Source: Candidatus Omnitrophota bacterium
Lineage (GTDB): Bacteria > Omnitrophota > Gorgyraeia > Gygaellales > Profunditerraquicolaceae
Direction: 5' to 3'
Assembly (NCBI GenBank): GCA_028715785.1
Contig: JAQURC010000004.1
Coordinates: 21,885-85,884 of the forward strand
Length of the DNA: 64,000 nt
Shown: in pieces, positions 1 to 64,000 of the stretch
Layout of the letters: every line of letters starts with the position of its first letter
Numbering within the stretch: position 1 is the stretch's first letter
Position numbers and translations under genes: made by a program
Notes under the pieces: generated by a model
Told to the model about the DNA's origin: nothing
Database searches by the model: none
Seen by the model: only the letters and a program-made list of their open reading frames with translations

Positions 1-469
1 TGCGCAAAAAATGCAGGAAAGCCAGCGCGGTATATACTTCGAAAAATGAAAGCCCGCCGTATTTTGAATGGCGATTATATTTATTTATTACCGGTTTTAA
101 TTCTTTGACTAAACCGGTCAGCTCATTTTTAGAAATCATGCCTTCAAAGCTGCCTGCCTTTTGCTTACCGCCGCAGGGGCGCGGTTCTAAGATTCTAATC
201 CTCTCCCGGAAATCATTCAGGTGAGGAGAAGTATAGAGCCCGACGGAAAAACCCGCCTCCCTGAGAACGTAGGCCGCAAAAGCGCAAGTTGAGCCTTTGC
301 CTTTGGTCCCGGCAACATGAATAACGCGCAGGGAATTTTGGGGATTTCCGATTATCGACAAAAAATCCCGCATACGAACCAGCCTGATTGTTTCTTTATA
401 GGGATAGTTTATGTTTTTTTCGTAGTTAGCGAAGGAGTCCAGGTATCTTATTGCTTCCGGATAAATCAT
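1..469 (-). CDS. folC: Folylpolyglutamate synthase / dihydrofolate synthase FolC, N-terminal part. The gene continues beyond the left edge of the window.
   Basis: Minus-strand translation from the ATG at 469 reads [19 protein letters not shown]...[47 protein letters not shown], which is the Mur-ligase/FolC P-loop region. It is absent from the ORF track because no stop codon falls inside the window. Confidence 0.8.
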
Positions 470-482
470 CTTTTAAAATCAA

Positions 483-562
483 GGGGACGGTCCTGTTTTT
501 CTATACTTTGTAGCTGACGTTTAAACGTCAGCTACTCTGTGGATAAAAAACAGGGCCGCCCC
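483..562. repeat. Palindromic intergenic repeat family R1, copy a. It has 17-nt imperfect terminal inverted repeats, a central perfect 26-nt palindrome GTAGCTGACGTTTAAACGTCAGCTAC (510-535) and a DnaA-box consensus TGTGGATAA (538-546).
   Basis: A 64-nt stretch (484-547) is identical to 3007-3070. The ends GGGGACGGTCCTGTTTTT and AAAAACAGGGCCGCCCC are inverted complements. It lies between the purH stop (571) and the folC start (469). Confidence 0.85.
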
Positions 563-570
563 CTTTATTT

Positions 571-2124
571 TCAATGCTTGAAGTGCCTTATGCCGGTAGT
601 AACCATGGCAATCTTATATTTATCGCAGGAAGCGATAATTTCTTGATCGGCGATAGAGCCTCCGGGCTGGATTATCGCTTTGGCCCCGGCCTTATGCGCC
701 CAGGAGATGGCGTCTGCTTTGGGGAAAAAGGCGTCCGAAGCCAAACAGCAATTTTTACTTAAGCTTCCGGCTTTATTTTTGGCAATCATTACCGAATCTA
801 CGCGGGACATCTGCCCGGCGCCGATACCGACGGTCCGGGTCCCGGAAGCCAAAATAATCGCGTTTGATTTTACGTGCTTGGCCACCTTCCAGGCAAAAAT
901 TAAAGTTTCCAGTTCTTTTTTACCGGGTTTCTTTTTGGTTACGACTTTAAGCTTATTCAAATCCAGGGTTGCTAAATCTTTACTCTGTAAAAGCAGGCCG
1001 CCGCTGACGCGTTTGACCTGCGGCTCATCGACAACATCCAGATCCTTTAGCTCAATCAGGCGTAAATTTTTCTTCTCTTTAAATAAATTTATTGCTTCCT
1101 GATCAAAGCCGGGAGCGATAATACATTCCAGAAACCCGCTCTTGAGTATAATTTTGGCGGTGGCCAAATCCATTCTTCTGTTTAAAGCCACGATACCGCC
1201 GAAGGATGAAAGCTTGTCGGTTTTCCAGGCGTTTAAATATGCCCGCTCCAGTTTTTTATCTTCCGCAACTCCGCAGGGATTGTTGTGCTTGACGATTACC
1301 GCCGCCGGATTTTGAAACTCTTTGACTAATTCCAGGGCAGCGTCAAGATCCAGGATATTGTTAAAAGAAAGTTCTTTACCTTGCAGTTGTTTTAAATTAA
1401 TCAAGCCGGCGGACTTCCCCTTTTCCCTGTAGAAAGCCCCCTTTTGATGCGGATTTTCTCCGTAACGCAAATCTTGGATTTTTTCAAAAGCTAAAACAAG
1501 CTCTTGAGGGAAAGCTCCTGTTTCTTTTTTAGTTTTATAAAAATTGGATAAATAATTATGGATTGAGGCGTCATATTTACTGGTGTGCCCGTAAACTTCA
1601 ACGCCTAATTCAACCATTAAATCTTCGGATAAAGCGCCGTTATTCTTTTTTAGCTCGGAGATTACCTGAGGATAACGCTGCGGATTACAAATTACCGCTA
1701 CCGACTGACAGTTTTTAGCGGCTGAACGCAGCAGGGAAGACCCGCCGATATCGATATTTTCAATAACCTCTTCAATGCTTACTCCGGGCTTCTGCGCGGC
1801 CCTTTCAAAAGGGTATAGATTAACCACGACCATATCAATGGGAGAGATGTCATGTTCGGCTATTGTCCGCAGGTGTTCGGGGTTATTGCGCAGGGCAAGC
1901 AGCCCGGCGTGGATCTTAGGATGCAGGGTCTTCACCCTTCCGTCGAGTATCTCCGGGAATCCCGTGTAAGCGGAAACTTCGGTTACCGCGATATTATTCT
2001 GGCGCAAAAGTTTTGCCGTACCGCCGGTAGAAATGATCTCCACGCCAAAATTCTTTAATTCCCCGGCTAATTCGATAATGCCGGTTTTATCCGATAAACT
2101 GATCAGGGCCCTTTGAATTTTTAT
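571..2124 (-). CDS. purH: Bifunctional AICAR transformylase / IMP cyclohydrolase PurH.
   Basis: Full-length similarity to PurH: the MGS-like N-domain MIKIQRALISLSDKTGIIELA and the AICARFT domain. The track ORF extends to 2244, but its first 40 aa are Arg-rich and non-homologous, so the start is more likely the Met at 2124. Confidence 0.9.
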   Translation of the reverse strand: MKIQRALISLSDKTGIIELAGELKNFGVEIISTGGTAKLLRQNNIAVTEVSAYTGFPEILDGRVKTLHPKIHAGLLALRNNPEHLRTIAEHDISPIDMVVVNLYPFERAAQKPGVSIEEVIENIDIGGSSLLRSAAKNCQSVAVICNPQRYPQVISELKKNNGALSEDLMVELGVEVYGHTSKYDASIHNYLSNFYKTKKETGAFPQELVLAFEKIQDLRYGENPHQKGAFYREKGKSAGLINLKQLQGKELSFNNILDLDAALELVKEFQNPAAVIVKHNNPCGVAEDKKLERAYLNAWKTDKLSSFGGIVALNRRMDLATAKIILKSGFLECIIAPGFDQEAINLFKEKKNLRLIELKDLDVVDEPQVKRVSGGLLLQSKDLATLDLNKLKVVTKKKPGKKELETLIFAWKVAKHVKSNAIILASGTRTVGIGAGQMSRVDSVMIAKNKAGSLSKNCCLASDAFFPKADAISWAHKAGAKAIIQPGGSIADQEIIASCDKYKIAMVTTGIRHFKH

Positions 2125-2292
2125 CATTTGAAGAGTATAAGTTGTGTCATTGCCAGGAGCGCAGCGGTTGCGAGGCGAAGCCGAAGCAAACCAGCAGCCC
2201 CTCGCAACTGGATTCCTTCGCTTCGCTCGGAACAGGCTGCGCAATCTAAAAAAGGATTGCTTCGCCCCTTCGGGGCTCGCGATGACACAGGA
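2125..2292 (-). promoter_or_regulatory. Structured purH 5' leader. Candidate riboswitch, possibly the ZTP/pfl class that often precedes purH. It also contains the ychF-like terminator hairpin GCCCCTTCGGGGC (2264-2276).
   Basis: The 168-nt spacer is GC-rich with several interlocking inverted repeats: GAGGCGAAGCCGAAGC pairs with GCTTCGCTTCGCTC, and UGUGUCAU at the 5' end pairs with AUGACACA just before the start codon. Confidence 0.3.
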
Positions 2293-2994
2293 TTATTTGT
2301 TAAACCTAAAATTCACCAGATCCGCATCCTGCATTACATAATCTTTTTGCTCAAGCCGCATCTTGCCCGCCTGCTTGGCGCCGGTCTCTCCGCCGCAAGA
2401 AATAAAATCGCCAAAGCTTATGATCTCGGCGCGGATAAAACCCTGTTGGATATCGGAATGGATCGCTCCGGCTGCCTCCCAGGCAGTGGTCCCTTTCTTG
2501 ATCAACCAGGCGCGATTTTCTTTGTCTCCGACGGTAAGAAAACTTATAAAGCCGCTCTCCGCCAATACCCTGCCCAGCAAAACACCCATATTCTCCAGTT
2601 CCTCTTTATTTACTACAACCACCGGCTTAAGAGTAAAAAGGCCATACCCTGAGATGACTTCTTTTTCCTGACCGGTTAATCCGATTGCGGAAATAAAATC
2701 CTCCTTCTCCAGGGCCGCTTTCATTTTATCCAATATTATTTTTTCTTTTTCTTCCGGGGATTTACTCAGGCGGGTTTCCACAAAATCCAGGTCATGAAGG
2801 ATTAGATCCGTCTTGGCATCTTTGGGGATAATTATAGCATCTGCTTCGGCTGCCGCATCCTCACCGGCCAGCTCTACCTGAACGTAAGTTTTTTTCTTGG
2901 CGCAAACCAGTTTATCCGCCTGGTCGAGCTTGTCGTTTTTAACGTTATGTTTTCCCAAAACAGCTTCGGGTATGGCAAAAGCGCTTATTTTCAT
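2293..2994 (-). CDS. YchF/Obg-family GTPase homolog lacking the N-terminal P-loop G-domain. The 233-aa ORF covers only the helical insert and TGS/C-terminal domain, so it may be a pseudogene remnant.
   Basis: The C-terminus AWLIKKGTTAWEAAGAIHSDIQQGFIRAEIISFGDFI...DYVMQDADLVNFRFN matches the YchF C-terminal domain, and FTLKPVVVVNKEE matches the YchF helical domain. No G1-G3 motifs are present. The R1 repeat sits 12 nt upstream of its ATG. Confidence 0.6.
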   Translation of the reverse strand: MKISAFAIPEAVLGKHNVKNDKLDQADKLVCAKKKTYVQVELAGEDAAAEADAIIIPKDAKTDLILHDLDFVETRLSKSPEEKEKIILDKMKAALEKEDFISAIGLTGQEKEVISGYGLFTLKPVVVVNKEELENMGVLLGRVLAESGFISFLTVGDKENRAWLIKKGTTAWEAAGAIHSDIQQGFIRAEIISFGDFISCGGETGAKQAGKMRLEQKDYVMQDADLVNFRFNK

Positions 2995-3006
2995 AATAGG
3001 AATCTA

Positions 3007-3087
3007 GGGGACGGTCCTGTTTTTCTATACTTTGTAGCTGACGTTTAAACGTCAGCTACTCTGTGGATAACAAATAGAACCGTCCAC
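3007..3087. repeat. Palindromic intergenic repeat family R1, copy b. Central perfect palindrome at 3034-3059, DnaA-box consensus TGTGGATAA at 3062-3070.
   Basis: 64 nt identical to copy a. It lies between the kamA stop (3094) and the ychF-like start (2994). Confidence 0.85.
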
Positions 3088-3093
3088 TTTATT

Positions 3094-4281
3094 TTATTCC
3101 AGGTAGGTGTAAATCTTGCCCTTATAATTGCGCAGCACATATTTACCCTTGGCCTGGGAAAGGATATAATTTGGCCCCACAGGTATCTTTCCGCCGCCGC
3201 CGGGCCCGTCGATAACATAGGTCGGAACGGCGTAACCTGAAGTATGCCCGCGCAATTTCTCGATAATATTTATCCCCACGGCTACCGGGGTGCGGAAATG
3301 CTGTGTGCCCCTTACCGGGTCGCACTGATAAATATAATATGGCCTTACTCTCATTTGCAGAAGATCATGCATCAGGCGCTTCATAATAAACGGCCGGTCG
3401 TTGATGCCCTTAAGGAGCACCGACTGGCTGCCTAAAGGTATGCCGCTTTCAGAAAGCAAATCGCAGGCATTCTTGCAGCGCTTAGTAATCTCTTTGGGAT
3501 GATTAAAATGGATGCTCATCCAGATAGGAGAATATTTCTTGATCATATTTACCAGATTTTCGGTAACCCGCTGCGGTAAAGTTGCCGGGATACGCGTACC
3601 GATCCTCAACAATTCGACATGCGATATGTCGCGGATCTTGGCAATCAGGGATTCCAATGCCTCATCCTCTAAGGTAAGCGGATCCCCTCCGGAAATCAAT
3701 ACATCCCTGATCTTACGGTTAGCTTTAATATACTCTATGGCCGCATCGAATTTAGTTTCGGGGTTTGTTTCTTTTTCTTCATGATCACCCACGAGGCGCC
3801 GCCGGGTGCAATGCCGGCAATACATCGCGCAATGCTCCGTAGCCAATAAGAGGACCCTGTCCGGATAGCGGTGCACCAGATGCGGCGCCGGAGAATCCCG
3901 GTCTTCAGCGCAAGGATCGGCCATTTCGTGCGGGGAAATCGAGAATTCATCGCCGACCGGTACAGACTGCCTGCGGATGGGGCAATCCGGATCTTCGGTA
4001 TCAATCAGGCTTGCCCAATAAGGAGTAACGGCCATGGCCAACCTTCCCTTGGCTTTATCAATTCCTTTTTCCTCCTGGGGAGTAAGTTTAATGATCTGGG
4101 TCAATTCTTCCTTGGTGCGTATCCTGTGTTTAAGCTGCCAATGCCAATCCTCCCAATCCAACGGGTTGACATCCTTAAAGAGCGGGATCTGCTGATAATC
4201 GCGCCAACGCCTCGGAGGCCGCGGCATAACCGGCGTTTCAATTTGTGTTTTTTGGTTTTCTGAACCTTCGGGGTTACTCAA
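3094..4281 (-). CDS. kamA: Lysine 2,3-aminomutase family radical-SAM enzyme (KamA/EpmB-like).
   Basis: Radical SAM cluster motif CAMYCRHCTRRR, then ISGGDPL and the KamA-family C-terminal region. The ORF carries a roughly 50-aa N-terminal extension. Its start overlaps the stop of the upstream ATP-grasp gene by 4 nt. Confidence 0.85.
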   Translation of the reverse strand: MSNPEGSENQKTQIETPVMPRPPRRWRDYQQIPLFKDVNPLDWEDWHWQLKHRIRTKEELTQIIKLTPQEEKGIDKAKGRLAMAVTPYWASLIDTEDPDCPIRRQSVPVGDEFSISPHEMADPCAEDRDSPAPHLVHRYPDRVLLLATEHCAMYCRHCTRRRLVGDHEEKETNPETKFDAAIEYIKANRKIRDVLISGGDPLTLEDEALESLIAKIRDISHVELLRIGTRIPATLPQRVTENLVNMIKKYSPIWMSIHFNHPKEITKRCKNACDLLSESGIPLGSQSVLLKGINDRPFIMKRLMHDLLQMRVRPYYIYQCDPVRGTQHFRTPVAVGINIIEKLRGHTSGYAVPTYVIDGPGGGGKIPVGPNYILSQAKGKYVLRNYKGKIYTYLE

Positions 4282-5279
4282 TTCAGCCTTTTCCTTTCCG
4301 AGGCACTCATCAGTATTGCCTCAATAAGATCCTCATACCTCATCCCTGCGGCATATGCCATTATAGGAAAATTGGATTCTTTGGGGTCTAATCCCGGTAA
4401 AGGGTTGATCTCCAGGACATACGGCACATTAAATTTATCCAAACGGATGTCGGTCCGGGAAATATCCAAACAGCCTACGGCACGGTGCGTACGTAAAGCC
4501 ACGTCCTTTACCCTTGCTTCTATATCTTTATCCAGCCTTGCCGGGCAATGGAATTCAGGGACCAGCCCCAATTCGCTGTTACCCTGGAACTCTTTCATCT
4601 TCCAGGAATAAAAATACTCCCCGCTTTTTTTACAATTGGAAAAATCGATCTCTAAAATCGGAAGCACGCGGGTTTTTCCATTTTCCAAGATCCCCACGGT
4701 CAACTCTTTGCCTACGATAAATTCCTCAACCAGGGCCTCCTGCCGGTACACGTCTATAGACTCCCTGACCTTCTTGAAAAGGTCTTCTTTATTTTCAACG
4801 ACGTTGGTCTTGTTTATCCCCTTTGCCGATCCTTCGCAATTAGGCTTGACAATCAACGGGAACCGCAGCTGCGCATCCAAAGGTTCATCCCCTTTGACAA
4901 AAAGCTGAAAATTGGGGGTGGGGATATTTTCCGCCTGTAATATTTTCTTGGTCAGCCCCTTATTCAATGCCAGGGCCAAAGAGAAGGTGTCTGAACCGGT
5001 ATAAGGTATATTTAAATAATCCAGCACTGCCGGCACTTCGGATTCGCGGAACCTGCCTTGTTTGCCTTCGGCGATATTAAATACCATATCTACGCGATTT
5101 TTCCTGAAATATGAAAATAAGGCCGGATACTCCACATCGATTGCCTCGACGGAATGGCCTTTGTTTTTAAGGGCCGAAACAACGCAATTGATCGTTTCCT
5201 CCGAATCGCATTCGGAGAAATAATCCGCCGGCTTTTGCGGGTCTTTCTTTTTTAAATTGTAGGTCAGGGTAACTTTCAT
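4278..5279 (-). CDS. D-alanine--D-alanine ligase-family ATP-grasp ligase, paralog 1.
   Basis: Ddl-family hallmarks: FNIAEGKQGRFRESEVPAVLDYLNIPYTGSD, PLIVKPNCEGSAKGI, EALVEEFIVGKELTV and VLEINPLPGL. It is 333 aa long and directly abuts paralog 2. Confidence 0.8.
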   Translation of the reverse strand: MKVTLTYNLKKKDPQKPADYFSECDSEETINCVVSALKNKGHSVEAIDVEYPALFSYFRKNRVDMVFNIAEGKQGRFRESEVPAVLDYLNIPYTGSDTFSLALALNKGLTKKILQAENIPTPNFQLFVKGDEPLDAQLRFPLIVKPNCEGSAKGINKTNVVENKEDLFKKVRESIDVYRQEALVEEFIVGKELTVGILENGKTRVLPILEIDFSNCKKSGEYFYSWKMKEFQGNSELGLVPEFHCPARLDKDIEARVKDVALRTHRAVGCLDISRTDIRLDKFNVPYVLEINPLPGLDPKESNFPIMAYAAGMRYEDLIEAILMSASERKRLN

Positions 5280-6293
5280 CTAATTTAATCCGTTGCGCGC
5301 AATAGCGCTGCTTAGGATCTTGCCGACCATCTGGTCGTAAGTAATGCCGATATTTTTGGCAACAAGCATAAAAACATCTTCGGTAGATAGGGAAGGCAGC
5401 GGATTTATCTCCAGCACATAAGGGTTGCCGTCATTATCGACCCTGAAATCCACCCTGCCAAAATCCCGGCACTCGACGCTGCGATAAACCTTTAAAGCCA
5501 GCTCATCCAGCTTTTTCTTTAAATCATTGGTTATCTTTGCCGGGCAGATATATTCTAACCTGTCGGAAGTAATTCGCGCAAAGGTATAAAATTTGTCGTT
5601 TAATTTTAATTTTCCGTCTATCTTTATCTGCACTACCGGCATAACTTCGGGGTCCTGATTACCGACCAGCGCCACGGTGAACTCCTGCCCGGAGATAAAT
5701 TCCTCGACTAAAGCCGGCTGTTTGTAGGTTTTAGTGATAAAATCCACTTGTTTCTTAAGTTCATCGGCGCTTTCCACGCGCGAGTTTTCACTGAGGCCTT
5801 TGGATGAGCCTTCGAAGCGCGGCTTGACAATCAACGGGAACCGGCAATGGTCCTGGTCAATCAAAGCCTCCGCGGAACTTACTTCGAAAAACTTAGGGGT
5901 GGGGATTTTTTCGGCGATAAAAATTTTTTTGGCCATCACCTTATCCAGGGTGAGCCCCAAAGTCAAGGCGTCTGCTCCGACAAAAGGAACTCCGGCCATT
6001 TCCAGCAAAATCGGCACCTGGGATTCGCGGTTCCTGCCGGTTAAACCCTCGGAGATATTAAAAACAATATCTACCCCCAAATTATCGATTTTTTCCAGCA
6101 AGTTATTGGCATTGCCTATCTTCTTTACTTTAAAACCGTTGGCGGCAATGGCTTCGGCGATAACATTGATCGTCGAAAGGGCGTCAAACTCCGCGTTGGC
6201 ATCAAGCGGATCCCCTTCCTTGAATTTATAATCTGTTTTTAAATCGTAGGTTAATCCCACAGTTTTCATGATTTTATCTCTTTTTACCGCCAT
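5280..6293 (-). CDS. D-alanine--D-alanine ligase-family ATP-grasp ligase, paralog 2.
   Basis: Same motif set as paralog 1: FNISEGLTGRNRESQVPILLEMAGVPFVGAD, PLIVKPRFEGSSKGL, PALVEEFISGQEFTV and VLEINPLPSL. It is 337 aa long and is the first gene of the tightly packed three-gene cassette. Confidence 0.8.
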   Translation of the reverse strand: MAVKRDKIMKTVGLTYDLKTDYKFKEGDPLDANAEFDALSTINVIAEAIAANGFKVKKIGNANNLLEKIDNLGVDIVFNISEGLTGRNRESQVPILLEMAGVPFVGADALTLGLTLDKVMAKKIFIAEKIPTPKFFEVSSAEALIDQDHCRFPLIVKPRFEGSSKGLSENSRVESADELKKQVDFITKTYKQPALVEEFISGQEFTVALVGNQDPEVMPVVQIKIDGKLKLNDKFYTFARITSDRLEYICPAKITNDLKKKLDELALKVYRSVECRDFGRVDFRVDNDGNPYVLEINPLPSLSTEDVFMLVAKNIGITYDQMVGKILSSAIARNGLN

Positions 6294-6564
6294 TAATCCG
6301 GGAAGTTGGCTCCAAGCCTTGCTTTTTTAATGAAATCCTTGATAATTTAACCCCCATGGTATAAAAAAAGGGCCCGGTTTAAATTACTTTTGCCGCAAGC
6401 CCATTATGAATCTATCCAATTTTTTCCAACTTAGTTTATCAACCTCCAAAATTTTATGCAAAATATTGTATCTATGTTATTTTTTTACCACAATATATTG
6501 TCATTGTCAAGCATTTTTTGCTCAAAAAGAATCTGGCGCCGGTTATTGTTACCGTCGGGAAATG

Positions 6565-7191
6565 TTATTTTTGAAAAGTTATTCCCGCCTGATTGATATC
6601 GTTTACCAACTGCTCAAAATCAGTGAATACGCAGCCTCTTATGCCCAGGGATTTGGCGCTCTCCACCAATTCCGCCCGGTCATCGGTATAAAATATCTCC
6701 TGCGGGCCAACCTGCAGCCGGCCGATAACCTGTTCGTAGATTCTTTTGTCCGGTTTAATTGCCCCCAGTTCAAAAGAAAGGAAAATTTGATCGAACACGC
6801 TGAATACCGGAAAGTTCTTCTTCACATATTCATAGTGCAGAACATTAATATTGGAAAGCAGGGCCGTTTTGTAATAAGCGCGCAGGGAATTGGCTAACCG
6901 GAAAACCGAGCGGTTCTTGGGGCTTAAGAAAAAAATGTCATTCCAGATCGGCACAAACGATGCATAGCTGAGTTTTAAATCCAGCATATTTTTAACTTCC
7001 AGGTAAAAATTTTCCGGGGTTATTTTTCCCGCTTCAAAATCCACCGTTACCCGGGATTCAAAAAAAAGATTGTAGATCTCAAGAGCGGTCTTGGGGCAAA
7101 AAGCCGAAATTCTTTCTGCCGCCCGCTTATGGTCAAAATCCACCAAGACCCTTCCTAAATCAAACAGGATAACTTTAATCTCACCGTCCAT
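6565..7191 (-). CDS. HAD-superfamily phosphatase (subfamily IA-like).
   Basis: Motif I region IKVILFDLGRVLVDFD and a C-terminal FTDD motif. The probable start is the Met at 7191. The track ORF extends to 7263 and would overlap the upstream gene. Confidence 0.65.
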   Translation of the reverse strand: MDGEIKVILFDLGRVLVDFDHKRAAERISAFCPKTALEIYNLFFESRVTVDFEAGKITPENFYLEVKNMLDLKLSYASFVPIWNDIFFLSPKNRSVFRLANSLRAYYKTALLSNINVLHYEYVKKNFPVFSVFDQIFLSFELGAIKPDKRIYEQVIGRLQVGPQEIFYTDDRAELVESAKSLGIRGCVFTDFEQLVNDINQAGITFQK

Positions 7192-7195
7192 AAAT

Positions 7196-8212
7196 TCAGT
7201 TCCCCTTATCATTATTCTTCCTGAAAAGATCCAGGAACTTATCTTCATATTCCTTATAAACATTCCACTTATCCAGCTCGGCTTTTAATTCATTTGCCTT
7301 GGCAATATTCAGGCGGCTTTCTGTAAAAAGCTTTTCGATCTTTTCTTTTACCGAAGCAGGCAGTTTAGTGAGCTGGCTTAAAGTTTTTTTAATCAACTCC
7401 ACCTCTTCTTCGCCGATAGGGGCGGATTGGCCGGATGCGCCTAAATTCAAATAATCAAGAAGTTTATTAATTTCATTCTCCATGTTCTGCGCTTGTTCTT
7501 TTAGCGGCTGCACATTTATCTGTATATCCAATATTTTTCCCAGCCCCTGAAGCACCGCAGCCGAAGCCTTGGGATTTTCAATCTGGATAGTATAAAGGGG
7601 GATGTCTCCGAGCAGGCAAAAGCCGGCTAACCCGGCCTTCTTGGCTATCCCTAAAAATAAACCGTTCATTCCGCTGATCTGGCCGTCGGTTAGCTCGTTA
7701 AAATCATATTTCTTTAAGCCCTCTTTGGTTTTTTGGTCCGTAGCCGCAAACCACAGATGCGAATCCTGCGTGTGGTCGGTTGCCTGGGGCATCGAGGCAA
7801 AACTGACGACTGACTCTACGCCCAGGCTTTTTGCCAGGCCGATAATTATCCTGGCATAACTGTCTGCTTTGGATAGATCCGGCTGGGCATTGCTTAGGAA
7901 AATAACCAGGTCATTTTTTCCGGAGCCGCCGCGTTTGGCGGCGGGATTTTTCCAATAATAAAATTTACCCTGCGGCAGCGGCGGGACCTCTAATACCCCT
8001 TGAGAAATTACGCTGCCGGTTAAATAAAAAAACTCCTCCGGGGCAATACTGGCGAATTCAACCGCTTTTAATTCCTGGACCAGGTAATTGGCGGCCTTAA
8101 ACGCCACCTCCCCCATGCCCGGCCAGGCGGCAATAAGGTAAGGTTTTTTAAGCCGGGGTTTTTTAGAAATTATCAAAGGCTCCATATCATAGCTCCTTCG
8201 GTTAGGTATCAA
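7196..8212 (-). CDS. PAC2-family protein (proteasome-assembly-chaperone-like fold).
   Basis: N-terminal LIAAWPGMGEVAFKAANYL resembles the PAC2 family signature. The C-terminal 90 aa are predicted coiled coil. The family assignment is from memory and is not verified. Confidence 0.4.
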   Translation of the reverse strand: MIPNRRSYDMEPLIISKKPRLKKPYLIAAWPGMGEVAFKAANYLVQELKAVEFASIAPEEFFYLTGSVISQGVLEVPPLPQGKFYYWKNPAAKRGGSGKNDLVIFLSNAQPDLSKADSYARIIIGLAKSLGVESVVSFASMPQATDHTQDSHLWFAATDQKTKEGLKKYDFNELTDGQISGMNGLFLGIAKKAGLAGFCLLGDIPLYTIQIENPKASAAVLQGLGKILDIQINVQPLKEQAQNMENEINKLLDYLNLGASGQSAPIGEEEVELIKKTLSQLTKLPASVKEKIEKLFTESRLNIAKANELKAELDKWNVYKEYEDKFLDLFRKNNDKGN

Positions 8213-9332
8213 ACTTATATTTTTTCAAAAATTCCACCAGCACTCTTGCGCCGTTATAAAGATTACCCAAATAGGCATACTCATCGGCAATATGCGCGCA
8301 GCCTTCTGTGCCAAAACCGGTGGCAATCGCCGGAATATTTCTTTCTTTAAAAAAACTTATTACGGTTGCCCCTTCCGAGCCGCTGATGCGCGGCTTGACC
8401 TTTAAACTTTTCATCGCCGAAACTAAACTGCTAACCAGAGGATGGCGCGGATCGATATAATAAGGTTTTTGAATCCCCTGGATTTCAATTTTAAAATTCT
8501 TAGTGTATTTGGCAATTGTTTTTCTTAAAGAGCTTAGGAGCGCTTTGGCAGAGGAGCCGGGGAGAAACCTGAAATCAAGCTCGAATTCGCACCAGTCGCT
8601 GACTACGTTAACCTTATCTCCGCCTTTAATTGTCCCGGTATTTATGGTCGGCTGATGCAGGTATTTATTTTTAGGAAAAATTTTGTTTTGTTTTTTAAGA
8701 TCGACGATTACCTTAGCCGCGATCTCGATGGCATTTACCCCTAACCAGGGATAGGCGCCGTGCGCTTTTTTACCGTAAATGCGCACCTTAAGATGCATCA
8801 GACCCTTCTGGGTAATTACGATTTCAAAGTTATCAGCATCTAAGACAACCGCGGCGTCGGCTTTTAAAATCCTGCGCTTAAGCAAGGGGACCAAACCTAA
8901 CCCTGAACCGCTCTCTTCATCGGCGGTGGCGGCAAAAATTAAATTATAATCAAGCCCGGCCTCATCTTCAACCAGCGCGTTAATTGCTTCCAGTAAACTG
9001 GCTAAATTCCCTTTGCAATCCGTTGCCCCTAAACCGTAAATTCTATTTCCGATAATTTTAGCACAAAACGGGGATTTCTTCCAGCTCTTGCCTGCCGGAA
9101 CAGTATCAAGATGCGGAGTAAGCAAAAGCGACTTGGCGCGATTTTTGCCTTCAAGGATAGCCAGGACATTCGCTCTTTTGCGGCCAAAGGCATAGGTTTT
9201 GACTTTTAAGCCCAGGGCCTTTAAATACCCGCCGACAAAACCGGCAACCCTGCTTTCATCCCCGGGCGGATTCTGGGAATCCAGGGAAATTAATTTTTGA
9301 ACGGTTTTTATCAAGCGTTTTTTATTGACCAT
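8202..9332 (-). CDS. M20-family metallohydrolase (ArgE/DapE-like peptidase or deacylase).
   Basis: LLTPHLDTVPAG matches the M20 zinc-binding motif, and GATDCKGN and the dimerisation domain are present. 376 aa. Confidence 0.75.
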   Translation of the reverse strand: MVNKKRLIKTVQKLISLDSQNPPGDESRVAGFVGGYLKALGLKVKTYAFGRKRANVLAILEGKNRAKSLLLTPHLDTVPAGKSWKKSPFCAKIIGNRIYGLGATDCKGNLASLLEAINALVEDEAGLDYNLIFAATADEESGSGLGLVPLLKRRILKADAAVVLDADNFEIVITQKGLMHLKVRIYGKKAHGAYPWLGVNAIEIAAKVIVDLKKQNKIFPKNKYLHQPTINTGTIKGGDKVNVVSDWCEFELDFRFLPGSSAKALLSSLRKTIAKYTKNFKIEIQGIQKPYYIDPRHPLVSSLVSAMKSLKVKPRISGSEGATVISFFKERNIPAIATGFGTEGCAHIADEYAYLGNLYNGARVLVEFLKKYKFDT

Positions 9333-9960
9333 GGAGCGGGCAAATTCCGCATTTAGGATCCTGCTTGCGGCAGTAATCCTTGGCTAATTTCACTAAAAGA
9401 GCGTGATACTCATTAAACAGTTTCGCATCCTTCTTAAGGTTAGACATAAAAATATCCTGCACTTGAGAATAATCGGCTGCTTCTTTGATTAATCCGTGCC
9501 GTAAAAATATCCTTTTGGTATAGGCATCGACGACAAATATGGGTTTATTTAAAGCGTAAAGCAATATGGAATCGGCGGTCTCCGGGCCGATGCCGTTTAC
9601 CGCCAGCAATTGCCTGCGCAGGCGCGTTAAATCCTGGGCAGCCATGGATTTAATTTTTGCCGCATAGTTATCCAAGAAAAATTTTAGGAAGCTTTTAAGC
9701 CGGGCCGCTTTAACATTATAATACCCGGCGCTCCTAATCAAACCGGCAAGCTTTTTTGGCTTAAGCCGATAAAGTTTCCGGGGGTTTAATAATTTCTTTT
9801 CTTTAAGGGCTGTAACTGCCTTTTCAACATTGGACCAATTGGTATTCTGGGTAAGGATTGCCCCCACCATCACTTCAAAAGCAGTATCGGCAGGCCACCA
9901 ATGCTGCGCTCCAAAGGCAGAATAAAGCCGCCTGAATATGCGGTTTAACTTATGCTTCAT
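9322..9960 (-). CDS. Endonuclease III-like HhH-GPD base-excision repair protein with a C-terminal 4Fe-4S Cys cluster.
   Basis: VMVGAILTQNTNWSNVEKA, the HhH motif LLAVNGIGPETADSIL, the catalytic-region VVDAYTKRIF and the C-terminal C-X6-C-X2-C-X5-C. Confidence 0.75.
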   Translation of the reverse strand: MKHKLNRIFRRLYSAFGAQHWWPADTAFEVMVGAILTQNTNWSNVEKAVTALKEKKLLNPRKLYRLKPKKLAGLIRSAGYYNVKAARLKSFLKFFLDNYAAKIKSMAAQDLTRLRRQLLAVNGIGPETADSILLYALNKPIFVVDAYTKRIFLRHGLIKEAADYSQVQDIFMSNLKKDAKLFNEYHALLVKLAKDYCRKQDPKCGICPLHGQ

Positions 9961-11897
9961 TCTTTAAGCTCTAAAGGATTAAAACCGTAATAGGCAAAAA
10001 GAGTATATGCCGTGCCGGAAACTGATCCGGTATGGCTGCCTTTAGGAGTCATCCAGCCGTGCCCGGTATCAACATGCTCTTGAGTAGCATAAGGCAGGCA
10101 GCCTTCTCCCTGCCCGGAGGGAGAAGAGCTGGAAATAACCATGTTCCCTAATTCACTCAGGTACATCTGCGCTTTTTTCCCATAATCAACCGCTTTAGGC
10201 ATATCCGCGCCGCCTTTAGAATAAAAATCTTCCATGATTTTATAAGACACGACCATCTGGGCAGTCCACTCCGAAGAAACCACGCCGCCGCGGGCTGTAT
10301 GCAGCTGCGGAGCAAAATCAAACCCTTTTATCTTTACGCTCTGGCCGTTTAAGCGCAGGAAATCCGCCTCAACCCCGCAATTCTCTTCGACAAACCCCAT
10401 AATTTTATCCGGATCCATCCCCAGCTCTTTGAGTTTCCGCGGGCCGATCGCGGCGATCGACCAGGCATAAGTATCCGTGGCAATAGTCGAATCCCCTTTA
10501 CCGCGCTTAACCGGCAGATCCGGCCGGTCATAGGTATGCTCAAGAAGCCAGGTGATCGTCTTTTGGCCGGCTTGCGCGTATTTTTTCTTCCCCGTAACCT
10601 TAGCCAGCATATTAAAAAACGCATAAGCATCGAGATTATGTTCCGTAGAATACCAATCTATTTCCGGGCCGCCGCGAAGGCCGCCGTCTGCATCCGCGTT
10701 CTGCAGGTCAATAATCGTTTGGGCGATACTTTCAGCTAACCCCAGATAACTCTTATCCTTACTACCCTGCATATACTGCATAATAGCCAGGCCTACCCAG
10801 AGATTGGGCCCGCTGTGCATGATAAATTCCGCCGGGGCTCCGTCATTGACATAATAGGCATTAAGGAACCAGCCATTTTCTCTTTTGGCCTTATGAGCAA
10901 AAAATTCCAGGATTTTTTTTGCGCGGTCAAAATCCCCAAAATAAGTATAGACCTGGATAAGCAAGGCCAGATCGTAAGTAAATGACCAGTTGGCAATATC
11001 TTGATCCCCTTCAAAACTCGATACCAGACCGGTGCGGTTATTCTGATGCACCTTAAGCCATTGGTACATCTTGTCAAAATTAGCTTTTTCAAGGACTACT
11101 TTCTTTTCATCTAACCGGGATAATTCTTTAACCGCGACATTTTCAGTGCGCAAGGCATCGGTTAATTTACTTTCTAAAACAAGTCTCTCCGCGGTTAAGG
11201 CGGCGATCGATTCGTTAAGCTGCTTGATCTGATTCAGATTACTTGCTTCGGTTTGGGCTTTTTGCGACTCAACAGATTTAATCCTCTCTTCTAAATCTTT
11301 CAGCCGCACCTGAAGGTCCTGCCGCTGCGCAACGATTTCCCCTATTTTTTGTTCGGCCAGGCGGGAATCTTTTAATACGCCGGCCAGCCTTTCAACCAGC
11401 AGCTTATTACTGCGGGTTAAGTTAAAATTCAGATAACTATTGATACCTAAAATTAAGGTGACGAATACAATCGCCGATAAAGCCACCGGAATAAAAAGCT
11501 TTTTTAACCAGGCATAGCGCATCAATTCATTATTCTGCTTGGCTGATATACGGTCATAATTTAATCCTACCTGGCATTTGCGCTTGCCTTCGGAGGTTTC
11601 TTTGAACCAGACAATACTGGCTTGGGCGGGAATCGATTTTTTACTAACGGGGATGTCGATCTCCAGTGATAATTTGCATTTCTTCTCTTTGATCAGCTTA
11701 AGCATCTCCGGGCCGATATTATTGATGAAAAGGCAGATGCCGCCGCGGCCGATATTATTCGTAAAGCCCTGCAGCCAGCTGGAAAGAAAAGTCTTACCAT
11801 CCAGGTCCTCCAGGCGAAACTGCACCGGAAACACCGTATCCAAACGCAGGTATTTACGCTGCTCTACTGCCGGCTTTATTTTATTTTTAAATGACAT
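9957..11897 (-). CDS. Multidomain protein: N-terminal PilZ domain, one TM helix, a long coiled coil, and a C-terminal (alpha/alpha)-toroid glycoside-hydrolase-like domain.
   Basis: PilZ motifs RKYLRLDTVFPVQF and NIGRGGICL. Hydrophobic segment LFIPVALSAIVFVTLILGI. Heptad-rich region 170-290. The C-terminal 350 aa are Trp/Tyr-rich, which suggests a six-hairpin glycosidase-like fold. Confidence 0.55.
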   Translation of the reverse strand: MSFKNKIKPAVEQRKYLRLDTVFPVQFRLEDLDGKTFLSSWLQGFTNNIGRGGICLFINNIGPEMLKLIKEKKCKLSLEIDIPVSKKSIPAQASIVWFKETSEGKRKCQVGLNYDRISAKQNNELMRYAWLKKLFIPVALSAIVFVTLILGINSYLNFNLTRSNKLLVERLAGVLKDSRLAEQKIGEIVAQRQDLQVRLKDLEERIKSVESQKAQTEASNLNQIKQLNESIAALTAERLVLESKLTDALRTENVAVKELSRLDEKKVVLEKANFDKMYQWLKVHQNNRTGLVSSFEGDQDIANWSFTYDLALLIQVYTYFGDFDRAKKILEFFAHKAKRENGWFLNAYYVNDGAPAEFIMHSGPNLWVGLAIMQYMQGSKDKSYLGLAESIAQTIIDLQNADADGGLRGGPEIDWYSTEHNLDAYAFFNMLAKVTGKKKYAQAGQKTITWLLEHTYDRPDLPVKRGKGDSTIATDTYAWSIAAIGPRKLKELGMDPDKIMGFVEENCGVEADFLRLNGQSVKIKGFDFAPQLHTARGGVVSSEWTAQMVVSYKIMEDFYSKGGADMPKAVDYGKKAQMYLSELGNMVISSSSPSGQGEGCLPYATQEHVDTGHGWMTPKGSHTGSVSGTAYTLFAYYGFNPLELKE

Positions 11898-11983
11898 TGG
11901 CTCTCCTAAACCGAGAAAATCATTCTTTAAAAAACTCGCGAATTATATTTTATAACAAATGGCGGTTAATGCAATGTGAATTG

Positions 11984-12571
11984 TTAGGCGGGCTTAAAAG
12001 CAAAAAGGCTGGAGAAGCTGGTAAAACCGGTAATACCTTTTTGCGCGCAGATGATTTTAAGCCTGGTAAAAACCTCCCAGGTCATCTCCACGTCGGAAAG
12101 GGCCCGGTGCTCTTGTTTTGCCTCCACTCCCAGCTTCTGCGCTACAAACCAAAGCGCGTAGCGGGGCAGATCCGGCATGAGCCTTTTGGCCATGGCCAAC
12201 ACGTCAAAAACAGCGATATTATCAATTGCAGGGAAGTCGATCAACTTAAGTTCACTATTCAAAAAACTTAAATCAAATCCCGCGTTGTAGGAGCAAAGGC
12301 AGCTGCCGGCAATAAAATCTAAAAACTTGGGCATTACTGTCTCTGTGGCCGGGGCGTCTTTTAACATCTCCGGAGTGATTTTATTTACGGCAAAAGCCTC
12401 GGGAGAAACCGGCCGGCCAGGATTGACTAAAGCATCAAATACAGCTAACCTCTGTTTGCCCTTGACCCGCAAGGCCGCCAGCTCAACAATACGGTCTCCG
12501 GCATCAGGATACAAACCGGTGGTCTCGGTATCAAATATGCTAAATTCTACTTCATCGATATCTTCAGGCAT
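11984..12571 (-). CDS. DnaQ-like 3'-5' exonuclease (DEDDh family).
   Basis: Exo I motif FSIFDTETTGL and Exo III region with HRALSDV. 195 aa. Confidence 0.8.
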   Translation of the reverse strand: MPEDIDEVEFSIFDTETTGLYPDAGDRIVELAALRVKGKQRLAVFDALVNPGRPVSPEAFAVNKITPEMLKDAPATETVMPKFLDFIAGSCLCSYNAGFDLSFLNSELKLIDFPAIDNIAVFDVLAMAKRLMPDLPRYALWFVAQKLGVEAKQEHRALSDVEMTWEVFTRLKIICAQKGITGFTSFSSLFAFKPA

Positions 12572-13460
12572 CGCCTGTTACGATATAGGCCGGAATTAAA
12601 CGCCTGGGCTTATAAGACAGCTTCACTTGGCGTAAATTCTCTAAACCTGAATCGTCCATAATATTAATATACTTATAATCTTCTAATTCCCGGCAAAACC
12701 GGCGAAAAATAAATTGCGCCAACCCTTTAACCGAAAGATCGGTTATTTCATAAAGGATGCAAAATGTATCGCTATTTAACCGGTACCCAAAACTAAAGGC
12801 TTTGATTTTTTTATCGCTCCTGACGACAATACCTTCTAAGCCCAGCTGTTTATAATTATCAAGCGCCTCTTTAATTACCTTGCGGTTGTCCTCAAGCATG
12901 CCGCGATAAAGATCGTCGCTGGATTGTGTTTTGCGCAGCGCCGCCCAGGAATTAAACAAACTTAAGCAACTGTCTTTATCCGCCAACTTCAACTTGCGCC
13001 AGTCAAAATCATAGTGTTTGATGAAATAATTACAGGAGGCGCGCTGGGATTTAAATTTATTCCCCCGTAGAAGCGCCAAATCGTCCTTTAAACAAAGGTA
13101 GTCGGGGTATTTCTCGCGGCCAAGATATCCTAAAGCACGATAATACTCCAAATCCCCCTCTTCAATATTTTCAATACGGCTGATATCTTTATTTTTATTA
13201 ATACTATCCATGACCGCAAAGGCCTGTTTTACAACTTGCGGCCTCTTTTCTTTTGCCAGCGGCCCCAGATACATAAAACAGCCGGTCTGATCGCGAAAAA
13301 ATACACAGAGGCTATTTTCAATAACAACCCAGCCGATATCATAGAGGGAGCGCCAGATGTAGATATTGGCAAAAGAGTAGGCTGCCAGCTCATGCGGGGC
13401 TAAAGCGAGATACCGGTTAAACAGCCTATGGTCTTTTAAAATTAATCTATTTAGTTTCAT
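12564..13460 (-). CDS. Stand-alone DUF2156-like protein. This is the MprF C-terminal domain type, a GNAT-fold putative aminoacyl-tRNA-dependent transferase.
   Basis: FANIYIW and LRGNKFKSQRASCNYFIKHY resemble the conserved segments of the phosphatidylglycerol lysyltransferase C-terminal domain. The start is taken as MKLNRL at 13460. The family assignment is unverified. Confidence 0.45.
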   Translation of the reverse strand: MKLNRLILKDHRLFNRYLALAPHELAAYSFANIYIWRSLYDIGWVVIENSLCVFFRDQTGCFMYLGPLAKEKRPQVVKQAFAVMDSINKNKDISRIENIEEGDLEYYRALGYLGREKYPDYLCLKDDLALLRGNKFKSQRASCNYFIKHYDFDWRKLKLADKDSCLSLFNSWAALRKTQSSDDLYRGMLEDNRKVIKEALDNYKQLGLEGIVVRSDKKIKAFSFGYRLNSDTFCILYEITDLSVKGLAQFIFRRFCRELEDYKYINIMDDSGLENLRQVKLSYKPRRLIPAYIVTGDA

Positions 13461-13471
13461 GATGATGAAAC

Positions 13472-13535
13472 GGGACGTCCTCAAAAGGGACACCCTGCTA
13501 TATGTTACAAGGGTGTCCCCGCGGAGGACGTCCCC
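13472..13535 (-). other. Large nested perfect hairpin. It spans the stop codon of the YkgJ-like gene and ends 12 nt before the DUF2156 start.
   Basis: The outer stem GGGACGTCCTC / GAGGACGTCCC is 11 bp. The inner stem GGGACACCC / GGGTGTCCC is 9 bp. The 15-nt loop contains the TAA stop at 13505-13507. Confidence 0.7.
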
Positions 13536-14032
13536 TTCTTCAGGTTCAACTCAGCGACCTCGCGTACCTCTTCATAGGCCTGGATGACCTGGGGGTTATC
13601 TTTGAGCATTTTTAGCACTTGCGGAGAATTAAGATAATTAGTCAGATAAATAATATAATCTTTGGCCTCCTGGCTGTTTATTTTTTCAGAGACGTAAGGG
13701 CAATTCAAATCAACGGTTAAGAGCACTTTTCCTTTGCGTAAATTAATCAAAAAGGGATAAAGCTGGCATTCAAACGGCCGGATATCGTAGATTTTGCATT
13801 TATTGTCTGTGCTGCCTAAAAACGGGCAGATAAAATCCGCGCCATCGGGATTAGGGATAAGGTGCAGGCGCCGGTTAATAGAAATAGAGGCGGCCGGGAT
13901 ACCTTTTTTATCCAATAACTCCTGGATCTCCTCGTCCAGAAGGCAGGGGCTCCATACGGAATCTGCTTCTTTAAACCTGCAGCAGCCGCGGCATTTGATG
14001 CAAAACTCCTGCGGGACGAATTGTTTGATCAT
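13505..14032 (-). CDS. YkgJ-family Cys-cluster protein (putative Fe-S or zinc-binding, CxxCxxCC).
   Basis: N-terminal CIKCRGCCRF with additional conserved Cys residues. 175 aa. Confidence 0.6.
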   Translation of the reverse strand: MIKQFVPQEFCIKCRGCCRFKEADSVWSPCLLDEEIQELLDKKGIPAASISINRRLHLIPNPDGADFICPFLGSTDNKCKIYDIRPFECQLYPFLINLRKGKVLLTVDLNCPYVSEKINSQEAKDYIIYLTNYLNSPQVLKMLKDNPQVIQAYEEVREVAELNLKKGTSSAGTPL

Positions 14033-14370
14033 TTTACAATGCTCCCCGGCTTTAATTTTTTATCCGGGCTGACTACTGCCAGCGTGTTTTCATCCGAACC
14101 GGCCAGAATCATACCCTGGCTTTCTACCCCGCGCAAAACTACCGGATCTAAATTATCGACCAAGACTACCTGCTTGCCGATTAATTCTTCTTTTGAATAG
14201 AAAGCCTTGATCCCGGCAACTACCTGCTTTTGCCTGCCGCCTAAATCCAGGGTTAAAATTAATAATTTGTCCGCGTTGGGATGGTCATTAACTTCTTTTA
14301 TTTCCGCTATCCTTAATTCTAACTTTCTAAAATCATCGATGGTTGCCATTTTCTCCTCCGTTCCAGGCAA
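14029..14370 (-). CDS. tRNA-binding domain protein (CsaA / Trbp111 / MetRS C-terminal-like).
   Basis: DFRKLELRIAEIKEVNDHPNADKLLILTLDLGGRQKQVVAGI...GMILAG matches the OB-fold tRNA-binding domain. Confidence 0.75.
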   Translation of the reverse strand: MPGTEEKMATIDDFRKLELRIAEIKEVNDHPNADKLLILTLDLGGRQKQVVAGIKAFYSKEELIGKQVVLVDNLDPVVLRGVESQGMILAGSDENTLAVVSPDKKLKPGSIVK

Positions 14371-14431
14371 GAAATAAAACTTGAGGCTATGATATCACTA
14401 CCGGCAGGAAAACTCAAGATAAAGTACTGAA

Positions 14432-14674
14432 TCAGGCGGTTGCCCGTACAAAAATACACCCCGCCAACTCCTTATCCGCCGCAAATTGCGATTGCCCGAT
14501 TTGAAAAACATAGGAAGGAAATTTCTGGATCAACACTATTGACATTCCGGCTAAAACCCCCATCGCCGCAAGTTTTTGGAGTTTCTTATGGTCCTTGGTA
14601 TGGATATAAGCAACTTTGGCTTTTTGGTTTACCTGCAAATTGACAAGAGAAGAAGTAACATCACTTATTTTCAT
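14432..14674 (-). CDS. feoA: Ferrous iron transport protein FeoA.
   Basis: Small SH3-like protein: LQVNQKAKVAYI...KLAAMGVLAGMSIVLIQK. The probable start is the Met at 14674. Confidence 0.7.
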   Translation of the reverse strand: MKISDVTSSLVNLQVNQKAKVAYIHTKDHKKLQKLAAMGVLAGMSIVLIQKFPSYVFQIGQSQFAADKELAGCIFVRATA

Positions 14675-14843
14675 CGGGTTTGCTTCCTTTCTTAAAATAC
14701 TCCGGCCATTTTGGCTTTGGCGGCGTCTCAAAACCGCAATTCGGGCATCTAATAAGCTTGCAACCTTTCATAACAGGGCAACTTTTGCAGGCTTCTTCTG
14801 CCTTTTTCTCGTTAAATTCATATCCGCATAAACTACATTTCAT
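14661..14843 (-). CDS. Small Cys-rich zinc-ribbon protein (60 aa) inside the feo operon. It may be FeoC-like or a FeoB-associated Cys-rich protein.
   Basis: MKCSLCGYEFNEKKAEEACKSCPVMKGCKLIRCPNCGF carries CxxC, CxxC and CxxC pairs. Its ATG overlaps the feoB stop in an ATGA arrangement. It falls below the ORF-track length cutoff as an independent start. Confidence 0.5.
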   Translation of the reverse strand: MKCSLCGYEFNEKKAEEACKSCPVMKGCKLIRCPNCGFETPPKPKWPEYFKKGSKPDENK

Positions 14844-16288
14844 AGGCTGATTCCCAAAATATTTAATATAAGATTCATTATAAATCCTGCGGTAAACGAG
14901 AAAAGCAGGATAAAGACTGAAATCCCCACACCGGTTTTCCAGCCCCTTTCTTTCACATTCATCAAAAATTGCGCGATACAAGGCAAAAACAATGTCAAAG
15001 TTACGCAGGCCACGACCAGCTGATTGCCGGTAAATAACCCCGCCTTTTTAATATCATACAGCCCGCCGGCGCCATAATCTCTCCTAAAGAATCCGAATAA
15101 GAAGGCAACCGCGGTTTTATCCGGCAAGCCAATCCAGCGGATAGGGTATTCTAAAATTTTGGTAAGCAAGCTAAACAGGCCCGTGATCTGGCCGATCCAG
15201 ATCATCATACTTGCCAATATAAACATGGGGAATATCTCCATAAAATACCATTTGACTCTCGTATAGGTTTTGATAAACACATTGGATAATTTAGGCAGCC
15301 GCAGAGGCGGGATTTCCATATAAAACGACGGCGAATCTCCCGGCAACACCTTGGAAGAAAGGAACCCTATTAAAACAAAAACCAATCCTACCACCCCTGC
15401 CCAGATCCACAATCCCTTGCTATTTCCTTCTAGCAAAGAAAGAATTACCCCCAACTGCGCTGCGCAAGGAATGGCTAAAGCGAGCAAAATAGTAGCAATA
15501 ATTCTTTCCCTTTTTGTAGGAAGTGTCCGGGTAACCATTGTCGCCATCGTATCGCACCCCAAGCCAAGGACCATGGGTATTACCGCCCTTCCGGTTAAGC
15601 CAATTTTTTTAAAAATCCTGTCTATCAATAAGGCCAGGCGCGGCAGATAACCCGTATCCTCGATAATTGCAAAGGCGATAAAGAACGTTGTGACGATAGG
15701 TAATATCAAAGCTACGGCATAACGCAGGCCTAAAGTGATCATCCCGTATTCACCCACAAATAATTCACGGAACAAATGCCGGGGGATAATTGAGCTGACT
15801 ACTTGCGTTATCCAGGGATTGATATGATTTTCAAAGATATCTGTCTCAATGAAATCAACCACTGTGCCTGCGCCAAATTCACCCACAAATTTATAGATAC
15901 CACAATAAAGTATTACCAGCAAAATAGGTATGCCCGTAACAGGATTTATCATTACCCTGCTAAGTTTTTCCTTAAACGGCAATCCGGGCTTCGGCAAGTG
16001 CTCTATGGCTCCACTTACAATACTACTTGCTTCCTCCTGCCTGCGTTGAGAAATTATATAAGAAAGCGGCTCCTGAAAATGCGTTTTGGCATGATTTACG
16101 ATTTCCATAATCTGGGCAAAGCTTTCCGCTTCGCTGGATTTCACCAGCGACATAATCTCCTCATCCTCCTGAAGCAACAATAGGCCGATAGAACGCTTAG
16201 AGATGCCGTGGTCCGCTCCTAGTAAATTTTCTATCTTCTCCAAAGAGTTTTCTAAGATATCGCCGGGGTATTTACATGTTTCTGACAT
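14840..16288 (-). CDS. feoB: FeoB C-terminal part (helical GDI-like domain plus polytopic membrane permease), encoded as a separate gene.
   Basis: Gate-motif membrane core with multiple TM segments. It has its own SD GGGAGG 8 nt upstream of the ATG at 16288, and it overlaps the end of the G-domain gene by 17 nt in a different frame. Confidence 0.8.
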   Translation of the reverse strand: MSETCKYPGDILENSLEKIENLLGADHGISKRSIGLLLLQEDEEIMSLVKSSEAESFAQIMEIVNHAKTHFQEPLSYIISQRRQEEASSIVSGAIEHLPKPGLPFKEKLSRVMINPVTGIPILLVILYCGIYKFVGEFGAGTVVDFIETDIFENHINPWITQVVSSIIPRHLFRELFVGEYGMITLGLRYAVALILPIVTTFFIAFAIIEDTGYLPRLALLIDRIFKKIGLTGRAVIPMVLGLGCDTMATMVTRTLPTKRERIIATILLALAIPCAAQLGVILSLLEGNSKGLWIWAGVVGLVFVLIGFLSSKVLPGDSPSFYMEIPPLRLPKLSNVFIKTYTRVKWYFMEIFPMFILASMMIWIGQITGLFSLLTKILEYPIRWIGLPDKTAVAFLFGFFRRDYGAGGLYDIKKAGLFTGNQLVVACVTLTLFLPCIAQFLMNVKERGWKTGVGISVFILLFSFTAGFIMNLILNILGISL

Positions 16289-16850
16289 ATTCTTCAATCC
16301 TCCCTTTCAAGATATCTATGCCTCTGCCTGTGGTCGAGACGGTGGAAACAACAGGAACTTTTAAATCTTTTTCTAAATGCTGCGAGTTTATTTTCATGCC
16401 GATTTTTTCCGCCTCATCGATAATATTCAAAACCAGCACGACCTTAAGTTTGGCCTCGATTAACTGTAATGTAAGGGGCAGCATTCTCTCTAAGTTTTTG
16501 GCATCAACGATATGGATGATGATATCGGGTTTTTCTTCAATCAATATATTCCTGGCCACCCGCTCCTCTTCGGTAATCGGCAGCAATGAATACATGCCCG
16601 GTGTATCGATAACCTCAAGTTCCCTGTCGCCTATTCTGGTTTTTCCTCTGGCTACTTCAACTGTAGTCCCCGGATAATTGGATACCGTAACATATGCCCC
16701 TGTCAGGCGGTTAAACATAACAGATTTACCGACGTTAGGGCTGCCCACAATCGCAATTTTACTCAAATTACCCCTAATCTCTCCCCCTTTCTTGCCGCAA
16801 CAAGAACCTGTTGGCTTAAATCCTTTAAATAATTTGTTAACAAAATCCAT
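16272..16850 (-). CDS. feoB: FeoB N-terminal GTPase (G) domain, encoded as a separate gene.
   Basis: G1 GSPNVGKS, G2 PGTT, G3 DTPG and G4 NIID. An SD GGAG precedes the Met at 16850. The ORF ends exactly at the G-domain / helical-domain boundary. Confidence 0.8.
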   Translation of the reverse strand: MDFVNKLFKGFKPTGSCCGKKGGEIRGNLSKIAIVGSPNVGKSVMFNRLTGAYVTVSNYPGTTVEVARGKTRIGDRELEVIDTPGMYSLLPITEEERVARNILIEEKPDIIIHIVDAKNLERMLPLTLQLIEAKLKVVLVLNIIDEAEKIGMKINSQHLEKDLKVPVVSTVSTTGRGIDILKGRIEEYVRNM

Positions 16851-16887
16851 TGGGGTCTCCTCTCTCTTTTTCGTTCTAAAATAAGCC

Positions 16888-17868
16888 CTAAAATGTATAA
16901 ACAAAAGTAAAAACTACTGAATCGTTTGCATCAGCGTTAGTCCCTGTCACCACACGCTGATACGCTATTAAGGTTTGAATCTTATCATTTGACCAACCAA
17001 ACCCCGGAGCAATGGTCAAATAATTTATATTTGAATCAAGAGTTCTTGCTCCATTTTGTCTTTTATCTCCCTGCAGAAACCCGTTTGCCTCAAACATAAG
17101 ATTGAACCCTTTTGACAGAAAATATTCTACTCCGAAATCATAATTAAGGTAGTTTGCATAACGGGTCTTGACACCGTCAACGTGCGCTTGCTGCGGGAAA
17201 TTGTAGACGGCATCAGCATGAAAAATAAACGGTTTTAATTTCTTGCTAAGATTTATCCCAAACCCCTGATCCCAGGAACCGCCTCCTGATCCGGCACCCA
17301 TCAAATCCGCCCCTAACTTATCAGGATCCGCATTCTCATATTTTCCTGTGGGCATTTTAAGCTGAAACAATCCTGTTATATGAGGCATCCAGCCCTTTTC
17401 TTCAAGGGCACAGTAACGCATAAAAAGATAACTATCGCCAAGGCCTTCTGAATGAGCGCTGGAACCATCCTGTTTGACATAATTTTGCTGATAAACCATC
17501 TGGGCATCAAGCTCAAGCCTATTCGTAAGGCCATATTGGGCAAAAAGCTGTTGCTGAAACTGGTACTTCTTATCACCACCGGGTAAAGAATCATAGTGGC
17601 CATCCGCGTTGAAGGTGCCTCTGGTGCGGTTATAAAAGAAAAATGGCTGGATCACAAACTTGCCTTTGCCGCAAAGCGGCGCTGTCCAAGTAGTAAGCGG
17701 GCCTGCGGAAACCGGCTCCCATTCATCATGCGCTTCGTGGCTTTGCTCAGAGGAAAGCAAACCACCGCCCTCCGGCTTGTGACTTTCACTGTGAGCGAAA
17801 CTATAATCCGCTTGATTCAACAATATAAAACTTACAATCGCCGGAATTAACAATACCCCCTTAAACAT
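16888..17868 (-). CDS. Outer-membrane beta-barrel protein (putative porin) with a His-rich N-terminal segment.
   Basis: Signal peptide MFKGVLLIPAIVSFILLNQADYSFA. A mature His/Glu-rich stretch HSESHKPEGG..HEAHDEW. Alternating amphipathic strands and a C-terminal Phe (TFVYTF). Confidence 0.6.
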   Translation of the reverse strand: MFKGVLLIPAIVSFILLNQADYSFAHSESHKPEGGGLLSSEQSHEAHDEWEPVSAGPLTTWTAPLCGKGKFVIQPFFFYNRTRGTFNADGHYDSLPGGDKKYQFQQQLFAQYGLTNRLELDAQMVYQQNYVKQDGSSAHSEGLGDSYLFMRYCALEEKGWMPHITGLFQLKMPTGKYENADPDKLGADLMGAGSGGGSWDQGFGINLSKKLKPFIFHADAVYNFPQQAHVDGVKTRYANYLNYDFGVEYFLSKGFNLMFEANGFLQGDKRQNGARTLDSNINYLTIAPGFGWSNDKIQTLIAYQRVVTGTNADANDSVVFTFVYTF

Positions 17869-17900
17869 AAATTTCTCTCCCTTATCCACAACCCTGTCCT

Positions 17901-18620
17901 TTAGAAAAGCACTCCTACAATCATCCTGGTCTGTAAATCATCCGCCCTTTCATTCAGCCCAAATACAGCCCCTGCCGCTATAAACGCTTTTTTAAAAGCA
18001 TATGAAACCGTCGGCCCAAGAGCATATTTCTCTTTCGGATAATTCCCTTTGGATTCGAAGCCGGCCTTAAACCGGGGCGTAAACGCGTAGTTAATACCCG
18101 CCGCATACTCATGGTCGGTTTTTCCTTCCCTTTCAAGGTTACGCTTAATAATCTGGTTATAGCTAAGGTTAAAACCGCCGATGTCTTTAGCCAATACGAG
18201 TTTTGCCTCTCCGACGTTGGGCTTAGAAAAATCATCATCACGAATGTATTCAAAATAAAGGAGCGGGTCAACAAAGAATTTACCCTTTTCTCCGATCCGA
18301 TAACGCGTCCTCAATTTAAACCCCTCGTATTCGCTGTCATTTTCGTATTTCTTATTTTTAAATTTCCACGCCTGGTACATTGCAACATCCCAGCGGCTGG
18401 TTATGCCGTACTCCAGTTCAACCTGCGGCTTGACAACATTAATGTTGGACTTATGCAAATTTGGCACTTCGCTTGTTACATATGTTTCAAGTTCCCACAT
18501 CCCTTTTGGCATAATCATATACTCATAGGTCCAGACATAACTTCTTCTATCCGCATAACTAGAGGAGGTAAATCCAAACAGTATCGCTAAACTAAATATC
18601 GCCAATAAACATTTTTTCAT
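17901..18620 (-). CDS. Outer-membrane beta-barrel protein (small OMP).
   Basis: Signal peptide MKKCLLAIFSLAILFGFTSSSYA. Aromatic-rich alternating strands and a C-terminal VLF. Confidence 0.55.
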   Translation of the reverse strand: MKKCLLAIFSLAILFGFTSSSYADRRSYVWTYEYMIMPKGMWELETYVTSEVPNLHKSNINVVKPQVELEYGITSRWDVAMYQAWKFKNKKYENDSEYEGFKLRTRYRIGEKGKFFVDPLLYFEYIRDDDFSKPNVGEAKLVLAKDIGGFNLSYNQIIKRNLEREGKTDHEYAAGINYAFTPRFKAGFESKGNYPKEKYALGPTVSYAFKKAFIAAGAVFGLNERADDLQTRMIVGVLF

Positions 18621-18640
18621 TTTATCTGCCTCCTTAACAT

Positions 18641-18669
18641 TGATTTTGAGTTTCATTATCATTACTATC
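18641..18669 (-). promoter_or_regulatory. Candidate Fur box upstream of the small OMP gene.
   Basis: The reverse complement GATAGTAATGATAATGAAACTCAAAATCA resembles the GATAATGATAATCATTATC consensus. It is near-identical to the motif at 19608-19632. Confidence 0.45.
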
Positions 18670-18691
18670 CCAAAAAAAAAGGCCCTCCTTT

Positions 18692-19591
18692 CTAAATAAA
18701 AGTAAATAGATATCCCAGCGCCAGGCCCATAACGGAGACCAGGCTTAAATATATTATCAACACCTTCGCCCCGAATTCTTTCCTGAGCACTAATATCGTC
18801 CCGTAACTTGTTATGGGGCCGACTGATAGAAGGACAAAACCCGCTCCTCTATCCAATCCCTGCTTGATAAGAGCATCAACCAAGGGCACGCCCATGGTTG
18901 CGCACATATAGGTAACCAAACCAAAAATTAAAGCAAACAAATAGCCTGTGCCTCCTTTTAAATAATGTTTCACCAGGTGGCCAACCGGCATTATTGAATC
19001 CACGGAAGCTGCCATGGCCAAGCCAAGAAGCGTTTCTTTGCCGATATCTTTGGGCATCTGAATATAGGCAAACCTAAAGACGGATACCAGCCGAGAACCA
19101 AAAGGCTTTTTTGTTGTTTTAGGTTCAAGGTGGCCAAGATTCGATTCGCCGCAATTACAACCATCGTTGCTCTTTAGGATCTTTTTTAACCTAATCCTGT
19201 TGCCAATCAAACCGGCAGTTATTCCCATCAGGATTACCGAAAAGAAAAGATAAACGGCAAATTTAAGCCCCAGTAATTTAGCTGTGACAATAAGGGCATT
19301 TATAGAGGTGGCAGGAGTGGCAACAAGCATTGCCAGTATAGGACCTAAAGAAGCGCCTTTCTTACGAAAACTAACGGCAATAGGTAAACACCCCCAGCAG
19401 CAGACGGGGATAAGCGTTCCAACCAGCGTGGACCATAAAACCCCTTTAAGGCCCTTGCCTCCCAAATGCTTGTTTATCCAGGCATCCGGGATGAACTCAT
19501 GAATGATCCCGCTTAGAAGAAAACCAATCGCCAAAGCAGGGGCCATTTCGATAAAATAATGCTTAAATGAATTAATAAAATTAACCGCCAT
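18692..19591 (-). CDS. DUF318-family permease (YraQ/ArsP-like) with a Cys-rich CCWGC motif.
   Basis: Eight or more TM helices in a two-repeat topology and a VCCWGCLP motif, positioned where the ArsP family has TPFCSCS. It is the first structural gene downstream of fur. Confidence 0.5.
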   Translation of the reverse strand: MAVNFINSFKHYFIEMAPALAIGFLLSGIIHEFIPDAWINKHLGGKGLKGVLWSTLVGTLIPVCCWGCLPIAVSFRKKGASLGPILAMLVATPATSINALIVTAKLLGLKFAVYLFFSVILMGITAGLIGNRIRLKKILKSNDGCNCGESNLGHLEPKTTKKPFGSRLVSVFRFAYIQMPKDIGKETLLGLAMAASVDSIMPVGHLVKHYLKGGTGYLFALIFGLVTYMCATMGVPLVDALIKQGLDRGAGFVLLSVGPITSYGTILVLRKEFGAKVLIIYLSLVSVMGLALGYLFTFI

Positions 19592-19607
19592 AGCAATCTG
19601 CCTTTGT

Positions 19608-19632
19608 GATTTTGAGTTTCATTCTCAATATA
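19608..19632 (-). promoter_or_regulatory. Candidate Fur box upstream of the permease gene.
   Basis: TGATTTTGAGTTTCATTCTCAATAT shares 20 nt with the motif at 18641-18660. It is made of hexamer repeats of the NATWAT type. Confidence 0.45.
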
Positions 19633-19648
19633 TTATTAAAAAATATAT

Positions 19649-20083
19649 TTACCTCTTACACCTCTTGCATACGCCGTAAAGTTCCATGCGGTGCCTTTGG
19701 GGATAAAACCCGTGCTGTTTAGCCAGCTTTTCCTGCAGACTTTCGATCTGGGGATCCACTACCTCCACGAACCTGCCGCACTTGGTACAGATAAGATGAT
19801 CGTGGTGCTGATGCCCATAGAGATGCTCGTATCTGGTTGTGCCGTCCTCAAAGCTCAGCTCGCGGCAAAGGCCGCATTCGCAAAGCAATTTAAGCGTCCG
19901 GTAGATCGTGGCATATCCTATCGCCGGATATTTCTTCTGGACGGACATATAGAGTTCGTTCGCGGTCAAGTGCTTATCAATGCCTAAAAAAATATGCAGT
20001 ATCTCTTTTCTTTGCTGGCTATGCTTGAGATCTTTAGTCGCAAGGTAATCTTCGAACATCTTTGTTTCTTTTTCCGAGACCAT
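19649..20083 (-). CDS. fur: Ferric uptake regulator family transcription factor.
   Basis: A winged-helix N-domain, HHDHLICTKCG and a C-terminal CKRCKR metal site. 144 aa. Confidence 0.85.
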   Translation of the reverse strand: MVSEKETKMFEDYLATKDLKHSQQRKEILHIFLGIDKHLTANELYMSVQKKYPAIGYATIYRTLKLLCECGLCRELSFEDGTTRYEHLYGHQHHDHLICTKCGRFVEVVDPQIESLQEKLAKQHGFYPQRHRMELYGVCKRCKR

Positions 20084-20104
20084 AATAAGCCGTCCTTAGG
20101 TTAT

Positions 20105-20130
20105 GATATTGAAAATCGATATCAATATTA
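20105..20130 (-). promoter_or_regulatory. Candidate Fur box (autoregulatory) upstream of fur.
   Basis: GATATTGAAAATCGATATCAATATTA contains four NATWAT hexamers with dyad symmetry. Confidence 0.4.
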
Positions 20131-20195
20131 ACACAAATAAAAATACCTGTCAAGAAAATAATTTATAGTTTTACATTGTTCAGGCATTGCAAGCT

Positions 20196-20273
20196 GGCGG
20201 GGCCGACGAGATTCGGACTCGCGATCTCCTCCGTGACAGGGAGGCGCTTTAAGCCAGGCTAAGCTACGACCCC
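20196..20273 (-). tRNA. tRNA-Asp (anticodon GTC), with encoded CCA.
   Basis: Reverse complement: GGGGTCGTAGCTTAGCCTGG...CCTCC-CTGTCAC-GGAGG...GCGAG-TCCGAAT-CTCGT-CGGCCCC-G-CCA. The cloverleaf folds, and the anticodon loop is CUGUCAC. Confidence 0.8.
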
Positions 20274-20337
20274 TAAAGATTTGAGGCTAAATTCTAACCT
20301 AAACTGCTGCACTTTGCAACAGATTTTTAACTAAAAT

Positions 20338-20413
20338 GGTGGGCGATAGAGGACTTGAACCCCTGACCCTCTGCGTGTAAAGCAGATGCTCTAACCAACT
20401 GAGCTAATCGCCC
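20338..20413 (-). tRNA. tRNA-Val (anticodon TAC), with encoded CCA.
   Basis: Reverse complement: GGGCGATTAGCTCAGTTGGTTAGAGCATCTGCTTTACACGCAGAGGGTCAGGGGTTCAAGTCCTCTATCGCCCACCA. The anticodon loop is UUUACAC. Confidence 0.85.
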
Positions 20414-20427
20414 GTAAAATTTTGGCT

Positions 20428-20880
20428 TTAGGCAACTATGCCCAAAAGCATCAAGGTAAACGCCATGACCAGCAAGGCCACGGTTTCAGTCATCCCCAGG
20501 ACAACCAGATAGTTGCCAAAACCTTTGTCGGTCTCGCCCATGGCATCGCAGGCGCAGGCCGCGCATTTACCCTGCCATAAAGCGGAAAGCCCGATGGCCA
20601 AACCGGCAAATGCTCCGATGCTCCAGAGATATTGCCCTTTGTTGGCAATTGCCATTAATTGGCGCATAACAATCATCCCGTAAACCGTCTGGGTAAGCGG
20701 AGCGGCCACAAAAACCACCAGCATAAACGAAGCGGCTTTATTCTGCGCGAAGTTCTTTTTCCAGGCGCCGATAGCCGCCATTCCGGCAATCCCTGCCCCA
20801 CATCCGGAACCTACCGCCGCAAGCGCAAGCACTAAAATCGCGCCTAGATCCTTGAACTGCATTAACATATTATTCTCCAT
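20428..20880 (-). CDS. atpK: V/A-type ATPase proteolipid subunit K (c).
   Basis: Four TM helices with GAGIAGMAAIG and GLAIGLSALWQG. The essential Glu context (ETVAL) is present. Confidence 0.8.
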   Translation of the reverse strand: MENNMLMQFKDLGAILVLALAAVGSGCGAGIAGMAAIGAWKKNFAQNKAASFMLVVFVAAPLTQTVYGMIVMRQLMAIANKGQYLWSIGAFAGLAIGLSALWQGKCAACACDAMGETDKGFGNYLVVLGMTETVALLVMAFTLMLLGIVA

Positions 20881-20894
20881 AAATACGCTCCCCT

Positions 20895-22661
20895 CTATTC
20901 TTTTAAAGGTTTATAATTTCGGCCGCTCCAGGAAACATTGGCATGCCCTGAGAACTCCAGCACATTCAACCTGACCCCGTGCACTAAAACTCCTACCGGG
21001 CCCAGTATAATACCAAGGCTATGGCCCACCAAAACAATAAAGGCCGCCAAAATTAAAGAAACCGCGCTTGCGTTTCCCACAGAAGAAGCCATGGCGTTAA
21101 AAGCATCGGCAATAGCTACCCCGGCCAAACCTACCGCAAAAAGACGGATATATGAAACCACGTCGGTAAAATTATTCATTAGGCTTAAAGCCAACGTGCC
21201 TAAGCCTGAGCCGATGCCTTTTAAAATATTTTTTTGCGGGTTGGTAAAAATTACAACCAGCGTAATCCCGGCGATCAGCAGCCAATTGCCAAAAAACGGA
21301 AAATTATCCCCCAGGATAAGCAGTTTGGCGATAAAAAAACAACTCCACAAAATACAGGCCCAGCCAAGATCCGCTATTAAGCTTAAAGCCGGGGCCTTCA
21401 GTATTGCCCGCCAGATGTGGGCAATGGACAGGTGCGTTGCCCCGAGAAAAAAACAGAACCTCTGCAGCGTCTTTTCATCGTTAAGCGAAGGGACCAAAGG
21501 TTTATACCCCGCTTTTAAAACCCACTCCTGGCCAAAGAAGGTGCCTGTGCAAGCCCCCCATATGATAGCGCAAAAACTTAAGATGTAAAATAGAAAAAAA
21601 CTGCCGGTATTTTTCTTATTTTTCCCGGCCTGCCGGTGCAAAAAAAAGGTAATCAGGAAATAGACCAGGCCATATCCGGCATCGCCAATTAACATGCCAA
21701 AGAAAATACTGAAAAAAATGAGGAAGCACAAACTGATATCCAGCTCGCGATAACCGGGCAATATTTCAAGGAACTTAAATACCGGGCTGATTATGGCAAT
21801 CCAAGCCGGATTACGCAGCAGAACAGGGACATTATCTTGCTCTGCCGGCGCCTCAACAAGCAAAGCCCATTGCTCTTGTTTTGCCTGGTAAGTTATTCTT
21901 TCCAGGCTGTCAAAAGGAATATAACCGCTGACATAAGTCAACTCCTCCGCCTGGCCCATCCCGGCAAGGGCCTCCTGAAACTCTAATTTTTTCTGCAAGC
22001 TGCTGCGGATTTTATTTAAACTCACCCGGCAGCCAAGCTGTTGAACCAGTTGCTCTTCAATATGCTGGATTGCCTGAAGATCGTGCGCCCTGCGCGCATA
22101 CATCTGCGATAAGCTGGACGCCGGCAGGGGAATTTCTTTAAAGCCGATATCTATTTTTTTGTCCGCAATAATCAGGCAATTGGCGATTTGGCCTTTAACC
22201 GATACCTTATTGACAACAACATCTTTTGGTATCTGCCTTAACTGCTTAGTTGGTATCTGATAAATACCGGCGAAGATATTATTTTTGGCTAAATCCGCAA
22301 AATCCCGCGGGTCAAAATCACCCCATTCTTCATACTGTTTTATGTGTATGGAAAGAGACCTTAAATATTCGGTTAACTGGTCTTTGCGTTTATACAAATC
22401 GATGATGTGCCGGACGGTAAACTGCGCGTCGGCTACCTCTTGATCCTTGGGAGCATCTTGCGGCTGGATTTTTACTCCGGACAAGATGCTCAAGGCCTGA
22501 TCAATTAAGGAGATCTCCTCGATCAAAACAAGAATGTCCTTGCCCTTAGGAACTTGCGCATGTTCAACATGCAAAACTCCCAAAGAACGTAATTTGTTTA
22601 AGGCGCTCAAGCCGTCTTTAGCCTGGGTGACCACGGTTACTTTTTTCATCGGGACAATCAT
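20895..22661 (-). CDS. atpI: V/A-type ATPase subunit I (a).
   Basis: 588 aa with a hydrophilic N-terminal half and a C-terminal polytopic membrane half. The conserved Arg-containing helix is in VSYIRLFAVGLA. Confidence 0.8.
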   Translation of the reverse strand: MIVPMKKVTVVTQAKDGLSALNKLRSLGVLHVEHAQVPKGKDILVLIEEISLIDQALSILSGVKIQPQDAPKDQEVADAQFTVRHIIDLYKRKDQLTEYLRSLSIHIKQYEEWGDFDPRDFADLAKNNIFAGIYQIPTKQLRQIPKDVVVNKVSVKGQIANCLIIADKKIDIGFKEIPLPASSLSQMYARRAHDLQAIQHIEEQLVQQLGCRVSLNKIRSSLQKKLEFQEALAGMGQAEELTYVSGYIPFDSLERITYQAKQEQWALLVEAPAEQDNVPVLLRNPAWIAIISPVFKFLEILPGYRELDISLCFLIFFSIFFGMLIGDAGYGLVYFLITFFLHRQAGKNKKNTGSFFLFYILSFCAIIWGACTGTFFGQEWVLKAGYKPLVPSLNDEKTLQRFCFFLGATHLSIAHIWRAILKAPALSLIADLGWACILWSCFFIAKLLILGDNFPFFGNWLLIAGITLVVIFTNPQKNILKGIGSGLGTLALSLMNNFTDVVSYIRLFAVGLAGVAIADAFNAMASSVGNASAVSLILAAFIVLVGHSLGIILGPVGVLVHGVRLNVLEFSGHANVSWSGRNYKPLKE

Positions 22662-23275
22662 ACCGCTCCTCCCGCAAAAACAGCCTCTTCGATCTTTCGC
22701 TTGGCGATTTTACTGCGGCCTACGGCGTTAGCCATCTGGTCACCGATATAGATCTTAATCAGACGGATATTTTCTTCGGCAAGCGGGATCTTGACTTTCT
22801 CAAAAAGGTTGACTCTTTGCGTAGTGATACGCAGCTCATGCCTTAAGATAGCAATGCCTTCTTCGGCCAGCGCTACCTCTTTATTCAAAATAAAAATTTC
22901 CCTGAAGGCCTCAACCGCAAAATCAAGCCACAGGGGCATAAGGAATAAATCGTAATCCGGCGCGGCAAACTCTACCTTGTCCAATACCGGAATATCCACT
23001 CCGGCAATATTTTTAGGGTGGGTAATAATTTTTACCGGCTTTAAATATGTTTTCAAATCCACCAACGGGTCCGCAAGCAAGCCGGCCCAAAAAATAACTG
23101 CCTGCTTTTTTTTGGCTTGTGCCTGTTTTTTTATTTCAAGGAGGGAGTTCTGCTGCAGGATCTCCAGCTGTAACTGCTGTTTCTTTAGCTGCAAAGTAGG
23201 CAGATAGCGTTGAAATTGTTTTAAGGCATCGCGCTGCCTTTTTAATTCGCCTTTGGTAAATTTTATTTTTGCCAT
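22658..23275 (-). CDS. atpD: V/A-type ATPase subunit D.
   Basis: [36 protein letters not shown] matches subunit D. The start is chosen at 23275, and the ATG overlaps the atpB stop by 1 nt. Confidence 0.8.
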   Translation of the reverse strand: MAKIKFTKGELKRQRDALKQFQRYLPTLQLKKQQLQLEILQQNSLLEIKKQAQAKKKQAVIFWAGLLADPLVDLKTYLKPVKIITHPKNIAGVDIPVLDKVEFAAPDYDLFLMPLWLDFAVEAFREIFILNKEVALAEEGIAILRHELRITTQRVNLFEKVKIPLAEENIRLIKIYIGDQMANAVGRSKIAKRKIEEAVFAGGAV

Positions 23276-24570
23276 TAGTCTCTCGGCCAGAACTGCTCGA
23301 TAATCGAAAGTTTTATCCCGGTTTCTTCGGGAGAAAAACAATCCGCCAAGATTTGCCAGCCCAAATCCAGGGCTTTTTCCAGGGGGATATTTACCTTAAG
23401 CGACATCATCTTCTCTTCAAAAAACAAGCCGTATTTAAGCAATTTCTTGTCCCAGGCGCTCATCTGAAACCCCATTGACTGCTTCTCCAGGGTTTGGCGG
23501 TAATCGGCAAAAAGCTGGATCATGGTATCCATAATTGTGCGGTGGTCAGGGCGGGTTTTGCCATTTACCTGCTGTTTTAAGCGGCTCAATGACCCAAACG
23601 GCTCGATAACCGCGGATTTCAAGTAAAATTGGCCTTCGGTGATATAACCCGTATTATCCGGGACCGGATGGGTAACATCGTCTCCGGGCATGGTCGTAGC
23701 CGCAAGAATGGTAATTGAGCCTGCCCCTTCAAAATCAACCGCTTTTTCATACCGTGCAGCCAGTTGGCTGTAAAGATCCCCGGGGTAGCCGCGGTTAGAA
23801 GGGACCTGCTCCATGGTAATCGAAATTTCTTTCAAGGAATCGGCAAAATTAGTCATATCGGTTAACAAAACCAACACCCTTTTGCCTTTTAAAGCGAAAT
23901 CCTCGGCCACGGCTAAGCTAATATCCGGCACAAGTAAACACTCAACGGTGGGGTCAGACGCAGTGTGGATAAAAAATACGCAGCGGGAAAGGGCTCCGTG
24001 GGCGTTTAATGTTTCCCGAAAGAAAAGAAAGTCGTCGTATTTTAAGCCCATGCCGCCTAAAATAATAATATCCACCTCCGCCTGGATGGCAATGCGCGCC
24101 AAAAGTTCATTATAGGGCTCTCCGGCGATTGAAAAAACAGGGAGTTTTTGCGATTCTACCAGCGAATTAAAAACATCAATCATCGGAATACCGGTGCGGA
24201 TAATTTTATTGGGAATAATCCTCTTGACCGGATTTACGGAAGGAGCGCCGATAGCCGTTAGGTTCTCAGAAAGTATTGGCCCGCGGTCCAGGGGCAGGCC
24301 GCTGCCGTTAAATATGCGGCCCAATAGATTTTCTCCGGTTGCCACGCGCATCGGATGGCCCAAGAACCTTACCTTGTCTTGCGTTGATATCCCGCGGCTG
24401 CCGGCAAAAACCTGTAAAGATACTTTTGTCGAATCGATGCGGATAACCTGGGCTAAAGAAACGCTCCGGCCGCAGGTAATCTGGGCGATATCCAGGTACC
24501 CCACCCCCTGGGCCTCCACGGTAATCACATCCCCGGCGATTTGAATAATATTAGTGTAGGCTTTTTGCAT
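23275..24570 (-). CDS. atpB: V/A-type ATPase subunit B (non-catalytic).
   Basis: A/B-family alpha-beta fold without an intact P-loop: [18 protein letters not shown]. 431 aa. Confidence 0.85.
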
Positions 24571-24572
24571 AT

Positions 24573-26315
24573 TTACCCGGCTTTCACGATTTTTTTCTCT
24601 TCCAAAAATATTGTTATTTTTTCCTCTATCTCTTCAAATTCCTTACTGTTATATTCGGCGGAGTTCCAGCCGCGAAAAAGCTGGCGCAAGGCTTGAAAAA
24701 AATGCAGGGCGCTTTCTTTATTTTCCAATTTATACTCTGAATCCAATATATCGCAAATAAAGGCGAACAAATAAACCTGACGTTCCTGGGAGGTGGCCTC
24801 ATCAACCGGATCAAAGGCATTCTGCTGCAGATAAATAAAATCAAAAAACTCTCCCTTTAAATACTCGATGTAATCGTTTAATGAAGTGCCTTCTTCGCCG
24901 ATGACTTTCATCATCTGCGCGATTTCGTGGCTGCGCTGTAAAATCAAGCGGCCTTTTTCCTGGTGTTTGGGGTCAACGATGCTCTTATATTTACTCCAGC
25001 TGATTAGCGGGTCGATGGCCGGATATTTCCTGGCATCGGAACGTTCGCGCGAAAGCCCGTGAAAAGCGCCGACTACTTTTAGCGTTGCCTGGGTAACCGG
25101 CTCCTCAAAATTTCCTCCGGCAGGGCTGACCGTGCCGCCTATAGTTACCGAGCCGGTGGCGCCCCCATAAAGCCTGACTACCCCGGCGCGTTCATAAAAA
25201 GAGGCAATCCGCGACTCCAGGTATGCCGGAAACGCTTCTTCTCCCGGGATCTCCTCGAGGCGGCCGCTCATCTCGCGCATCGCCTGGGCCCAGCGGGAAG
25301 TAGAATCGGCCAGCAACAAAATATTCAGGCCCATCTGGCGGTAGTATTCCGCGATGGTCACTGCGGTATAGACGCTGGATTCACGGGCGGCAACCGGCAT
25401 CGAGCTGGTATTGCAGATAATTACCGTGCGGTCAATCAGCGGTTTATCCGTGCGCGGATCAATCAACTCGGGAAAAGTCTTTAATGTTTCCACAACTTCT
25501 CCGGCGCGCTCTCCGCAGGCGGCGATAATGACGATATCCACTTCCGCGTGGCGGCTGGTCAACTGCTGTAAAACGGTTTTTCCCGCGCCAAATGGGCCGG
25601 GGATACAATATGTGCCTCCGCGGGCCACCGGAAAAAGCGAATCGATCAGGCGCATTTTTGTGACCAGCGGTTCATGCGGCCTTATTTTTTCCGCATAAGC
25701 ACGAATCGGTATTTTTACCGGCCAGCTCTGTTGTAAAAAAACATCGTGGGTATGCCCGGCAAAATCCCTAAGCTGGGCAATCGGCTGTTTTAAATTATAC
25801 TTGCCGGCCGGGGCAATGCTTACTACCTCAAGAGAGCCGGTAAGCATAAAAGGAGCCATAATATAATGTTTAAAAAATTTCTCAGGGACAAAACCCAGCC
25901 AGCTGCCGGCTAAAACCTTATCTTTTGTTTTTACCAAAGGAGTAAAATCCCACTGCGCCTGGTTGCTTAAGGCTTCAAGATAGACGCCGCGTTTTAAGAA
26001 AAACCCGCATTTTTGAGCCAGCGCCGGCAGGGGGTTCTGCAGGCCGTCAAAGATTTGACCCAACAGGCCCGGGCCAAGCTCTACGGAAAGAAGTTGATTG
26101 CTAAACTCAACCGGCTCCCCGACTTTTAAGCCTTGCGTACTTTCATAAACCTGCATCTCTGCCTGGTTGGCGCGCACGCGGATAACTTCCGCTTTTAAGC
26201 GCTCCTGGCCGGCAATGATATAGGCAACCTCATTTTGGATGATATTGCCCTCAACCTGGGCGGTAACCATGTTGGCATTAACTTTAATCACACTCCCGGT
26301 TCTCTTTTTTTCCAT
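24573..26315 (-). CDS. atpA: V/A-type ATPase catalytic subunit A.
   Basis: P-loop GPFGAGKT and the non-homologous insert typical of the A subunit. 580 aa. Confidence 0.9.
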
Positions 26316-26317
26316 AA

Positions 26318-26851
26318 TTAATTTAAAAATACCGCGTCAAATAAATGTTCTTTATCCGCCTTCTCCGCCTCATACCAGCGTTCCAGGATTTTAAGCTTTA
26401 ACGCGTAAATCAATAAAAAATCAAAATCAAAATAATGCCCAAAAGACAGCCGCTCTAAAAAATCCCACCTCTCCTGGTCCAGGATCTTTTCCGCTTCCAA
26501 CACATTGGCGCTGTGCCGATGCGCAGCCAAAGCCATATGGCCGATATGGAGTTCCTGGCGGTCAGGAAGCCGGATAAATTTCGCGGGGTCTATCTTTTTG
26601 CCCCTGGCCCTAACGCGGGCCAGTTCATTTCTCAAGGTTACTTCAAAGTTCACCCATTTCCTCAGGCATCCGGTTGCGCTGGAATTCAAAAAATCAATGT
26701 CTTGATAACAGGCGTTACGTAGAATCTCAATCTCTGTTCCCGGAATAAAACTATTGCACTTAGCAAAAAAAACCTCCAGACCAAACGGCGGCTTGGCGGA
26801 AAAATTAAGCATCGGCAGGCTGGAGATCAAATATGTATAATAAGAGGCCAT
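26318..26851 (-). CDS. Hypothetical protein conserved in V-ATPase operons (DUF2764-like; family assignment uncertain).
   Basis: 177 aa, positioned between the E and A subunit genes as in the Chlamydia/Spirochaete-type ntp operons. No recognisable catalytic motif. Confidence 0.4.
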   Translation of the reverse strand: MASYYTYLISSLPMLNFSAKPPFGLEVFFAKCNSFIPGTEIEILRNACYQDIDFLNSSATGCLRKWVNFEVTLRNELARVRARGKKIDPAKFIRLPDRQELHIGHMALAAHRHSANVLEAEKILDQERWDFLERLSFGHYFDFDFLLIYALKLKILERWYEAEKADKEHLFDAVFLN

Positions 26852-27454
26852 TTATCCGGGTTTTAAAATTTTATCTAATTCGGGTTTTAGCGAGCCGGTT
26901 ATATACTCGATCAGTGCAGTATCGCTAAAATCAAAGATGGATTTGCCCGCGTCAAAACTGATTATAAATCCGCGATCAATGCCGTCGCTAGACTTTAAAA
27001 TTATTTGTTTCTTGGTTTCCTGCGCCAAATGTTTGAGAAACCCCTTCTCTAATTTTTCTTTATCTTTTTCATTTAAGGAAACAATGATTTCAGAGCCCAA
27101 AGAAAGCGGCGCGCTTTTAATCAAGGCCCCGATAATTTCGGCCAGTTCTTCTGCGGCTAAAGCCCGGCCAAGTTCGGCCCTGGTCAAATTACCCAGCATT
27201 GCATTGACCTCTTTCCTTAAACTGATTAACAAATCCCGGCCGGCCTGTTTTAAAGAAGCGTTTGTAGACTCACCCAGTTTTTCTGCCTGGGTATTTGCAT
27301 TTTCAATAATTCGCTTGGCTTCTGATTTTGCCGCGCTAATTATTTCCTTGGCCTGCGAATCCGCTGCGGCTTTTATTTGGGCTGCCTGCTCCTGGGCGGC
27401 CTTTACCCCTTCCCGCTGGATCTTTGCGATCAAATCTTTAATTTCCTGCGCCAT
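26852..27454 (-). CDS. atpE: V/A-type ATPase subunit E.
   Basis: An Ala/Glu/Lys-rich N-terminal helix MAQEIKDLIAKIQREGVKAAQEQAAQIKAAAD and a globular C-terminus. 200 aa. Confidence 0.75.
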   Translation of the reverse strand: MAQEIKDLIAKIQREGVKAAQEQAAQIKAAADSQAKEIISAAKSEAKRIIENANTQAEKLGESTNASLKQAGRDLLISLRKEVNAMLGNLTRAELGRALAAEELAEIIGALIKSAPLSLGSEIIVSLNEKDKEKLEKGFLKHLAQETKKQIILKSSDGIDRGFIISFDAGKSIFDFSDTALIEYITGSLKPELDKILKPG

Positions 27455-28133
27455 ATAAATCTCCCAAAAGTTCTTCTGCCTTTTTAAGCGGATCCGCTGC
27501 TTTTAAAATCGGCCGGCCGATAACTAAAAAATTACTCCCGGCGCCTACCGCTTCTTTTACCGTAGCTGTCCGCTTCTGGTCGTCACCAACGGAATTATTC
27601 GTTCTTATCCCCGGAGTAACCATTAAAAAACTCTTTTTTATTTTTTTCCGTAAAGCCGCTGCCTCGCGCGCAGAGCAGACAACTCCATCTAAACCGGAGG
27701 CTAACCCCTGTCGCGCTAATTTTAAAACTTCTCCTGAACTGGCTTTTTGGCTGGTTAAAACCGTAACTCCGATTAACAGCGGCCTTTTTAACCCGGATAC
27801 TTTCGCCAGATGCCTGGCGGATGCTGCGGCCGCCTCGATCATTTCTTTGCCGCCGGAAATATGCAAGGTAAGCATTTTTACCTTCAGGCGCACAGCTTCT
27901 GCCACGGCGCTTGAAACAGTATTAGGGATATCCAAATATTTAAGGTCTAAAAAAACTTCCGCGCCTTTCTGATGTATTAACTCAACAACCTTTGGCCCAT
28001 AAGCAGTAAAAAGCTGGCTTCCGACCTTAAAGATTTTTATTTTGGGATAAAGCTTGTTCACAAAATCCGCGGCACTTTCCAGAGTATCTACGTCTAAGGC
28101 AAGTATGATTTGAGGTTTATTTAATCTTGGCAC
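27438..28133 (-). CDS. pyrF: Orotidine 5'-phosphate decarboxylase.
   Basis: IILALDV and the active-site region KVGSQLFTAYGPKVV...FLDLKYLDIPNTV. Confidence 0.85.
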   Translation of the reverse strand: MPRLNKPQIILALDVDTLESAADFVNKLYPKIKIFKVGSQLFTAYGPKVVELIHQKGAEVFLDLKYLDIPNTVSSAVAEAVRLKVKMLTLHISGGKEMIEAAAASARHLAKVSGLKRPLLIGVTVLTSQKASSGEVLKLARQGLASGLDGVVCSAREAAALRKKIKKSFLMVTPGIRTNNSVGDDQKRTATVKEAVGAGSNFLVIGRPILKAADPLKKAEELLGDLYGAGN

Positions 28134-29056
28134 GCTCTTAATTTTCCCGTAAGCTGGCTTAAATCCGGAATATTATTGCCCGCCATATATTTCTCTAATC
28201 CGGAGATAATTTCCAGGCTTACTCCGGGATTAATAAAGTTTGCCGTCCCGATACTGATCGCGCTGGCGCCGGCAAGCAAAAACTCCAAAGCGCTTTCCGT
28301 GTCTATTATACCACCCATGCCGATAATGGGAATCTTAATCTTATTATAAGCCTCCCAGACCATCTTAACGGCTACGGGCCGGATTGCCGGCCCGCTTAAA
28401 CCGCCCACCCAAGAACCTAGTTTAGGAATACGTTTATTTACATCTATACTCATACCGCCAAGGGTGTTGATTAAGGCCAGCGCATCGCTGCCGGCATCCT
28501 GGGCCGCCTGGGCAATTTCACTGATTGAAGTTACATTGGGAGAAAGTTTGGTGATTAAGCATTTTTGTGTGAATTTACGTACCGAGCCGATCACTTCAAA
28601 GGTATCTTTGGTATCCTGAGAGATAAGTTTATTTTTCTGCAGATTGGGGCAGGATATATTTAATTCGATTGCGGACACTTCATTTATTTTATCCAGCTGC
28701 TCAATCAGAACAAGAAATTCATCCGGGCTTTCTTCGGCGGCAATACTTACAATAAGCGGAACAGCCAGTTTCTTCAGGAAAGGAAGTTTCTCTCTGATAA
28801 ATTTATCGATGCCGGGATTTTCCAGGCCGATAGAATTAAGCATGCCGGCAGGGGTTTCACATGTCCGGGGAGGAAGATTCCCGTAGCGGGGCTTGACAGT
28901 AATGGTCTTGGTAACAATGGCTCCCAATTTTTTCAGGTCGATAAAATCCTTGAACTCTTCGGCATAACCGAATGTGCCGCTGGCCGCCATTACGGGATTC
29001 TTCAGCTTAAGCTTGCCTATGCTCAAGCTTAAATCGGGCTTGATCCGTTTTACCAT
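28121..29056 (-). CDS. pyrD: Dihydroorotate dehydrogenase (class 1B catalytic subunit).
   Basis: NPVMAASGTFGY, GAIVTKTIT, NISCPN and GGI..GMGGI motifs. Confidence 0.85.
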   Translation of the reverse strand: MVKRIKPDLSLSIGKLKLKNPVMAASGTFGYAEEFKDFIDLKKLGAIVTKTITVKPRYGNLPPRTCETPAGMLNSIGLENPGIDKFIREKLPFLKKLAVPLIVSIAAEESPDEFLVLIEQLDKINEVSAIELNISCPNLQKNKLISQDTKDTFEVIGSVRKFTQKCLITKLSPNVTSISEIAQAAQDAGSDALALINTLGGMSIDVNKRIPKLGSWVGGLSGPAIRPVAVKMVWEAYNKIKIPIIGMGGIIDTESALEFLLAGASAISIGTANFINPGVSLEIISGLEKYMAGNNIPDLSQLTGKLRACQD

Positions 29057-29847
29057 ATCAACTCCTGGCTTAAAAAAACCGGGCCGTCCTTACAAACTCT
29101 TTGGTAACCGTCTTTAGTAGAGACAACGCAGCCTAAACAAGCCCCGATCCCGCAGGCCATATGCTCCTCTAAAGAAAGCTGCGCATTAATTTTATTTTCC
29201 CGGGCAATTTCACTTACCGCCTTTAACATCGCGCGCGGCCCGCAGGTATAGATGACCGATGACCGGTGACCGGTGACCGATAGCTGCTGTTTTAACAAAT
29301 CTGTAACTTTGCCTCTAAACCCAACTGAGCCGTCGTCGGTAGCCAACCTCACGGTGCATCCCAAAGCCTTAAACTCTTGCGCGCAAAGAACCTGCTTTTT
29401 TGTCTTGGCTCCAATTAATATAATGGTGTCATTGCCAGCCCCGGAGGGGCGAAGCAATCTTTGCGCAAGAAAAACCAGCGGGGCAACCCCCATGCCGCCG
29501 GCAACTAAGATATTTTTTCCTGCTTTTGCTTTAATTGCCCCCCTGTAATCAAACCCATTACCCAGCGGGCCGATAATATCCAGAAGCTCACCGGGTTTTC
29601 TTTGGGACAAAACCTGCGTGCCTGCTCCGACAACTTCATAAAAAAGCTTAACTTTTCTGCCCTTTACCCTATGGACGCTGATCGGCCTTCTTAATAACGG
29701 CTCAAGCCCATTGTTAACTTTAATATTCACGAATTGTCCCGGTAAGGCATTTTTGGCAATTACGCCTGATTCAAATTCTAAATGCCAATAATTACCACTG
29801 AATCTTTTATTGGAGATTATCTTGGTTTTTATCTGCGCTATTTTCAT
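29050..29847 (-). CDS. pyrK: Dihydroorotate dehydrogenase electron-transfer subunit (FAD / 2Fe-2S).
   Basis: Ferredoxin-reductase-like fold, C-terminal Cys cluster ACGIGACLGCVV. Confidence 0.8.
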   Translation of the reverse strand: MKIAQIKTKIISNKRFSGNYWHLEFESGVIAKNALPGQFVNIKVNNGLEPLLRRPISVHRVKGRKVKLFYEVVGAGTQVLSQRKPGELLDIIGPLGNGFDYRGAIKAKAGKNILVAGGMGVAPLVFLAQRLLRPSGAGNDTIILIGAKTKKQVLCAQEFKALGCTVRLATDDGSVGFRGKVTDLLKQQLSVTGHRSSVIYTCGPRAMLKAVSEIARENKINAQLSLEEHMACGIGACLGCVVSTKDGYQRVCKDGPVFLSQELIW

Positions 29848-30529
29848 TATTTTGCCTGGTCCATTTACTAAGTAAAATTACCAAGATTACAAATAAAATA
29901 AAAGTTAAGAAAAGCCACAGGGATTGTTGAAGATAAACCCTAAATCCTTCCACCCTGATATCCTCCCAAGATTCTACCAGTAAAACAAGCAAAAGAAGCG
30001 TTATAATCGAGCCGACCTCCTTCTTAAACCAGCTTAACTTTACGGGAAGATAGCTGCTGATATCTAATTTTATCATGCTCGATAATGCAGGAAAAATGCG
30101 CGGGACCTTCCTGCAGTATTCTTCGTATGCCCCCGGAAATATCTTCAAAAGCTTTTTTTCTTCTTTATAGATCAGCAGTAAATAGCGGATAATAAAAACT
30201 GTAATAAAAATTGCTGCCGCCCACCATTGAAATACCGCCAGGACCACCCCTAAACCGATTAGAAATATCCCCAGATACATCGGGTTGCGCACAATTTGAT
30301 ACGGCCCGCCCTGGATTAATGCCTGGCTTTGCTCGGAATACTCTGCTTTATACCCGCGGGCGGAAACCCTGATGATTTGCCCCAAAAGAATAAGCGCAAA
30401 GCCTAAAAGCTCTATTATTTCTTCCCCAGGGTCATTTGAATAGTTACGGATAAAAACTTTGGGGAAAAACGCGACTACAATGACGGCGCAGACCATAATT
30501 ATCCCGTTAATCTTAAGGCGTTTTTTCAT
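29807..30529 (-). CDS. Isoprenylcysteine carboxyl methyltransferase (ICMT/PEMT)-family membrane methyltransferase.
   Basis: LIQGGPYQIVRNPMYLGIFLIGLG matches the family core. It has three additional C-terminal TM helices. Confidence 0.6.
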   Translation of the reverse strand: MKKRLKINGIIMVCAVIVVAFFPKVFIRNYSNDPGEEIIELLGFALILLGQIIRVSARGYKAEYSEQSQALIQGGPYQIVRNPMYLGIFLIGLGVVLAVFQWWAAAIFITVFIIRYLLLIYKEEKKLLKIFPGAYEEYCRKVPRIFPALSSMIKLDISSYLPVKLSWFKKEVGSIITLLLLVLLVESWEDIRVEGFRVYLQQSLWLFLTFILFVILVILLSKWTRQNNENSADKNQDNLQ

Positions 30530-30532
30530 GGA

Positions 30533-31333
30533 TTATTTTTGGCACTTACTACAAAAATAAGTGCCTCTTCCTCCCTGCGTAATTCTTTTTATCGGGCTGC
30601 GGCAGACAAAACACGGCTTGCCCTGCCGGCCGTAAACCTGATGAAAACGCGCGTAATCCCCGGGTTTGCCCGAAAGGCGCACATAATCATCTACCGAAGA
30701 GCCGCCATGTTTAATTGCGCTGTTTAATACATCTTTTATTTCTTTATATAAAGCTTGTTTTTCTTTCTCGGTTAAACTCGATGCGGCCCGGCGCGGCTCA
30801 ATCCTGGACCGGAATAAGATTTCCGCCGCGTAAAGATTGCCGATCCCGGAAATAAAAGACTGGTCCATAAGCAGAGGCTTGATCTTGGTTTTCTTTTTAG
30901 AAAGCATATCCTTAAAATCGGCGAAAGTCAAATCAAATGGCTCAGGCCCCAGCCCCTGGACAAATTTTAATTTTTTCCAGTCGCTAACCAGGCGCAGTTC
31001 TCCAAACAGGCGCTGGTCATTAAAATCTAAAGTTGTGCCGTCGAAAAAATGGATTGCCAGCCTGCTTGCGCTGCTGCCTCCGGGATAGACTAATTGCCCG
31101 GTCATCTTTAAGTGCACGGCCAAATACCGGCCATTGGATAATTCAAAAATTAACAGTTTTGCCCGGCGGAAAATATTTTTTATCGTCTGCCCTTCCAAAG
31201 ATCGCTTAAATTCTGCTGGCGCCGGAAAACGCACAACCTTAGGATTATGCAGGCAAACCTCGGTAATTTTTTTACCCGGGATTACCTGCTGCAGCTCGCG
31301 CTTAATTGTCTCTACTTCCGGCAGTTCCGGCAT
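30533..31333 (-). CDS. mutM: Formamidopyrimidine-DNA glycosylase.
   Basis: N-terminal MPELPEVE and C-terminal zinc finger CFVCRSPIKRITQGGRGTYFCSKCQ. Confidence 0.9.
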   Translation of the reverse strand: MPELPEVETIKRELQQVIPGKKITEVCLHNPKVVRFPAPAEFKRSLEGQTIKNIFRRAKLLIFELSNGRYLAVHLKMTGQLVYPGGSSASRLAIHFFDGTTLDFNDQRLFGELRLVSDWKKLKFVQGLGPEPFDLTFADFKDMLSKKKTKIKPLLMDQSFISGIGNLYAAEILFRSRIEPRRAASSLTEKEKQALYKEIKDVLNSAIKHGGSSVDDYVRLSGKPGDYARFHQVYGRQGKPCFVCRSPIKRITQGGRGTYFCSKCQK

Positions 31334-31334
31334 A

Positions 31335-32903
31335 TTAATTTATTTTCCTGCCTTTTATCTTGTAATATTCCTGCAACGGTTTCACTTTGAGTTTTTTCTT
31401 TAACAATACTTCTATGCCGCTGACCGTGGCCTGGGCCCCAAAGATGGTCGTGGTGTAAGGGATACCGTGCAAAATAACCTGTGAGCGTATTTTTACCTCA
31501 TCAAGCCGCGGGATCCTTCCCGAAGGGGTATTGATTACCAGTTGGATCTTAGCCTCCTTCATTAAATCCAGAACATTGGGATTTCCCTCTGAAATTTTTG
31601 GTAAAACTTTTGAGGCAATCTTGCTTTTGACTAGCGCCGCAGCTGTTCCGCTGGAAGCATAGATCTTAAACCCCAAATCTTTAAGTTTTTTGGCGATTAA
31701 AATAATATTCCTTTTGTCGCGGTCATTAACGGAAATAAAGACGTTGCCTTTTTTAGGTAGTTTTTGCCCGGCAGCCAGCTGACTCTTGATATAGGCCTGG
31801 CCAAAATCCGCGTCAATCCCCATCACCTCTCCGGTAGATTTCATCTCCGGCCCCAGAATTATATCTACCCCCGGAAAACGGTTAAAAGGAAAAACCGATT
31901 CCTTGATTGCCACGTGCCGGGGAATAATTTCTTTGGTAAAACCTAATTCTTTTAATTTTTTCCCTAACATTACCTTGGTTGCCAATTTTGCCAGGGGCAC
32001 TCCGATTACCTTGGAAACAAATGGCACAGTACGTGAAGCGCGGGGATTAACCTCTAAAACGTAAACTTTTCCATCCTTTACCGCGTACTGCACATTCATC
32101 AGGCCGACTACATGCAATTCACTGGCCATATGTACCGTCGCCAGGCGGATTTGTTTTAATATTTCTGCCGATAGCGTATAGGTAGGAAGGGACATTGCCG
32201 CGTCCCCGGAATGCACACCGGCCTGCTCGATATGCTCCATAATCCCGCCGATTATAAAATCCCTGCCGTCGCCGACTAAATCCACATCGACCTCTATGGC
32301 ATCTTCCAAAAATTTATCAACCAGAATCGGATGCTCTCCGGAAACCGCTGCCGCCGCTTTAATAAACTTTTCTAAAACCTGTTCATCATAAGCAATTTCC
32401 ATCGCCCTGCCGCCTAATACATAGGAAGGCCGCACCAATACCGGATAACCGATCCTGTTAGCGACCTCTTTTGCCTCCTCAAAAGTAAACGCCGTCCCAT
32501 TAACCGGCTGTAAAAGGCCGAGTTTATCGAGCATTTGCTTAAAACGTTTGCGGTCTTCGGCAATATCAATGCTGTCGGCGCTTGTCCCTAAAAGCTTAAT
32601 TCCCGCTTTAAGCAAAGGAACCGCCAGATTAAGCGGGGTCTGCCCCCCAAACTGCACAATTACTCCAAGCGGTTTTTCTCTTTCAATGATGTTCATAATG
32701 TCTTCGAAAGTAAGCGGCTCAAAATAAAGCCGGTCAGAGGTATCATAATCAGTTGAGACTGTTTCAGGGTTGCAGTTAACCATAATACTTTCTATGCCTT
32801 CTTCTTTTAAAGCGTACGCCGCGTGGCAGCAGCAATAATCGAATTCAATCCCCTGACCAATACGATTGGGCCCACCGCCCAAAATAATTACTTTTTTTCT
32901 CAT
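31335..32903 (-). CDS. carB: Carbamoyl-phosphate synthase large subunit, C-terminal half only (second ATP-grasp module plus MGS-like domain), present as a stand-alone gene.
   Basis: MRKKVIILGGGPNRIGQGIEFDYCCCHA matches the start of the second CarB repeat. The MGS-like domain is at the C-terminus. No N-terminal half and no carA are adjacent. Confidence 0.8.
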   Translation of the reverse strand: MRKKVIILGGGPNRIGQGIEFDYCCCHAAYALKEEGIESIMVNCNPETVSTDYDTSDRLYFEPLTFEDIMNIIEREKPLGVIVQFGGQTPLNLAVPLLKAGIKLLGTSADSIDIAEDRKRFKQMLDKLGLLQPVNGTAFTFEEAKEVANRIGYPVLVRPSYVLGGRAMEIAYDEQVLEKFIKAAAAVSGEHPILVDKFLEDAIEVDVDLVGDGRDFIIGGIMEHIEQAGVHSGDAAMSLPTYTLSAEILKQIRLATVHMASELHVVGLMNVQYAVKDGKVYVLEVNPRASRTVPFVSKVIGVPLAKLATKVMLGKKLKELGFTKEIIPRHVAIKESVFPFNRFPGVDIILGPEMKSTGEVMGIDADFGQAYIKSQLAAGQKLPKKGNVFISVNDRDKRNIILIAKKLKDLGFKIYASSGTAAALVKSKIASKVLPKISEGNPNVLDLMKEAKIQLVINTPSGRIPRLDEVKIRSQVILHGIPYTTTIFGAQATVSGIEVLLKKKLKVKPLQEYYKIKGRKIN

Positions 32904-32974
32904 TTTACTCCACTTCCTTTAGTTTTTTACCTAATTTATGGGATAATTACTCCACTTCTAAATTATAGGTTATT

Positions 32975-33047
32975 TGCGCCTGGCAGGAATTGAACCTGCA
33001 CCACTAGCTTCGGAGGCTAGTGCGCTATCCGTTGCGCTACAGGCGCG
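32975..33047 (-). tRNA. tRNA-Arg (anticodon CCG), CCA not encoded.
   Basis: Reverse complement: GCGCCTGTAGCGCAACGGATAGCGCACTAGCCTCCGAAGCTAGTGGTGCAGGTTCAATTCCTGCCAGGCGCA. The anticodon loop is CUCCGAA. Confidence 0.8.
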
Positions 33048-34289
33048 TTAAAACAAACTTAATTGCTCTTCGCTCTTCTCCTGCTGCCCATGGTCATCAA
33101 ATATGGAGATGATGCCATATTCGCCGTCAAAACCTGCCTTGATATTAACTTTGCCGGCGCGCACGCGTAAAATGCCTTCCACAACTTTAGGAGGCAGGCT
33201 TTTGAGCAACTCCTCTTTTGAAGCTTCGAGTAAAATATTAAATTCAGTGCCAAATTTAGCTAAATAACCGCGATAGTCTCTTTCAACATTTATCGAAGCC
33301 TTGCCTATACCTTTGGCTTCAGCAATGATTTCGGCAAAAGGAATTAAATTTTTAAAAGGAATGGCGTTTTCAGGCTTAAATCCTTCCGGTCGGTCGGCTA
33401 ATTTCTCAACGCGGTTAACCACCCCAACGGTAACCGGCTTGCCGCACTTAGGGCATTTCCCATTATGCTCTCTGGTTTCCTGGGGTGACATGCGCATACC
33501 GCAGAGGCGGTGCCCGTCAAAATGGTATTTACCCTCCTCGGGGAAAAATTCAATGGTGTATAAAAATCTGGTCTTGTCTTTGGTTTTTAAAACCTCGCGG
33601 ATAGTTTTGTAATCTAACTGGCAATTAAAAACATTGGCCTCCCGGCCGATCTTCTGCGGCGAATGCGAATCGCTGTTGGAAATCAACGTAAACCTGTCCA
33701 GGGCGCTGAGGCGCCAATTCATCGCCGGATCGCTGGATAAACCAGTTTCCAGGGCAAATATTTTGGGAGTTTCTTTTTCAAAACAATCTTCGATCTTATC
33801 GAAGCCGGACATCGAACCAAACACGCTAAACCAGGGGGTCCAGATATGGCCCGGGATTACCATGCAATTTTCATCAATATCAAAAACAATGCGCGCAAGT
33901 TCGTCGGCGGCAATCCCGACAATCGGCCGGCCGTCAGAAGATAAATTCGCCCCGCGGCGGCTAAGCGCGTTATTAATTTTATCAACCACCGCAAAAGACG
34001 GAGCGAAAATAAGGTTATGGATCCGGTACCCTCTGCCTCCCTTAGAATAGATACTGCTGATTTCCGCGGTCAGCATAAAATACACGCCGGCATATTTGAA
34101 TAACCCATTTCCGCAATCTTCCAATGTGTGCTTTAATTCCTCCAGCCATAGATGATGAGTAAAATCACCCGTACCCATTAAAGTAATCCCTTTTAATTTG
34201 GCCCACTCCGCTAGATGCTTAATATCCATATCGCGGCTGGTTGCCCGGGAGTATTTAGAGTGGATGTGAAAATCGGCGATAAACTCCAT
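33048..34289 (-). CDS. PHP-domain nuclease resembling endonuclease Q (EndoQ), with a C4 zinc finger.
   Basis: PHP motif FIADFHIHSKYSRATS, further His/Asp metal ligands, a CPKCGK...C zinc ribbon and a C-terminal helical domain. 413 aa. Confidence 0.55.
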   Translation of the reverse strand: MEFIADFHIHSKYSRATSRDMDIKHLAEWAKLKGITLMGTGDFTHHLWLEELKHTLEDCGNGLFKYAGVYFMLTAEISSIYSKGGRGYRIHNLIFAPSFAVVDKINNALSRRGANLSSDGRPIVGIAADELARIVFDIDENCMVIPGHIWTPWFSVFGSMSGFDKIEDCFEKETPKIFALETGLSSDPAMNWRLSALDRFTLISNSDSHSPQKIGREANVFNCQLDYKTIREVLKTKDKTRFLYTIEFFPEEGKYHFDGHRLCGMRMSPQETREHNGKCPKCGKPVTVGVVNRVEKLADRPEGFKPENAIPFKNLIPFAEIIAEAKGIGKASINVERDYRGYLAKFGTEFNILLEASKEELLKSLPPKVVEGILRVRAGKVNIKAGFDGEYGIISIFDDHGQQEKSEEQLSLF

Positions 34290-34291
34290 AT

Positions 34292-35566
34292 TTACCTTTT
34301 ATAAACTACCTGTCCTTTGCAGATCGTATAATCTACCGCGCCTTTTAGAGAGTAACCAAGAAACGCGGAATTCTTGGATTTAGAAACTAAATTTTGTTTA
34401 TCAACTACCCAGGGCTCTTGATCAGAAACGATAATTATATCCGCAGGCGTCCCTTTAGCTAACCTGCCTGCCTCTAAACCCAGGATTTTAGCGGGGTTTA
34501 AACAGTATTTTTCAACCAGCCCCGGCCAATCCAAAACCCCTTTGGCTAATAATTCATTTATGCCGGCGGAAAGCTCGGTCTCCAGCCCCACTACCCCGAA
34601 TTCGGCGCGCTCAAACTCAATATCTTTTTCATTCTCAGTGTGCGGGGCATGGTCGGAGGCAATCACATCGATTGTGCCGTCTTTTAACCCCTGCTTTATC
34701 GCCATAAGATCTTTCTTGCTTCTTAAGGGCGGATTCATTTTCATATTCGTATCATATCCTAAAAGGGCGTCTTCGGTAAGGGTAAAATAGTGCGGGGCTG
34801 TTTCACAGGTTACCTTAATGCCTGTTTTTTTCGCCTGAGCAATTATCTCCACCGACTCCCGGCAGCTCACATGGGCAATATGCACCGCGGAGGCAGCCTT
34901 CTTGGCCAATTCGATATCCCTGCGAACCCGTTTATACTCTGATTCGTTAGAAATGCCGCGCAAACCCAGGCGCGTAGAATTAAAACCCAAATTGATTACC
35001 CCTTTTCCCGAAAGTTTTTTATCCTCAGAATGGCAGATCGTTAAAAGCCCGGCTTGTTTTGCTTTTTTGAGCGCCTCCAACATCAACTCATCGCTATCCA
35101 CCGAACATCCATCATCGGAGATAGCATAAACGCCGCTTTTCTTTAGCGCGGCGATATCACTTAACTCTTCACCTAAACGTCCTTTGGTAATTGTTCCGCA
35201 AATAAGCACATTCACCTTCGCGTCTTTCTTGATTATTTCTTGCAACAACCTGACGCCCTCCGGGCAATCCATCGCCGGCTGGGTGTTGGGCATGGCTAAA
35301 ACCGTGGTTACTCCGCCTTTGGCAGCAGCCAGCGTGGCAGTAGCTACTGTTTCCTTGTCTTCCCTGCCGGGCTGGCGTAAATGCACATGCATATCGATAA
35401 TGCCCGGGGCGACAATCTTATTATCGGCATCGATTATGGTTGCCTCCTGAGCTTGAATATTTTTGGCAACTTTGGATATTTTATTTCCTTCAACCAGGAT
35501 ATCCAGCTTTGCGTCAATTTTATTTTCCGGGTCAATTACCCTGCCGCCTTTAATCAATATGCTCAT
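34292..35566 (-). CDS. pyrC: Dihydroorotase.
   Basis: DMHVHLRQPG, a carboxylated-Lys region and DHAPH. 424 aa. Confidence 0.85.
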   Translation of the reverse strand: MSILIKGGRVIDPENKIDAKLDILVEGNKISKVAKNIQAQEATIIDADNKIVAPGIIDMHVHLRQPGREDKETVATATLAAAKGGVTTVLAMPNTQPAMDCPEGVRLLQEIIKKDAKVNVLICGTITKGRLGEELSDIAALKKSGVYAISDDGCSVDSDELMLEALKKAKQAGLLTICHSEDKKLSGKGVINLGFNSTRLGLRGISNESEYKRVRRDIELAKKAASAVHIAHVSCRESVEIIAQAKKTGIKVTCETAPHYFTLTEDALLGYDTNMKMNPPLRSKKDLMAIKQGLKDGTIDVIASDHAPHTENEKDIEFERAEFGVVGLETELSAGINELLAKGVLDWPGLVEKYCLNPAKILGLEAGRLAKGTPADIIIVSDQEPWVVDKQNLVSKSKNSAFLGYSLKGAVDYTICKGQVVYKR

Positions 35567-36494
35567 TTTTTGCTTCCCTTGCCTGGCTGACTAAAAATAA
35601 AACCGCCATTCTTACGGCAATGCCGTTAGTTACCTGCTCCAGGATTACTGAATTTTTCCCGTCGGCTACTTCGCTGGACATCTCAATTCCGCGGTTAATC
35701 GGTCCGGGGTGCATCACCACAACATCTTTTTTGGCTTTAGCCAGTCTTTCTTCGGTAATTCCAAACTTTTTGAAATAGTCCAGCTGCTCGGGAAAAGCTG
35801 TGCCTTCATCACGCTCAAACTGCATTCTTAAAACATTCACCGCGTCGGCTTTTTTTAAAACCTCGTCGATATTGCTGGAGGTTTTTGCTCCGGTTAGTTC
35901 GATTCCCACGGGAAGCAGCATCTCCGGCGCGCAAAGCGTAACGTTGGCCCCTAATTTGGTCAGGCCCCAGATATTTGAACGGGCAACCCGGGAATGGGCG
36001 ATGTCGCCGACAATGGCGACATTTAAACCTTTTATTTTCCCTAATTTTTCTTTTAAGGTAAAGATATCCAGCAACGCCTGGGTAGGATGTTCATGCCAAC
36101 CGTCTCCGGCATTGACCACGCTGATATCCAGGGCCCGGGCGAGCATATTGGCCGCGCCGGAATAATTATGCCGCATAATAATTATGTCGGCTTTCAGCGC
36201 CTGGATGTTTTTGCCCGTATCGATTAAAGTTTCGCCTTTGCGCACGCTGGATGTTTCGGTGGCGATATTAATCACATCGGCAGAAAGCCTTTTGGCGGCC
36301 ACCTCAAAAGATACGCGGGTGCGCGTCGATGGTTCGTAAAAAAGATTCACCGCGGTTTTGCCGCGTAAGGCGGGGACTTTTTTGATCTCGCGGGTGGAAA
36401 CTTCTTTAAAAGATTCGGCGGTATCTAAGATAAGTTCAATCTCTTCCGGCGATAAATATTCCAGACCCAAAAGATCCTTCTTGGTCCAAGCCAT
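35550..36494 (-). CDS. pyrB: Aspartate carbamoyltransferase catalytic subunit.
   Basis: STRTR, HPTQ and HPGP motifs. The start is chosen at MAWTKKD (36494), overlapping the pyrR stop by 1 nt. Confidence 0.85.
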   Translation of the reverse strand: MAWTKKDLLGLEYLSPEEIELILDTAESFKEVSTREIKKVPALRGKTAVNLFYEPSTRTRVSFEVAAKRLSADVINIATETSSVRKGETLIDTGKNIQALKADIIIMRHNYSGAANMLARALDISVVNAGDGWHEHPTQALLDIFTLKEKLGKIKGLNVAIVGDIAHSRVARSNIWGLTKLGANVTLCAPEMLLPVGIELTGAKTSSNIDEVLKKADAVNVLRMQFERDEGTAFPEQLDYFKKFGITEERLAKAKKDVVVMHPGPINRGIEMSSEVADGKNSVILEQVTNGIAVRMAVLFLVSQAREAKNEHID

Positions 36495-37033
36495 TATTGC
36501 CTCTCCGCGATTAATACCTCTTCGCTGCCATCGGATTCTTGCAGGCACACTTCCACGGATTCTTTATTGGAAGTCGGGATATTTTTACCCACAAAATCCG
36601 CCCGGATGGGCAGTTCCCGGTGCCCGCGGTCAACCAAAACTGCCAGCTGGATTGATCTGGGCCGGCCCAAATCAATTAAGGCGTCCAATGCCGCCCGGAT
36701 GGTGCGGCCGGTGTAGAGCACATCATCAACTAAGACTAAATTCTTTTCGTTAATATCAAAATCTATTTCGGTTTTTCGCACCCTGGGCTGGCCGGAAGCC
36801 AAAGCCAAATCGTCGCGGTAAAGCGTAATATCCAAAGCGCCGGTTTCAATCTCTTTGCCCTCAATCTTTTTGATACATTCGGCAATGCGCTGGGCGATAT
36901 AAACCCCGCGGTTCCTAATGCCAATTACACATAGCCCCGCGGTGCCCTTGTTTTTTTCGATAATTTCATGGGCAATGCGGGTAATCGCCCGGCTAATTCC
37001 TTCCTGGTCTAGTATTTTAGCTTTTTCTTTCAT
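36494..37033 (-). CDS. pyrR: Bifunctional pyrimidine operon regulatory protein / uracil phosphoribosyltransferase PyrR.
   Basis: PRTase motif [16 protein letters not shown]. 179 aa, first gene of the pyr array. Confidence 0.85.
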
Positions 37034-37039
37034 CTATTT

Positions 37040-37140
37040 TCCTTCTATGCAAAAAAATACCCCTGGCTGTGTTTGCCAAGGGTTCATATTTTTTCCCGCT
37101 ATCTTACTCATCTTATTTGCCTTGCCAGCTTCTCTGAGCC
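37040..37140 (-). promoter_or_regulatory. Candidate PyrR-dependent transcription attenuator in the pyrR leader. It comprises a PyrR-binding-loop-like sequence and an intrinsic terminator.
   Basis: On the minus-strand RNA, GCUCAGAGAAGCUGGCAAGG (37121-37140) resembles the PyrR binding loop. It is followed by the hairpin CCCUUGGC-AAACACA-GCCAGGGG and UAUUUUUUU (37051-37082), directly before the pyrR RBS. Confidence 0.5.
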
Positions 37141-37167
37141 GGGCTTAAAGGTCCATTGATTGTCTTA

Positions 37168-37195
37168 AGTATACCACCGGCCATCTCTTTGTCAA
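37168..37195 (-). promoter_or_regulatory. Sigma-70-type promoter for the pyr operon.
   Basis: Minus strand: TTGACA, a 17-nt spacer, then TATACT. It overlaps the 3' end of rsmI. Confidence 0.5.
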
Positions 37196-37197
37196 GA

Positions 37198-37851
37198 CTA
37201 AATTACGATTACGAACTCGCCGCGGGGCTTGCTTTGGGCAAGCTTTTCTTGAATATTTTTGGAACTGGCGCGCAAGACTTCTTCGAATTTCTTGGTTAAT
37301 TCCCGGGCAACCGTAATTTCCTTGTCCCCAAAAACCGTATTTATATCTTCAAGGCTGGCCAAGATCCTGTGGCAGGATTCATAAAAAACCAGGGTGCACC
37401 CAAGTTGCTTTAATTTCTCCAGTTGATTTTTGCGCGCACCGGTCCGGTTAGGCAGAAAACCGGCAAAATAAAATTCATGGCAGGGCTTTCCGGAAAGCAC
37501 CAGGGCATTGACAAAAGCCGCCGGGCCGGGGATAAAAGTCATTTCCAGGCCATTTTTAATCGCCAGGTTAATTAAATTATATCCGGGGTCAAGAATTCCC
37601 GGGGTGCCGGCATCGGAAACCAGGGCGATATCTTTTCCTTCTTTCAGCAACCCGACTAAATAGTCGCCCTTGGTAAACCGGTTGTGCTGAAAAAAACTAG
37701 TAGTGGGAGTTTTAATCCCGTAATGCGCAAGTAAAATTTTAGTGTGCCGCGTGTCTTCACAGGCAATTAAATCTACGCTTTTTAAAACCTCGATTGCCCT
37801 CTGCGTGCAGTCTCCTAAATTGCCGATTGGAGTAGCGACGATATAAAACAT
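37198..37851 (-). CDS. rsmI: 16S rRNA (cytidine1402-2'-O)-methyltransferase RsmI (tetrapyrrole-methylase fold).
   Basis: MFYIVATPIGNLGDCTQRAIEVLKSVDLIACEDTRHT. 217 aa. Confidence 0.8.
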   Translation of the reverse strand: MFYIVATPIGNLGDCTQRAIEVLKSVDLIACEDTRHTKILLAHYGIKTPTTSFFQHNRFTKGDYLVGLLKEGKDIALVSDAGTPGILDPGYNLINLAIKNGLEMTFIPGPAAFVNALVLSGKPCHEFYFAGFLPNRTGARKNQLEKLKQLGCTLVFYESCHRILASLEDINTVFGDKEITVARELTKKFEEVLRASSKNIQEKLAQSKPRGEFVIVI

Positions 37852-39689
37852 TATTCCACGGTTACGGACTTGGCTAAATTACGCGGTTGATCCACGTCGC
37901 AGCCGCGCTTGACGGCAATATGATACGCCAACAACTGCAGCGGCAGGACTACTAAAAGCGGAGAAAATATTTCATCGATCTTGGGGACATAAATTACTTC
38001 ACGGGTTAATTCTTTAATCTCTTTGTCCCCTTCGGTGGCAATAGCAATAATTCTTCCTTTTCGAGAGCGGATCTCCTGAATATTGGAAACCATCTTTTCA
38101 TAAACCTTGGAGCTGGGCGCGATACAAACCACCGCCCGATATTCATCGATTAAGGCAATCGGCCCGTGCTTCATCTCTCCGGCCGCGTATCCTTCTGCCG
38201 GGATATAGGAAATCTCTTTTAATTTCAATGCCCCTTCCAGGGCCGAAGGATAATTTACGTTCCTGCCTAAATATAAAAATGACCCTAAATGCGAATGCCT
38301 GCGGGCAAGGGTAGCAATACTTTTCTGCAATTTTAAAATCTCAACCTGGTATTTGGGAACCTTGCGCAGTTCATCCAGCAATTTTTTAATTTTAGCGGCA
38401 GGCAAAACATCCCTTATTTGCGCCAAATAAAAAGCAAACAAATAAAGCGCGGCCAACTGCGCGGTATAGGCCTTGGTCGAGGCAACTCCGATCTCCGGGC
38501 CCGCGTGGGTGTAAATTATACCGTCGGATTCCCGGGTCAAGGTTGAACCCAAAACATTGCAGATGGAGATTACGCTTGAGCCGCGCCGCTTTGCCTCTCT
38601 TACCCCGGCCAAAGTATCCGCGGTCTCTCCGGACTGGCTTATCGCGATAACCAGCGTCTGCGGCCCGATCAAAAGATCGCGGTACCGGAACTCGCTGGAA
38701 ACATCGATTTGCGTGGAAATTCCGCAGACCGACTCCAGCGCGTATTTGGCGACCAGGCCGGCATGATAGGCTGTGCCGCAAGCAACGATAAAAATATTTT
38801 TTACATCCTTAAACCTGGTTTCCGGGATATTCTGCTCTTTGAAAAATATCTTGCCGGTTTCTTTATCGATGCGGGAATTAATTAAACTTTCCAGGATCCG
38901 GGGCTGCTCATTAATTTCCTTGAGCATAAAATGATCAAACCCGGATTTTTCCGCCTGATCGATATCCCAATTAATACGCGTAGTTTCTTTAAAAATAGTT
39001 TTACCCTCAAGATTACTCACTTTAAAATTATCTTTATCTAAAACTACGATCTCGTTTTCATCAAGAAAAACCACCTCTTTGGTAAAACCTAAAACTGCCG
39101 GGACATCCGAGGCCAGAAAATTCTCCCCCTTACCTACCCCGACGATTAAAGGGCTGCCCAAGCGGGCCCCCACTAATTTATCCGGCTCTCTTGCCGCAAC
39201 TACTCCGATCGCAAAAGAACCTGTCAATAATTTAAGCGCCTTAGCTACCGCCTCTTCAAGCGGAATATTTTTATAAAACTTTTCGATTAAGTGCGCGATT
39301 ACTTCGGTATCTGTCTGGCCGGCAAAAGCATGGCCTTCTTCGATCAGCTGGGCTTTAAGGGATTCATAATTTTCAATGATTCCGTTATGCACAATGGCGA
39401 TCTGGCCGGAACAGTCATGGTGCGGATGGGCGTTAACCTGCGTAGGGGCGCCGTGGGTGGCCCAGCGCGTGTGGGCAATGCCAACTGTGCCGCCAAGCGG
39501 TTTATTTTTAACTAATTTTTCTAATACGCTGATTTTTCCGGGGGATTTTCTTATGCCGATATTATTTTTTTTGGGAAGGATTACGGCTATGCCGCTGGAA
39601 TCGTAGCCGCGGTACTCTAGACGTTTTAACCCGGCTAAAAGAATAGGCTGTACCTCTTTATCACCGATATATCCGACTATGCCACACAT
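37851..39689 (-). CDS. glmS: Glutamine--fructose-6-phosphate aminotransferase.
   Basis: N-terminal MCGIVGY with the catalytic Cys, two SIS domains and the C-terminal KSVTVE. Confidence 0.9.
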   Translation of the reverse strand: MCGIVGYIGDKEVQPILLAGLKRLEYRGYDSSGIAVILPKKNNIGIRKSPGKISVLEKLVKNKPLGGTVGIAHTRWATHGAPTQVNAHPHHDCSGQIAIVHNGIIENYESLKAQLIEEGHAFAGQTDTEVIAHLIEKFYKNIPLEEAVAKALKLLTGSFAIGVVAAREPDKLVGARLGSPLIVGVGKGENFLASDVPAVLGFTKEVVFLDENEIVVLDKDNFKVSNLEGKTIFKETTRINWDIDQAEKSGFDHFMLKEINEQPRILESLINSRIDKETGKIFFKEQNIPETRFKDVKNIFIVACGTAYHAGLVAKYALESVCGISTQIDVSSEFRYRDLLIGPQTLVIAISQSGETADTLAGVREAKRRGSSVISICNVLGSTLTRESDGIIYTHAGPEIGVASTKAYTAQLAALYLFAFYLAQIRDVLPAAKIKKLLDELRKVPKYQVEILKLQKSIATLARRHSHLGSFLYLGRNVNYPSALEGALKLKEISYIPAEGYAAGEMKHGPIALIDEYRAVVCIAPSSKVYEKMVSNIQEIRSRKGRIIAIATEGDKEIKELTREVIYVPKIDEIFSPLLVVLPLQLLAYHIAVKRGCDVDQPRNLAKSVTVE

Positions 39690-39713
39690 CGAACACTCTC
39701 CTGGCCTATTTAA

Positions 39714-39788
39714 TGACCCTGACGGGATTTGAACCCGTGTCGAGAGCTTGAAAAGCTCTTGTCCTGGACCAGGCTAGACGACAGGGTC
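39714..39788 (-). tRNA. tRNA-Glu (anticodon TTC), CCA not encoded.
   Basis: Reverse complement: GACCCTGTCGTCTAGCCTGGTCCAGGACAAGAGCTTTTCAAGCTCTCGACACGGGTTCAAATCCCGTCAGGGTCA. The anticodon loop is UUUUCAA. Confidence 0.8.
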
Positions 39789-39795
39789 TTTAGCC

Positions 39796-42228
39796 TTATT
39801 CGTTTTCTTCGGCAATGACCGGGGCAACGCAGGAAACCCGGTCTTTGTCCTGCAACTTAATCAAGCGCACGCCTTGGGATGAACGGCCGGTTTCACGGAT
39901 ATCTTTGATCGCGCAGCGTAAAAATATCCCGTTCTGGGTAATAACCATGAGTTCATCTTTATCATTTACGGTTTTTAAATTTACCGCATGGCCATTCTTA
40001 TCCGTAACCTTGATATTAATCACCCCTTTGCCGCCGCGGCTGGTTAACCGGTATTCATCGATGGTCGTGCGTTTTGCAAACCCTAACTCCGTAACCGTTA
40101 AGATCGTTGAAGCCTTTTGCGGGACCACCATATCGATAACTTCATCTTTTTTGGACAGAGATATCGCCCGCACCCCATGGGCGCCCCGGCCCATTTCGCG
40201 CACCTTATCCTCGGAAAACCTGATTGCCTTGCCCTGTTTGGTCCCGATAAGCAATTCCTGTTTTCCGTCGGTCATCTCCACGCCGATTAACACATCGTCC
40301 TTGTCTAAAGTAATCCCGATAATCCCGCCTTTGCGCGGGTTACCGTAAGCTTCAAGTTTAGTTTTTTTGATTTGGCCTAATTTAGTGACCATGACTAAAT
40401 ATTTATCCGCGGAAAATTCTTTTACCGGAATAGTCGAGCTGACCTTGGCCGACTGCTCCATTTGCACAAGATTAATAATCGCCTTGCCTTTAGATATGCG
40501 GCTGGCCTGAGGAATTTCATAAACCTTCAGCCAGTGCACCTGCCCTTTATCGGTAAAAATCAACAAGTAATCTTTGGTGGAAGCGACAAAAAGATGCTCG
40601 CTAAAATCCTCTTCTTTTAATTCCGCTCCGGTTGCCCCGGTGCCGCCGCGTTTTTGCTTACGGTAGGCGCTTACCGGCAGGCGCTTAATATAACCGCTAT
40701 GGCTGATAGTTACAACCACGTCCTCTTCGGCAATTAAATCCTCGACCTCCAGATCTTCGGCTTCCCCGACAATATCCGTGCGGCGGCTGTCGCCATATTT
40801 CTTCTTTAATTCTTCCAGTTCTTCTTTAATGATCGCTTCGATCTTTTTTAGTGAGCCGAGGATCGCCCGGCATTCTTCGATTTTCTTTAAAAGTTCCGCG
40901 TACTCGGCGTCAATTTTATCGCGCTCAAGAGCGGTCAGGCGCTGCAGCTGCATTTCTAGAATTGCCTGGGATTGAATCTCAGAGAGCTCAAACTCTTTCA
41001 TTAAATTTAATTTGGCGCTCTCTACGCTTTTGGAGGTCTTGATAACCCTGATAATCCGGTCGATAAATTTAAGCGCGATTTTCAAGCCTTCTAAAATATG
41101 CGCGCGTTTTAAAGCTTTGTCTAACTCAAACTGCGTGCGCCTGCGGATAACTACTTTGCGGTGCTCGATATAACAATCCAACACCTGGCGCAAACTTAAA
41201 ACCTTGGGACGGTTATCAACTAAGGCTAACATAATAATACCAAAGGTGTTTTCCAGCTGAGTATGCTTAAAAAGCTGGTTTAAAACAATCTGAGACTCGG
41301 TGTCGCGCTTAAGCTCAACGACAATGCGCATGCCTTCTTTATCCGATTCATCGCGAATATCGGAAATGCCTTCGATCTTTTTCTCATCAACTAAACCGGC
41401 GATTGACTCGATCAGGGCTGACTTTTGCACCTGATAGGGAATCTCGGTAAAAATAATCAAGTCTTTGCCGTTCTTCTGGTGCTCCACAGTGGCCTTGGCC
41501 CGCACTACAAGCCTGCCTCTTCCTGTAGTATACGCATCCTTAATTCCACCCTTGCCGCAAATTAAACCGCCGGTGGGGAAATCCGGCCCCTTAATATAGT
41601 GCATCAAATCTTTAATTTCCGCTTCGGGATGGTCAAGGATATGAATAATCGCGTCGCAAACTTCGTTTAAATTATGCGGCGGAATATTGGTGGCCATGCC
41701 TACGGCAATGCCGCTTGAACCGTTAACCAAAAGGTTGGGCAGGGTCGCCGGTAACAACAACGGCTCCTTTAAGGAAGAATCGAAGTTGGGCCCAAAATTT
41801 ACGGTTTCTTTTTCAATATCATCCAACATTTCATCGCTGACTGCTGCCAGGCGGGCCTCGGTATAACGCATCGCCGCGGCGGCGTCACCGTCCACTGATC
41901 CAAAGTTTCCCTGGCCGTCAACTAAAGGGTAACGCAAAGAAAAATCCTGCGCCATCCTGACCAGCGTGTCGTAAATCGCCACGTCTCCGTGCGGATGGTA
42001 CTTACCCATGGTTTCACCGACGATACGGGCGCATTTTTTGTAGGGCTTGGAATGTTCCAGGTTAAGTTCGCGCATGGCGTAAAGGATGCGCCGGTGCACG
42101 GGCTTTAAGCCATCGCGGACATCCGGCAGGGCCCGGCCGACAATTACGCTCATGGCGTAATTTAAATAGGAGTCCTTGACCTCATCCTCGATATAAACCT
42201 GAATTATTTTGTCGTTGCGCGTATACAT
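39796..42228 (-). CDS. gyrA: DNA gyrase subunit A.
   Basis: Active-site Tyr region AAMRYTE, the QRDR-like segment and C-terminal beta-pinwheel repeats. 810 aa. Confidence 0.9.
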
Positions 42229-42230
42229 AA

Positions 42231-44672
<2,442 letters not shown>

Positions 44673-44957
44673 TTAAATTTCTCCGATACGGAAAATTATA
44701 TTTTTTAATCCCGGGTTTTCTTTTTTTAACTTACCCAGCAGCTCTTCTTTCTTTAAACTTAAAATATACAGCCAAGAGGAAGAATCCACGCTTAAACCCA
44801 AAACACCCTTGCTGAAATATTTAACTTTTATATGCCCCAACTCTTTCTTTGTCAAGGCTTTTTTTAACCACTGCTGCGGCTGGGCATCCGCCAAAACACC
44901 TTTTTTGGCGCTTAAGCCCCGCATAAGTTCATCCAGCGTATTTTTTAAAAGTTCCAT
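44673..44957 (-). CDS. DUF721 (DciA-like) protein.
   Basis: 94 aa. SSSWLYILSLKKEELLGKL matches the DUF721 C-terminal pattern. It sits between dnaN and gyrB, in the usual recF position. Confidence 0.55.
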   Translation of the reverse strand: MELLKNTLDELMRGLSAKKGVLADAQPQQWLKKALTKKELGHIKVKYFSKGVLGLSVDSSSWLYILSLKKEELLGKLKKENPGLKNIIFRIGEI

Positions 44958-44961
44958 ATTA

Positions 44962-46056
44962 CTAGTTAAGGCGCATGGGTAAAACTATGTAAACATAACC
45001 GCTGATCCGGATAACCCCGGGTTTTTCTGTATCCGTTAACTCTAAACCAATTACTTCTTCGTTCAAATTCTTCAAAACATCCATTAAATATACCGGGTTA
45101 AAACCAATCACCAGCTCCCTGCCCTGATATTCTACCGCCAATTCTTCATGAAACTCGCCGACATCGGGAGTAGACTTGGAAATTACCAGTTTATTCTTAA
45201 AAACCTCGAATTTTACCGCCTGATAATCCGGCGTTGCCAAAAGCGCGGCTCTTTTTATCGCCAATAAAAACTGGTTACGCTGCACCTTCATTTTATTTTC
45301 AGATACCGCGGGAACAACTTGTTTGTAATCGGGAAATTCCCCTTCGATTAAACGAGATACAACCGCCACGCCGCCTAAATCGAACAAGGCCTGATTACTG
45401 CTAATCACCAAAGATAATTCTCCCTCATCTTTCAGGTTACGGTTTAATTCCTGTATTGTTTTAATCGGGACAACCATGCTTACTTCAGCTTCGGGCTCGG
45501 CTGTGGTTAGTTTTCTCTCCGCAACCGCCAATCTCTTGCCATCGGTAGCCACCAAGGTTAACACCCCTTTACTAATCTTAAAAAGAATACCGTTTAAAAC
45601 ATAGCGGGTTTCATCAAAAGACACCGCAAATGCGGTTAACGATAATATTTCTTTTAAAACCCCTTGATTAATTTTAATAGCTTTCTTGTCTTTGAACTCA
45701 GGTAGTTTTGGAAACTCTTCTTTGGCCAATCCCATAATCTTAAATTGGCACATATCCGAATCAACGAGAACCTGATTGTTTTTTTTGGTGCCAACATTAA
45801 TAATATCCGAAGGGAACTCTTTAATTATATCGCTAAACCTCTTAGCCGGAATCGTGATTGCTCCCGGTTCCTGCATATCCACAGGGATTACACAGGTTAT
45901 CCCGATATCTAAATCCGTTGCTGTTAATTTTACCATCCCTAACTGGACATCAATTAAGATATTAGAAAGGATGGGTAATGCGGATTTGGTGGTAATTATG
46001 TTTTGTACGGCTTGAATTGCGTTAACCAGGTTTGTTTTTTCGACTTTAAATTTCAT
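44962..46056 (-). CDS. dnaN: DNA polymerase III beta sliding clamp.
   Basis: MKFKVEKTNLVNAIQAVQNIITTKSALPILSNILI, three-domain beta clamp. 364 aa. Confidence 0.9.
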   Translation of the reverse strand: MKFKVEKTNLVNAIQAVQNIITTKSALPILSNILIDVQLGMVKLTATDLDIGITCVIPVDMQEPGAITIPAKRFSDIIKEFPSDIINVGTKKNNQVLVDSDMCQFKIMGLAKEEFPKLPEFKDKKAIKINQGVLKEILSLTAFAVSFDETRYVLNGILFKISKGVLTLVATDGKRLAVAERKLTTAEPEAEVSMVVPIKTIQELNRNLKDEGELSLVISSNQALFDLGGVAVVSRLIEGEFPDYKQVVPAVSENKMKVQRNQFLLAIKRAALLATPDYQAVKFEVFKNKLVISKSTPDVGEFHEELAVEYQGRELVIGFNPVYLMDVLKNLNEEVIGLELTDTEKPGVIRISGYVYIVLPMRLN

Positions 46057-46197
46057 TTTAGGCTCCCCTTTTATTTATATATATTTAAAAACTTAAAATA
46101 ACAGTAGTCATAAAGGGCCCGCATGTTTGTTTACAAAGACTTAACTTGTTGCAATATGTCTAATTATAACAAATATTGTAATCTAATAACCTGGGGA

Positions 46198-47535
46198 TCA
46201 CTGTTTAATAACTTGAATAATTTTTTCCACCCGGGTCTTTAATTCCGGGTTACGGTGTATGTCTTCCTTGAGTTTATTATAAGAATGTAAAACTGTTGTG
46301 TGGTCCTTGCCGCCAAAAAGCTCTCCAATCTCCGGCAGAGACAGATCAGTCAACTCCCTGCTTAGATACATCGCGATTTGTCTTGGGAACACGACTTGTT
46401 TATTGCGCCGCTTGGTTTTAAGGTCTTGCAGGGAAATCCCGAATTCTTCAACCACGCAGCGCTGGATAAAATCCACCGTGATTAATTTTGTCGGCTCCTT
46501 GAGCAGGTCTTTTAAAACATCTTTAGTTAATTGCAGGGTAATCGGGGCCTCCTCCAGTAAAGAATAAGCAATGGTCCTGACCAAAGCCCCTTCTAGTTCG
46601 CGGATGTTAGTCTTGATTAATTGGGCGATAAAAAAAATTACTTCATCGGGGACATTAACCGGTTCGCGCTCAATTTTTTTCTTAAGGATGGCCACGCGGG
46701 TTTCTAAATCCGGAGGCTGGATATCGGTGGCCAGCCCCCAGCCGAACCGTGAAACCAGCCTTTCCTGTAAATTGGTAATTTCTTTGGGGGGCCGGTCCGA
46801 AGAAAACACGATCTGTTTGTGCGCATCATATAAAGTATTAAAAGTGTGAAAAAATTCTTCCTGGGTCGATTCCTTTCCGGCGATAAAGTGGATATCGTCG
46901 ATAACCAAAACATCGAGATTGCGGTATTTTTGGCGGAAGGCCGCGGTGGAACGGTGGACGATAGCGTCGATCAGTTCGTTGGTAAATTTTTCACTTGAGA
47001 CATAGCATATTTTTACGCCCGCTGGATTACTGTTTTTTATTTGATGGCAGATCGCCTGGATCAGGTGGGTTTTGCCCAGCCCCACCCCGCCGTAAATAAA
47101 TAGCGGGTTATATGTTTTGGCCGGTGAATTGGCCACTGCCAGCGAATAAGCGTGCGCATGCCGGTTGGACGGACCCACCACAAAATTTTCAAATGTATAA
47201 CGCGAATTAAGATTGATAAATCCGGCAGCCGGAGCGGTTTTAATATTTGCTTCGGGATAAGAATGAACAGCGCTTAAATCTTCCTGCACACTGCTAACAA
47301 CCAGCCTTACTAACAGATTATCCAGTCCTTTATGTTTTAAGGTTTCCAGAATAAGGTTGAGATAATGTTTTTCTACCCAATCTTTGAAAAACTGATCCGG
47401 CGCCTCCAGGTTGATACTTTGGTTATCCTGGATAGAAAGCCTCAATGGCGCTATCCAGGTAGCGTAGATAGTTTCTCCTAAGCTGGCCTTTAAATCTCTT
47501 TGCGTTTCTTCCCAATTTTTAGTAAGCTCGAACAT
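46198..47535 (-). CDS. dnaA: Chromosomal replication initiator DnaA.
   Basis: AAA+ Walker A GGVGLGKTHL, sensor motifs and the C-terminal DnaA-box-binding domain with RDHTTV. Confidence 0.9.
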   Translation of the reverse strand: MFELTKNWEETQRDLKASLGETIYATWIAPLRLSIQDNQSINLEAPDQFFKDWVEKHYLNLILETLKHKGLDNLLVRLVVSSVQEDLSAVHSYPEANIKTAPAAGFINLNSRYTFENFVVGPSNRHAHAYSLAVANSPAKTYNPLFIYGGVGLGKTHLIQAICHQIKNSNPAGVKICYVSSEKFTNELIDAIVHRSTAAFRQKYRNLDVLVIDDIHFIAGKESTQEEFFHTFNTLYDAHKQIVFSSDRPPKEITNLQERLVSRFGWGLATDIQPPDLETRVAILKKKIEREPVNVPDEVIFFIAQLIKTNIRELEGALVRTIAYSLLEEAPITLQLTKDVLKDLLKEPTKLITVDFIQRCVVEEFGISLQDLKTKRRNKQVVFPRQIAMYLSRELTDLSLPEIGELFGGKDHTTVLHSYNKLKEDIHRNPELKTRVEKIIQVIKQ

Positions 47536-47842
47536 GATTTTCTGACGGGGATCTACAGAGTTAACAGTTTATGCACAACTTGCATAAATCTGTGGATAAA
47601 ACAGGCGACCCGATTTTCTCTAAACAGAGTTATTATAACAGAGAGCAAACTCCTTGCAAGAAAAAAAGATAAACGTGAGTTATTATACAACAATATGTTG
47701 AAGCGTCAATAAAAAACTTGACCTCCAAATAAATCTATGTTACAATTCACAAAAATCAAGAAGATCGCTTTCATAAATTGCGGCTGATTTTCCAAGCCCC
47801 GTGTTTTCCATGAAAACAGGGGGCAAAAAAAGGAGATCCTGA
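47536..47842. other. Putative oriC in the dnaA-rpmH intergenic spacer, which also holds the divergent promoters. A consensus DnaA box TGTGGATAA lies at 47591-47599 and a 1-mismatch box TTATGCACA at 47569-47577. AT-rich stretches flank them.
   Basis: Gene orientation flips exactly here. A perfect 9-mer DnaA box is present, and the spacer lies between dnaA and rpmH as in many bacteria. Confidence 0.55.
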
Positions 47843-47980
47843 ATGAAAAAAAATTTAAAGACACCCACAAATATTGTCGGTAAAAAACGCCACGGGTTCC
47901 GCAGTAAAATGGCTTCTAAATCCGGACGTAAACTTTTGGCCCGTCGACGGAGCAAGGGCAGAAAACGACTTTGCATTTAA
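47843..47980 (+). CDS. rpmH: 50S ribosomal protein L34.
   Basis: [45 protein letters not shown], with SD AGGAG 7 nt upstream. 45 aa, below the ORF-track cutoff. Confidence 0.9.
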
Positions 47981-48195
47981 AAGTAAACCGCCCGGTGCTT
48001 GCGTTAATAGCGCTATACCAGGGATATGTAAGGCCGGCTATTCCGGCATGTTGCCGTTTTGAACCCAGCTGTTCCGAGTACGCAAAACAGGCAATTTTAA
48101 AATACGGATTAACTAAAGGAGTATTTAAGGGGCTAATCAGGATATTGCGCTGCCATCCTTTTTCCGGGCGGTCGGGTTATGACCCCTTAATATAA
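47971..48195 (+). CDS. yidD: Membrane protein insertion efficiency factor YidD.
   Basis: [57 protein letters not shown]. The ORF as drawn begins at TTG and overlaps the rpmH end; the true start may be the downstream GTG. Confidence 0.8.
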
Positions 48196-48199
48196 AACT

Positions 48200-49729
48200 A
48201 TGGAAAAACGCTTAGTTTTAGCTATTGGTTTGTCGCTTTTAGTATTATTGAGTTGGTCAGCCTTGATGCCTAAACCGCAACCAATTGATAATAAAGGAGT
48301 TACCGCGCCAGGTTCGCAGTTACAAACATTGCCGCCGGGCAGCTCTCCTGTTCTTCAGCCCACAATTGCCACTTCACCTCTTACGGATGTTATAAAAGAG
48401 ACGGTAAAATTTACCCAAGATAAACGCGAAATCATTTTTAACCCGGAGAGAGGTGCTATTTTAGAAGTGATTTTTAAGAATAATCTCGAGCACCGCCTGC
48501 CGCTTAAAATCGGTTTTCTGAGCGATAATAACCTTGTCTTTAAACAACAAAGCATGACGGGGGAGAGCATTACCTTTGTCCATGAAGATCAAAATAGGCG
48601 GATTATCAAGAAATTTATTATTCCTAACAATAGTTACGCCATAGAGTTAACAATTAAGGTTCAAAATTTATCCTCCTCTCCTTTAGTGCTAAATCCGCAA
48701 TTAGTTTTGGGCCGCCTGGATTTATCCGCCAAAAATCCGCAAGCGCGCTATCAAGACGTGCTTATCGGTGGAAAGGAAAAGACGGTTCATCTTTCGGCAG
48801 GAAAAGATTCCAGCAGTCAGAATGTCCAATTTGTGGGCTTGCGCGATCAGTATTTTTGCGCCATTGTTGAACCTGTTGATGTAGCAGCTGGTGCGTATGT
48901 TAAAAAAATTAACCCACAAGAATCCGAAATTGGATTAGTGACAAATGAACTAACCTTAAAACCTGGAACTCAGATTGGACATTCATATCGTGTTTACTTG
49001 GGGCCTCAAGATTTAAATATATTAAATAGTATTAATCCAGAATGGACAGCAATTATTTATTTTGGTACATTTGATTTTATTGCGCAGTTGCTATTACAAC
49101 TGCTTGGATTCTTCTATGGCTTGGTTCACAATTGGGGCTGGGCGATAATTATTTTAAGCATCGCGGTTTATCTCCTGTTATTTCCTCTATCACTTAAGCA
49201 AATGCGTTCGATGAAAGAGATGCAGGTTTTGCAGCCTAAAATCGAGGCTATGCGCAAGGAGTTTAAAGACAATCCGCAAAGATTAAATAAGGAAATAATG
49301 CAACTTTATAAGGAACATAAAGTTAACCCTCTTAGCGGTTGCCTGCCGCTTTTATTGCAAATGCCCATATTTTTTGCCCTTTATCAGGCATTGATCCGTT
49401 CAGTAGCTTTAAGAGGGGCGCATTTTTGGTGGATTACGGACCTATCTTCACCGGATAAGCTTTTTGTTTTCAAAAATTCGATACCTTTTTTAGGCAATCA
49501 GTTAAATATCCTTCCAATTCTAATGGCTATTGGGATGTATGTGCAACAGAAGATATCTATGGGAAAGGCGGTTGGAGAAGCTGCTCAGCAACAGAAGATA
49601 ATGTCCATTATTATGCCGATCATGTTTGGAGTGATTTTCTATCAAATGCCATCGGGGTTAGTGCTTTATTGGTTTGTAAATAGCATATTGATGTTGGGCT
49701 ACCAATTTCGTATTAATAGTCAAAAATGA
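48200..49729 (+). CDS. yidC: Membrane protein insertase YidC.
   Basis: N-terminal TM, a large periplasmic domain and the C-terminal 60-kDa IMP core with 5 TMs. 509 aa. Confidence 0.9.
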   Translation: MEKRLVLAIGLSLLVLLSWSALMPKPQPIDNKGVTAPGSQLQTLPPGSSPVLQPTIATSPLTDVIKETVKFTQDKREIIFNPERGAILEVIFKNNLEHRLPLKIGFLSDNNLVFKQQSMTGESITFVHEDQNRRIIKKFIIPNNSYAIELTIKVQNLSSSPLVLNPQLVLGRLDLSAKNPQARYQDVLIGGKEKTVHLSAGKDSSSQNVQFVGLRDQYFCAIVEPVDVAAGAYVKKINPQESEIGLVTNELTLKPGTQIGHSYRVYLGPQDLNILNSINPEWTAIIYFGTFDFIAQLLLQLLGFFYGLVHNWGWAIIILSIAVYLLLFPLSLKQMRSMKEMQVLQPKIEAMRKEFKDNPQRLNKEIMQLYKEHKVNPLSGCLPLLLQMPIFFALYQALIRSVALRGAHFWWITDLSSPDKLFVFKNSIPFLGNQLNILPILMAIGMYVQQKISMGKAVGEAAQQQKIMSIIMPIMFGVIFYQMPSGLVLYWFVNSILMLGYQFRINSQK

Positions 49730-49926
49730 AAAAAGCAAAATACGTGGAATCTGAAGGTAAAACCATGGAAGAGGCGATTGAAAAGGCCCTAAAAGCATTA
49801 AAATTGCCTCGCAGCCAGGTTAAAATCGAGAGTCTGTCCGAAGAGAAAAAAGGCCTTTTTGGTATGCCCGGAGCTAAGCCGGCAAAAGTACGCGTAAGTG
49901 TGATTTCGAGCAAAGAAAACACTTGA
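49726..49926 (+). CDS. Jag/KhpB N-terminal-domain-only protein.
   Basis: EGKTMEEAIEKALKALKLPRSQVKIESLSEEKKGLFGMPGAKPAKVRV matches the Jag_N domain. No KH or R3H domains follow. Confidence 0.6.
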   Translation: MKKAKYVESEGKTMEEAIEKALKALKLPRSQVKIESLSEEKKGLFGMPGAKPAKVRVSVISSKENT

Positions 49927-50006
49927 CAACTGTTTTTGTTCTGAGATAATTGATTTAGTTGAAAGATATGTTCCGTGTGGAACATATTATAACTATAATA
50001 ATATCA

Positions 50007-50798
50007 ATGGGTAAGATAATTACAATCTGCAACCAGAAAGGCGGGGTAGGAAAAACTACCACTTCGATTAACCTCGCGGCATATCTGGCGATGGCCGGAA
50101 AGAAGGTTATGCTCATTGATTTAGATCCTCAGGCCAATGCTACCAGCGGTATAGGAATAAACAAGCACGACATTCAAAAAAGCACTTATCATATTTTACT
50201 TGAAGAAGCAAAACTCGCCGATATTTTACAAAAAACCGCAATTGATAATTTAGTATTAGCTCCTTCTAATTTAGATTTGACCGGCGCAGAAGTAGAACTG
50301 GTCGGGGCATTGGGACGGGAATATAGGTTAAAGAGGGCGCTGCAAATTGAAAAAAATAATTATGATTTTATGATTATCGATTCCCCGCCTTCTTTAGGAC
50401 TGCTGACGATTAATGGATTATGCGCCGCTGACTCCGTAATCATTCCTGTCCAATGTGAATATTATGCCTTAGAAGGATTAACGCAACTACATAATACTAT
50501 TAGGCTTGTGAAAGAAAACCTTAATCCTTCTCTAAGTGTGGAAGGGGTGCTTTTAACCATGGCAGATTTTCGCACTAACCTGACCAAGGAAGTTATTCAG
50601 GAAGCGCGCGCTCATTTTAAAGATAAAGTTTATAGCACGGTTATCCCCAGGAATATTCGGCTTACCGAGGCTCCGAGTTTTGGCAAACCCATTATTTTAT
50701 ATGATAGCAATTCTCTGGGGGCGCAGAAGTACGAAGAGCTGAGTAAAGAAATTTTGGGTTCACCAGTAAATTCACCAATTCCAACACCCCGCGCTTAG
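50007..50798 (+). CDS. parA: Chromosome partitioning ATPase ParA (Soj).
   Basis: Deviant Walker A KGGVGKTT. The start is chosen at MGKIITI (50007). The track ORF begins earlier, at 49959. Confidence 0.85.
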   Translation: MGKIITICNQKGGVGKTTTSINLAAYLAMAGKKVMLIDLDPQANATSGIGINKHDIQKSTYHILLEEAKLADILQKTAIDNLVLAPSNLDLTGAEVELVGALGREYRLKRALQIEKNNYDFMIIDSPPSLGLLTINGLCAADSVIIPVQCEYYALEGLTQLHNTIRLVKENLNPSLSVEGVLLTMADFRTNLTKEVIQEARAHFKDKVYSTVIPRNIRLTEAPSFGKPIILYDSNSLGAQKYEELSKEILGSPVNSPIPTPRA

Positions 50799-50828
50799 AA
50801 GGTGTTGCGCGGGTGTGCCCTTGTGGGC
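50783..50828. repeat. GC-rich hairpin repeat family R2, copy a. It overlaps the last codons and stop of parA and ends 8 nt before the parB SD.
   Basis: AACACCCCGCGCTTAGAAGGTGTTGCGCGGGTGTGCCCTTGTGGGC is 44/46 identical to 57908-57953. A 10-bp GC stem with one bulge is followed by a GCCC-TTGT-GGGC minihairpin. Confidence 0.8.
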
Positions 50829-50844
50829 AAAAAGGAGCGGTTTA

Positions 50845-51702
50845 ATGGAGAGAAGAGCTTTAGGAAAAGGCCTGGCAGCGTTAATTCCCGAAAAAGCAGC
50901 TGATACCACGATACATAAAGAAGAAATTATTTATGTCCAGTTTGGACAAATAAAACCAAATCCATTTCAACCGCGGGAAGATTTTGATCCGCAAAGCATT
51001 GAAGAGCTGGCCCAGTCGATTAAAGAGAAAGGCGTTATTCAGCCGCTTTTAGTCAGGCAAAGAGGGGATAATTATGAATTAATTGCCGGAGAAAGAAGGT
51101 TACGTGCAGCTAACTCCTTGGGGCTCAAAGAGATACCAGTTATTGTACGCGATGTAAGCGACCAGGACTCTCTGGAATTAGCCTTGATTGAAAATATCCA
51201 AAGAGAAGGATTAAACCCCATTGAAGAAGCGCATGCCTATCAACACCTGATCGATAAATTCCAGGTCAGCCAGGAGAAGATCAGCGAGGCTTTAGGCAAG
51301 GCCAGGGTTTCGATTACCAATACCCTGCGTTTGCTTAAGCTCCCGCATGAAATTCAGGAGGAGATGAAAAAAGGCCGCATTAGTTTTGCCCATGGCCGCG
51401 CCCTGCTTGAGGTTGAAGACGCAAACGATCAGCGCAGGCTCACCCAGGATATTATTTCTAAAGGGCTTTCAGTGCGCGAACTGGAGAACCTGATTAAAAG
51501 CAAACGGCCCAAATCAATCAAAAGAAGCATCGGGCCAGGCCAGCGTGAACCGATAGTGGCGGTTTTGGAAGAACAACTGCAGCATGCCTTGGCCACCAAA
51601 GTCAGGATCAGCAAGAGAAAGAAACGCGGGCATATCAATATCGAGTTTTATTCACAGGAAGATTTGGAGCGCATAGTCAATGTCATTAAAGGAGGAAAAT
51701 AG
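50845..51702 (+). CDS. parB: Chromosome partitioning protein ParB (Spo0J).
   Basis: ParB box GERRLRA and an HTH. The start is chosen at MERRALGKG (50845), preceded by AAAAGGAG. The track ORF starts inside the R2 repeat, at 50815. Confidence 0.85.
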   Translation: MERRALGKGLAALIPEKAADTTIHKEEIIYVQFGQIKPNPFQPREDFDPQSIEELAQSIKEKGVIQPLLVRQRGDNYELIAGERRLRAANSLGLKEIPVIVRDVSDQDSLELALIENIQREGLNPIEEAHAYQHLIDKFQVSQEKISEALGKARVSITNTLRLLKLPHEIQEEMKKGRISFAHGRALLEVEDANDQRRLTQDIISKGLSVRELENLIKSKRPKSIKRSIGPGQREPIVAVLEEQLQHALATKVRISKRKKRGHINIEFYSQEDLERIVNVIKGGK

Positions 51703-51705
51703 ATA

Positions 51706-52209
51706 ATGGACCAGGCAGTCTTAATTTTAATTAAGCCCGACGGGCTAAAGAAATCCCTGACGGGCAATATCCTTACGCGCCTGTCTGAGACCAAGCTTGA
51801 AATTGTTGCCGCAAAAATGGTGCGTGTATCCAAAGAGCTGGCCGAAGACCATTACAGGCATTTAAAAGACAAGCCTTTCTTTGACGAAATCATTAAATAT
51901 TTACGGGGAGAGCTGCATGACCGCAAAAAAGTTATGGCCCTGGTTTATTGGGGCAATGATGCGATAAAGAAATGCCGGGATTTAGCCGGCTCGACCAATC
52001 CCGAAGAAGCAGAGTCAACTTCTATCCGCGGTTCTTACGGCAGGATTACTACCGGCGGAGTTTATGAAAACGTAATCCATGTCTCATCCAATGATTCCGA
52101 AGCCGAAAGAGAGATCAAGCTTTGGTTTAGCCCCGATGAAATTATCGTGGACCTCTATGCGACAAAAAATATCGTGCAGAAGGAATTTAAGAATAGGGTT
52201 TGGGCTTAA
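51706..52209 (+). CDS. ndk: Nucleoside diphosphate kinase.
   Basis: LILIKPDG and NVIHVSSNDSEAEREIKLWF, with the active-site His in NVIH. 167 aa. Confidence 0.8.
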   Translation: MDQAVLILIKPDGLKKSLTGNILTRLSETKLEIVAAKMVRVSKELAEDHYRHLKDKPFFDEIIKYLRGELHDRKKVMALVYWGNDAIKKCRDLAGSTNPEEAESTSIRGSYGRITTGGVYENVIHVSSNDSEAEREIKLWFSPDEIIVDLYATKNIVQKEFKNRVWA

Positions 52210-53048
52210 GAATGGGAAAAACGATCAGCAGTATGACCGGTTTTGGCAGCCACGAGGTAGAAATTGATTCTGTGGGCAGAATCAGCGTGGAATTAAGATG
52301 CACTAACCATAAATTTTTGGAGGCAGTTTTTAATTTACCCGAAGGATGGATCTCTCTGGAGGATAAATTCAAAAAAGAAATCGAAGGTAAAATCAGCCGG
52401 GGCAGGATTTATTGCGCCATCAACATACGGGAGCAGGTGGCGCAGGGGATATTTGTAAACCGCAAGCTGCTCAAAAATTATTTGCACCAGCTAAATAGCA
52501 TCAAGAAAGAATTCAGGATTAACGATGGCCTGACCCTCGATTCATTGATCCGGCTGCCGGGGATTTTATCGCTTAAAGAAAATAAACCCACAGGCGGACA
52601 CGTCTGGGAACAACTGAAACCCATCTTTTTGCAAGCGCTTACGGGATTGTTGAGCGCCCGTCATAAGGAGGGCAGCGCCTTGGCCTGTTTGCTAAAAAAC
52701 AGAAGCCAGCAGTTGAAGAAAGACCTAACTTTTATTAAACAGCGTTTTACAGTGGCGATAAAAAACAGGCTTGATAAGATCCCGGCTCAAGAAGAACGCT
52801 CGGCTTTTTTAAAAGGGGCGGATATTGCCGAAGAGATCGACCGCCTGCATTTTCACATAAACAATTTTCAGCAAAAGATTGTCAAAGGCGGCGTGGTTGG
52901 CAAAGAGCTGGATTTTATCACCCAGGAGATGCAGCGGGAGGCCAACACCTTGGCGGCAAAATCATTTGATCTGGCTATTTCGGGCCGGGCAGTGCAGATG
53001 AAAAGCCAAATTGAGAAGATCCGCGAACAGGTGCAAAATATAGAGTAG
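52200..53048 (+). CDS. yicC: YicC-family stress-induced protein.
   Basis: MTGFGSHEVEIDSVGRISVELRCTNHKFLE, the YicC N-domain, and the DUF1732 C-terminal region. 282 aa. Confidence 0.8.
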   Translation: MGLRMGKTISSMTGFGSHEVEIDSVGRISVELRCTNHKFLEAVFNLPEGWISLEDKFKKEIEGKISRGRIYCAINIREQVAQGIFVNRKLLKNYLHQLNSIKKEFRINDGLTLDSLIRLPGILSLKENKPTGGHVWEQLKPIFLQALTGLLSARHKEGSALACLLKNRSQQLKKDLTFIKQRFTVAIKNRLDKIPAQEERSAFLKGADIAEEIDRLHFHINNFQQKIVKGGVVGKELDFITQEMQREANTLAAKSFDLAISGRAVQMKSQIEKIREQVQNIE

Positions 53049-53647
53049 TGAAAGCCGACAAAAGACAAAACAAGCCGGGCAAAATTTTTGTTATCTGCGG
53101 GCCGTCAGGCTCCGGCAAAACCACCCTTCTGACCAGCTTAATCCAAGATAAAAAAATAGGCAAGTTGCTTGCAAAGTCACGCTCTCTTACCACCCGCCCA
53201 AAGCGCTCGGGAGAAAAGCAGGGCAGGGACTATTTTTTTGTTACCGCTCCGGAGTTCCGGCGGCTGTTAAAAGCAAAAAAAATTCTTGAATGGACCAGGT
53301 ATTTGGGCTATTATTACGGAACGCCCAGGGAGCCGCTGGAGAGCCAAATTAAAGGCGGCAGAAACCTCGGTTTATGTTTGGATCTTAAGGGCGCCCGGAT
53401 CCTTAAAAAAATATATCCTAAAAACACGGTAACGGTTTTTGTTTTACCGCCTTCGCTTAATGTGCTTAAAGCCAGGATCGAAAACCGCTGCAGCAAGACC
53501 AATAAAAAAGAGGTAGCCCGGCGCATACGCCTTGCGCGCAGGGAGCTATTGGCAGCTTCCGGTTTTGACTACTGCATCCTGAATCAAAACCTGCAAATCG
53601 CACTCAAAGAGTTAAAAGATATATTTTTACAAGAGATCGGCGCTTAA
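53048..53647 (+). CDS. gmk: Guanylate kinase.
   Basis: P-loop GPSGSGKTT and SLTTRPKRSGEKQGRDYFFV. Confidence 0.85.
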   Translation: MKADKRQNKPGKIFVICGPSGSGKTTLLTSLIQDKKIGKLLAKSRSLTTRPKRSGEKQGRDYFFVTAPEFRRLLKAKKILEWTRYLGYYYGTPREPLESQIKGGRNLGLCLDLKGARILKKIYPKNTVTVFVLPPSLNVLKARIENRCSKTNKKEVARRIRLARRELLAASGFDYCILNQNLQIALKELKDIFLQEIGA

Positions 53648-53671
53648 CATTTTACTTTTGGGGGGGTAAAG

Positions 53672-53881
53672 ATGGGTTATCAGGGCAGGGAGAAGATGTT
53701 AGACAAGAGCATGGGGTCAATTTATAAACTGGTAATTTTGGCTTCTAAAAGGGCTTTGGAGATCGCCGAAGGCCAGCCAAAATTAGTGGCAGATGATGCT
53801 TCGGTAAAGCCTTCTACCGTGGCTTTACATGAAATTACCGAAGGTAAGATCGAGGCCAGAAAAACAAAGGCAAAAGAATAA
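53672..53881 (+). CDS. rpoZ: DNA-directed RNA polymerase omega subunit.
   Basis: SIYKLVILASKRALEI matches the RpoZ core, in the conserved gmk-rpoZ context. 69 aa. Confidence 0.75.
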   Translation: MGYQGREKMLDKSMGSIYKLVILASKRALEIAEGQPKLVADDASVKPSTVALHEITEGKIEARKTKAKE

Positions 53882-54426
53882 TGGCCAAAACAGAGAAGAA
53901 TATCATTTTGGGAGTAACTGCCAGTATTGCTATTTATAAAGCCTGCGAGCTGGTCCGGATGCTCAAAAAATGCGGCTTTACCGTCAATGTGGTGATGACC
54001 AAAGAAGCTCAGGAGTTGATTAAGCCGGTTGTTTTTCAAGCCTTGAGCGGCAACCGGGTCTATCGGGGCGGAATATTTGACGAGCAGGATACCTGGGAAA
54101 TTGAGCACATATCCTTGGCGGAAAAAGCGGACCTGATTTTGATTGCTCCGGCAACCGCCAATATCATCGCCAAACTTGCCTGCGGTATCTGCGATGATCT
54201 TTTAAGCTGCACGGTCTGCGCAAGCAGGGCCAGGGTTTTGATCGCTCCGGCGATGAATGAGAATATGTACAAAAATAAGATCACCCAAAGCAATATCGCG
54301 AAATTAAAATCCCGCGGTTATAAATTTATCGGCCCGGTTAGCGGAATGCTTGCTTGCGGGGCGGCGGGGGTGGGTTGTTTGGCGGAGACTGAAGAGATTG
54401 TCAAGCAGGTGAAAAAAATATTATAA
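53881..54426 (+). CDS. coaC: Phosphopantothenoylcysteine decarboxylase flavoprotein (CoaC domain only, not fused to CoaB).
   Basis: IILGVTASIAIYKACELVRMLKK, PAMNENMY and a substrate-recognition clamp with ACG. 181 aa. Confidence 0.75.
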   Translation: MAKTEKNIILGVTASIAIYKACELVRMLKKCGFTVNVVMTKEAQELIKPVVFQALSGNRVYRGGIFDEQDTWEIEHISLAEKADLILIAPATANIIAKLACGICDDLLSCTVCASRARVLIAPAMNENMYKNKITQSNIAKLKSRGYKFIGPVSGMLACGAAGVGCLAETEEIVKQVKKIL

Positions 54427-54430
54427 TTTT

Positions 54431-54505
54431 GGCGACGTAGCCAAGTGGTAAGGCAGTTGTCTGCAAAACAACTATTCAGCGGTCCGATTCCGCTCGTCGC
54501 CTCCA
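54431..54505 (+). tRNA. tRNA-Cys (anticodon GCA), with encoded CCA.
   Basis: GGCGACGTAGCCAAGTGGTAAGGCAGTTGTCTGCAAAACAACTATTCAGCGGTCCGATTCCGCTCGTCGCCTCCA. The anticodon loop is CUGCAAA. Confidence 0.85.
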
Positions 54506-54520
54506 AATTTTTGTTGAAAA

Positions 54521-55195
54521 ATGCCGCAAAAAAGAAAAGAATTAAAAATTGAAGGGGCTAATCTTTGGTATCTGGTAGGGTTGATTACCAGCGACGGATG
54601 TTTATCGAAAGATGGTAGGCATGTAGATATTACATCTAGCGACCATGACTTTCTTAGCAAAATAAAAAACAAATTTAGCTTAACAAATAGAATAGGCATT
54701 AAGAATAAAGAAAAGATCAACTTAGCGTATTATATACAGATATCCAATAAGAATTTTTATGATTTTTTATTATCAATTGGTTTGATTCCAAATAAGTCCT
54801 TAACTTTAGGCAGACTTGATGTTCCCAAAGAATTTTTTAATGATTTTTTAAGGGGTTTAATAGGCGGGGATGGTTCATTGCGTAGTTGGCGACATGCAAC
54901 AAATTTACACATGCAGTGGTCTTTGAGTGTATTTTCAGCATCTGAAGTATTTATCAAATGGCTGCAAACCGTAATAGAAGCATATTTGAGTTGCAGAGGA
55001 AAGATACATTCTGTATTAAGGCCCGATCGTATCAACCCTATTTATACACTAAAATATGGTAAAATGGCTGCGAAAGAGATTACGAAACACTGTTATTATG
55101 AAAATTGTTTTGGTTTAGACAGAAAAATAAAATTAGCACAAGAGTGCCTTGGCTCATATGGGGGTTGGACTCAAAGTAAAACAGTTCTTAATTAA
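54521..55195 (+). CDS. Free-standing double-motif LAGLIDADG homing endonuclease.
   Basis: Motif 1 LVGLITSDGCL and motif 2 FLRGLIGGDGSL are about 95 aa apart. 224 aa. The region is visibly AT-rich relative to its flanks. Confidence 0.8.
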   Translation: MPQKRKELKIEGANLWYLVGLITSDGCLSKDGRHVDITSSDHDFLSKIKNKFSLTNRIGIKNKEKINLAYYIQISNKNFYDFLLSIGLIPNKSLTLGRLDVPKEFFNDFLRGLIGGDGSLRSWRHATNLHMQWSLSVFSASEVFIKWLQTVIEAYLSCRGKIHSVLRPDRINPIYTLKYGKMAAKEITKHCYYENCFGLDRKIKLAQECLGSYGGWTQSKTVLN

Positions 55196-55206
55196 AATTT
55201 AATATT

Positions 55207-55289
55207 GGGCAGGTGTTGGAATGGCAGACAATGGAGACTTAAAATCTCCCGTTCGCAAGAGCATGAGGGTTCGACTCCCTCCCTGCCCA
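55207..55289 (+). tRNA. tRNA-Leu (anticodon TAA), type II with a long variable arm, CCA not encoded.
   Basis: GGGCAGGTGTTGGAATGGCAGACAATGGAGACTTAAAATCTCC-CGTTCGCAAGAGCAT-GAGGGTTCGACTCCCTCCCTGCCCA. The anticodon loop is CUUAAAA. The gene is continuous, with no intron. Confidence 0.8.
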
Positions 55290-55298
55290 CTAAAATCA

Positions 55299-55372
55299 GG
55301 GCTCATAGCTCAGTTGGTTAGAGCGTTGCGTTGACATCGCAAAGGTCAGTGGTTCAAGTCCACTTGGGCCCA
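55299..55372 (+). tRNA. tRNA-Val (anticodon GAC), CCA not encoded.
   Basis: GGGCTCATAGCTCAGTTGGTTAGAGCGTTGCGTTGACATCGCAAAGGTCAGTGGTTCAAGTCCACTTGGGCCCA. The anticodon loop is UUGACAU. Confidence 0.85.
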
Positions 55373-55399
55373 ATTAAACTTTTTTATTAAGTATAAAAT

Positions 55400-57160
55400 A
55401 TGGATCTATCTACTTTAAGGCATTCATGTTCCCATGTTCTGGCTCAGGCGGTAAAAGAGCTGTGGCCAGAGGTAAAATTAGCCATTGGCCCGGCAATCGA
55501 AGACGGATTTTACTATGATTTTGATAAAGAGGGGCCTTTTAGCGACGAGGATCTGTTGGCGATTGAAGAGAAGATGCGCCAGATTATCGCAAAAAATGAG
55601 CCTTTTTTACGCGAAGAATTAGATAAGGCCCAGGCAATCAAATTATTTAAGCAGCTAAAAGAAGATTATAAGGTCCAGCTTATCCAGGATTTAGCGGGCC
55701 AGGCGATTTCTATTTATAAAACCGGCCAGGCTTTTTTGGATCTTTGCCGCGGGCCGCATATAAAATCTACCGGAGAAATCAAGGTTTTTAAGCTGTTGTC
55801 GGTTGCCGGGGCTTATTGGCACGGGATTGAAACTAACCCCATGCTGCAGAGGATTTACGGCACCTGTTTTAATTCGCAAAAAGAGCTGGATGAGTATTTA
55901 AAAAATTTAGAGGAAGCGAAATCGCGCGACCACCGAAAATTGGGTCCGCAATTAGGGTTCTTTGATATTTATCATGAGCAGGCAGGTGCAGGGCTGGTGT
56001 TTTATCATCCCAAGGGAGCGCTCCTGCGCACGATCATCGAGGATTACGAGAGAAAAGAGCATTTAAAACGCGGATACCAGATTGTAATTACCCCGCATAT
56101 CATGGATGCTGCCCTCTGGAAAACCAGCGGCCATTATGATTATTACAAAGAAAACATGTACACCTTTGCTACCGAAGGCAAGGAGTTTGTTTTGAAGCCG
56201 ATGAATTGCCCGGGGCATATTTTGATCTATAAATCAAAAACCAGAAGTTATAAAGACCTGCCCATACGTTTATTTGAACTGGGTACGGTTTACCGCCGGG
56301 AAAAAGCGGGGGTTTTACACGGGCTGTTGCGCGTGCGCGGGTTTACCCAAGATGACGCCCACGTTTTCTGTTTACCCGAACAATTACCGGATGAAATTAA
56401 AAAAATCATCGATTTTGTTTTTGAAACAATGAAGGTATTTGGTTTTAATCAGTGGGGAGTGGAATTAAGCACCCGCCCTGAAAAATATATCGGCTCGGAG
56501 GAAGATTGGCAGAAGGCGACCGAGGCATTAGAAAATGCCTTAAAAGATAAAGGCATCCCTTATGAAATCAACCAGGGGGACGGCGCGTTTTACGGCCCGA
56601 AAATCGATATCAAGTTAAAAGACGCGCTGAAGAGGACCTGGCAATGCGCGACTATTCAATGCGACTTCGCGCTGCCTAAAAGATTTGATCTGGTTTATAT
56701 TGATACCGACGGAAAAGAAAAACAGCCGATCATGCTGCACCGTGTTCTATTGGGCAGCTTAGAGCGTTTTATCGGGGCTTTGATTGAGCATTATAAAGGA
56801 GAGCTGCCCTTATGGCTTAGCCCTTGCCAGGTTTTATTAATTCCGCTTAAAGAAACAGTTATTTCTTATGCTCAGACAGTAAAGAGCAAGTTGGAAGACA
56901 ATAATATACGCGTTGAACTGGATACGCGCAATGAAACCCTGAATAAAAAAATCCGTGAAGCCGAGCTGAATAAAATTCCCTACTGTTTAATTATCGGTGA
57001 GCGTGAAGCAAAACAGGAGCAGGTAAGCGTGCGTAAAAAAGGAAGCGGCCAGCGGCTTTGGCAAGAGGAAGCCAAACCACGGCCTGCCGGCCAGCAGGGC
57101 GCGGTTGCTTTAGATAAATTTATCGAGGAATTAACTAACCGGATTAAGGAGCATAAATAG
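55400..57160 (+). CDS. thrS: Threonine--tRNA ligase lacking the N-terminal TGS domain.
   Basis: Editing domain with HSCSHVLAQAV, class II catalytic core and a C-terminal anticodon-binding domain. At 586 aa it starts at the N2 domain. Confidence 0.85.
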   Translation: MDLSTLRHSCSHVLAQAVKELWPEVKLAIGPAIEDGFYYDFDKEGPFSDEDLLAIEEKMRQIIAKNEPFLREELDKAQAIKLFKQLKEDYKVQLIQDLAGQAISIYKTGQAFLDLCRGPHIKSTGEIKVFKLLSVAGAYWHGIETNPMLQRIYGTCFNSQKELDEYLKNLEEAKSRDHRKLGPQLGFFDIYHEQAGAGLVFYHPKGALLRTIIEDYERKEHLKRGYQIVITPHIMDAALWKTSGHYDYYKENMYTFATEGKEFVLKPMNCPGHILIYKSKTRSYKDLPIRLFELGTVYRREKAGVLHGLLRVRGFTQDDAHVFCLPEQLPDEIKKIIDFVFETMKVFGFNQWGVELSTRPEKYIGSEEDWQKATEALENALKDKGIPYEINQGDGAFYGPKIDIKLKDALKRTWQCATIQCDFALPKRFDLVYIDTDGKEKQPIMLHRVLLGSLERFIGALIEHYKGELPLWLSPCQVLLIPLKETVISYAQTVKSKLEDNNIRVELDTRNETLNKKIREAELNKIPYCLIIGEREAKQEQVSVRKKGSGQRLWQEEAKPRPAGQQGAVALDKFIEELTNRIKEHK

Positions 57161-57174
57161 AAAGGGAGGCTGCT

Positions 57175-57681
57175 ATAAAAAAGTTTATTCGGATTAACGA
57201 CAGGATCAGTTCCCCGCAGGTCAGGGTCATCGGCCATGACGGGGGCCAATTAGGAGTGATGTCTGTGCAAAGGGCAATAGAGATTGCCAATCAACACGAT
57301 CTGGATTTAGTCGAGGTCGCCCCGGCGGCTACCCCGCCGGTTTGCCGGATCATTGAATTCAGTAAATTTAAATATGACCTTGAGAAGAAGGAACGTGAAT
57401 CAAAGAAGCATCAAAAACAGGGGCGTTTAAAAGAAATCCGGCTTAAGCCCAATATCGATGAGCATGATTTCGAAACCAAGGTTAAGCAGGTGGTAAGTTT
57501 TTTGAAGAAAAAAGATAAAGTCAGGGTCAACCTTTTTTTCCGCGGCAGGCAGATGGAGCATGTGGATCTGGGAAGAAAGGTTTTAGATAAATTTATCGCC
57601 GTAACACAGAGCGATGGGCAGGTAGAGAAGGCGCCGTCATTAGAAGGCAGAATTATGTCTTTTGTGATTGCCCCGAAATAA
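57175..57681 (+). CDS. infC: Translation initiation factor IF-3, probably initiated at a non-AUG codon (ATA/ATT-type).
   Basis: The in-frame upstream translation IKKFIRINDRISSPQVRVIGHDGGQLGVMS is conserved IF-3 N-domain, so the real start lies upstream of the first ATG at 57256. SD GGGAGG is at 57164-57169 and ATA at 57175. The exact start codon is uncertain. Confidence 0.75.
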   Translation: MKKFIRINDRISSPQVRVIGHDGGQLGVMSVQRAIEIANQHDLDLVEVAPAATPPVCRIIEFSKFKYDLEKKERESKKHQKQGRLKEIRLKPNIDEHDFETKVKQVVSFLKKKDKVRVNLFFRGRQMEHVDLGRKVLDKFIAVTQSDGQVEKAPSLEGRIMSFVIAPK

Positions 57682-57701
57682 GGTATAATAAGGAGATCAA
57701 T

Positions 57702-57902
57702 ATGGGTAAATTAAAAACAAAAAGAGGGGTGGCTAAACGCTTTAAACTTAGCAAGAGAGGCAAGGTTAGATATTCAGCCGGTGGTAAAAGCCACCTGGCT
57801 TCATCTAAAAAAACAAAGAAGATAAGGAACTTAAAGAGGCGCAGGACGCTTAGCGGTAAAAAAGAGGTAAGGTTTATTAAGTCCATGTTACCTTATGGAT
57901 AG
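57702..57902 (+). CDS. rpmI: 50S ribosomal protein L35.
   Basis: MGKLKTKRGVAKRFKLSKRGKVRYSAGGKSHL. 66 aa. Confidence 0.9.
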   Translation: MGKLKTKRGVAKRFKLSKRGKVRYSAGGKSHLASSKKTKKIRNLKRRRTLSGKKEVRFIKSMLPYG

Positions 57903-57907
57903 ATTCT

Positions 57908-57953
57908 AACACCCCGCGCTTATAAGGAGTTGCGCGGGTGTGCCCTTGTGGGC
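57908..57953. repeat. GC-rich hairpin repeat family R2, copy b, between rpmI and the rplT SD.
   Basis: AACACCCCGCGCTTATAAGGAGTTGCGCGGGTGTGCCCTTGTGGGC. It ends 2 nt before the AGGAGA SD of rplT. Confidence 0.8.
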
Positions 57954-57965
57954 TAGGAGAAAATA

Positions 57966-58313
57966 ATGGCAAAGGCTAAACATAGTGTAGCAACGCGTAA
58001 AAGGAAAAAGAGAGTTTTAAAGCAGGCTAAAGGATTCTGGGGGGACCGCAGCAAGCAATATCAACAGGCAGAAAGAGTCCTGATGCATGCGCTTAAATAT
58101 GCTTATCGGGACCGCCGGAATAAAAAACGGGAAATCCGCAGCCTCTGGATTGTACGGATTAACGCGGCTTGCCGGGAGGCAGGGATTACTTACAGCGCAT
58201 TTATGAGCGGGCTAAAGAAATCCAAAATCAACCTGGATCGCAAGATCCTGGCGGATTTAGCGGTAAGGGACAACCATGCTTTTAAAAAGCTGGTGGATAT
58301 AGTTAAGAAATAA
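57966..58313 (+). CDS. rplT: 50S ribosomal protein L20.
   Basis: [26 protein letters not shown]. 115 aa. Confidence 0.9.
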
Positions 58314-58318
58314 AGATA

Positions 58319-58357
58319 CCCGGCGCTAATGTAGAATTGCGCCGGTGCGTGTTTGTA
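58319..58357 (+). terminator. Rho-independent terminator after rplT.
   Basis: CCCGGCGC-UAAUGUAGAAUU-GCGCCGG(UG) followed by the U-rich CGUGUUUGU. Confidence 0.55.
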
Positions 58358-58371
58358 CACGAGAGGTTATT

Positions 58372-59025
58372 ATGCATGTAATTATTGTGGGTTGCGGCAG
58401 GGTAGGCTCAGAGCTGGCTAAGCTTTTGTCCGGGGAAGGCCACGATGTAGTGGTTATCGATAAATCCCGCGAATCCTTTAACCGCCTCGGAGATACTTTT
58501 AACGGTCTGACCATGGTCGGCAACGGTTTTGACCTGGCCCTTTTAAGGCAGGTGGGAATTGAGAAGGCGGATGCTTTTTGCGCGGTAGCCAACGGAGATA
58601 ATACTAATTTAATCAGCGCCCAGGTGGCTAAAAAGATCTTCCGCGTGCCCAAGGTTTTTGCCCGTATTTATGACCCGCAGCGCGCGCATATTTACGCGGC
58701 GCTCGGTTTGGATATTATCAGCGGAACGATGCTTTTTTCCGCCATGCTTCGGGACAAGATCATTGAAAGCAGGTTTTCCAGTTATTTAATCGAATCCAAG
58801 GATTTAGGGGTCATTGAAATCGAGGTAAAGGACAGCTTGGTGGGTAAAACTATCCAAGATATAAATATTCCGGGGGATTTTATTGTGGTTGCCCTGCGCA
58901 GGATGCAGGGGGTTATTATCCCTGAACCAAAAACCGTCTTAAAAGATAAGGATATCTTAATGGGGGTAGTCAAGGTCGCCAGCCTTAAAGAAGTCCGGGA
59001 AAAGTTTCAACTAAAGGGAAAATAG
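58372..59025 (+). CDS. trkA: K+ transport system NAD-binding subunit (TrkA/KtrA-like), copy 1.
   Basis: Rossmann GCGRVGSELAKLL and a C-terminal TrkA-C domain. The start is chosen at MHVIIVG (58372), downstream of the terminator. Confidence 0.8.
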   Translation: MHVIIVGCGRVGSELAKLLSGEGHDVVVIDKSRESFNRLGDTFNGLTMVGNGFDLALLRQVGIEKADAFCAVANGDNTNLISAQVAKKIFRVPKVFARIYDPQRAHIYAALGLDIISGTMLFSAMLRDKIIESRFSSYLIESKDLGVIEIEVKDSLVGKTIQDINIPGDFIVVALRRMQGVIIPEPKTVLKDKDILMGVVKVASLKEVREKFQLKGK

Positions 59026-59027
59026 CC

Positions 59028-59690
59028 ATGTATATTTTGATCGTCGGGGCAGGTAAAGTGGGTTATTTTTTGGCAAAGCGGCTATATCAGAGCAAACACA
59101 CGGTCAGCATTATCGACAAAGACCGCCAGATCTGCGAAGAGATCGCCAAAGAGCTTGAGATCCTGGTGGTTAACGGCGACGGATGCGATCCAAAAATACT
59201 CGAAGAAGCAGGCGTGCAACGCGCCGATGTGGTGGCCGCGGTGACCGGTGACGATGAGGACAATCTGGTTATCTGCCAGTTAGCCAAAGAAAAGTTTAAC
59301 CTGCAGCGCACAGTCGGCCGGGTGAATAATCCCGATAATGAACATACTTTTAGCGAGTTAGGCATTGATGTGCCGGTTGACTCAACCAAAATTATTGCCA
59401 AGATTATCGAAGAAGAAGTTTCCTTCTCTGATTTTGTAAATTTGATGAGTTTTAAACGCGGCAAGCTGGCGATTGTGCGCGTTGATCTTCCCAGCGACGC
59501 CCCGGTTATTAATAAGCAGCTAAAAGATATTAATTTACCCAAGGATGCGGTATTGGTTTCTATTGTCAGGGGGGAAGAGGTGATCCTGCCAAAAGGAGAC
59601 ACCGTGCTTAAAGCCGGGGATGATGTTATCGCTCTTACTTTAATCGGCAATGAGCCGCAGCTTTTGAGCCTTTTAGCCGGGAAGCTTTAA
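59028..59690 (+). CDS. trkA: K+ transport system NAD-binding subunit (TrkA/KtrA-like), copy 2.
   Basis: GAGKVGYFLAKRL and a TrkA-C domain. 220 aa. Confidence 0.8.
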   Translation: MYILIVGAGKVGYFLAKRLYQSKHTVSIIDKDRQICEEIAKELEILVVNGDGCDPKILEEAGVQRADVVAAVTGDDEDNLVICQLAKEKFNLQRTVGRVNNPDNEHTFSELGIDVPVDSTKIIAKIIEEEVSFSDFVNLMSFKRGKLAIVRVDLPSDAPVINKQLKDINLPKDAVLVSIVRGEEVILPKGDTVLKAGDDVIALTLIGNEPQLLSLLAGKL

Positions 59691-59807
59691 AATAATGAGA
59701 TTTAAACCCGCCTTAAATATTATATTCGGCATCACCACGGAAATTTTATACTCCCTGCTTATAATCCTAACCGCCTTTTTATTTTGTTGGATATCTCTTA
59801 TTAAGCT

Positions 59808-61310
59808 ATGATTCTTAAACCCCGTCTGGAAGATTTAAAGATTATCGGTTTTTATCTGGGCAAAATCATTTTAGGCCTGGCCCTAACCATGTTTATTCCG
59901 ATTTTTATCGGATTATCTTTTGGGGAGATAAACCCGATTTTAGATTTTGCCGTTGCTCTTGAGATTGCCGTTATCATCGGCCTGCTGTTTAGCAAGTTCT
60001 GCCGCACGGATAAGGATTTGAATTGGATGCAGGGGATGATTGTGGTCAGCCTTTCCTGGATTGCCGCTATGGTTTTAAGCGCGGTCCCCCTCTATCTCAG
60101 CGGACATTATAAATCATTTCTGGACGCCTGCTTTGAGACCATGTCCGGTTTTACTACGACCGGCCTAAGCTTGGTCCAAGACCTAGACCACCTTTCTTAC
60201 GCGCACAATCTTTGGAGGCACCTGGGGCCGTTTATCGGAGGCCAGGGGATTGCCATTATTGCCCTTTCGTTTTTACTTAAAGGCACCAGCGGCGCCTTTA
60301 AAATGTATGTAGGCGAAGGCCGGGATGAGCGGTTACTCCCCAATGTTGTGCATACTGCTCAGTTTATCTGGTTAATCAGCATAATCTATTTGATTATTGG
60401 CACCCTTGCCCTGGGTATAGCCGGCATCAGCATCGGGCTAAAACCGGTAAATTCATTTTTCCACGGCGCCTGTATTTTTATGGCGGGTTTTGATACCGCC
60501 GGTTTTGCCCCGCAATCCCAGAATATACTTTATTACCACAGTTTAATCTTTGAGATAATCACTATCGTCATAATGATTATCGGTTCGCTAAACTTCAATT
60601 TCCATTATCAATTGTGGATGGGCAATCGTAAAGAAACATTCAAGAATATCGAAAGCCGGACATTTTTTATCAGCAGTATGTTGACATTTCTTATTGTGGC
60701 CATTGGTTTGAATCAGCTGGGAGTATACCCTCAGGCAATCGTTTTATTCCGTAAAGGATTTTTTCAGCTGATTTCCGCCCATACCACCACCGGCTATATG
60801 ACGGTCTACGCCCAGCAGTTTATTACCGATTGGGGGAACCTGGCTTTATTCGGTTTGATCTGCGCCATGGCTTTGGGAGGCTGTATTTGTTCTACTGCCG
60901 GCGGTATAAAAATGTTACGCGTAGGAGTTATCTGTAAAGCCCTGAAAGAAGACTTAAAAAGGATTATTATGCCCGAGAAAGCAATTATTATTGAAAAGTT
61001 TCATCATATAAAAGAGATATTTTTGGAGGACAAAATTGTCAGGAGCGCCTTGACCATCACTTTGGCTTATATCGTTTTGTATGGTTTAGGAGCGTTGGTG
61101 GGGATGTTTTATGGCCACCCTTTTTTAGAATCGCTTTTTGAGTCTACGTCGGCGGCTGCCAACGTTGGATTATCCTGCGGCATTACCAGCGCCGCTATGC
61201 CCGCGGCGCTAAAAATTACTTATATCATCCAAATGTGGGCAGGCCGTTTGGAATTTATGTCGGTGTTTGCCATAATCGGATTTCTCATGGCGGCAATTAA
61301 GGGAAAATGA
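59808..61310 (+). CDS. trkH: K+ transporter membrane subunit TrkH/KtrB family.
   Basis: Four MPM repeats with selectivity-filter-like glycines (TTTG, TTGY). 500 aa. Confidence 0.8.
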   Translation: MILKPRLEDLKIIGFYLGKIILGLALTMFIPIFIGLSFGEINPILDFAVALEIAVIIGLLFSKFCRTDKDLNWMQGMIVVSLSWIAAMVLSAVPLYLSGHYKSFLDACFETMSGFTTTGLSLVQDLDHLSYAHNLWRHLGPFIGGQGIAIIALSFLLKGTSGAFKMYVGEGRDERLLPNVVHTAQFIWLISIIYLIIGTLALGIAGISIGLKPVNSFFHGACIFMAGFDTAGFAPQSQNILYYHSLIFEIITIVIMIIGSLNFNFHYQLWMGNRKETFKNIESRTFFISSMLTFLIVAIGLNQLGVYPQAIVLFRKGFFQLISAHTTTGYMTVYAQQFITDWGNLALFGLICAMALGGCICSTAGGIKMLRVGVICKALKEDLKRIIMPEKAIIIEKFHHIKEIFLEDKIVRSALTITLAYIVLYGLGALVGMFYGHPFLESLFESTSAAANVGLSCGITSAAMPAALKITYIIQMWAGRLEFMSVFAIIGFLMAAIKGK

Positions 61311-61795
61311 AGAACAACTTCCGGCTATTTTTAATAATCTCGTTTTTTGTTTTACTTCTTGGCCCGCGGGCCGCTTTTTCCCATGGTTTAAGCAGTAATG
61401 AGCTGCTTAAAAATGCCAAGCAGTATGATGGAAAGCCAATTACCTATTCCGGGGAAGCAATCGGGGATGTAATGTCCCGCGGCGAATTTGCCTGGGTAAA
61501 TCTAAATGACGGCGAGAATGCCATTGGCGCCTGGGTAAACGGGATTTTAGCCAAAGAAATAAATTTTACGGGAACCTACAGGTCCCGAGGGGATATTTTG
61601 GAGATAACCGGCATATTCCACCGCGCCTGCCTGGAGCACGGCGGAGACCTGGATATTCACGTCCAAACATTACGCAAGATTTCCAGCGGTAATATTATTA
61701 ACCATAAATTGGATTTTCTTAAAGTGAAATTAGCCCTTATTTTATTCGGGGCGCTATTTTTAATATGGATATTAACCTTATTCAAACGCAAATAG
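61307..61795 (+). CDS. Hypothetical exported protein with a C-terminal membrane anchor.
   Basis: Signal peptide MKNNFRLFLIISFFVLLLGPRAAFS and a C-terminal TM LALILFGALFLIWILTLF. 162 aa. It overlaps the pheS start by 31 nt. Confidence 0.45.
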   Translation: MKNNFRLFLIISFFVLLLGPRAAFSHGLSSNELLKNAKQYDGKPITYSGEAIGDVMSRGEFAWVNLNDGENAIGAWVNGILAKEINFTGTYRSRGDILEITGIFHRACLEHGGDLDIHVQTLRKISSGNIINHKLDFLKVKLALILFGALFLIWILTLFKRK

Positions 61796-62778
61796 AAAGC
61801 GATTTATCCGCCGTTACTACCGCAGTTGCCTTAGAAGAGGTGCGGGTCAAATATTTAGGCAGGAAGGGTTTGTTGGCCGAGTTGACCGGCGCGATACCTG
61901 GACTTCCCGTTGAGCAACGCGGGGCCTTTGGCAAAGAAGTCAACGCTTTAAAAAACAAACTCCTAAACCTGATCGCAGAAAAGGAAAAGGTTTTAAAAAA
62001 TAGCGGCAGTGTTTTAAAAAAAGAAAATTTAGACCTGGGGATGCCCGGGATTGCCCAGGAGCTGGGCAGTATCCACCCGATTACCCAGATTATCGATGAA
62101 ATTTGCGCTATATTTACCCGTATGGGTTTTTCGATTGTCCGGGGGCCGGAAATTGAAACCGAATATAATAATTTTACCGGCTTAAACATCCCGCTGGAGC
62201 ATCCTTCGCGCGACGCCTTTGATACTTTTTATCTGAAAAATTATTCCAAGTTCCTCCTGCGCAGCCACACCTCTCCGGTGCAGGTGCGCGCGATGAAGGC
62301 GCATAAACCGCCGTTAGCCATCGTTGTCCCCGGAAGGGTATACCGGCCGGACGCGGTGGACGCCAGCCACCTTTTTATGTTCCATCAGATCGAAGGGTTT
62401 CTGGTCGATGAAAATATAAAGTTCTCCGATTTAAAAGGGATTTTGGAACTTTTTGCAAAGAGCGTTTTTGGGCAGGAGATCAAAATGCGCTTTCGGCCCC
62501 ACTTTTTCCCTTTTACCGAGCCTTCGGCGGAAGTGGATATCTCCTGTATTATCTGTAAGGGCAAGGGGTGCTCTGTCTGCGGCAGAAAAGGGTGGCTGGA
62601 GATCCTGGGAGCCGGTATGATCCATCCGAATGTATTTAAACAGGTGGGCTATAACCCGGAAAAATATACGGGATTTGCTTTTGGCATGGGGGTGGAAAGA
62701 ATCGCCATGTTAAAATACGGCATCAATGATATACGATTATTTTTTGAGAACGATTTAAGATTCTTAAAACAATTTTAA
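61765..62778 (+). CDS. pheS: Phenylalanine--tRNA ligase alpha subunit.
   Basis: Class II motifs, FRPHFFPFTEPSAEVDI and GAGMIHPNV. Confidence 0.9.
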   Translation: MDINLIQTQIESDLSAVTTAVALEEVRVKYLGRKGLLAELTGAIPGLPVEQRGAFGKEVNALKNKLLNLIAEKEKVLKNSGSVLKKENLDLGMPGIAQELGSIHPITQIIDEICAIFTRMGFSIVRGPEIETEYNNFTGLNIPLEHPSRDAFDTFYLKNYSKFLLRSHTSPVQVRAMKAHKPPLAIVVPGRVYRPDAVDASHLFMFHQIEGFLVDENIKFSDLKGILELFAKSVFGQEIKMRFRPHFFPFTEPSAEVDISCIICKGKGCSVCGRKGWLEILGAGMIHPNVFKQVGYNPEKYTGFAFGMGVERIAMLKYGINDIRLFFENDLRFLKQF

Positions 62779-62781
62779 AAG

Positions 62782-64000
62782 ATGAAAGTTACTTACAGCT
62801 GGTTAAAAGATTTTGTGGATTTAAAAATCGCGCCTGTTCAGTTGGCGGAAAAGCTGACTATGGCGGGCTTAGAGGTAGTTTCCCTGGAAGAGGCGGGCAA
62901 AGATTATATCTTTGAAATTGAAATCACCTCAAACCGGCCGGACTGGCTCAGCGTTTTAGGAATTGCCCGTGAGGTTGGGGCGATTTGCGGCTTAAAACTC
63001 AAGACAGTTAATCTTAAAGAGACAAAGATCAAGGTTAAAGACCGCCTGCCGGTAAAAATCTCGGTCAGCGATAAAAAGGACTGCCCGTTTTACAGCGCCA
63101 GAGTAATTTGCGACGTTAAGGTCGGGCCGTCTCCTGACTGGCTTAAGCAAAGATTGGAATCTCTTGGCTGCCGCAGCGTCAATAATATTGTGGATATTAC
63201 CAATTATATTTTATTTGAGACCGGCCAGCCCCTGCATGCCTTTGACCTGGATACCCTCAACCAAAAAGAAATTAATGTGCGCCGGGGGAGAGCCGATGAA
63301 AAAATTATTACTATCGACGGGCAACAAAAAATATTGGATCCGGAAATTTTGGTGATTGCCGATAAAGATAAGCCGGTAGCCATTGCCGGGATTATGGGGG
63401 GTAAAGAAAGCGAAGTAACTTTTAAGACGCGCAATATTTTACTTGAATCCGCGGTATTTAACCCCATCCTGGTGCGCCGGGGTAAACAAAAATTGGGTTT
63501 GCAGTCTGAATCCGCTTATCGCTTTGAAAGAGGGGTGGATTTAGAAACCGCCAAAACCGCTTCTTTGGCCGCGCAGGAACTAATCCTTAAACTAGCATCC
63601 GGAAAGCCCTGCGCCTACAAAAGCGCAGGGGCGCTTAAGCCGTCTAACCGCGTAATTAATCTGGATCTGGTTTATGTAAATAAAATATTGGGCCTGGCTA
63701 TTCCCGCGGTTAAGATCAAACAGATTTTAAGCCGGTTAGGTCTGGGAGTAAAAGCCAAAACAAAAAATATTCTGGCGGTAAAAATCCCCGGTTTTCGCCA
63801 GGACATTAAGTTGCCGATAGACTTGGTTGAGGAGCTGGCCCGGATTTATGGATATGCTAAAATTCCCCAGAGCGTTCCGGCGATAAGGCCCAGCCGGAAT
63901 ATTTCCGATAAAAGCGATTTTACCGGCCTCATAAAAAATATATTAAGCGGTTTGGGGTTGCGCGAAGTAATTACTTACAGCCTGGTTGACCGGGCCCTGC
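62782..64000 (+). CDS. pheT: Phenylalanine--tRNA ligase beta subunit, N-terminal part. The gene continues beyond the right edge of the window.
   Basis: MKVTYSWLKDFVDLKIAPVQLAEKLTMAGLEV is the canonical PheT start and tRNA-binding domain, followed by the B3/B4 domain. It is absent from the ORF track because no stop codon falls inside the window. Confidence 0.85.
   Translation, partial: MKVTYSWLKDFVDLKIAPVQLAEKLTMAGLEVVSLEEAGKDYIFEIEITSNRPDWLSVLGIAREVGAICGLKLKTVNLKETKIKVKDRLPVKISVSDKKDCPFYSARVICDVKVGPSPDWLKQRLESLGCRSVNNIVDITNYILFETGQPLHAFDLDTLNQKEINVRRGRADEKIITIDGQQKILDPEILVIADKDKPVAIAGIMGGKESEVTFKTRNILLESAVFNPILVRRGKQKLGLQSESAYRFERGVDLETAKTASLAAQELILKLASGKPCAYKSAGALKPSNRVINLDLVYVNKILGLAIPAVKIKQILSRLGLGVKAKTKNILAVKIPGFRQDIKLPIDLVEELARIYGYAKIPQSVPAIRPSRNISDKSDFTGLIKNILSGLGLREVITYSLVDRAL

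Follow-up and report, generated by a model that had tools for sequence, protein, structure and literature searches.

An array of pyrimidine biosynthesis genes in an Omnitrophota MAG raises the question of how two DNA repair genes, together with only half of carB, came to lie in it and what the half gene does. The window, which is the whole stretch of DNA analysed, is 64,000 nt (64 kb) long. Gene identities were assigned from Pfam and NCBIfam profile matches, with bit scores compared to the cutoff of the model.

Gene content of the array

The features are listed in the direction of transcription.

37168..37195, minus strand: promoter-like site (TTGACA, 16-nt spacer, TG-extended TATACT; consensus match only)
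37050..37155, minus strand: predicted PyrR-binding leader RNA with terminator hairpin (RF00515)
36494..37033, minus strand: pyrR, attenuator protein/uracil phosphoribosyltransferase, 179 aa (NF003549, 259 bits, cutoff 138)
35550..36494, minus strand: pyrB, aspartate carbamoyltransferase (409 bits, cutoff 263)
34292..35566, minus strand: pyrC, dihydroorotase, 424 aa (TIGR00857, 405 bits, cutoff 279)
33048..34289, minus strand: endoQ, 413 aa (alignment to PfuEndoQ, 5zb8, and fold search)
32975..33046, minus strand: tRNA-Arg, anticodon CCG (74.5 bits)
31335..32903, minus strand: carB C-half, free-standing, 522 aa (CarB model NF003671, 762 bits, model positions 551-1057)
30533..31333, minus strand: fpg/mutM, 266 aa (NF002211, 289 bits, cutoff 212)
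29807..30529, minus strand: PEMT/ICMT-superfamily membrane methyltransferase, 240 aa (PF04191, 45.8 bits, cutoff 25; PF04140, 28.3 bits)
29050..29847, minus strand: pyrK, dihydroorotate dehydrogenase B electron-transfer subunit (NF000798, NF000799, Pfam DHODB_Fe-S_bind)
28121..29056, minus strand: pyrD, dihydroorotate dehydrogenase B catalytic subunit (383 bits, cutoff 269)
27438..28133, minus strand: pyrF, OMP decarboxylase (237 bits, cutoff 193)

The order and single orientation of these genes, and the short or overlapping junctions between them, are as described in the initial annotation; the extremes are an overlap of 41 nt and a gap of 71 nt. Overlaps occur at pyrR/pyrB (1 nt), pyrB/pyrC (17 nt), PEMT/pyrK (41 nt), pyrK/pyrD (7 nt) and pyrD/pyrF (13 nt), and gaps at pyrC/endoQ (2 nt), endoQ/tRNA-Arg (1 nt), tRNA-Arg/carB (71 nt), carB/fpg (1 nt) and fpg/PEMT (3 nt). 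The stop codon of pyrF is at 27440-27438, and its final 17 nt overlap the start of a V-ATPase subunit E gene (27454). The pyrB ORF extends to a GTG at 36548, but translation likely starts at an ATG that overlaps the pyrR stop codon (TAATG). The half carB has its own Shine-Dalgarno sequence, GGAAGTGGAG, and an ATG start. PyrK matches the NCBIfam equivalogs over its full length but below their cutoffs (NF000798, 206.7 bits, cutoff 219; NF000799, 219.1 bits, cutoff 314), and its Fe-S domain scores 63.4 bits with Pfam DHODB_Fe-S_bind (cutoff 23.9). The PEMT/ICMT protein is hydrophobic and matches specific NCBIfam families only below threshold.

The pyr operon of Bacillus subtilis, which is controlled by PyrR attenuation, has the order pyrR-pyrP-pyrB-pyrC-pyrAA-pyrAB-pyrK-pyrD-pyrF-pyrE. 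The array shares with it the biosynthetic gene order, pyrR in first position, a leader with a terminator and class 1B PyrK/PyrD. In contrast, it lacks pyrP and pyrE, has one detected PyrR site where Bacillus has three, includes the inserted endoQ, tRNA-Arg, fpg and PEMT genes, has lost carA and the N-terminal half of carB, and runs on gap-free into V-ATPase genes.

The PHP protein is an endonuclease Q

The initial annotation had assigned the PHP protein to EndoQ, an assignment that would have failed if histidinol phosphatase or Pol X PHP domains were closer. Neither is present among its sequence and fold matches, and PfuEndoQ is the best match in both. The alignment with Pyrococcus furiosus EndoQ (5zb8) is end to end (residues 5-398 against 5-384, E=1.2e-56) and covers the PHP, Zn-binding and C-terminal helical domains. 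All catalytic residues (H8, H10, E76, H91, H148, D207 and H209) and lesion-pocket residues (T151, W153, E181, G183, L184, S185 and N205) are retained, and the Zn ligands are H260, C263, C279 and C282. The AlphaFold model is only of moderate quality (pLDDT 67). Its best fold matches are 5zb8 and 7k30 (E 8e-22, TM 0.64), compared with E 2.5e-4 and TM 0.31 for the next best, a generic PHP phosphoesterase. The TIGR00375 score is below the curated cutoff (197 versus 327). From sequence and predicted fold, we conclude that the protein is an EndoQ. NCBI names it 'endonuclease Q family protein'.

The three-domain architecture, metal ligands and lesion-pocket residues are common to this protein and PfuEndoQ (PF1551, PDB 5zb8/7k30). 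However, the two are only ~30 % identical and the first Zn-domain ligand is His here and Cys in PfuEndoQ. A C-terminal clamp-binding peptide is also shared, as noted earlier for bacterial homologues (PMC4858679), though here it is a beta-clamp motif, QLSLF, and in PfuEndoQ a PIP box; 77 of 80 homologues end in QLxLF. The protein stands alone, but in many bacterial homologues EndoQ is fused to a UvrD helicase (~1,100 aa). These features predict a genuine clamp-tethered endonuclease Q that would nick 5' of dU, dI and AP sites. The view that EndoQ is uncommon in bacteria does not hold, as there are 3,684 clusters at 50 % identity and >8,000 at 90 %, and Bacillus EndoQ has already been characterised (PMC5961232). 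The known examples used in the comparison were those of P. furiosus, Bacillus pumilus and B. subtilis. No report of EndoQ in a pyr-operon context was found in the literature searched.

The Fpg call also stood. The protein exceeds the cutoff of the NCBIfam equivalog and shares with E. coli Fpg/MutM the PELPEV N-terminal catalytic motif (MPELPEVE), the H2TH domain and the C4 zinc finger (C-x2-C-x16-C-x2-C). Only the genomic context differs, namely a position inside a pyr operon followed by a PEMT-like gene.

Control and chromosomal setting

The promoter-like site upstream of pyrR has 11 of 12 consensus matches and is the best in a 12-kb scan, but the number of such sites in the region (21, versus 19.2 in shuffled sequence) is not above chance. 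The leader matches RF00515 over the full model length (38.8 bits, E=0.016), and a terminator hairpin (37083-37059) and its T-run lie immediately 5' of the pyrR ATG (37033). This RNA element is at the syntenic position in all three relatives tested (L010, 47.7 bits; L057, 44.1; L001, 40.9), with all matches, at 38.8-47.7 bits, under the Rfam gathering score of 54. Transcription would most likely start at the sigma-70-like promoter, and control is probably by PyrR attenuation at the leader RNA with its intrinsic terminator. A scan of the region revealed no strong terminator within the cluster. As the genes are tightly embedded, with tight or overlapping junctions, co-transcription from the PyrR-controlled leader, which would place the passenger genes under PyrR, is the simplest reading. 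A tRNA under pyrimidine attenuation would be odd, so an internal promoter may exist. Excision of the embedded tRNA by RNase P and RNase Z would cut the transcript in two.

The cluster is ~10 kb from dnaA/oriC. Neighbours in the window are dnaA, dnaN, gyrB and gyrA on the minus strand and yidC, parA and parB on the plus strand, and the GC skew changes sign at 46-48 kb of the window. The array is best explained as a Bacillus-type pyrimidine operon (pyrR-pyrB-pyrC-[carA-carB]-pyrK-pyrD-pyrF), probably on the leading strand.

Passenger genes in the operon

In 46 species-level loci, endoQ lies between pyrC and pyrK/pyrD, accompanied by tRNA-Arg in 42, fpg in 41 and PEMT in 35. Recurrence of the gene order in 46 independent loci indicates that the arrangement is more than chance. 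In an independent metagenome sample picked by the carB N-half, endoQ is between pyrC and carA in all nine Omnitrophota-like loci with enough flank.

One explanation is adaptive, namely that EndoQ and Fpg are under PyrR because the need to repair damaged bases follows pyrimidine supply. Low UMP/UTP would relieve attenuation while dUTP/dTTP imbalance put uracil into DNA, and an enzyme nicking at dU would be made alongside Fpg. Consistent with this, dU is an EndoQ substrate (PMC5961232), a PyrR leader precedes a cluster with no strong internal terminator seen, and the pyrC-endoQ adjacency is kept down to 57 % EndoQ identity, with a spacing of 0-10 nt in ~30 species. As endoQ and fpg persist far more than the other passengers and this spacing is tight, selection for co-expression may play a part. 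However, the same slots also hold unrelated genes, in the 46 loci SLOG (31), YjbQ (14), flavodoxin-like (13) and Mut7-C (12), a glycosyltransferase (GT2) gene in L164, as well as PEMT and the tRNA. EndoQ outside the Omnitrophota is not linked to pyr genes, and Fpg targets oxidised purines rather than damage to the pyrimidine pool. We therefore regard adaptive coupling as somewhat unlikely. The initial annotation had offered both co-regulation of nucleotide pool quality with repair and serial insertion into the operon; because unrelated genes occupy the same slots, serial insertion fits better and the dedicated link is not favoured. Two slots, pyrC/carA and carB/pyrK, would have been filled with passengers during Omnitrophota evolution. 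These now appear to be stably inherited, and in this genome they are endoQ, tRNA-Arg(CCG), fpg and the PEMT/ICMT methyltransferase. We infer that the repair genes are hitch-hikers in a permissive, origin-proximal, growth-expressed operon rather than parts of a circuit dedicated to pool quality.

The half carB is a recurrent deletion

The half carB, which had been listed without interpretation, is the most interesting element of the array. That it is a half gene is borne out by the match to NF003671, which is confined to the C-terminal part of the model. The protein corresponds to E. coli CarB residues 559-1058 and consists of the carbamate-phosphorylation ATP-grasp domain and the MGS-like allosteric domain. 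At this position relatives have tRNA-SLOG-carA-carB with a full carB (1092 aa), and only the C-half is kept in about half of the species. Among complete genes, 24 are half and 23 full, with no frameshift in any half-size gene. Half and full genes are intermixed in both trees, requiring at least 11 changes of state (Fitch parsimony), and the deletion junctions differ between lineages, some with linker remnants of different lengths. Neither in the window nor up to 10 kb away in half loci was a remnant of carA or the carB N-half found. Between pairs of half genes, dN/dS is 0.03-0.05 (0.11 for one pair) at dS 0.67-0.99. E577, E604, R715, E761, H788, Q829, E841, N843, R848, M911 and E916 do not vary among the half proteins, and neither does any other ATP-, metal- or carbamate-site residue. 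Half-size CarB forms >100 protein clusters at 90 % identity, on contigs of up to 1.19 Mb (ERZ25039512 contig_50884, 1.19 Mb; JBAZKC010000001.1, 646 kb).

The half carB is thus no error but a derived state, produced by recurrent deletion and kept under purifying selection. It would have arisen by loss of carA and the N-terminal synthetase half, with the SLOG gene also lost in this genome.

Function of the half CarB

Split or minimal carbamoyl-phosphate synthetases, with a synthetase half as a polypeptide of its own, are represented by Aquifex aeolicus CPS.A/CPS.B/GLN, the Methanobrevibacter smithii CPS and CPS.B constructs, the last reportedly engineered by Guy and Evans. The half CarB shares their domain boundary, starting near E. 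coli residue 559. When isolated, Aquifex CPS.A and CPS.B can each carry out the two partial reactions that use ATP, and the 41-kDa M. smithii CPS is active as a dimer (PMC6022934); in such enzymes one half or domain can perform both steps and dimers can yield carbamoyl phosphate (PMC6022934). Here, in contrast, no gene for a partner N-half or CarA was found in the window, the half state comes from recent, repeated deletions of a fused carB within one bacterial clade, and, unlike the M. smithii enzyme, the half CarB keeps the allosteric domain. The surviving C-half appears to be a functional protein and would most likely need no partner subunit, working as a homodimer. It would then be a minimal carbamoyl-phosphate synthetase that depends on ammonia, or an enzyme that resembles carbamate kinase and supplies PyrB.

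Retention for another job is unlikely. In that case a carbamate kinase or second carAB encoded elsewhere would supply carbamoyl phosphate, and the half CarB would run in reverse, making ATP from carbamoyl phosphate, or, via its allosteric domain, serve in regulation or scaffolding with PyrB/PyrC. Four relatives (L040, L067, L070 and L073) have no carB in the cluster but retain pyrB, pyrC, pyrK, pyrD and pyrF, so some Omnitrophota obtain carbamoyl phosphate elsewhere and half-carB genomes might do so too. One locus (L056) has two tandem carB copies, and stand-alone carA-carB loci are present in related metagenomic contigs. Most Omnitrophota are reported to have nucleotide and all amino-acid pathways, so carbamoyl phosphate is needed for arginine as well (PMC10066038). 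However, the invariance of the active-site residues indicates that catalysis is kept, the location directly in the pyr operon fits supply to PyrB, and no second source of carbamoyl phosphate was seen within the window.

We consider it improbable that the C-half pairs with CarA and an N-half from other parts of the genome, in a three-subunit glutamine-dependent enzyme of the Aquifex/Methanocaldococcus type. Split carB genes are known (Ahuja 2001, cited in PMC6022934), and the analysis of this genome covered the 64-kb window. The invariant residues include some of the tunnel/interface type (E577, E604, R848 and E916), where constraint is not relaxed, and a surviving partner subunit would fit these as well. 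Against this, metagenomes and the protein search yielded no free-standing N-half gene. In the metagenome scan, closed ORFs with an N-half of at least 64 % identity were all fused to a C-half, except for one adjacent split or frameshift, and among the proteins listed by the protein search none on a long contig had the N-half alone (~550-620 aa), compared with the >100 C-half-only clusters. Each of the many independent junctions would also need a matching relocation of carA and the N-half.

Misassembly or gene decay as the origin of the half carB, combined with a generic PHP phosphoesterase in place of EndoQ, is highly improbable, although the sequence is MAG-derived, the TIGR00375 score of the EndoQ is below its cutoff and the pLDDT is moderate. 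The half state occurs, free of frameshifts, in ~30 independent assemblies from different studies with low dN/dS, and the EndoQ has a full-length PDB match (E=1e-56), complete catalytic residues and a lead in the fold search of 17 orders of magnitude.

We conclude that this locus is probably a PyrR-type pyrimidine operon in which repair genes hitch-hike and in which a half carB, derived by deletion, would work autonomously.

Organization and genomic setting of the pyr cluster

Between positions 27,438 and 37,195 of the window, ten ORFs and one tRNA gene all lie on the minus strand, in the order pyrR, pyrB, pyrC, endoQ, tRNA-Arg(CCG), the C-terminal half of carB, fpg, a methyltransferase gene, pyrK, pyrD and pyrF. 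Pfam and NCBIfam identify PyrR, PyrB (aspartate carbamoyltransferase), PyrC (dihydroorotase), part of CarB, Fpg, a membrane methyltransferase of the PEMT/ICMT superfamily, PyrK, PyrD and PyrF. The ORF and tRNA positions, these identities and the tight junctions listed below agree with the initial annotation, which had described a pyr array that includes endoQ, tRNA-Arg, half of carB, fpg and a methyltransferase gene. No pyrE was found in the cluster or elsewhere in the 64-kb window.

Junctions between adjacent genes in the pyr cluster
pyrR/pyrB: TAATG common to both genes
pyrC/endoQ: gap of 2 nt
endoQ/tRNA-Arg(CCG): tRNA begins 1 nt past the endoQ stop codon
carB/fpg: gap of 1 nt
fpg/PEMT: gap of 3 nt
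other ORF junctions: overlaps of 7-41 nt

Fpg has all of the features of Fpg/MutM, namely the N-terminal Pro-Glu motif, the H2TH domain, the zinc finger and an equivalog score over the cutoff. For the methyltransferase, the ICMT-specific model NF040696 scores 51.7 bits (cutoff 160), and the Pfam ICMT score of 28.3 (cutoff 24) is exceeded by that for PEMT (45.8). Only membership of the superfamily is supported.

The cluster is a section of one long co-directional array that continues into V-type ATPase genes. pyrF overlaps the gene for subunit E by 17 nt (27438-27454), and the V-type ATPase cluster (20428-27454) encodes E, DUF2764, A, B, D, a 588-aa ORF lacking Pfam matches and a c/K-type proteolipid. 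Genes for an HhH-GPD superfamily base-excision glycosylase and an RNase T/DnaQ-like exonuclease (9322-9960 and 11984-12571) lie on the same strand approximately 18 kb downstream. FeoB (14840-16904) is divided between two ORFs that overlap, one for the G-domain (16904-16272) and one for the membrane part (16297-14840); the gene is either naturally split or frameshifted.

The window also includes the replication origin.

Features of the origin region (44962-51702)
47535-46198, minus strand, dnaA
46056-44962, minus strand, dnaN, the cognate clamp gene, 12 kb from the endoQ C-terminus
47.5-39.8 kb, minus strand, dnaA, dnaN, gyrB and gyrA
from 48.2 kb, plus strand, yidC, parA and parB
47536-48199, gap between genes, likely oriC

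The GC skew switches sign between 46 and 48 kb, and this change, together with the arrangement of genes on the dnaA and yidC sides, places the pyr cluster near the origin and on the leading strand. A free-standing LAGLIDADG-type ORF (224 aa) is found at 54521-55195, between tRNA-Cys and tRNA-Leu/tRNA-Val. As Omnitrophota genomes are compact, with sizes of 0.86-3.2 Mb (PMC10066038), adjacency by itself is weak evidence of a functional link.

The pyrR leader

Scans for promoters and terminators found no more sites than in shuffled sequence, and the only promoter-like site used is the one that coincides with the PyrR leader. This site (37195-37168), the best in the region, lies upstream of pyrR, as does a hairpin followed by a T-run (37083-37059). 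A full-length match to the PyrR-binding element RF00515 was found at 37155-37050 with 38.8 bits, short of the gathering score of 54. It is visible only in the E-value mode of Rfam, as the gathering threshold yields only tRNAs. The same element occupies the syntenic position in three related loci, L010 (47.7), L057 (44.1) and L001 (40.9), hence in 4/4 loci including the window, and the PyrR protein clearly exceeds its family cutoff. We take this leader to be a probable PyrR attenuator. Neither a second PyrR site nor a convincing internal terminator was found in the cluster, and we infer that the whole cluster is co-transcribed.

Identity of EndoQ

The endoQ product is 413 aa long. It has no match in the local Pfam copy and, though it matches the NCBIfam model TIGR00375 over its full length, the score of 196.8 bits does not reach the curated cutoff of 326.6. 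An identical protein, recorded for a Candidatus Omnitrophota MAG, is labelled 'endonuclease Q family protein' by NCBI. A phmmer search of PDB sequences matched it to Pyrococcus furiosus EndoQ (PfuEndoQ; E=1.2e-56), with residues 5-398 aligned to 5-384 of the 400 in PfuEndoQ, covering the PHP, Zn-binding and C-terminal helical domains.

The metal ligands and lesion-pocket residues of PfuEndoQ are defined by a crystal structure, in which the two-metal PHP site consists of H8, H10, E76, H84, H139 and D193, plus H195 (PMC5961232). Mapped from the phmmer alignment, this site is complete in the window protein (H8, H10, E76, H91, H148, D207, H209) and invariant across 26 homologues. The Zn ligands H260, C263, C279 and C282 are likewise invariant (n=26), but the first is a His, giving HCCC, where PfuEndoQ has C249, C252, C268 and C271. 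Lesion pocket and wedge residues T151, W153, E181, G183, L184, S185 and N205 are kept, with T142, W144, E167, G169, L170 and N191 the PfuEndoQ equivalents of all but S185. The sole change in the pocket is T182 in place of L168, which contributes via main-chain atoms (PMC5961232). The AlphaFold model, which is of moderate quality (pLDDT 67), gave 5zb8 (E=8e-22, TM 0.64) and 7k30 as the top Foldseek matches, and the next PHP protein at E=2.5e-4. Alignment, site residues and fold search thus agree with the original assignment of this PHP protein as EndoQ, for which nicking of DNA 5' of dU, dI or AP sites is predicted. Identification as a histidinol phosphatase or as a Pol X PHP domain was rejected, as phmmer and the fold search both return PfuEndoQ.

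Following a variable charged linker, the protein ends in QLSLF, a bacterial beta-clamp-binding pentapeptide (33048-33065) that parallels the PIP box by which archaeal EndoQ binds PCNA. A QLxLF-type terminus is present in 77 of 80 EndoQ homologues (loci L001-L081), and clamp motifs of bacterial homologues were already noted in a paper on archaeal PCNA (PMC4858679).

It is an outdated view that EndoQ is uncommon in bacteria, with 3,684 clusters found at 50 % identity. The best-scoring of these are mostly EndoQ-UvrD helicase fusions of about 1,000-1,150 aa (most of proteins P0121-P0270 from the protein search). In P0124, for example, an N-terminal EndoQ is followed by UvrD-helicase (487-748) and UvrD_C. 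One protein, P0121, contains a LAGLIDADG intein inside EndoQ.

Conservation of the cluster and its passenger genes

An exact-sequence look-up of the window EndoQ and of the search protein P0001 returned no contig on record, and the context was therefore taken from relatives. When one genome per GTDB species was scanned, 80 loci with EndoQ identities of 57-90 % were obtained, almost all from Omnitrophota, and tBLASTn with the window proteins revealed the same gene order throughout. Counts for the 46 loci reaching from pyrC to pyrK/pyrD are listed below.

Elements found in 46 loci spanning pyrC to pyrK/pyrD
tRNA-Arg(CCG): 42/46
carB C-half: 42/46
fpg: 41/46
PEMT: 35/46
SLOG/LOG-like gene: 31/46
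YjbQ: 14/46
flavodoxin-like gene: 13/46
Mut7-C-like gene: 12/46

In an independent sample picked by the carB N-half, endoQ lies between pyrC and carA in all nine Omnitrophota-like loci with enough flank. Pyr neighbours were not found at three EndoQ loci with other labels (one Zixibacteria, one Parcubacteria, one unclassified bacterium). As the gene order recurs across relatives, the embedding of endoQ in the pyr operon is old and stable within this clade. Typical Omnitrophota clusters were also seen in MAGs labelled Paceibacterota or 'uncultured Planctomycetales' (L008, L012, L021, L028 and others), which are probably mis-binned or mislabelled.

The passengers fall into two slots, pyrC to carA and carB to pyrK, and the most persistent are endoQ and fpg. 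A Mut7-C-like gene of approximately 150 aa (PIN-like domain and Zn ribbon, PF01927) separates pyrC from endoQ in many of the deeper lineages (L013, L023, L037, L042, L057, L068, L071, L164 and others); it is not found in the window, where these genes are 2 nt apart. A SLOG cluster-4/LOG-like gene (PF18306, E=1.7e-39), the product of which may be a nucleotide-processing enzyme, follows tRNA-Arg in L010 (11372-11839) and 30 other loci and was lost in the lineage of the window. A relative on a 1.19-Mb contig has pyrR-pyrB-pyrC-Mut7C-endoQ-flavodoxin-SLOG-half carB followed by YjbQ-fpg-PEMT-pyrK-GT2-pyrD-pyrF. With so miscellaneous a set of genes in the two slots, serial insertion into a permissive operon is more likely than a circuit built specifically for repair and nucleotide pool quality. 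Of the co-regulation proposed initially, the transcriptional part is plausible, but a functional link between repair and the dNTP pool is unproven.

The half-size carB gene

The 522-aa CarB protein of the window matches the CarB model at positions 551-1057 alone, corresponding to E. coli CarB residues 559-1058, and does not have the two tandem ATP-grasp synthetase halves in one chain, partnered with CarA, that are the hallmark of CarB. Residues R715, E761, H788, Q829, E841, N843, K954, T977, K993 and N1015 are conserved, by the numbering and residue roles of E. coli CarB. On this basis, the catalytic residues for carbamate phosphorylation are kept and the allosteric domain is intact. Half and full carB genes do not differ at the ATP-, metal- and tunnel-site residues that were checked, all of which are invariant.

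Stop-to-stop reading frames are cleanly bimodal, the complete genes falling into a half-size class (24 genes, 520-604 aa) and a full-size class (23 genes, 1,060-1,132 aa), and no frameshift was found in the half-size genes. Half-size proteins form >100 clusters at 90 % identity, on contigs of up to 1.19 Mb, and carry the plain NCBI label 'carbamoyl-phosphate synthase large subunit'. For pairs of half genes with unsaturated dS, dN/dS is 0.036 (L001/L002), 0.047 (L005/L072), 0.052 (L037/L042) and 0.11 (L032/L041), and it is 0.015 for the full-length pair L010/L012. Only 12 columns are invariant in the full set and variable in the half set, versus 102 in the opposite direction, and relaxed constraint at former interface sites was not seen, in sets that differ in phylogenetic depth. 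The dN/dS values point to strong purifying selection on the half gene.

In relatives such as L010, endoQ is followed by tRNA-Arg, SLOG, carA (354 aa), carB (1,092 aa) and fpg, and this order with carA and a full carB is the ancestral state. carA and the N-half are missing in the window and about 30 other species, and in the half loci the spacer from the tRNA or SLOG gene to the start of the C-half has no similarity to carA or the carB N-half at E<1e-3. Half and full states are interleaved both in the C-half tree and in the species-proxy tree (neighbour-joining, pyrB+pyrC+endoQ). Fitch parsimony requires at least 11 half/full changes, on a poorly resolved tree in which the intended outgroup is non-monophyletic, and counts of 11-15 events are consequently upper-end estimates. 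The firm minimum is set by the junction types, in which linker remnants differ in length.

Junction types at the start of the half carB gene
window, L001, L002, L004: M[KR]KKV directly after the tRNA, with a GTGGAG Shine-Dalgarno ahead
L005, L072, L059: MQKKV start, overlapping the SLOG stop codon
L027, L017, L008, L046: 1, 3, 3 and 6 residues, respectively, remaining from the full-length inter-half linker (..DEARPS|KNKK..)
others: unrelated N-terminal extensions

The differing junctions indicate several independent deletions. However, L005, L072 and L059 share the MQKKV junction despite the different grouping of their C-half bodies, indicating that recombination also spreads alleles.

Source of carbamoyl phosphate

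carA, the carB N-half and a carbamate kinase gene were not found in the 64-kb window. Isolated halves of carbamoyl-phosphate synthase (CPS) catalyse both ATP-dependent partial reactions, and a 41-kDa archaeal CPS is active as a dimer (PMC6022934). In view of this published activity, we favour, with moderate confidence, a half CarB that would act as an autonomous enzyme. A doubtful, if possible, extension is that the free C-half is a natural minimal CPS, a homodimer using ammonia or carbamate, independent of CarA and the N-half, evolved repeatedly through deletion in Omnitrophota and acting as the only supplier of carbamoyl phosphate to the adjacent pyr pathway. If true, it would be a living reverse re-run of the proposed duplication-fusion history of CPS.

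carB is wholly absent from the cluster in four loci (L040, L067, L070 and L073) that keep pyrR, pyrB, pyrC, endoQ and pyrK/pyrD; in L073, endoQ is directly followed by pyrK. These clusters indicate that some Omnitrophota, at least, obtain carbamoyl phosphate from elsewhere. A tandem pair of full-length carB copies was seen downstream of endoQ in L056 (14854-21234).

Stand-alone carA-carB loci (L092-L096, L099 and L107) were considered as a second copy in half-carB genomes and no tie was found: their neighbours have no counterpart in the window or among the GTDB loci, and the nearest CarA to theirs comes from the distant L079 lineage.

An Aquifex-type split enzyme is argued against by the fused N-halves in metagenomes and by the lack of a partner gene, as no separate N-half or carA gene was found in the window, the locus flanks, or the metagenome and protein searches. 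In a metagenome scan with a close N-half query (80 loci), all closed ORFs with an N-half at ≥64 % identity run into a C-half, save one adjacent split or frameshift. The protein search with the CarB N-half, for which the listing comprised only proteins <1,000 aa, mostly contig-end partials, recovered no N-half-sized protein on a long contig. Three candidates from this search were set aside: P0291 and P0316, which are N-half-sized and on longer contigs, are frameshifted calls on low-coverage contigs, and P0299 is a frameshifted stand-alone carAB.

Implications

All components of the cluster belong to known families and no new kind of system is involved. An entire clade within Omnitrophota inherits a PyrR-led pyr operon that includes a clamp-tethered EndoQ, a tRNA and Fpg, a defined natural system in which to ask if the repair enzymes are expressed together with nucleotide synthesis or are hitch-hikers in a compact genome. 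What has been under-appreciated is that carB was repeatedly truncated to a C-half under purifying selection. In roughly half of the sampled species carB was independently cut to the C-half, which, judged from substitution rates, is retained under strong purifying selection. MAG pathway-completeness calls in which the half gene counts as 'carB' probably overstate the pathway. Should the half be active by itself, a 'half-size CPS', so far represented mainly by engineered constructs and one archaeal enzyme, would have arisen in nature many times over, and this would bear on the evolution of the two-step CPS and show how reduced-genome bacteria are supplied with carbamoyl phosphate.

Follow-up and report, generated by a model that had tools for sequence, protein, structure and literature searches.

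Where does replication start in a stretch of chromosome in which every gene points away from one spacer, when that spacer holds a single perfect DnaA box? A sequence-only reading of the 64-kb stretch of Omnitrophota DNA analysed here (the window) raised this question for the 307-bp spacer between dnaA and rpmH (47536-47842) and proposed a bipartite or minimal oriC. To our knowledge, replication origins in uncultivated phyla have been assigned by automatic prediction alone, and a literature search on Omnitrophota replication origins found nothing. We asked which of the two forms fits the locus and where its DNA is likely to be unwound.

Gene content and strand polarity of the dnaA locus

The DnaA encoded in the window is closest to those of MAGs labelled Candidatus Omnitrophota or Omnitrophica. 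Among GTDB representative genomes, the best DnaA matches are 72% (L001) and 69% (L002) identical, and a large protein collection contains more than 100 DnaA relatives at 82-93% identity together with one 100% match. The gene order follows the classical synteny parAB-jag-yidC-yidD-rpmH / dnaA-dnaN-dciA-gyrBA, and was identical in nine close relatives whose loci were fetched via their DnaA proteins. On the minus strand are gyrA (39796-42228), gyrB (42231-44672), dciA (44673-44957; DUF721, Pfam PF05258, 27.7 bits against a cut-off of 24), dnaN (44962-46056) and dnaA (46198-47535; TIGR00362, 558.7 bits). The plus strand carries rpmH (47843-47980), yidD (47971-48195), yidC (48200-49729), a Jag_N ORF (49726-49926), parA (49959-50798) and parB (50815-51702); genes for which no model is named were assigned with NCBIfam/Pfam. 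dciA occupies the same place in the loci of the relatives, and DciA is the probable helicase-loading partner. Two further gaps were considered as origin candidates and rejected, since the one between gyrB and dnaN is filled by dciA and the one between yidC and parA by the Jag_N ORF. Rfam at gathering thresholds returned tRNAs only, with no RNA family in the dnaA-rpmH or the dnaA-dnaN spacer.

The complete switch in polarity described earlier was borne out by the ORF list and the tRNAs: all genes left of 47535 lie on the minus strand (~44 complete protein genes and 4 tRNAs), and all genes right of 47843 on the plus strand (~19-20 protein genes and 3 tRNAs). The original estimate of about 75 genes is roughly right, as we counted ~70. 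At four places with overlapping ORFs of ambiguous strand, a Pfam domain was found only in the ORF on the expected strand, so the strand switch is complete. The site thus adjoins dnaA inside a conserved rpmH/dnaA/dnaN/gyrB neighbourhood, and synteny, the complete strand switch and the conserved boxes described below mark the region very probably as oriC, in agreement with the sequence-only reading.

A cumulative GC-skew analysis had been suggested as a check of the origin. Within the 64-kb window, cumulative G-C traces a V whose floor is flat over ~45.75-48.75 kb, and its absolute minimum is at 45943. The minimum is therefore near dnaA, but it is not independent of gene orientation. The GC skew of the coding strand is +0.11 at all sites versus about -0.05, near zero, at four-fold degenerate sites, showing that the skew of the window stems from the amino-acid and codon composition of the coding strand. 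Since all genes are co-oriented and the skew comes from their coding strand, the V-shape restates gene orientation and provides no independent evidence on replication. This is relevant to genome scans, in which GC skew gives no independent support to an origin where every gene is co-oriented. Placement of the origin via per-gene skew, which asks whether dnaA lies on the lagging strand, was uninformative: over all sites, only one of 63 genes has a lower skew than dnaA, but at four-fold sites dnaA is unexceptional.

The dnaA-rpmH spacer contains promoters and a putative dnaA operator

The 307-bp spacer was aligned with L001, L002 and nine close relatives, and a promoter scan was added; in all, the comparison drew on 14 related genomes. 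It contains one perfect DnaA box and one box with a single mismatch, just as the sequence-only reading had found. Box A is the perfect box, TTATCCACA on the dnaA-sense strand (47591-47599, minus strand); box B, TTATGCACA, has one mismatch (47569-47577, plus strand) and is convergent with box A at a distance of 13 bp. Shuffle means scaled to 307 bp are ~0.002 perfect boxes and ~0.06 boxes with at most one mismatch, far below the 1 and 2 observed, and the box pair is thus not due to chance. A DnaA-box scan that tolerates mismatches had also been proposed; at two mismatches, it added only TGATCCCCA, which overlaps the dnaA stop codon, across both spacers that flank dnaA.

The boxes are conserved. 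Box A is perfect in 10/10 genus-level sequences, while the promoter-side sequence next to it is variable in the same alignment. Box B has one mismatch throughout these genus-level sequences, being TTATGCACA or TTATACACA in all close relatives, and is a perfect TTATCCACA in L001. A degenerate third box, box C (GAGTTAACA, 47558-47566, plus strand), lies in tandem with box B, 2 bp apart and 11 bp from start to start. Its position is conserved among relatives, and in L002 the homologous position reads TAATCCACA, with one mismatch. Together, the three boxes span 42 bp (47599-47558) immediately before the dnaA start codon, a block which reads TTATCCACA GATTTATGCAAGT TGTGCATAA AC TGTTAACTC.

Most of the remaining conservation corresponds to promoters. 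dnaA is preceded by P2 (TTGCAA-16 nt-TATAAT with an extended -10 TG; 47632-47659, minus strand; scan 10/12 with TG), which is kept in close relatives, and by P1 (TTGACG-16 nt-TATAAT; 47682-47709, minus strand; scan 11/12), which is kept in close relatives and in L001. Back to back with P1 is a conserved rpmH promoter (TTGACC-17 nt-TACAAT; 47718-47746, plus strand; scan 10/12 with TG). Boxes A-C are all downstream of both P1 and P2, inside the dnaA 5'UTR, a placement that would be expected for autoregulation of dnaA. In the rpmH 5'UTR, a hairpin was read from the sequence (47796-47824, plus strand) that is absent or different in relatives; it is a lineage-specific insertion and probably not part of the origin.

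In the alignment, the promoters and the box block appear as conserved islands split by variable DNA. With respect to A+T content, the best 30-mer of the spacer reaches 83% and the best 40-mer 78%, so that they rank only within the highest 0.8% and 1.6% of positions in the window, respectively. No trio array was found beside boxes A, B or C in either orientation, using both the trio matrix and the strict rule described below. The suggestion that this spacer is a self-contained minimal origin is therefore not supported, as it consists mostly of three strong promoters and an operator, lacks a trio array and is moderate in A+T. Beyond promoters and operator it contains variable linkers and the hairpin insert, which leaves nothing to serve as an unwinding element.

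The dnaA-dnaN spacer contains a candidate unwinding element

The dnaN-dnaA spacer (46057-46197) had been pointed out as AT-rich and as a possible second part of oriC. Indeed, its 141 bp have 71.6% A+T compared to 54.9% for the window. In dnaA sense, it starts with a conserved CCCAGGTTATTA right after the dnaA stop codon, followed by ~45 variable bases. Next comes a conserved 9-mer, then a linker of fixed length, a region with 3-nt periodicity and an AT-rich block that is nearly invariant and continues into the dnaN ribosome-binding site. Among ten close sequences, the mean pairwise column identity is 0.82 for the 9-mer, 0.39 for the linker, 0.69 for the triplets, 0.88 for the AT-rich block and 0.51 for the variable part; that of the ribosome-binding region (0.70) is below the 0.88 of the AT-rich block.

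The 9-mer is a degenerate DnaA box, TTGTAAACA, with three mismatches (46128-46136, minus strand), which forms a conserved island and is oriented towards dnaN. Across 12 aligned sequences, its bases TT.T..ACA do not vary, and they correspond to positions 1, 2, 4, 7, 8 and 9 of the consensus, TTATCCACA. At the place homologous to this 9-mer, L003 carries TTATCCACA, L001 and L005 carry TTTTCCACA, and L085 carries TTATACACA. The adjoining linker of 11 nt (46117-46127, minus strand) is variable in sequence and conserved in length.

Beyond the linker lies a DnaA-trio-like array (46096-46116, plus strand), which reads GGA AAT ACT GAT GAC AAT AAA in 3'->5' direction; the plus strand is the proposed strand for single-strand binding by DnaA. 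On the dnaA-sense strand, the array is CCT TTA TGA CTA CTG TTA TTT, preceded by TTGTAAACA and 11 nt. The conserved middle A is present in five of the seven triplets. Triplet 3 is broken in all close relatives, and the 3-nt register is always kept. Both strands of the window were scanned with a trio matrix built from 107 triplets of 20 published arrays. Of ~128,000 window positions, only one outscored the best 18-mer of the array (46113->46096), and none on the minus strand did. In the loci of L002, L003 and L005 (11-13 kb), the homologous site came first; it was unremarkable in L001 (rank 18) and L004 (rank 32). In the 6.3-kb loci of close relatives, which are not independent observations, its ranks were 2, 2, 2, 3, 3, 6, 10, 10 and 26.

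A candidate AT-rich unwinding element (46069-46112) links the trio array to the dnaN ribosome-binding site and partly overlaps each of them. It includes the most AT-rich 30-mer (46069-46098) and 40-mer (46069-46108) of the 64-kb window as well as its least stable 41-mer by nearest-neighbour energy (46072-46112). The AT-rich DNA-unwinding element that is sought in an oriC is thus present, and 46069-46112 is the top of the 64-kb window in this respect. A promoter scan of the dnaA-dnaN spacer detected no promoter-like site. The unwinding site is thus likely located outside 47536-47842, in the 141-bp dnaA-dnaN spacer, and the comparative evidence favours the bipartite reading in which this spacer is the unwinding part.

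The element deviates from strict unwinding-module rules

We compared the element with the strict published rule for the basal unwinding system (BUS; Richardson 2016, Pelliciari 2021), which calls for a box with at most two mismatches that faces the trios, and for at least three consecutive 3'-NAN-5' triplets starting no more than 16 bp away. Over 45900-47900, this rule returned no acceptable module. The box TTGTAAACA is correctly oriented and departs from the consensus at three positions, one of them position 6, where A replaces C. The middle A is missing from triplets 1 and 3, so that the uninterrupted run of four triplets begins 20 bp from the box. The AT-rich region that the rule expects beyond the trios is present.

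Homologous sites in other loci are closer to the rule. The homologous box has 0-2 mismatches in L003, L001, L005, L085, L002, L083, L084, L086 and L087, and, as read from the aligned triplets, three distant relatives (L002, L003 and L005) satisfy the trio rule at this site. The alignment indicates that the window element is homologous to these rule-satisfying sites and has the same geometry. It is seen only through its matrix score and homology, and we do not count it as a verified unwinding module. The published optimum for the spacing between box and trios is 10-13 bp (PMC8287927), and B. subtilis tolerates a deletion of 3 bp but not of 1 bp (PMC6669920). The 3-nt register kept around the broken triplet fits this tolerance of a 3-bp, and not a 1-bp, deletion.

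Comparison with known origins

In B. subtilis, the unwinding module is located between dnaA and dnaN (PMC6669920) and consists of TTATCCACA, AATCCACA, GGCC and CTA CTA TTA CTT CTA CTA, with a first box-trio spacing of 12 bp (PMC8287927, Table S2). The window resembles B. subtilis incC in having a box, 11-12 nt, a trinucleotide array, an AT-rich block and dnaN, equal in order and orientation. It also resembles the bipartite oriC (incAB upstream of dnaA, incC with the BUS on the dnaN side) as a whole, in that boxes upstream of dnaA overlap its promoter region. In contrast, incC has seven boxes including the perfect box 6, whereas the window has one box with three mismatches; the upstream part has three boxes versus a large cluster in B. 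subtilis; and the trio array of the window has a conserved broken third triplet, unlike that of B. subtilis. The helicase-loading partner also differs, being likely DciA in the window, where its gene was seen, and DnaD/DnaB/DnaI in B. subtilis.

The predicted modules of Bdellovibrio bacteriovorus and E. coli share with the window a single box, in place of a tandem pair, before the trios and few boxes overall (PMC8287927, Table S2). However, their boxes have at most two mismatches and their trios are uninterrupted, neither of which is the case in the window. A precedent for a discontinuous trio array is found in Thermotoga maritima, whose published array is interrupted (GATAATAAA-T-GATGAT...; PMC8287927, Table S2). 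There, the break is a single base and the box is a 12-mer of another consensus, while in the window a whole triplet is broken and the register is kept. The upstream boxes can be compared with the dnaA operators of E. coli and B. subtilis, which likewise have high-affinity boxes that appear positioned to block dnaA transcription. In the window, two convergent boxes and a third in tandem make up the putative operator, which lies in the 5'UTR, downstream of both promoters.

The initiator and a model for origin function

We next compared the initiator. The window DnaA aligns with B. subtilis DnaA (PDB 8BTG) at E=1e-137, including domain IV and the single-strand-binding (ISM) regions. The two are nearly identical through SSEKFTNE(L/F)I, the site of the single-strand-binding residue I190 of B. 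subtilis DnaA, and through the DNA-binding helix of domain IV, FPRQIAMYLSRE...DHTTV. These near-identical DNA-binding regions give no sign of an altered box specificity, and the scarcity of boxes is therefore a property of the DNA and not of the initiator.

Overall, we consider it probable that the region is a reduced, box-poor chromosomal oriC of the Bacillus-type bipartite design. As in bipartite origins of the B. subtilis/H. pylori type, dnaA separates two subregions, boxes A-C (47558-47599) and the weak box at 46128-46136, ~1.45 kb apart; the second subregion is defined by this one weak box. It looks like a known bipartite design in reduced form and not like a new kind of origin. Of the two forms originally offered, the bipartite one is thus supported and the minimal 307-bp one is not, and the functional centre is probably outside 47536-47842.

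The anatomy, the conservation and the statistical rank of these elements allow us to infer how binding, looping and unwinding might proceed. In part 1 (47558-47599), DnaA bound to boxes A-C would repress transcription of dnaA, and the same boxes would serve the origin as its high-affinity store of DnaA. The unwinding module would be part 2 (46069-46136), made up of a low-affinity box, an 11-nt spacer, ~7 trio-like triplets and ~30-40 nt of near-pure A+T. ATP-DnaA is predicted to nucleate on the weak box, aided by part-1 DnaA that is looped across the 1.45-kb dnaA gene. Such looped delivery of DnaA from distal boxes is documented in B. subtilis (PMC6669920). The DnaA oligomer would then grow onto the trio strand, the plus strand of the window, and the AT-rich element would melt. 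Loading of DnaB may be helped by DciA, which is encoded two genes away. Unwinding in the dnaA-dnaN spacer would place the start of replication one gene left of the orientation switch. The rightward fork would then meet dnaA transcription head-on, which is also the case in B. subtilis.

Alternative explanations

Three other accounts place the unwinding site elsewhere. The 307-bp spacer could be the whole of a minimal oriC, with boxes A-C nucleating DnaA, the AT-rich promoter region unwinding, and the dnaA-dnaN spacer providing signals for dnaN only. It holds the only high-affinity boxes of the region, the gene strand switches exactly there, and rpmH-dnaA spacers act as origins in some bacteria. 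Furthermore, unwinding in vitro can be achieved with as few as one or two boxes (PMC8287927). We nevertheless regard this account as unlikely, because three consensus-like promoters and an operator explain the conserved blocks of the spacer, its boxes sit in the dnaA 5'UTR with no trio run either way, and its AT-rich stretches are outranked by the dnaA-dnaN element at the top of the window. It is also conceivable that the features between dnaA and dnaN are a weak dnaN promoter and an AT-rich translation-initiation region, that the upstream boxes autoregulate dnaA only, and that unwinding takes place at an undefined site or through elements not recognised here. TTGTWA, ~15 nt and TATTA resemble a poor sigma-70 promoter, an AT-rich stretch before the ribosome-binding site is common, the strict unwinding-module rule fails in the window, and the trio ranks of several relatives are mediocre. 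On the other hand, the promoter scan was negative at this place and the putative -10 is without the invariant final T. Moreover, the 9-mer is conserved at DnaA-box positions and is a perfect or one-mismatch box in distant relatives, the 3-nt register is maintained along the array, and the AT-rich block is conserved above the ribosome-binding region (0.88 vs 0.70). These points make a purely expression-related role doubtful.

The origin might instead lie elsewhere on the chromosome, the polarity switch being a boundary between divergent clusters or the result of a rearrangement. The V-shaped skew is explained by coding-strand composition, our view covers 64 kb of the chromosome, and several dnaA loci of other phyla are without adjoining boxes, so that dnaA-distal origins may exist. 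However, ~70 consecutive genes pointing away from one point are hard to obtain without replication-driven selection, and the switch falls at dnaA/dnaN/gyrB and rpmH/yidC/parAB, where DnaA boxes are conserved and the DNA of the window is at its least stable. We therefore view a distant origin as very improbable. A further possibility retains the dnaA-dnaN spacer as the unwinding site and changes how it is activated. The module of this clade might have lost its canonical box, retaining only TTGTWMACA (mostly TTGTTAACA, with a GTTAAC core) and a fixed broken triplet, and initiation would then proceed wholly via DnaA looped from the operator in the dnaA 5'UTR, or via a lineage-specific factor that reads the variant site. 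We give this an outside chance. If initiation did rely on looped operator DnaA, autoregulation of dnaA would be hard-wired to origin firing.

Implications of a probable reduced bipartite origin

Returning to the reduced Bacillus-type origin that we favour, the sequence comparison suggests that the box/trio/AT-rich module of Firmicutes is also present between dnaA and dnaN in Omnitrophota. Its presence in this phylum would support the ancient age claimed for the module. It would also mean that the module can degenerate strongly and yet conserve its position, register and AT-rich element. With such degenerate modules, origin finders that count boxes could pick the wrong spacer.

Box numbers and distant DnaA boxes

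The box cluster of an oriC typically comprises at least three close matches to TTATCCACA. Here, two boxes with at most one mismatch flank dnaA, and further degenerate boxes around dnaA are recognisable by homology only. The number of boxes with at most one mismatch that flank dnaA is 2-5 in Omnitrophota loci, compared to a median of 6 (range 0-14) in 49 loci of other phyla. Low box number is thus a property of the Omnitrophota lineage.

The 64-kb window as a whole contains six perfect DnaA boxes versus 0.36 expected. Two of these, at 538-546 and 3062-3070, belong to the two copies of a 95-nt repeat, R1 (477-571 and 3001-3095; 93% identical), which is situated between co-directional genes and folds into a hairpin of -50 kcal/mol (z = -9.5). 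The sequence-only reading had drawn attention to these boxes, 44-47 kb away; they are indeed perfect, but no link to the origin was found. The core of R1 is absent from 89/89 fetched loci, and its DnaA boxes look incidental. Another perfect box (44491-44499) arises from the gyrB codons GTT GTG GAT AAC (V V D N) and likewise shows no connection to the origin. With two copies of R1 and a box formed by gyrB codons, the excess of perfect boxes in the window is partly trivial.

Gene content and strand composition around dnaA

Within the window's dnaN-dciA-gyrB cluster, dciA (DUF721; 44673-44957, minus strand) lies between dnaN and gyrB, and recF is absent. This arrangement suggests DciA-type helicase loading, and the origin may therefore be without the DnaD/DnaI-type recognition elements of Firmicutes. 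On the other side of dnaA, no rnpA, which encodes the RNase P protein, was found between rpmH and yidD/yidC, either in the window (47980-48200) or at the corresponding place in its close relatives. The usual rpmH-rnpA-yidC order is kept in the more distant relative L005 (5159-5539), and a tblastn search with its RnpA as query gave no credible match in either the 64 kb of the window or the loci of the close relatives. The gene may have been relocated or lost in the window's clade.

We also calculated coding-strand skews per gene over the whole window. GC skew was +0.11 at all sites versus about -0.05 at four-fold degenerate sites, where the T>A skew was about +0.2. The G>C mutational signal classically seen on leading strands seems to be missing, while gene co-orientation across the 64 kb is 100%.

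The window's gyrB encodes 813 aa and has no Intein_splicing domain, unlike that of the close relative L082 (GCA_028712255.1; 5361-6335), whose 1247-aa product carries this domain. A perfect DnaA box at 44491-44499, within the window's gyrB, is made up of the codons GTT GTG GAT AAC (V V D N), which shows that coding sequence can yield perfect DnaA boxes as by-products.

Small elements beside rpmH and dnaA

The 5'UTR of rpmH holds a stable hairpin, GCCCCGTGTTTTC CAT GAAAACAGGGGGC (47796-47824), just upstream of the ribosome-binding site. It is limited to the window's genome; at the corresponding position the relatives either lack an insert or carry unrelated ones. Directly 3' of the dnaA stop codon, the motif CCCAGGTTATTA (46184-46195, minus strand) is kept in the close relatives at 0.80 identity, with no obvious reason for its conservation.

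Repeats in the window

R1 is a 95-nt direct repeat whose two copies (477-571 and 3001-3095) share 93% identity. Its fold is a long nested hairpin (-50.4 kcal/mol, z = -9.5) centred on a perfect 26-nt palindrome; an internal loop holds a perfect DnaA box. Between the copies lies a two-gene unit; judging from its C-terminus, the first gene looks purH-like. R1 could represent either an element of the REP/MITE kind or a bidirectional terminator. Its core did not occur in any of the 89 loci fetched for comparison. A further perfect DnaA box is part of GTCAGACGCAGTGTGGATAAAAAA (23953-23976), which lies within a minus-strand ORF and shows 79% similarity to the arm of R1 that bears the box; the likeness may be due to chance.

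A second repeat family consists of 51-nt copies at 50778-50828 and 57903-57953 (94% identity), which are GC-rich, have internal complementarity and are located at gene ends on the plus-strand side of the window. Finally, a 37-nt inverted repeat pair (2252-2288 and 29426-29462; 89% complementary) contains the GC-rich hairpin GCCCCTTCGGGGC. The pair probably represents a further intergenic element of the dispersed kind, or else a terminator.

Follow-up and report, generated by a model that had tools for sequence, protein, structure and literature searches.

A 46-nt double-hairpin repeat next to Shine-Dalgarno sequences in Candidatus Omnitrophota, probably a small mobile element

The three hairpin copies found in a 64,000-nt stretch of Candidatus Omnitrophota DNA (contig JAQURC010000004.1; hereafter the window) probably belong to a small, non-autonomous, dispersed repeat that is mobile or at least duplicative. 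Judged from sequence comparison, we give this reading a probability of about 0.72. Its copies form a dispersed family characteristic of Candidatus Omnitrophota, and it is probably a genome-wide mobile repeat instead of a dedicated regulator of parB or L20. By the same comparison, its copy at the parA-parB junction appears to be a recent insertion in the 3' end of parA that is absent from most close relatives.

The original prediction described two 46-nt copies, identical at 44 of 46 positions, and both are real (Table 1). The two mismatches lie in the loop (TTAGAAGGTGTT vs TTATAAGGAGTT), and each copy is predicted to fold as proposed, with a 10-bp stem containing one bulged C, a 12-nt loop and a GCCC-UUGU-GGGC minihairpin. 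The copies were also rightly called GC-richer than their surroundings (0.63–0.65 versus about 0.44 in local DNA). A stem-anchored pattern hits exactly these two sites in the window, with 0 expected from 100 shuffles. When the core is extended in the 5' direction (50778-50828 and 57903-57953), 48 of 51 positions agree. The 5 nt 5' of the core are ATTCY in both copies; relatives have them even where the site is empty, which makes them native flank outside the element. Pfam confirmed the ParA, ParB, L35 and L20 products of the genes around the copies. Copy a overlaps the parA stop codon as predicted, and the distance from its end to the parB Shine-Dalgarno sequence (SD) is 3–5 nt instead of the 8 nt first given. 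Copy b begins 5 nt past the rpmI stop codon and, as predicted, ends 2 nt short of the GGAG in the rplT SD. A third, diverged copy escaped the original prediction; its helices (P1 CCGGCGC/GCGCCGG, P2 GUGU-UUGU-ACAC) carry compensatory changes in both stems. Of the roughly 40 genes in the window that are led by an SD, just 3 have a copy.

Table 1. Element copies, neighbouring signals and empty target sites in the window (a slash divides the two flanks of a site)
Feature	Coordinates	Strand	Description
Copy a	50783..50828	+	Apparently inserted into 3' end of parA; covariance model 71.9 bits
Copy a helices	P1 50784-50786 + 50788-50794 with 50807-50816; P2 50817-50828		Bulged C 50787; loop 50795-50806
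parA stop TAG	50796..50798	+	Within P1 loop of copy a
Native parB SD and start	50832..50847	+	AAGGAG 50832-50837, ATG 50845-50847
Empty target parB>ndk	51686..51708	+	ATTAAAGGAGGAAAATAGATAATG; occupied in at least 9 of 80 relatives, by one copy, tandem copies or nested ones
Empty target infC>rpmI	57682..57704	+	TATAAT/AAGGAGATCAATATG; in relatives, one copy in L085 and about 3 tandem copies in L037
Copy b	57908..57953	+	Near family consensus; between rpmI stop (TAG 57900-57902) and rplT SD; 75.1 bits
rplT SD and start	57954..57968	+	TAGGAG 57954-57959, ATG 57966-57968
Copy c, diverged subfamily	58315..58360	+	Covariance model 37.7 bits, E 4e-8; rplT stop (TAA 58311-58313) on one side, SD GAGAGG (58361-58366) and ATG (58372) of a TrkA-like gene on the other

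The motif search and the covariation analysis that had been proposed with the original prediction were run, and the element proved neither confined to the window nor unconserved in relatives. A strict pattern finds at least 67 low-GC loci from at least about 41 Omnitrophota MAGs, and the whole family exceeds 100 copies, spread over metagenomes and the MAGs of about 40 Omnitrophota species. The covariance model recovers 88 copies among the loci listed, which together with the three window copies make up the 91 copies used for the statistics below. The density is about 1 copy per 20–35 kb, which extrapolates to some 10^2 copies per genome; both this number and the restriction to the phylum are extrapolations from the loci listed. 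In the alignment, 98.3% of cells at the paired positions are paired and 10 of 14 pairs vary on both sides; none of 500 shuffles reaches the observed values, and the pairing collapses when pairing partners are slid. A search of the element against Rfam gave no match at the gathering score or at E<=10, L20_leader included.

Placement relative to genes is strict. Nearly all copies (90 of 91) share the orientation of the downstream gene, 77 of 91 have a same-strand ORF upstream, and the upstream stop codon lies inside the stem or no more than 15 nt from it in 57 of these 77. The SD core, typically GGAG, is mostly at +2 past the element (60 of 91), and +2 is A in 86 of 91 copies. The start codon follows mostly 11–16 nt beyond the element. 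This offset ranges from 9 to 18 nt and keeps to no one frame, so the element holds no conserved ORF. In a 17-gene cluster, the five junctions with a WAAGGAG-type SD are the same five that are ever occupied, whereas the weak-SD junctions are occupied in 0 of 12 cases. Strict SD adjacency could reflect purifying selection against insertions elsewhere instead of targeting. The downstream genes include those for EF-Tu (tuf), DnaK, GroES, ClpP, S7, S8, S13, S16, L31, SSB and AtpE, and further PEPCK, GS-III, GDH, Amt, P-II, Skp and MlaD. The same housekeeping genes are occupied in different species, a recurrence that selection for a function would explain no less than a target hot spot.

Because the whole element comes and goes as one block, we take it to be mobile or duplicative; this block behaviour was not foreseen by the original prediction. 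For example, the closest relative (L110; ParB 91% identical) has an empty site at parA-parB, AATTCC/AAAAGGAG, with an intact parA-parB overlap (TAATG), and the window junction equals such an L110-type site plus exactly 46 nt 5' of the SD. About 55 of 77 relatives are empty here with the TAATG overlap, covariance-model copies occur in only 4 of 80, and the parB SD of the window is also found at the empty sites. In other relatives, unrelated hairpin repeats fill the parA-parB gap. The end of ParA is rewritten by the insertion, with its last four residues replaced (IPTPRA-stop vs IPKGAS-stop). The consensus loop TTATAAGG would be read through in the ParA frame at copy a, whose TAG in the loop is due to a T16>G change relative to this consensus.

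Filled and empty states coexist among relatives at five junctions, parA>parB and four more. Throughout the infC-rpmI-rplT-trkA synteny, every junction has the element in some genomes and lacks it in others. Of two syntenic relatives, one carries it at rpmI-rplT (L085 filled, L037 empty), and both are empty at the rplT>TrkA-like junction that holds copy c. The parB>ndk junction, empty in the window, has model matches in 8 relatives. One subfamily (CCGGCGC/GUGU-ACAC) occupies three non-orthologous junctions, namely rplT>TrkA-like in the window, infC>rpmI in L085 and parB>ndk in L170, and tandem, nested and truncated copies exist (tandem/nested in L119, for instance). Short direct repeats flank some insertions that could be reconstructed, being AA at infC>rpmI and rpmI>rplT, and AAGG at parB>ndk in L133 and parA>parB in L115; other insertions have none, and left and right dinucleotides are uncorrelated across copies. 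There are no terminal inverted repeats, the 5' end ACACCCCGCGC being unrelated to the reverse complement of the 3' end GCCCACAAGGGC. In the 1.06 Mb sampled (about 0.3% of each genome), we found no transposase and no autonomous parent in the form of a split element with a 0.13–3 kb insert, and the sole inverted pair of copies (L010) has ordinary genes between.

We propose that the element would insert as a block on the sense strand, either between the end of an upstream gene and a WAAGGAG-type SD or, where a gene comes first, in its 5' leader; from this position it should be co-transcribed into mRNA. Each hairpin pairs within itself, which would leave the SD free, and the A-rich 5' edge (T/AA) and the loop (UUAUAA) may often supply a stop codon to the interrupted upstream frame. 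A ready stop codon together with a free SD could let the element precede essential, highly expressed genes at little cost. The SD thus looks like a landing site, not a regulated target, and we infer that the SD region is the insertion target more than the sole tolerated location, and that the element is near-neutral for downstream translation. As PMC12306157 summarises Liang et al. 2015, a REP in E. coli that has under 16 nt between it and a stop codon makes ribosomes stall at termination and reduces expression of the gene before it. By analogy, the element may cut the yield of the cistron upstream and break the coupling of pairs that once overlapped, parA-parB among them. A dedicated enzyme might mobilise the element; alternatively, template switching driven by microhomology at AA or AAGG could do so.

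A host function is the most serious competitor of the mobile reading, though we hold it to be unlikely: the element would be a cis-acting RNA module fused to the SD, which boosts, insulates or stabilises highly expressed genes, or binds a regulator or the ribosome, and which spread because it was useful. Possible mechanisms are coaxial stacking of P2 on the SD-anti-SD helix, protection by a 5' hairpin from exonucleases once the mRNA is processed, and a CsrA-type clamp between a GGA in the loop and the GGA in the SD. The consensus sequence, beyond the fold, is almost invariant over about 40 species, as such a module would have it, and identity across species is 90% in the element versus 58% at third codon positions (synonymous sites being near saturation). 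This invariance exceeds what selfish decay would lead one to expect and would also suit a sequence-specific host partner. The fixed spacing from P2 to the SD, the enrichment of highly expressed housekeeping genes downstream and their recurrence across species likewise speak for a function, whereas close relatives fare well without the element at parA>parB and at the four other mixed junctions. Predicted accessibility from SD to start codon is 0.552 in the native sequence, 0.528 with the element deleted and 0.513 with it shuffled, a gain that is significant but amounts to just +0.02 to +0.04. UAAGGA is frequent in the loop and GGA is present in the SD at most copies; against a module, the loop has GGA in only 54 of 86 copies (only GGU in 20, no GG in 12). 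Moreover, tandem, nested and truncated copies are unexpected of a tuned leader, one variant stands at unrelated junctions, and the parA-parB gap accepts unrelated hairpin repeats as well.

Much less probable is a classical REP moved by a RAYT (TnpA-REP) tyrosine transposase, or a PATE-type derivative of IS200/IS605. The original prediction suggested a REP-like generic intercistronic element, of which the generic part is strongly supported by the copy number and species range, while the REP part finds no support in the signature sequences. REPs carry an unpaired GTAG or CGTC at one end of a 20–40 bp palindrome and often form inverted dimers (PMC3733652). They stand chiefly downstream of genes, exceed 100 copies per genome and go with a cognate RAYT gene. 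The Omnitrophota consensus has neither tag on either strand; in the element and the 8 nt on either side of it, 10 of the 91 copies have GTAG in sense and 2 in antisense, and 1 and 3 copies have CGTC, at variable positions. All copies less than 300 nt apart are in direct orientation (6:0), never inverted dimers, and 46 nt with two hairpins differ from one such palindrome. Both kinds are short, GC-rich, dispersed hairpins between co-directional genes, transcribed in operons and near stop codons, but REPs, BIMEs and REPINs are tied to the 3' end of the preceding gene, the Omnitrophota element to the downstream SD. The lack of terminal inverted repeats and of a regular target duplication, the two different end hairpins and the oriented insertion by a short motif do resemble single-strand HUH transposition; very thin sampling of each genome turned up neither a Y1 transposase nor a long split element.

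Mycobacterial MIRUs appear to be the best analogue. They are described as mobile and as landing at the translation-initiation region with minimal disturbance of target-gene expression (PMC3184786; PMC12548453). Both families are on a 40–100 bp scale with tens of copies per genome, lie co-oriented and co-transcribed in operon gaps (here inferred from position), contain GC-rich internal inverted repeats, and show filled and empty sites and short (tetranucleotide) direct repeats. The Omnitrophota element agrees with the MIRU description in its 46-nt length, the same-strand upstream ORF and sense orientation of most copies, and its filled and empty orthologous sites. However, a MIRU enters at the start codon, and its own small ORF becomes translationally coupled to the target gene with a spacing of -4 nt, whereas the present element lies 5' of the SD, lacks a conserved ORF, keeps the native SD and consists of two self-contained hairpins; the likeness, across phyla, is one of description.

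Small mobile repeats are also touched on in general reviews (PMC3184786, PMC2229807). Copy a, which rewrites the C-terminus of ParA, recalls them. ERIC/IRU, Correia (NEMIS), RUP/BOX and rickettsial RPE are MITE-like, non-autonomous repeats in transcribed intergenic or even coding DNA; their transcripts form hairpins, and they can change the C-terminus of a protein or the fate of an mRNA. With a length of at least 100–170 bp, terminal inverted repeats and usually TA duplications, and found in either orientation, these repeats are unlike the 46-nt element, which has no terminal inverted repeats and is in sense and SD-adjacent in nearly every copy. As a self-folding module directly 5' of the RBS, the element may also be likened to synthetic RBS insulators (RiboJ-type hairpins, bicistronic designs) and plastid intercistronic expression elements, in which such a module frees initiation from upstream sequence. 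Such modules come from engineering or need a protein or ribozyme, whereas here the predicted insulation is very small and no cleavage activity is indicated. We regard the family as an SD-adjacent 46-nt repeat of Omnitrophota with no Rfam match, no REP tags and no terminal inverted repeats, apparently MIRU-like in kind.

In other bacteria, L20 autoregulates through an mRNA structure. Regulation of a single gene, whether by an L20 autoregulatory leader, by a ParB-related site or by an intrinsic terminator or attenuator lying between cistrons, would suit copy b directly before rplT and copy a at parA-parB, but is extremely improbable, since dozens of unrelated genes are preceded by the same element, as the original prediction had argued from parB against an L20-specific leader, and the rpmI-rplT junction of L037 lacks it. 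The L20_leader family and the E. coli-type rpmI operator, whose place would be the infC-rpmI-rplT leader only, were rejected on the Rfam result and on the unrelated genes downstream of other copies. An intrinsic terminator was rejected as well: terminator-like and promoter scans of the window flagged none of the three copies, and the hairpins are followed by WAGGAGG with no T-run.

Beyond a near-neutral mobile repeat, a bolder and rather doubtful idea is that the element is an SD-guided mobile module, whose machinery reads the SD motif, or a domesticated, phylum-wide translation-initiation cassette. In the former version, the P1 loop UUAUAAGGAAUU, which is itself struck by nested insertions, would mimic the empty target of stop codon plus SD. 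In the latter, the ribosome or an Omnitrophota-specific RNA-binding protein would read the invariant loop and stems and set the output of the most expressed genes. If true, either version would be a previously undescribed link of mobile DNA to a translation-initiation signal.

The 46-nt element consists of a bulged stem and loop (P1) and a minihairpin (P2), and it adjoins the Shine-Dalgarno (SD) sequence of the downstream gene. We consider it, with a probability of roughly 0.7, to be a small intercistronic mobile repeat, strictly sense-oriented, SD-adjacent and broadly spread across an uncultured phylum. What sets it apart is its SD adjacency in strict sense orientation and its phylum breadth; small intercistronic mobile repeats as such are known already.

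An unbiased repeat search of the window returned a two-copy family (48 of 51 positions identical), whose core agrees with the original prediction of two 46-nt copies at 44/46 identity. A stem-anchored pattern hit only these two sites in the window, where none was expected by chance. The predicted fold of both copies was reproduced, with a 10-bp GC-rich stem that has a single bulged C and a 12-nt loop and adjoins the minihairpin GCCC-UUGU-GGGC, and the flanking genes are ParA, ParB, L35 and L20 (Pfam). Copy a does overlap the parA stop, which lies in its loop, and copy b, which starts 5 nt past the rpmI stop, does end 2 nt 5' of the rplT GGAG; the distance from copy a to the parB SD, put at 8 nt, is actually 3–5 nt. 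Copy c, found with a covariance model of the family, carries compensatory changes in both helices, namely CCGGCGC/GCGCCGG, and GUGU...ACAC replacing GCCC...GGGC. A fourth candidate was discarded.

Coordinates of element copies and other features (positions in the window, unless a locus from another genome is named)
Feature	Position	Context	Detection
Copy a	50783-50828	parA>parB	
Copy b	57908-57953	rpmI>rplT	
Copy c	58315-58360	between rplT stop and SD + start of TrkA-like gene	covariance model, E 4e-8
Two-copy family	50778-50828; 57903-57953	extended copies a and b	repeat search
parA stop (TAG)	50796-50798	loop of copy a	
parB start codon	50845		
Discarded candidate	63605-63640	hairpin within coding region	E 0.18
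GC skew sign switch	about 44000-48000	beside yidC-parA-parB	
Sigma-70-like promoter match	57662-57689	infC 3' end, just 5' of rpmI SD	TTGTGA-16-TATAAT (10/12)
95-nt repeat	477-571; 3001-3095	directly past stops of minus-strand genes 571..2244 and 3094..4281	
Antisense copy	L010:5791-5835	normal stop-to-SD gap	
Nested copy	L119:1184-1274	in P1 loop of another copy	
Copy in high-GC contig	L081:5170-5240	half copy 5' of it	
Arg/Lys-rich ORF	L043:174-300; L052:1249-1360	directly 3' of element	

Near 46 kb the GC skew switches sign and the genes turn from the minus to the plus strand, which probably marks the region of the replication origin; the three copies are all on the leading-strand side and point in the direction of replication. 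The window also contains a 95-nt repeat unrelated to the element (copies 93% identical), which forms a long and nearly perfect hairpin (-54 kcal/mol, z -11.6) of terminator-like look; its inner hairpin GTAGCTGACGTTTAAACGTCAGCTAC has a GTAG tag as in classical REPs.

A pattern scan with fixed stems and free loops, using one genome per species, matched at least 109 loci. Among those listed, 42 are actinomycete or proteobacterial DNA (Streptomyces and others) and were taken as chance matches, because they lie in DNA of GC 0.6–0.78 and show neither loop nor outer stem nor SD context. At least 67 of the matches listed are low-GC loci (GC 0.36–0.50) from about 41 MAGs. These MAGs, from groundwater, lakes, marine sediment, peat and deep mines, carry the label Candidatus Omnitrophota or, where the label is "uncultured Planctomycetales", encode proteins that closely resemble those of Omnitrophota. 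The window itself is Omnitrophota-like: its L20 and that of MAG nzgw296 are identical at 101 of 115 positions, and the order infC-rpmI-rplT-trkA is common to both. The genome-wide search proposed with the original prediction thus yielded further copies, at least 88 beyond the window in the low-GC loci listed. No Rfam family matches the element, as searches at the gathering score and at E<=10 returned only tRNAs and noise, and no description of it was found in work on Omnitrophota/Omnitrophica RNA motifs, SDs, palindromic repeats or MITEs; the main Omnitrophota genomics paper relied on Rfam alone for its RNA annotation. Viral contigs gave 0 matches. A good copy in L081, a contig of GC 0.61 labelled Deltaproteobacteria, has no SD or ORF behind it; the contig may be mis-binned or chimeric, or the element may occur rarely beyond Omnitrophota.

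Filled and empty sites were compared in 80 parB loci of relatives (ParB 75–91% identical). In the closest relative (L110; ParB 91%), the parA>parB junction is empty and reads ...AATTCACAAATTCC|AAAAGGAGCGTCTTAATGGAA, with the parB SD inside parA and a TAATG overlap of parA stop and parB start. Adding precisely the 46-nt unit at the bar gives the window sequence, in which the last four residues of ParA are changed from KGAS to TPRA. The TAG that now ends parA exists only because copy a has G where the consensus loop has T, one of the two positions at which copies a and b differ. About 55 of 77 relatives are empty here, four hold a model copy, and a few more contain a different subfamily, a degenerate copy or an unrelated hairpin repeat. 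The parB>ndk junction, empty in the window, is occupied in nine or more relatives, where copies are single, in tandem or nested. Occupancy also differs among three syntenic infC-rpmI-rplT-trkA loci, those of the window, L085 and L037: infC>rpmI is empty in the window, with one copy in L085 and about three tandem copies in L037; rpmI>rplT is filled in the window and L085 and empty in L037; rplT>trkA is filled in the window and empty in both others. Moreover, the CCGGCGC/GUGU-ACAC variant is found at rplT>trkA in the window, at infC>rpmI in L085 and at parB>ndk in L170, and one derived variant at non-orthologous sites is expected of a propagating subfamily, not of independent evolution in place.

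In L119 one copy is nested in another, and P1 loops may be hit because their sequence UUAUAAGGAAUU is similar to an unoccupied "stop + SD" target. Nested copies and orphan 5' or 3' halves were also seen downstream of parB in L127, L128, L136 and L150. Where junctions could be reconstructed, they have AA or AAGG as direct repeats, too inconsistent for a target-site duplication. In five relatives (L118, L140, L135, L114 and L122), unrelated hairpin repeats lie in the same parA>parB stop-to-SD gap, about 60–100 nt upstream of the parB start, including a CACTGAG...CTCAGTG family (L118, L140) and CTAACCAGGTTAGAT as a direct or inverted repeat (L135), so several families of SD-adjacent hairpin insertions seem to coexist in these genomes. 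At infC>rpmI in L085, the element lies precisely between the -10 box of the predicted promoter within the infC 3' end and the rpmI SD, and a transcript from this promoter would therefore begin within or at the foot of P1.

The family consensus is (T)AACACCCCGCGC-UUAUAAGGAAUU-GCGCGGGUGU-GCCCUUGUGGGC-(A/U)A-GGAGG. Covariation, likewise proposed as a check, supports the helices in the 79 distinct copies among the matches listed, with 98.3% of cells paired and double changes in 10 of 14 pairs, although these statistics lean towards structure since the alignment was fitted to the model. None of 500 shuffles matched these values, and pairing collapsed when the partners were slid; the outer-stem switch ACAC/UGU -> AUAC/UAU was seen ahead of any model building. 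Sense G.U wobbles exceed C.A ones by 34 to 9 overall and by 12 to 8 minus the outermost pair, and given the latter count the asymmetry does not discriminate between a fold that acts as sense RNA and one that acts as DNA. On its 3' side the element is flanked by [A/T]-A-G-G-A-G-G; among the 91 copies listed, position +2 is A in 86, the SD core stands at +2 in 60, and the start codon is mostly 11–16 nt downstream. Orientation is sense to the downstream gene in 90 of these 91. The sole antisense copy is inverted in the gap between two minus-strand genes of L010, thus sense orientation is strongly preferred, not absolute. A T directly precedes the element in 58 of the 91 copies listed, making a TAA that is the true upstream stop in 18, and in 11 others the stop is in the loop. 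The idea of stops in all three frames was rejected, for the consensus gives two only (T|AA at the 5' edge and TAA at loop positions 16–18); the T16>G change required for the third frame is found in copy a.

Of the junctions in the window's cluster of 17 plus-strand genes, those filled in at least one genome belong to parB, ndk, rpmI, rplT and trkA, exactly the genes with a WAAGGAG-like native SD (chance assignment 1 in 6188), and 0 of the 12 genes with a weak or no SD were ever occupied. The SD pre-exists insertion, as it is seen in empty alleles. This pattern in the sequences favours landing of the element at the SD. Alternatively, selective retention may lie behind the occupancy of strong-SD junctions; strong SDs tend to go with highly expressed genes, which would also account for the housekeeping genes downstream.

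Across species whose synonymous sites approach saturation the consensus hardly varies, which speaks for more than a passenger. Orthologous copies are 90% identical, compared with 58% at third codon positions; in one pair, proteins are 54% identical and the elements 44/46. Canonical copies in general have a mean column identity of 93%, and since 90% is not above this value, the constraint is on the family, not on each site, and in-situ purifying selection is not inferred from orthologous pairs. Such constraint may act via conserved mobilising machinery or a host partner. A CsrA-type reading of the loop is weakened, with GGA in the loop of only 54 of 86 copies (63%) among the matches listed.

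No terminator or promoter was predicted at any of the three window copies. For the segment from element end to start codon in 64 of the loci listed, the predicted unpaired probability is 0.552 for the native sequence, 0.528 with the element deleted and 0.513 with it shuffled. The differences are significant (p = 0.0009 and 0.008) yet tiny, and about all that this predicted accessibility shows is that the element is self-contained and leaves the SD unoccluded. As for the upstream gene, 77 copies among the matches listed have an upstream ORF, and in 57 of them its stop lies <=15 nt from P1 or inside it. In E. coli, terminating ribosomes stall at REPs <16 nt from the stop and upstream gene output falls (Liang et al. 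2015, as relayed in PMC12306157); by analogy, the element may lower upstream output in a REP-like manner. At parA-parB, where the TAATG overlap is replaced by a 46-nt spacer, the two cistrons should be uncoupled.

Profile-verified downstream genes in the loci listed encode EF-Tu, DnaK, GroES, ClpP, S7, S8, S13, S16, L31 and SSB, as well as ATP synthase c, PEPCK, GS-III, GDH, Amt, P-II, Skp and MlaD; the window adds ParB, L20 and a TrkA-like protein, and two other MAGs add L35. This set is diverse and largely housekeeping, and of the roughly 40 SD-led genes that the window contains just 3 have the element, which indicates that it is neither gene-specific nor generally needed for initiation. Such diversity and sparse occupancy remove the reading as an L20 operator. 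The original view that the element is generic held up; its parB and L20 context is incidental. An Arg/Lys-rich ORF of 33–36 aa (MPCGKKRKRQKIKTHKRKKMRRRLRHLKKRAWG) follows the element in two species (L043 and L052); it has no Pfam match and resembles small basic ribosomal peptides such as bS22.

Among known families, classical REPs have a GTAG or CGTC tag and form inverted dimers, whereas the element has neither and contains two hairpins. Hence "generic REP-like element" stands as to generic, given many unrelated downstream genes, and fails as to a classical REP. MITEs have terminal inverted repeats, which the element lacks. No autonomous parent was found in 1.06 Mb with thin sampling per genome, where only nested or tandem copies and chance coding-sequence matches appeared; an inverted element pair in L010 flanks genes that by appearance are Lrp-like, NAD-synthetase-like and PhoU-like, not a transposase. 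The closest precedent is the MIRU, a 40–100 bp intercistronic repeat, co-oriented and co-transcribed with flanking genes, with GC-rich inverted repeats, filled and empty sites and tetranucleotide direct repeats, described as mobile, inserting at start codons with minimal impact on target genes (PMC3184786, PMC12548453). The element shares this logic, but it would land at the SD rather than the start codon, has no coupled ORF and relies on two self-folding hairpins.

For annotation, hairpins of this kind in Omnitrophota, ultra-small uncultured bacteria with compact genomes, should not be taken for gene-specific leaders, terminators or L20 operators. The element changes the 3' ends of genes (here the ParA C-terminus) and breaks stop/start overlaps, and it is usable as a strain-typing marker because its presence differs among close relatives. 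Its occurrence in stop-to-SD gaps before tuf, dnaK, groES, clpP and ribosomal protein genes is a natural experiment on how far initiation regions tolerate structured RNA. If a dedicated enzyme does recognise an SD-proximal target, it could be a possible site-specific insertion tool. Beside MIRUs, the element would be a second independent case of mobile DNA using translation-initiation sites as safe havens.
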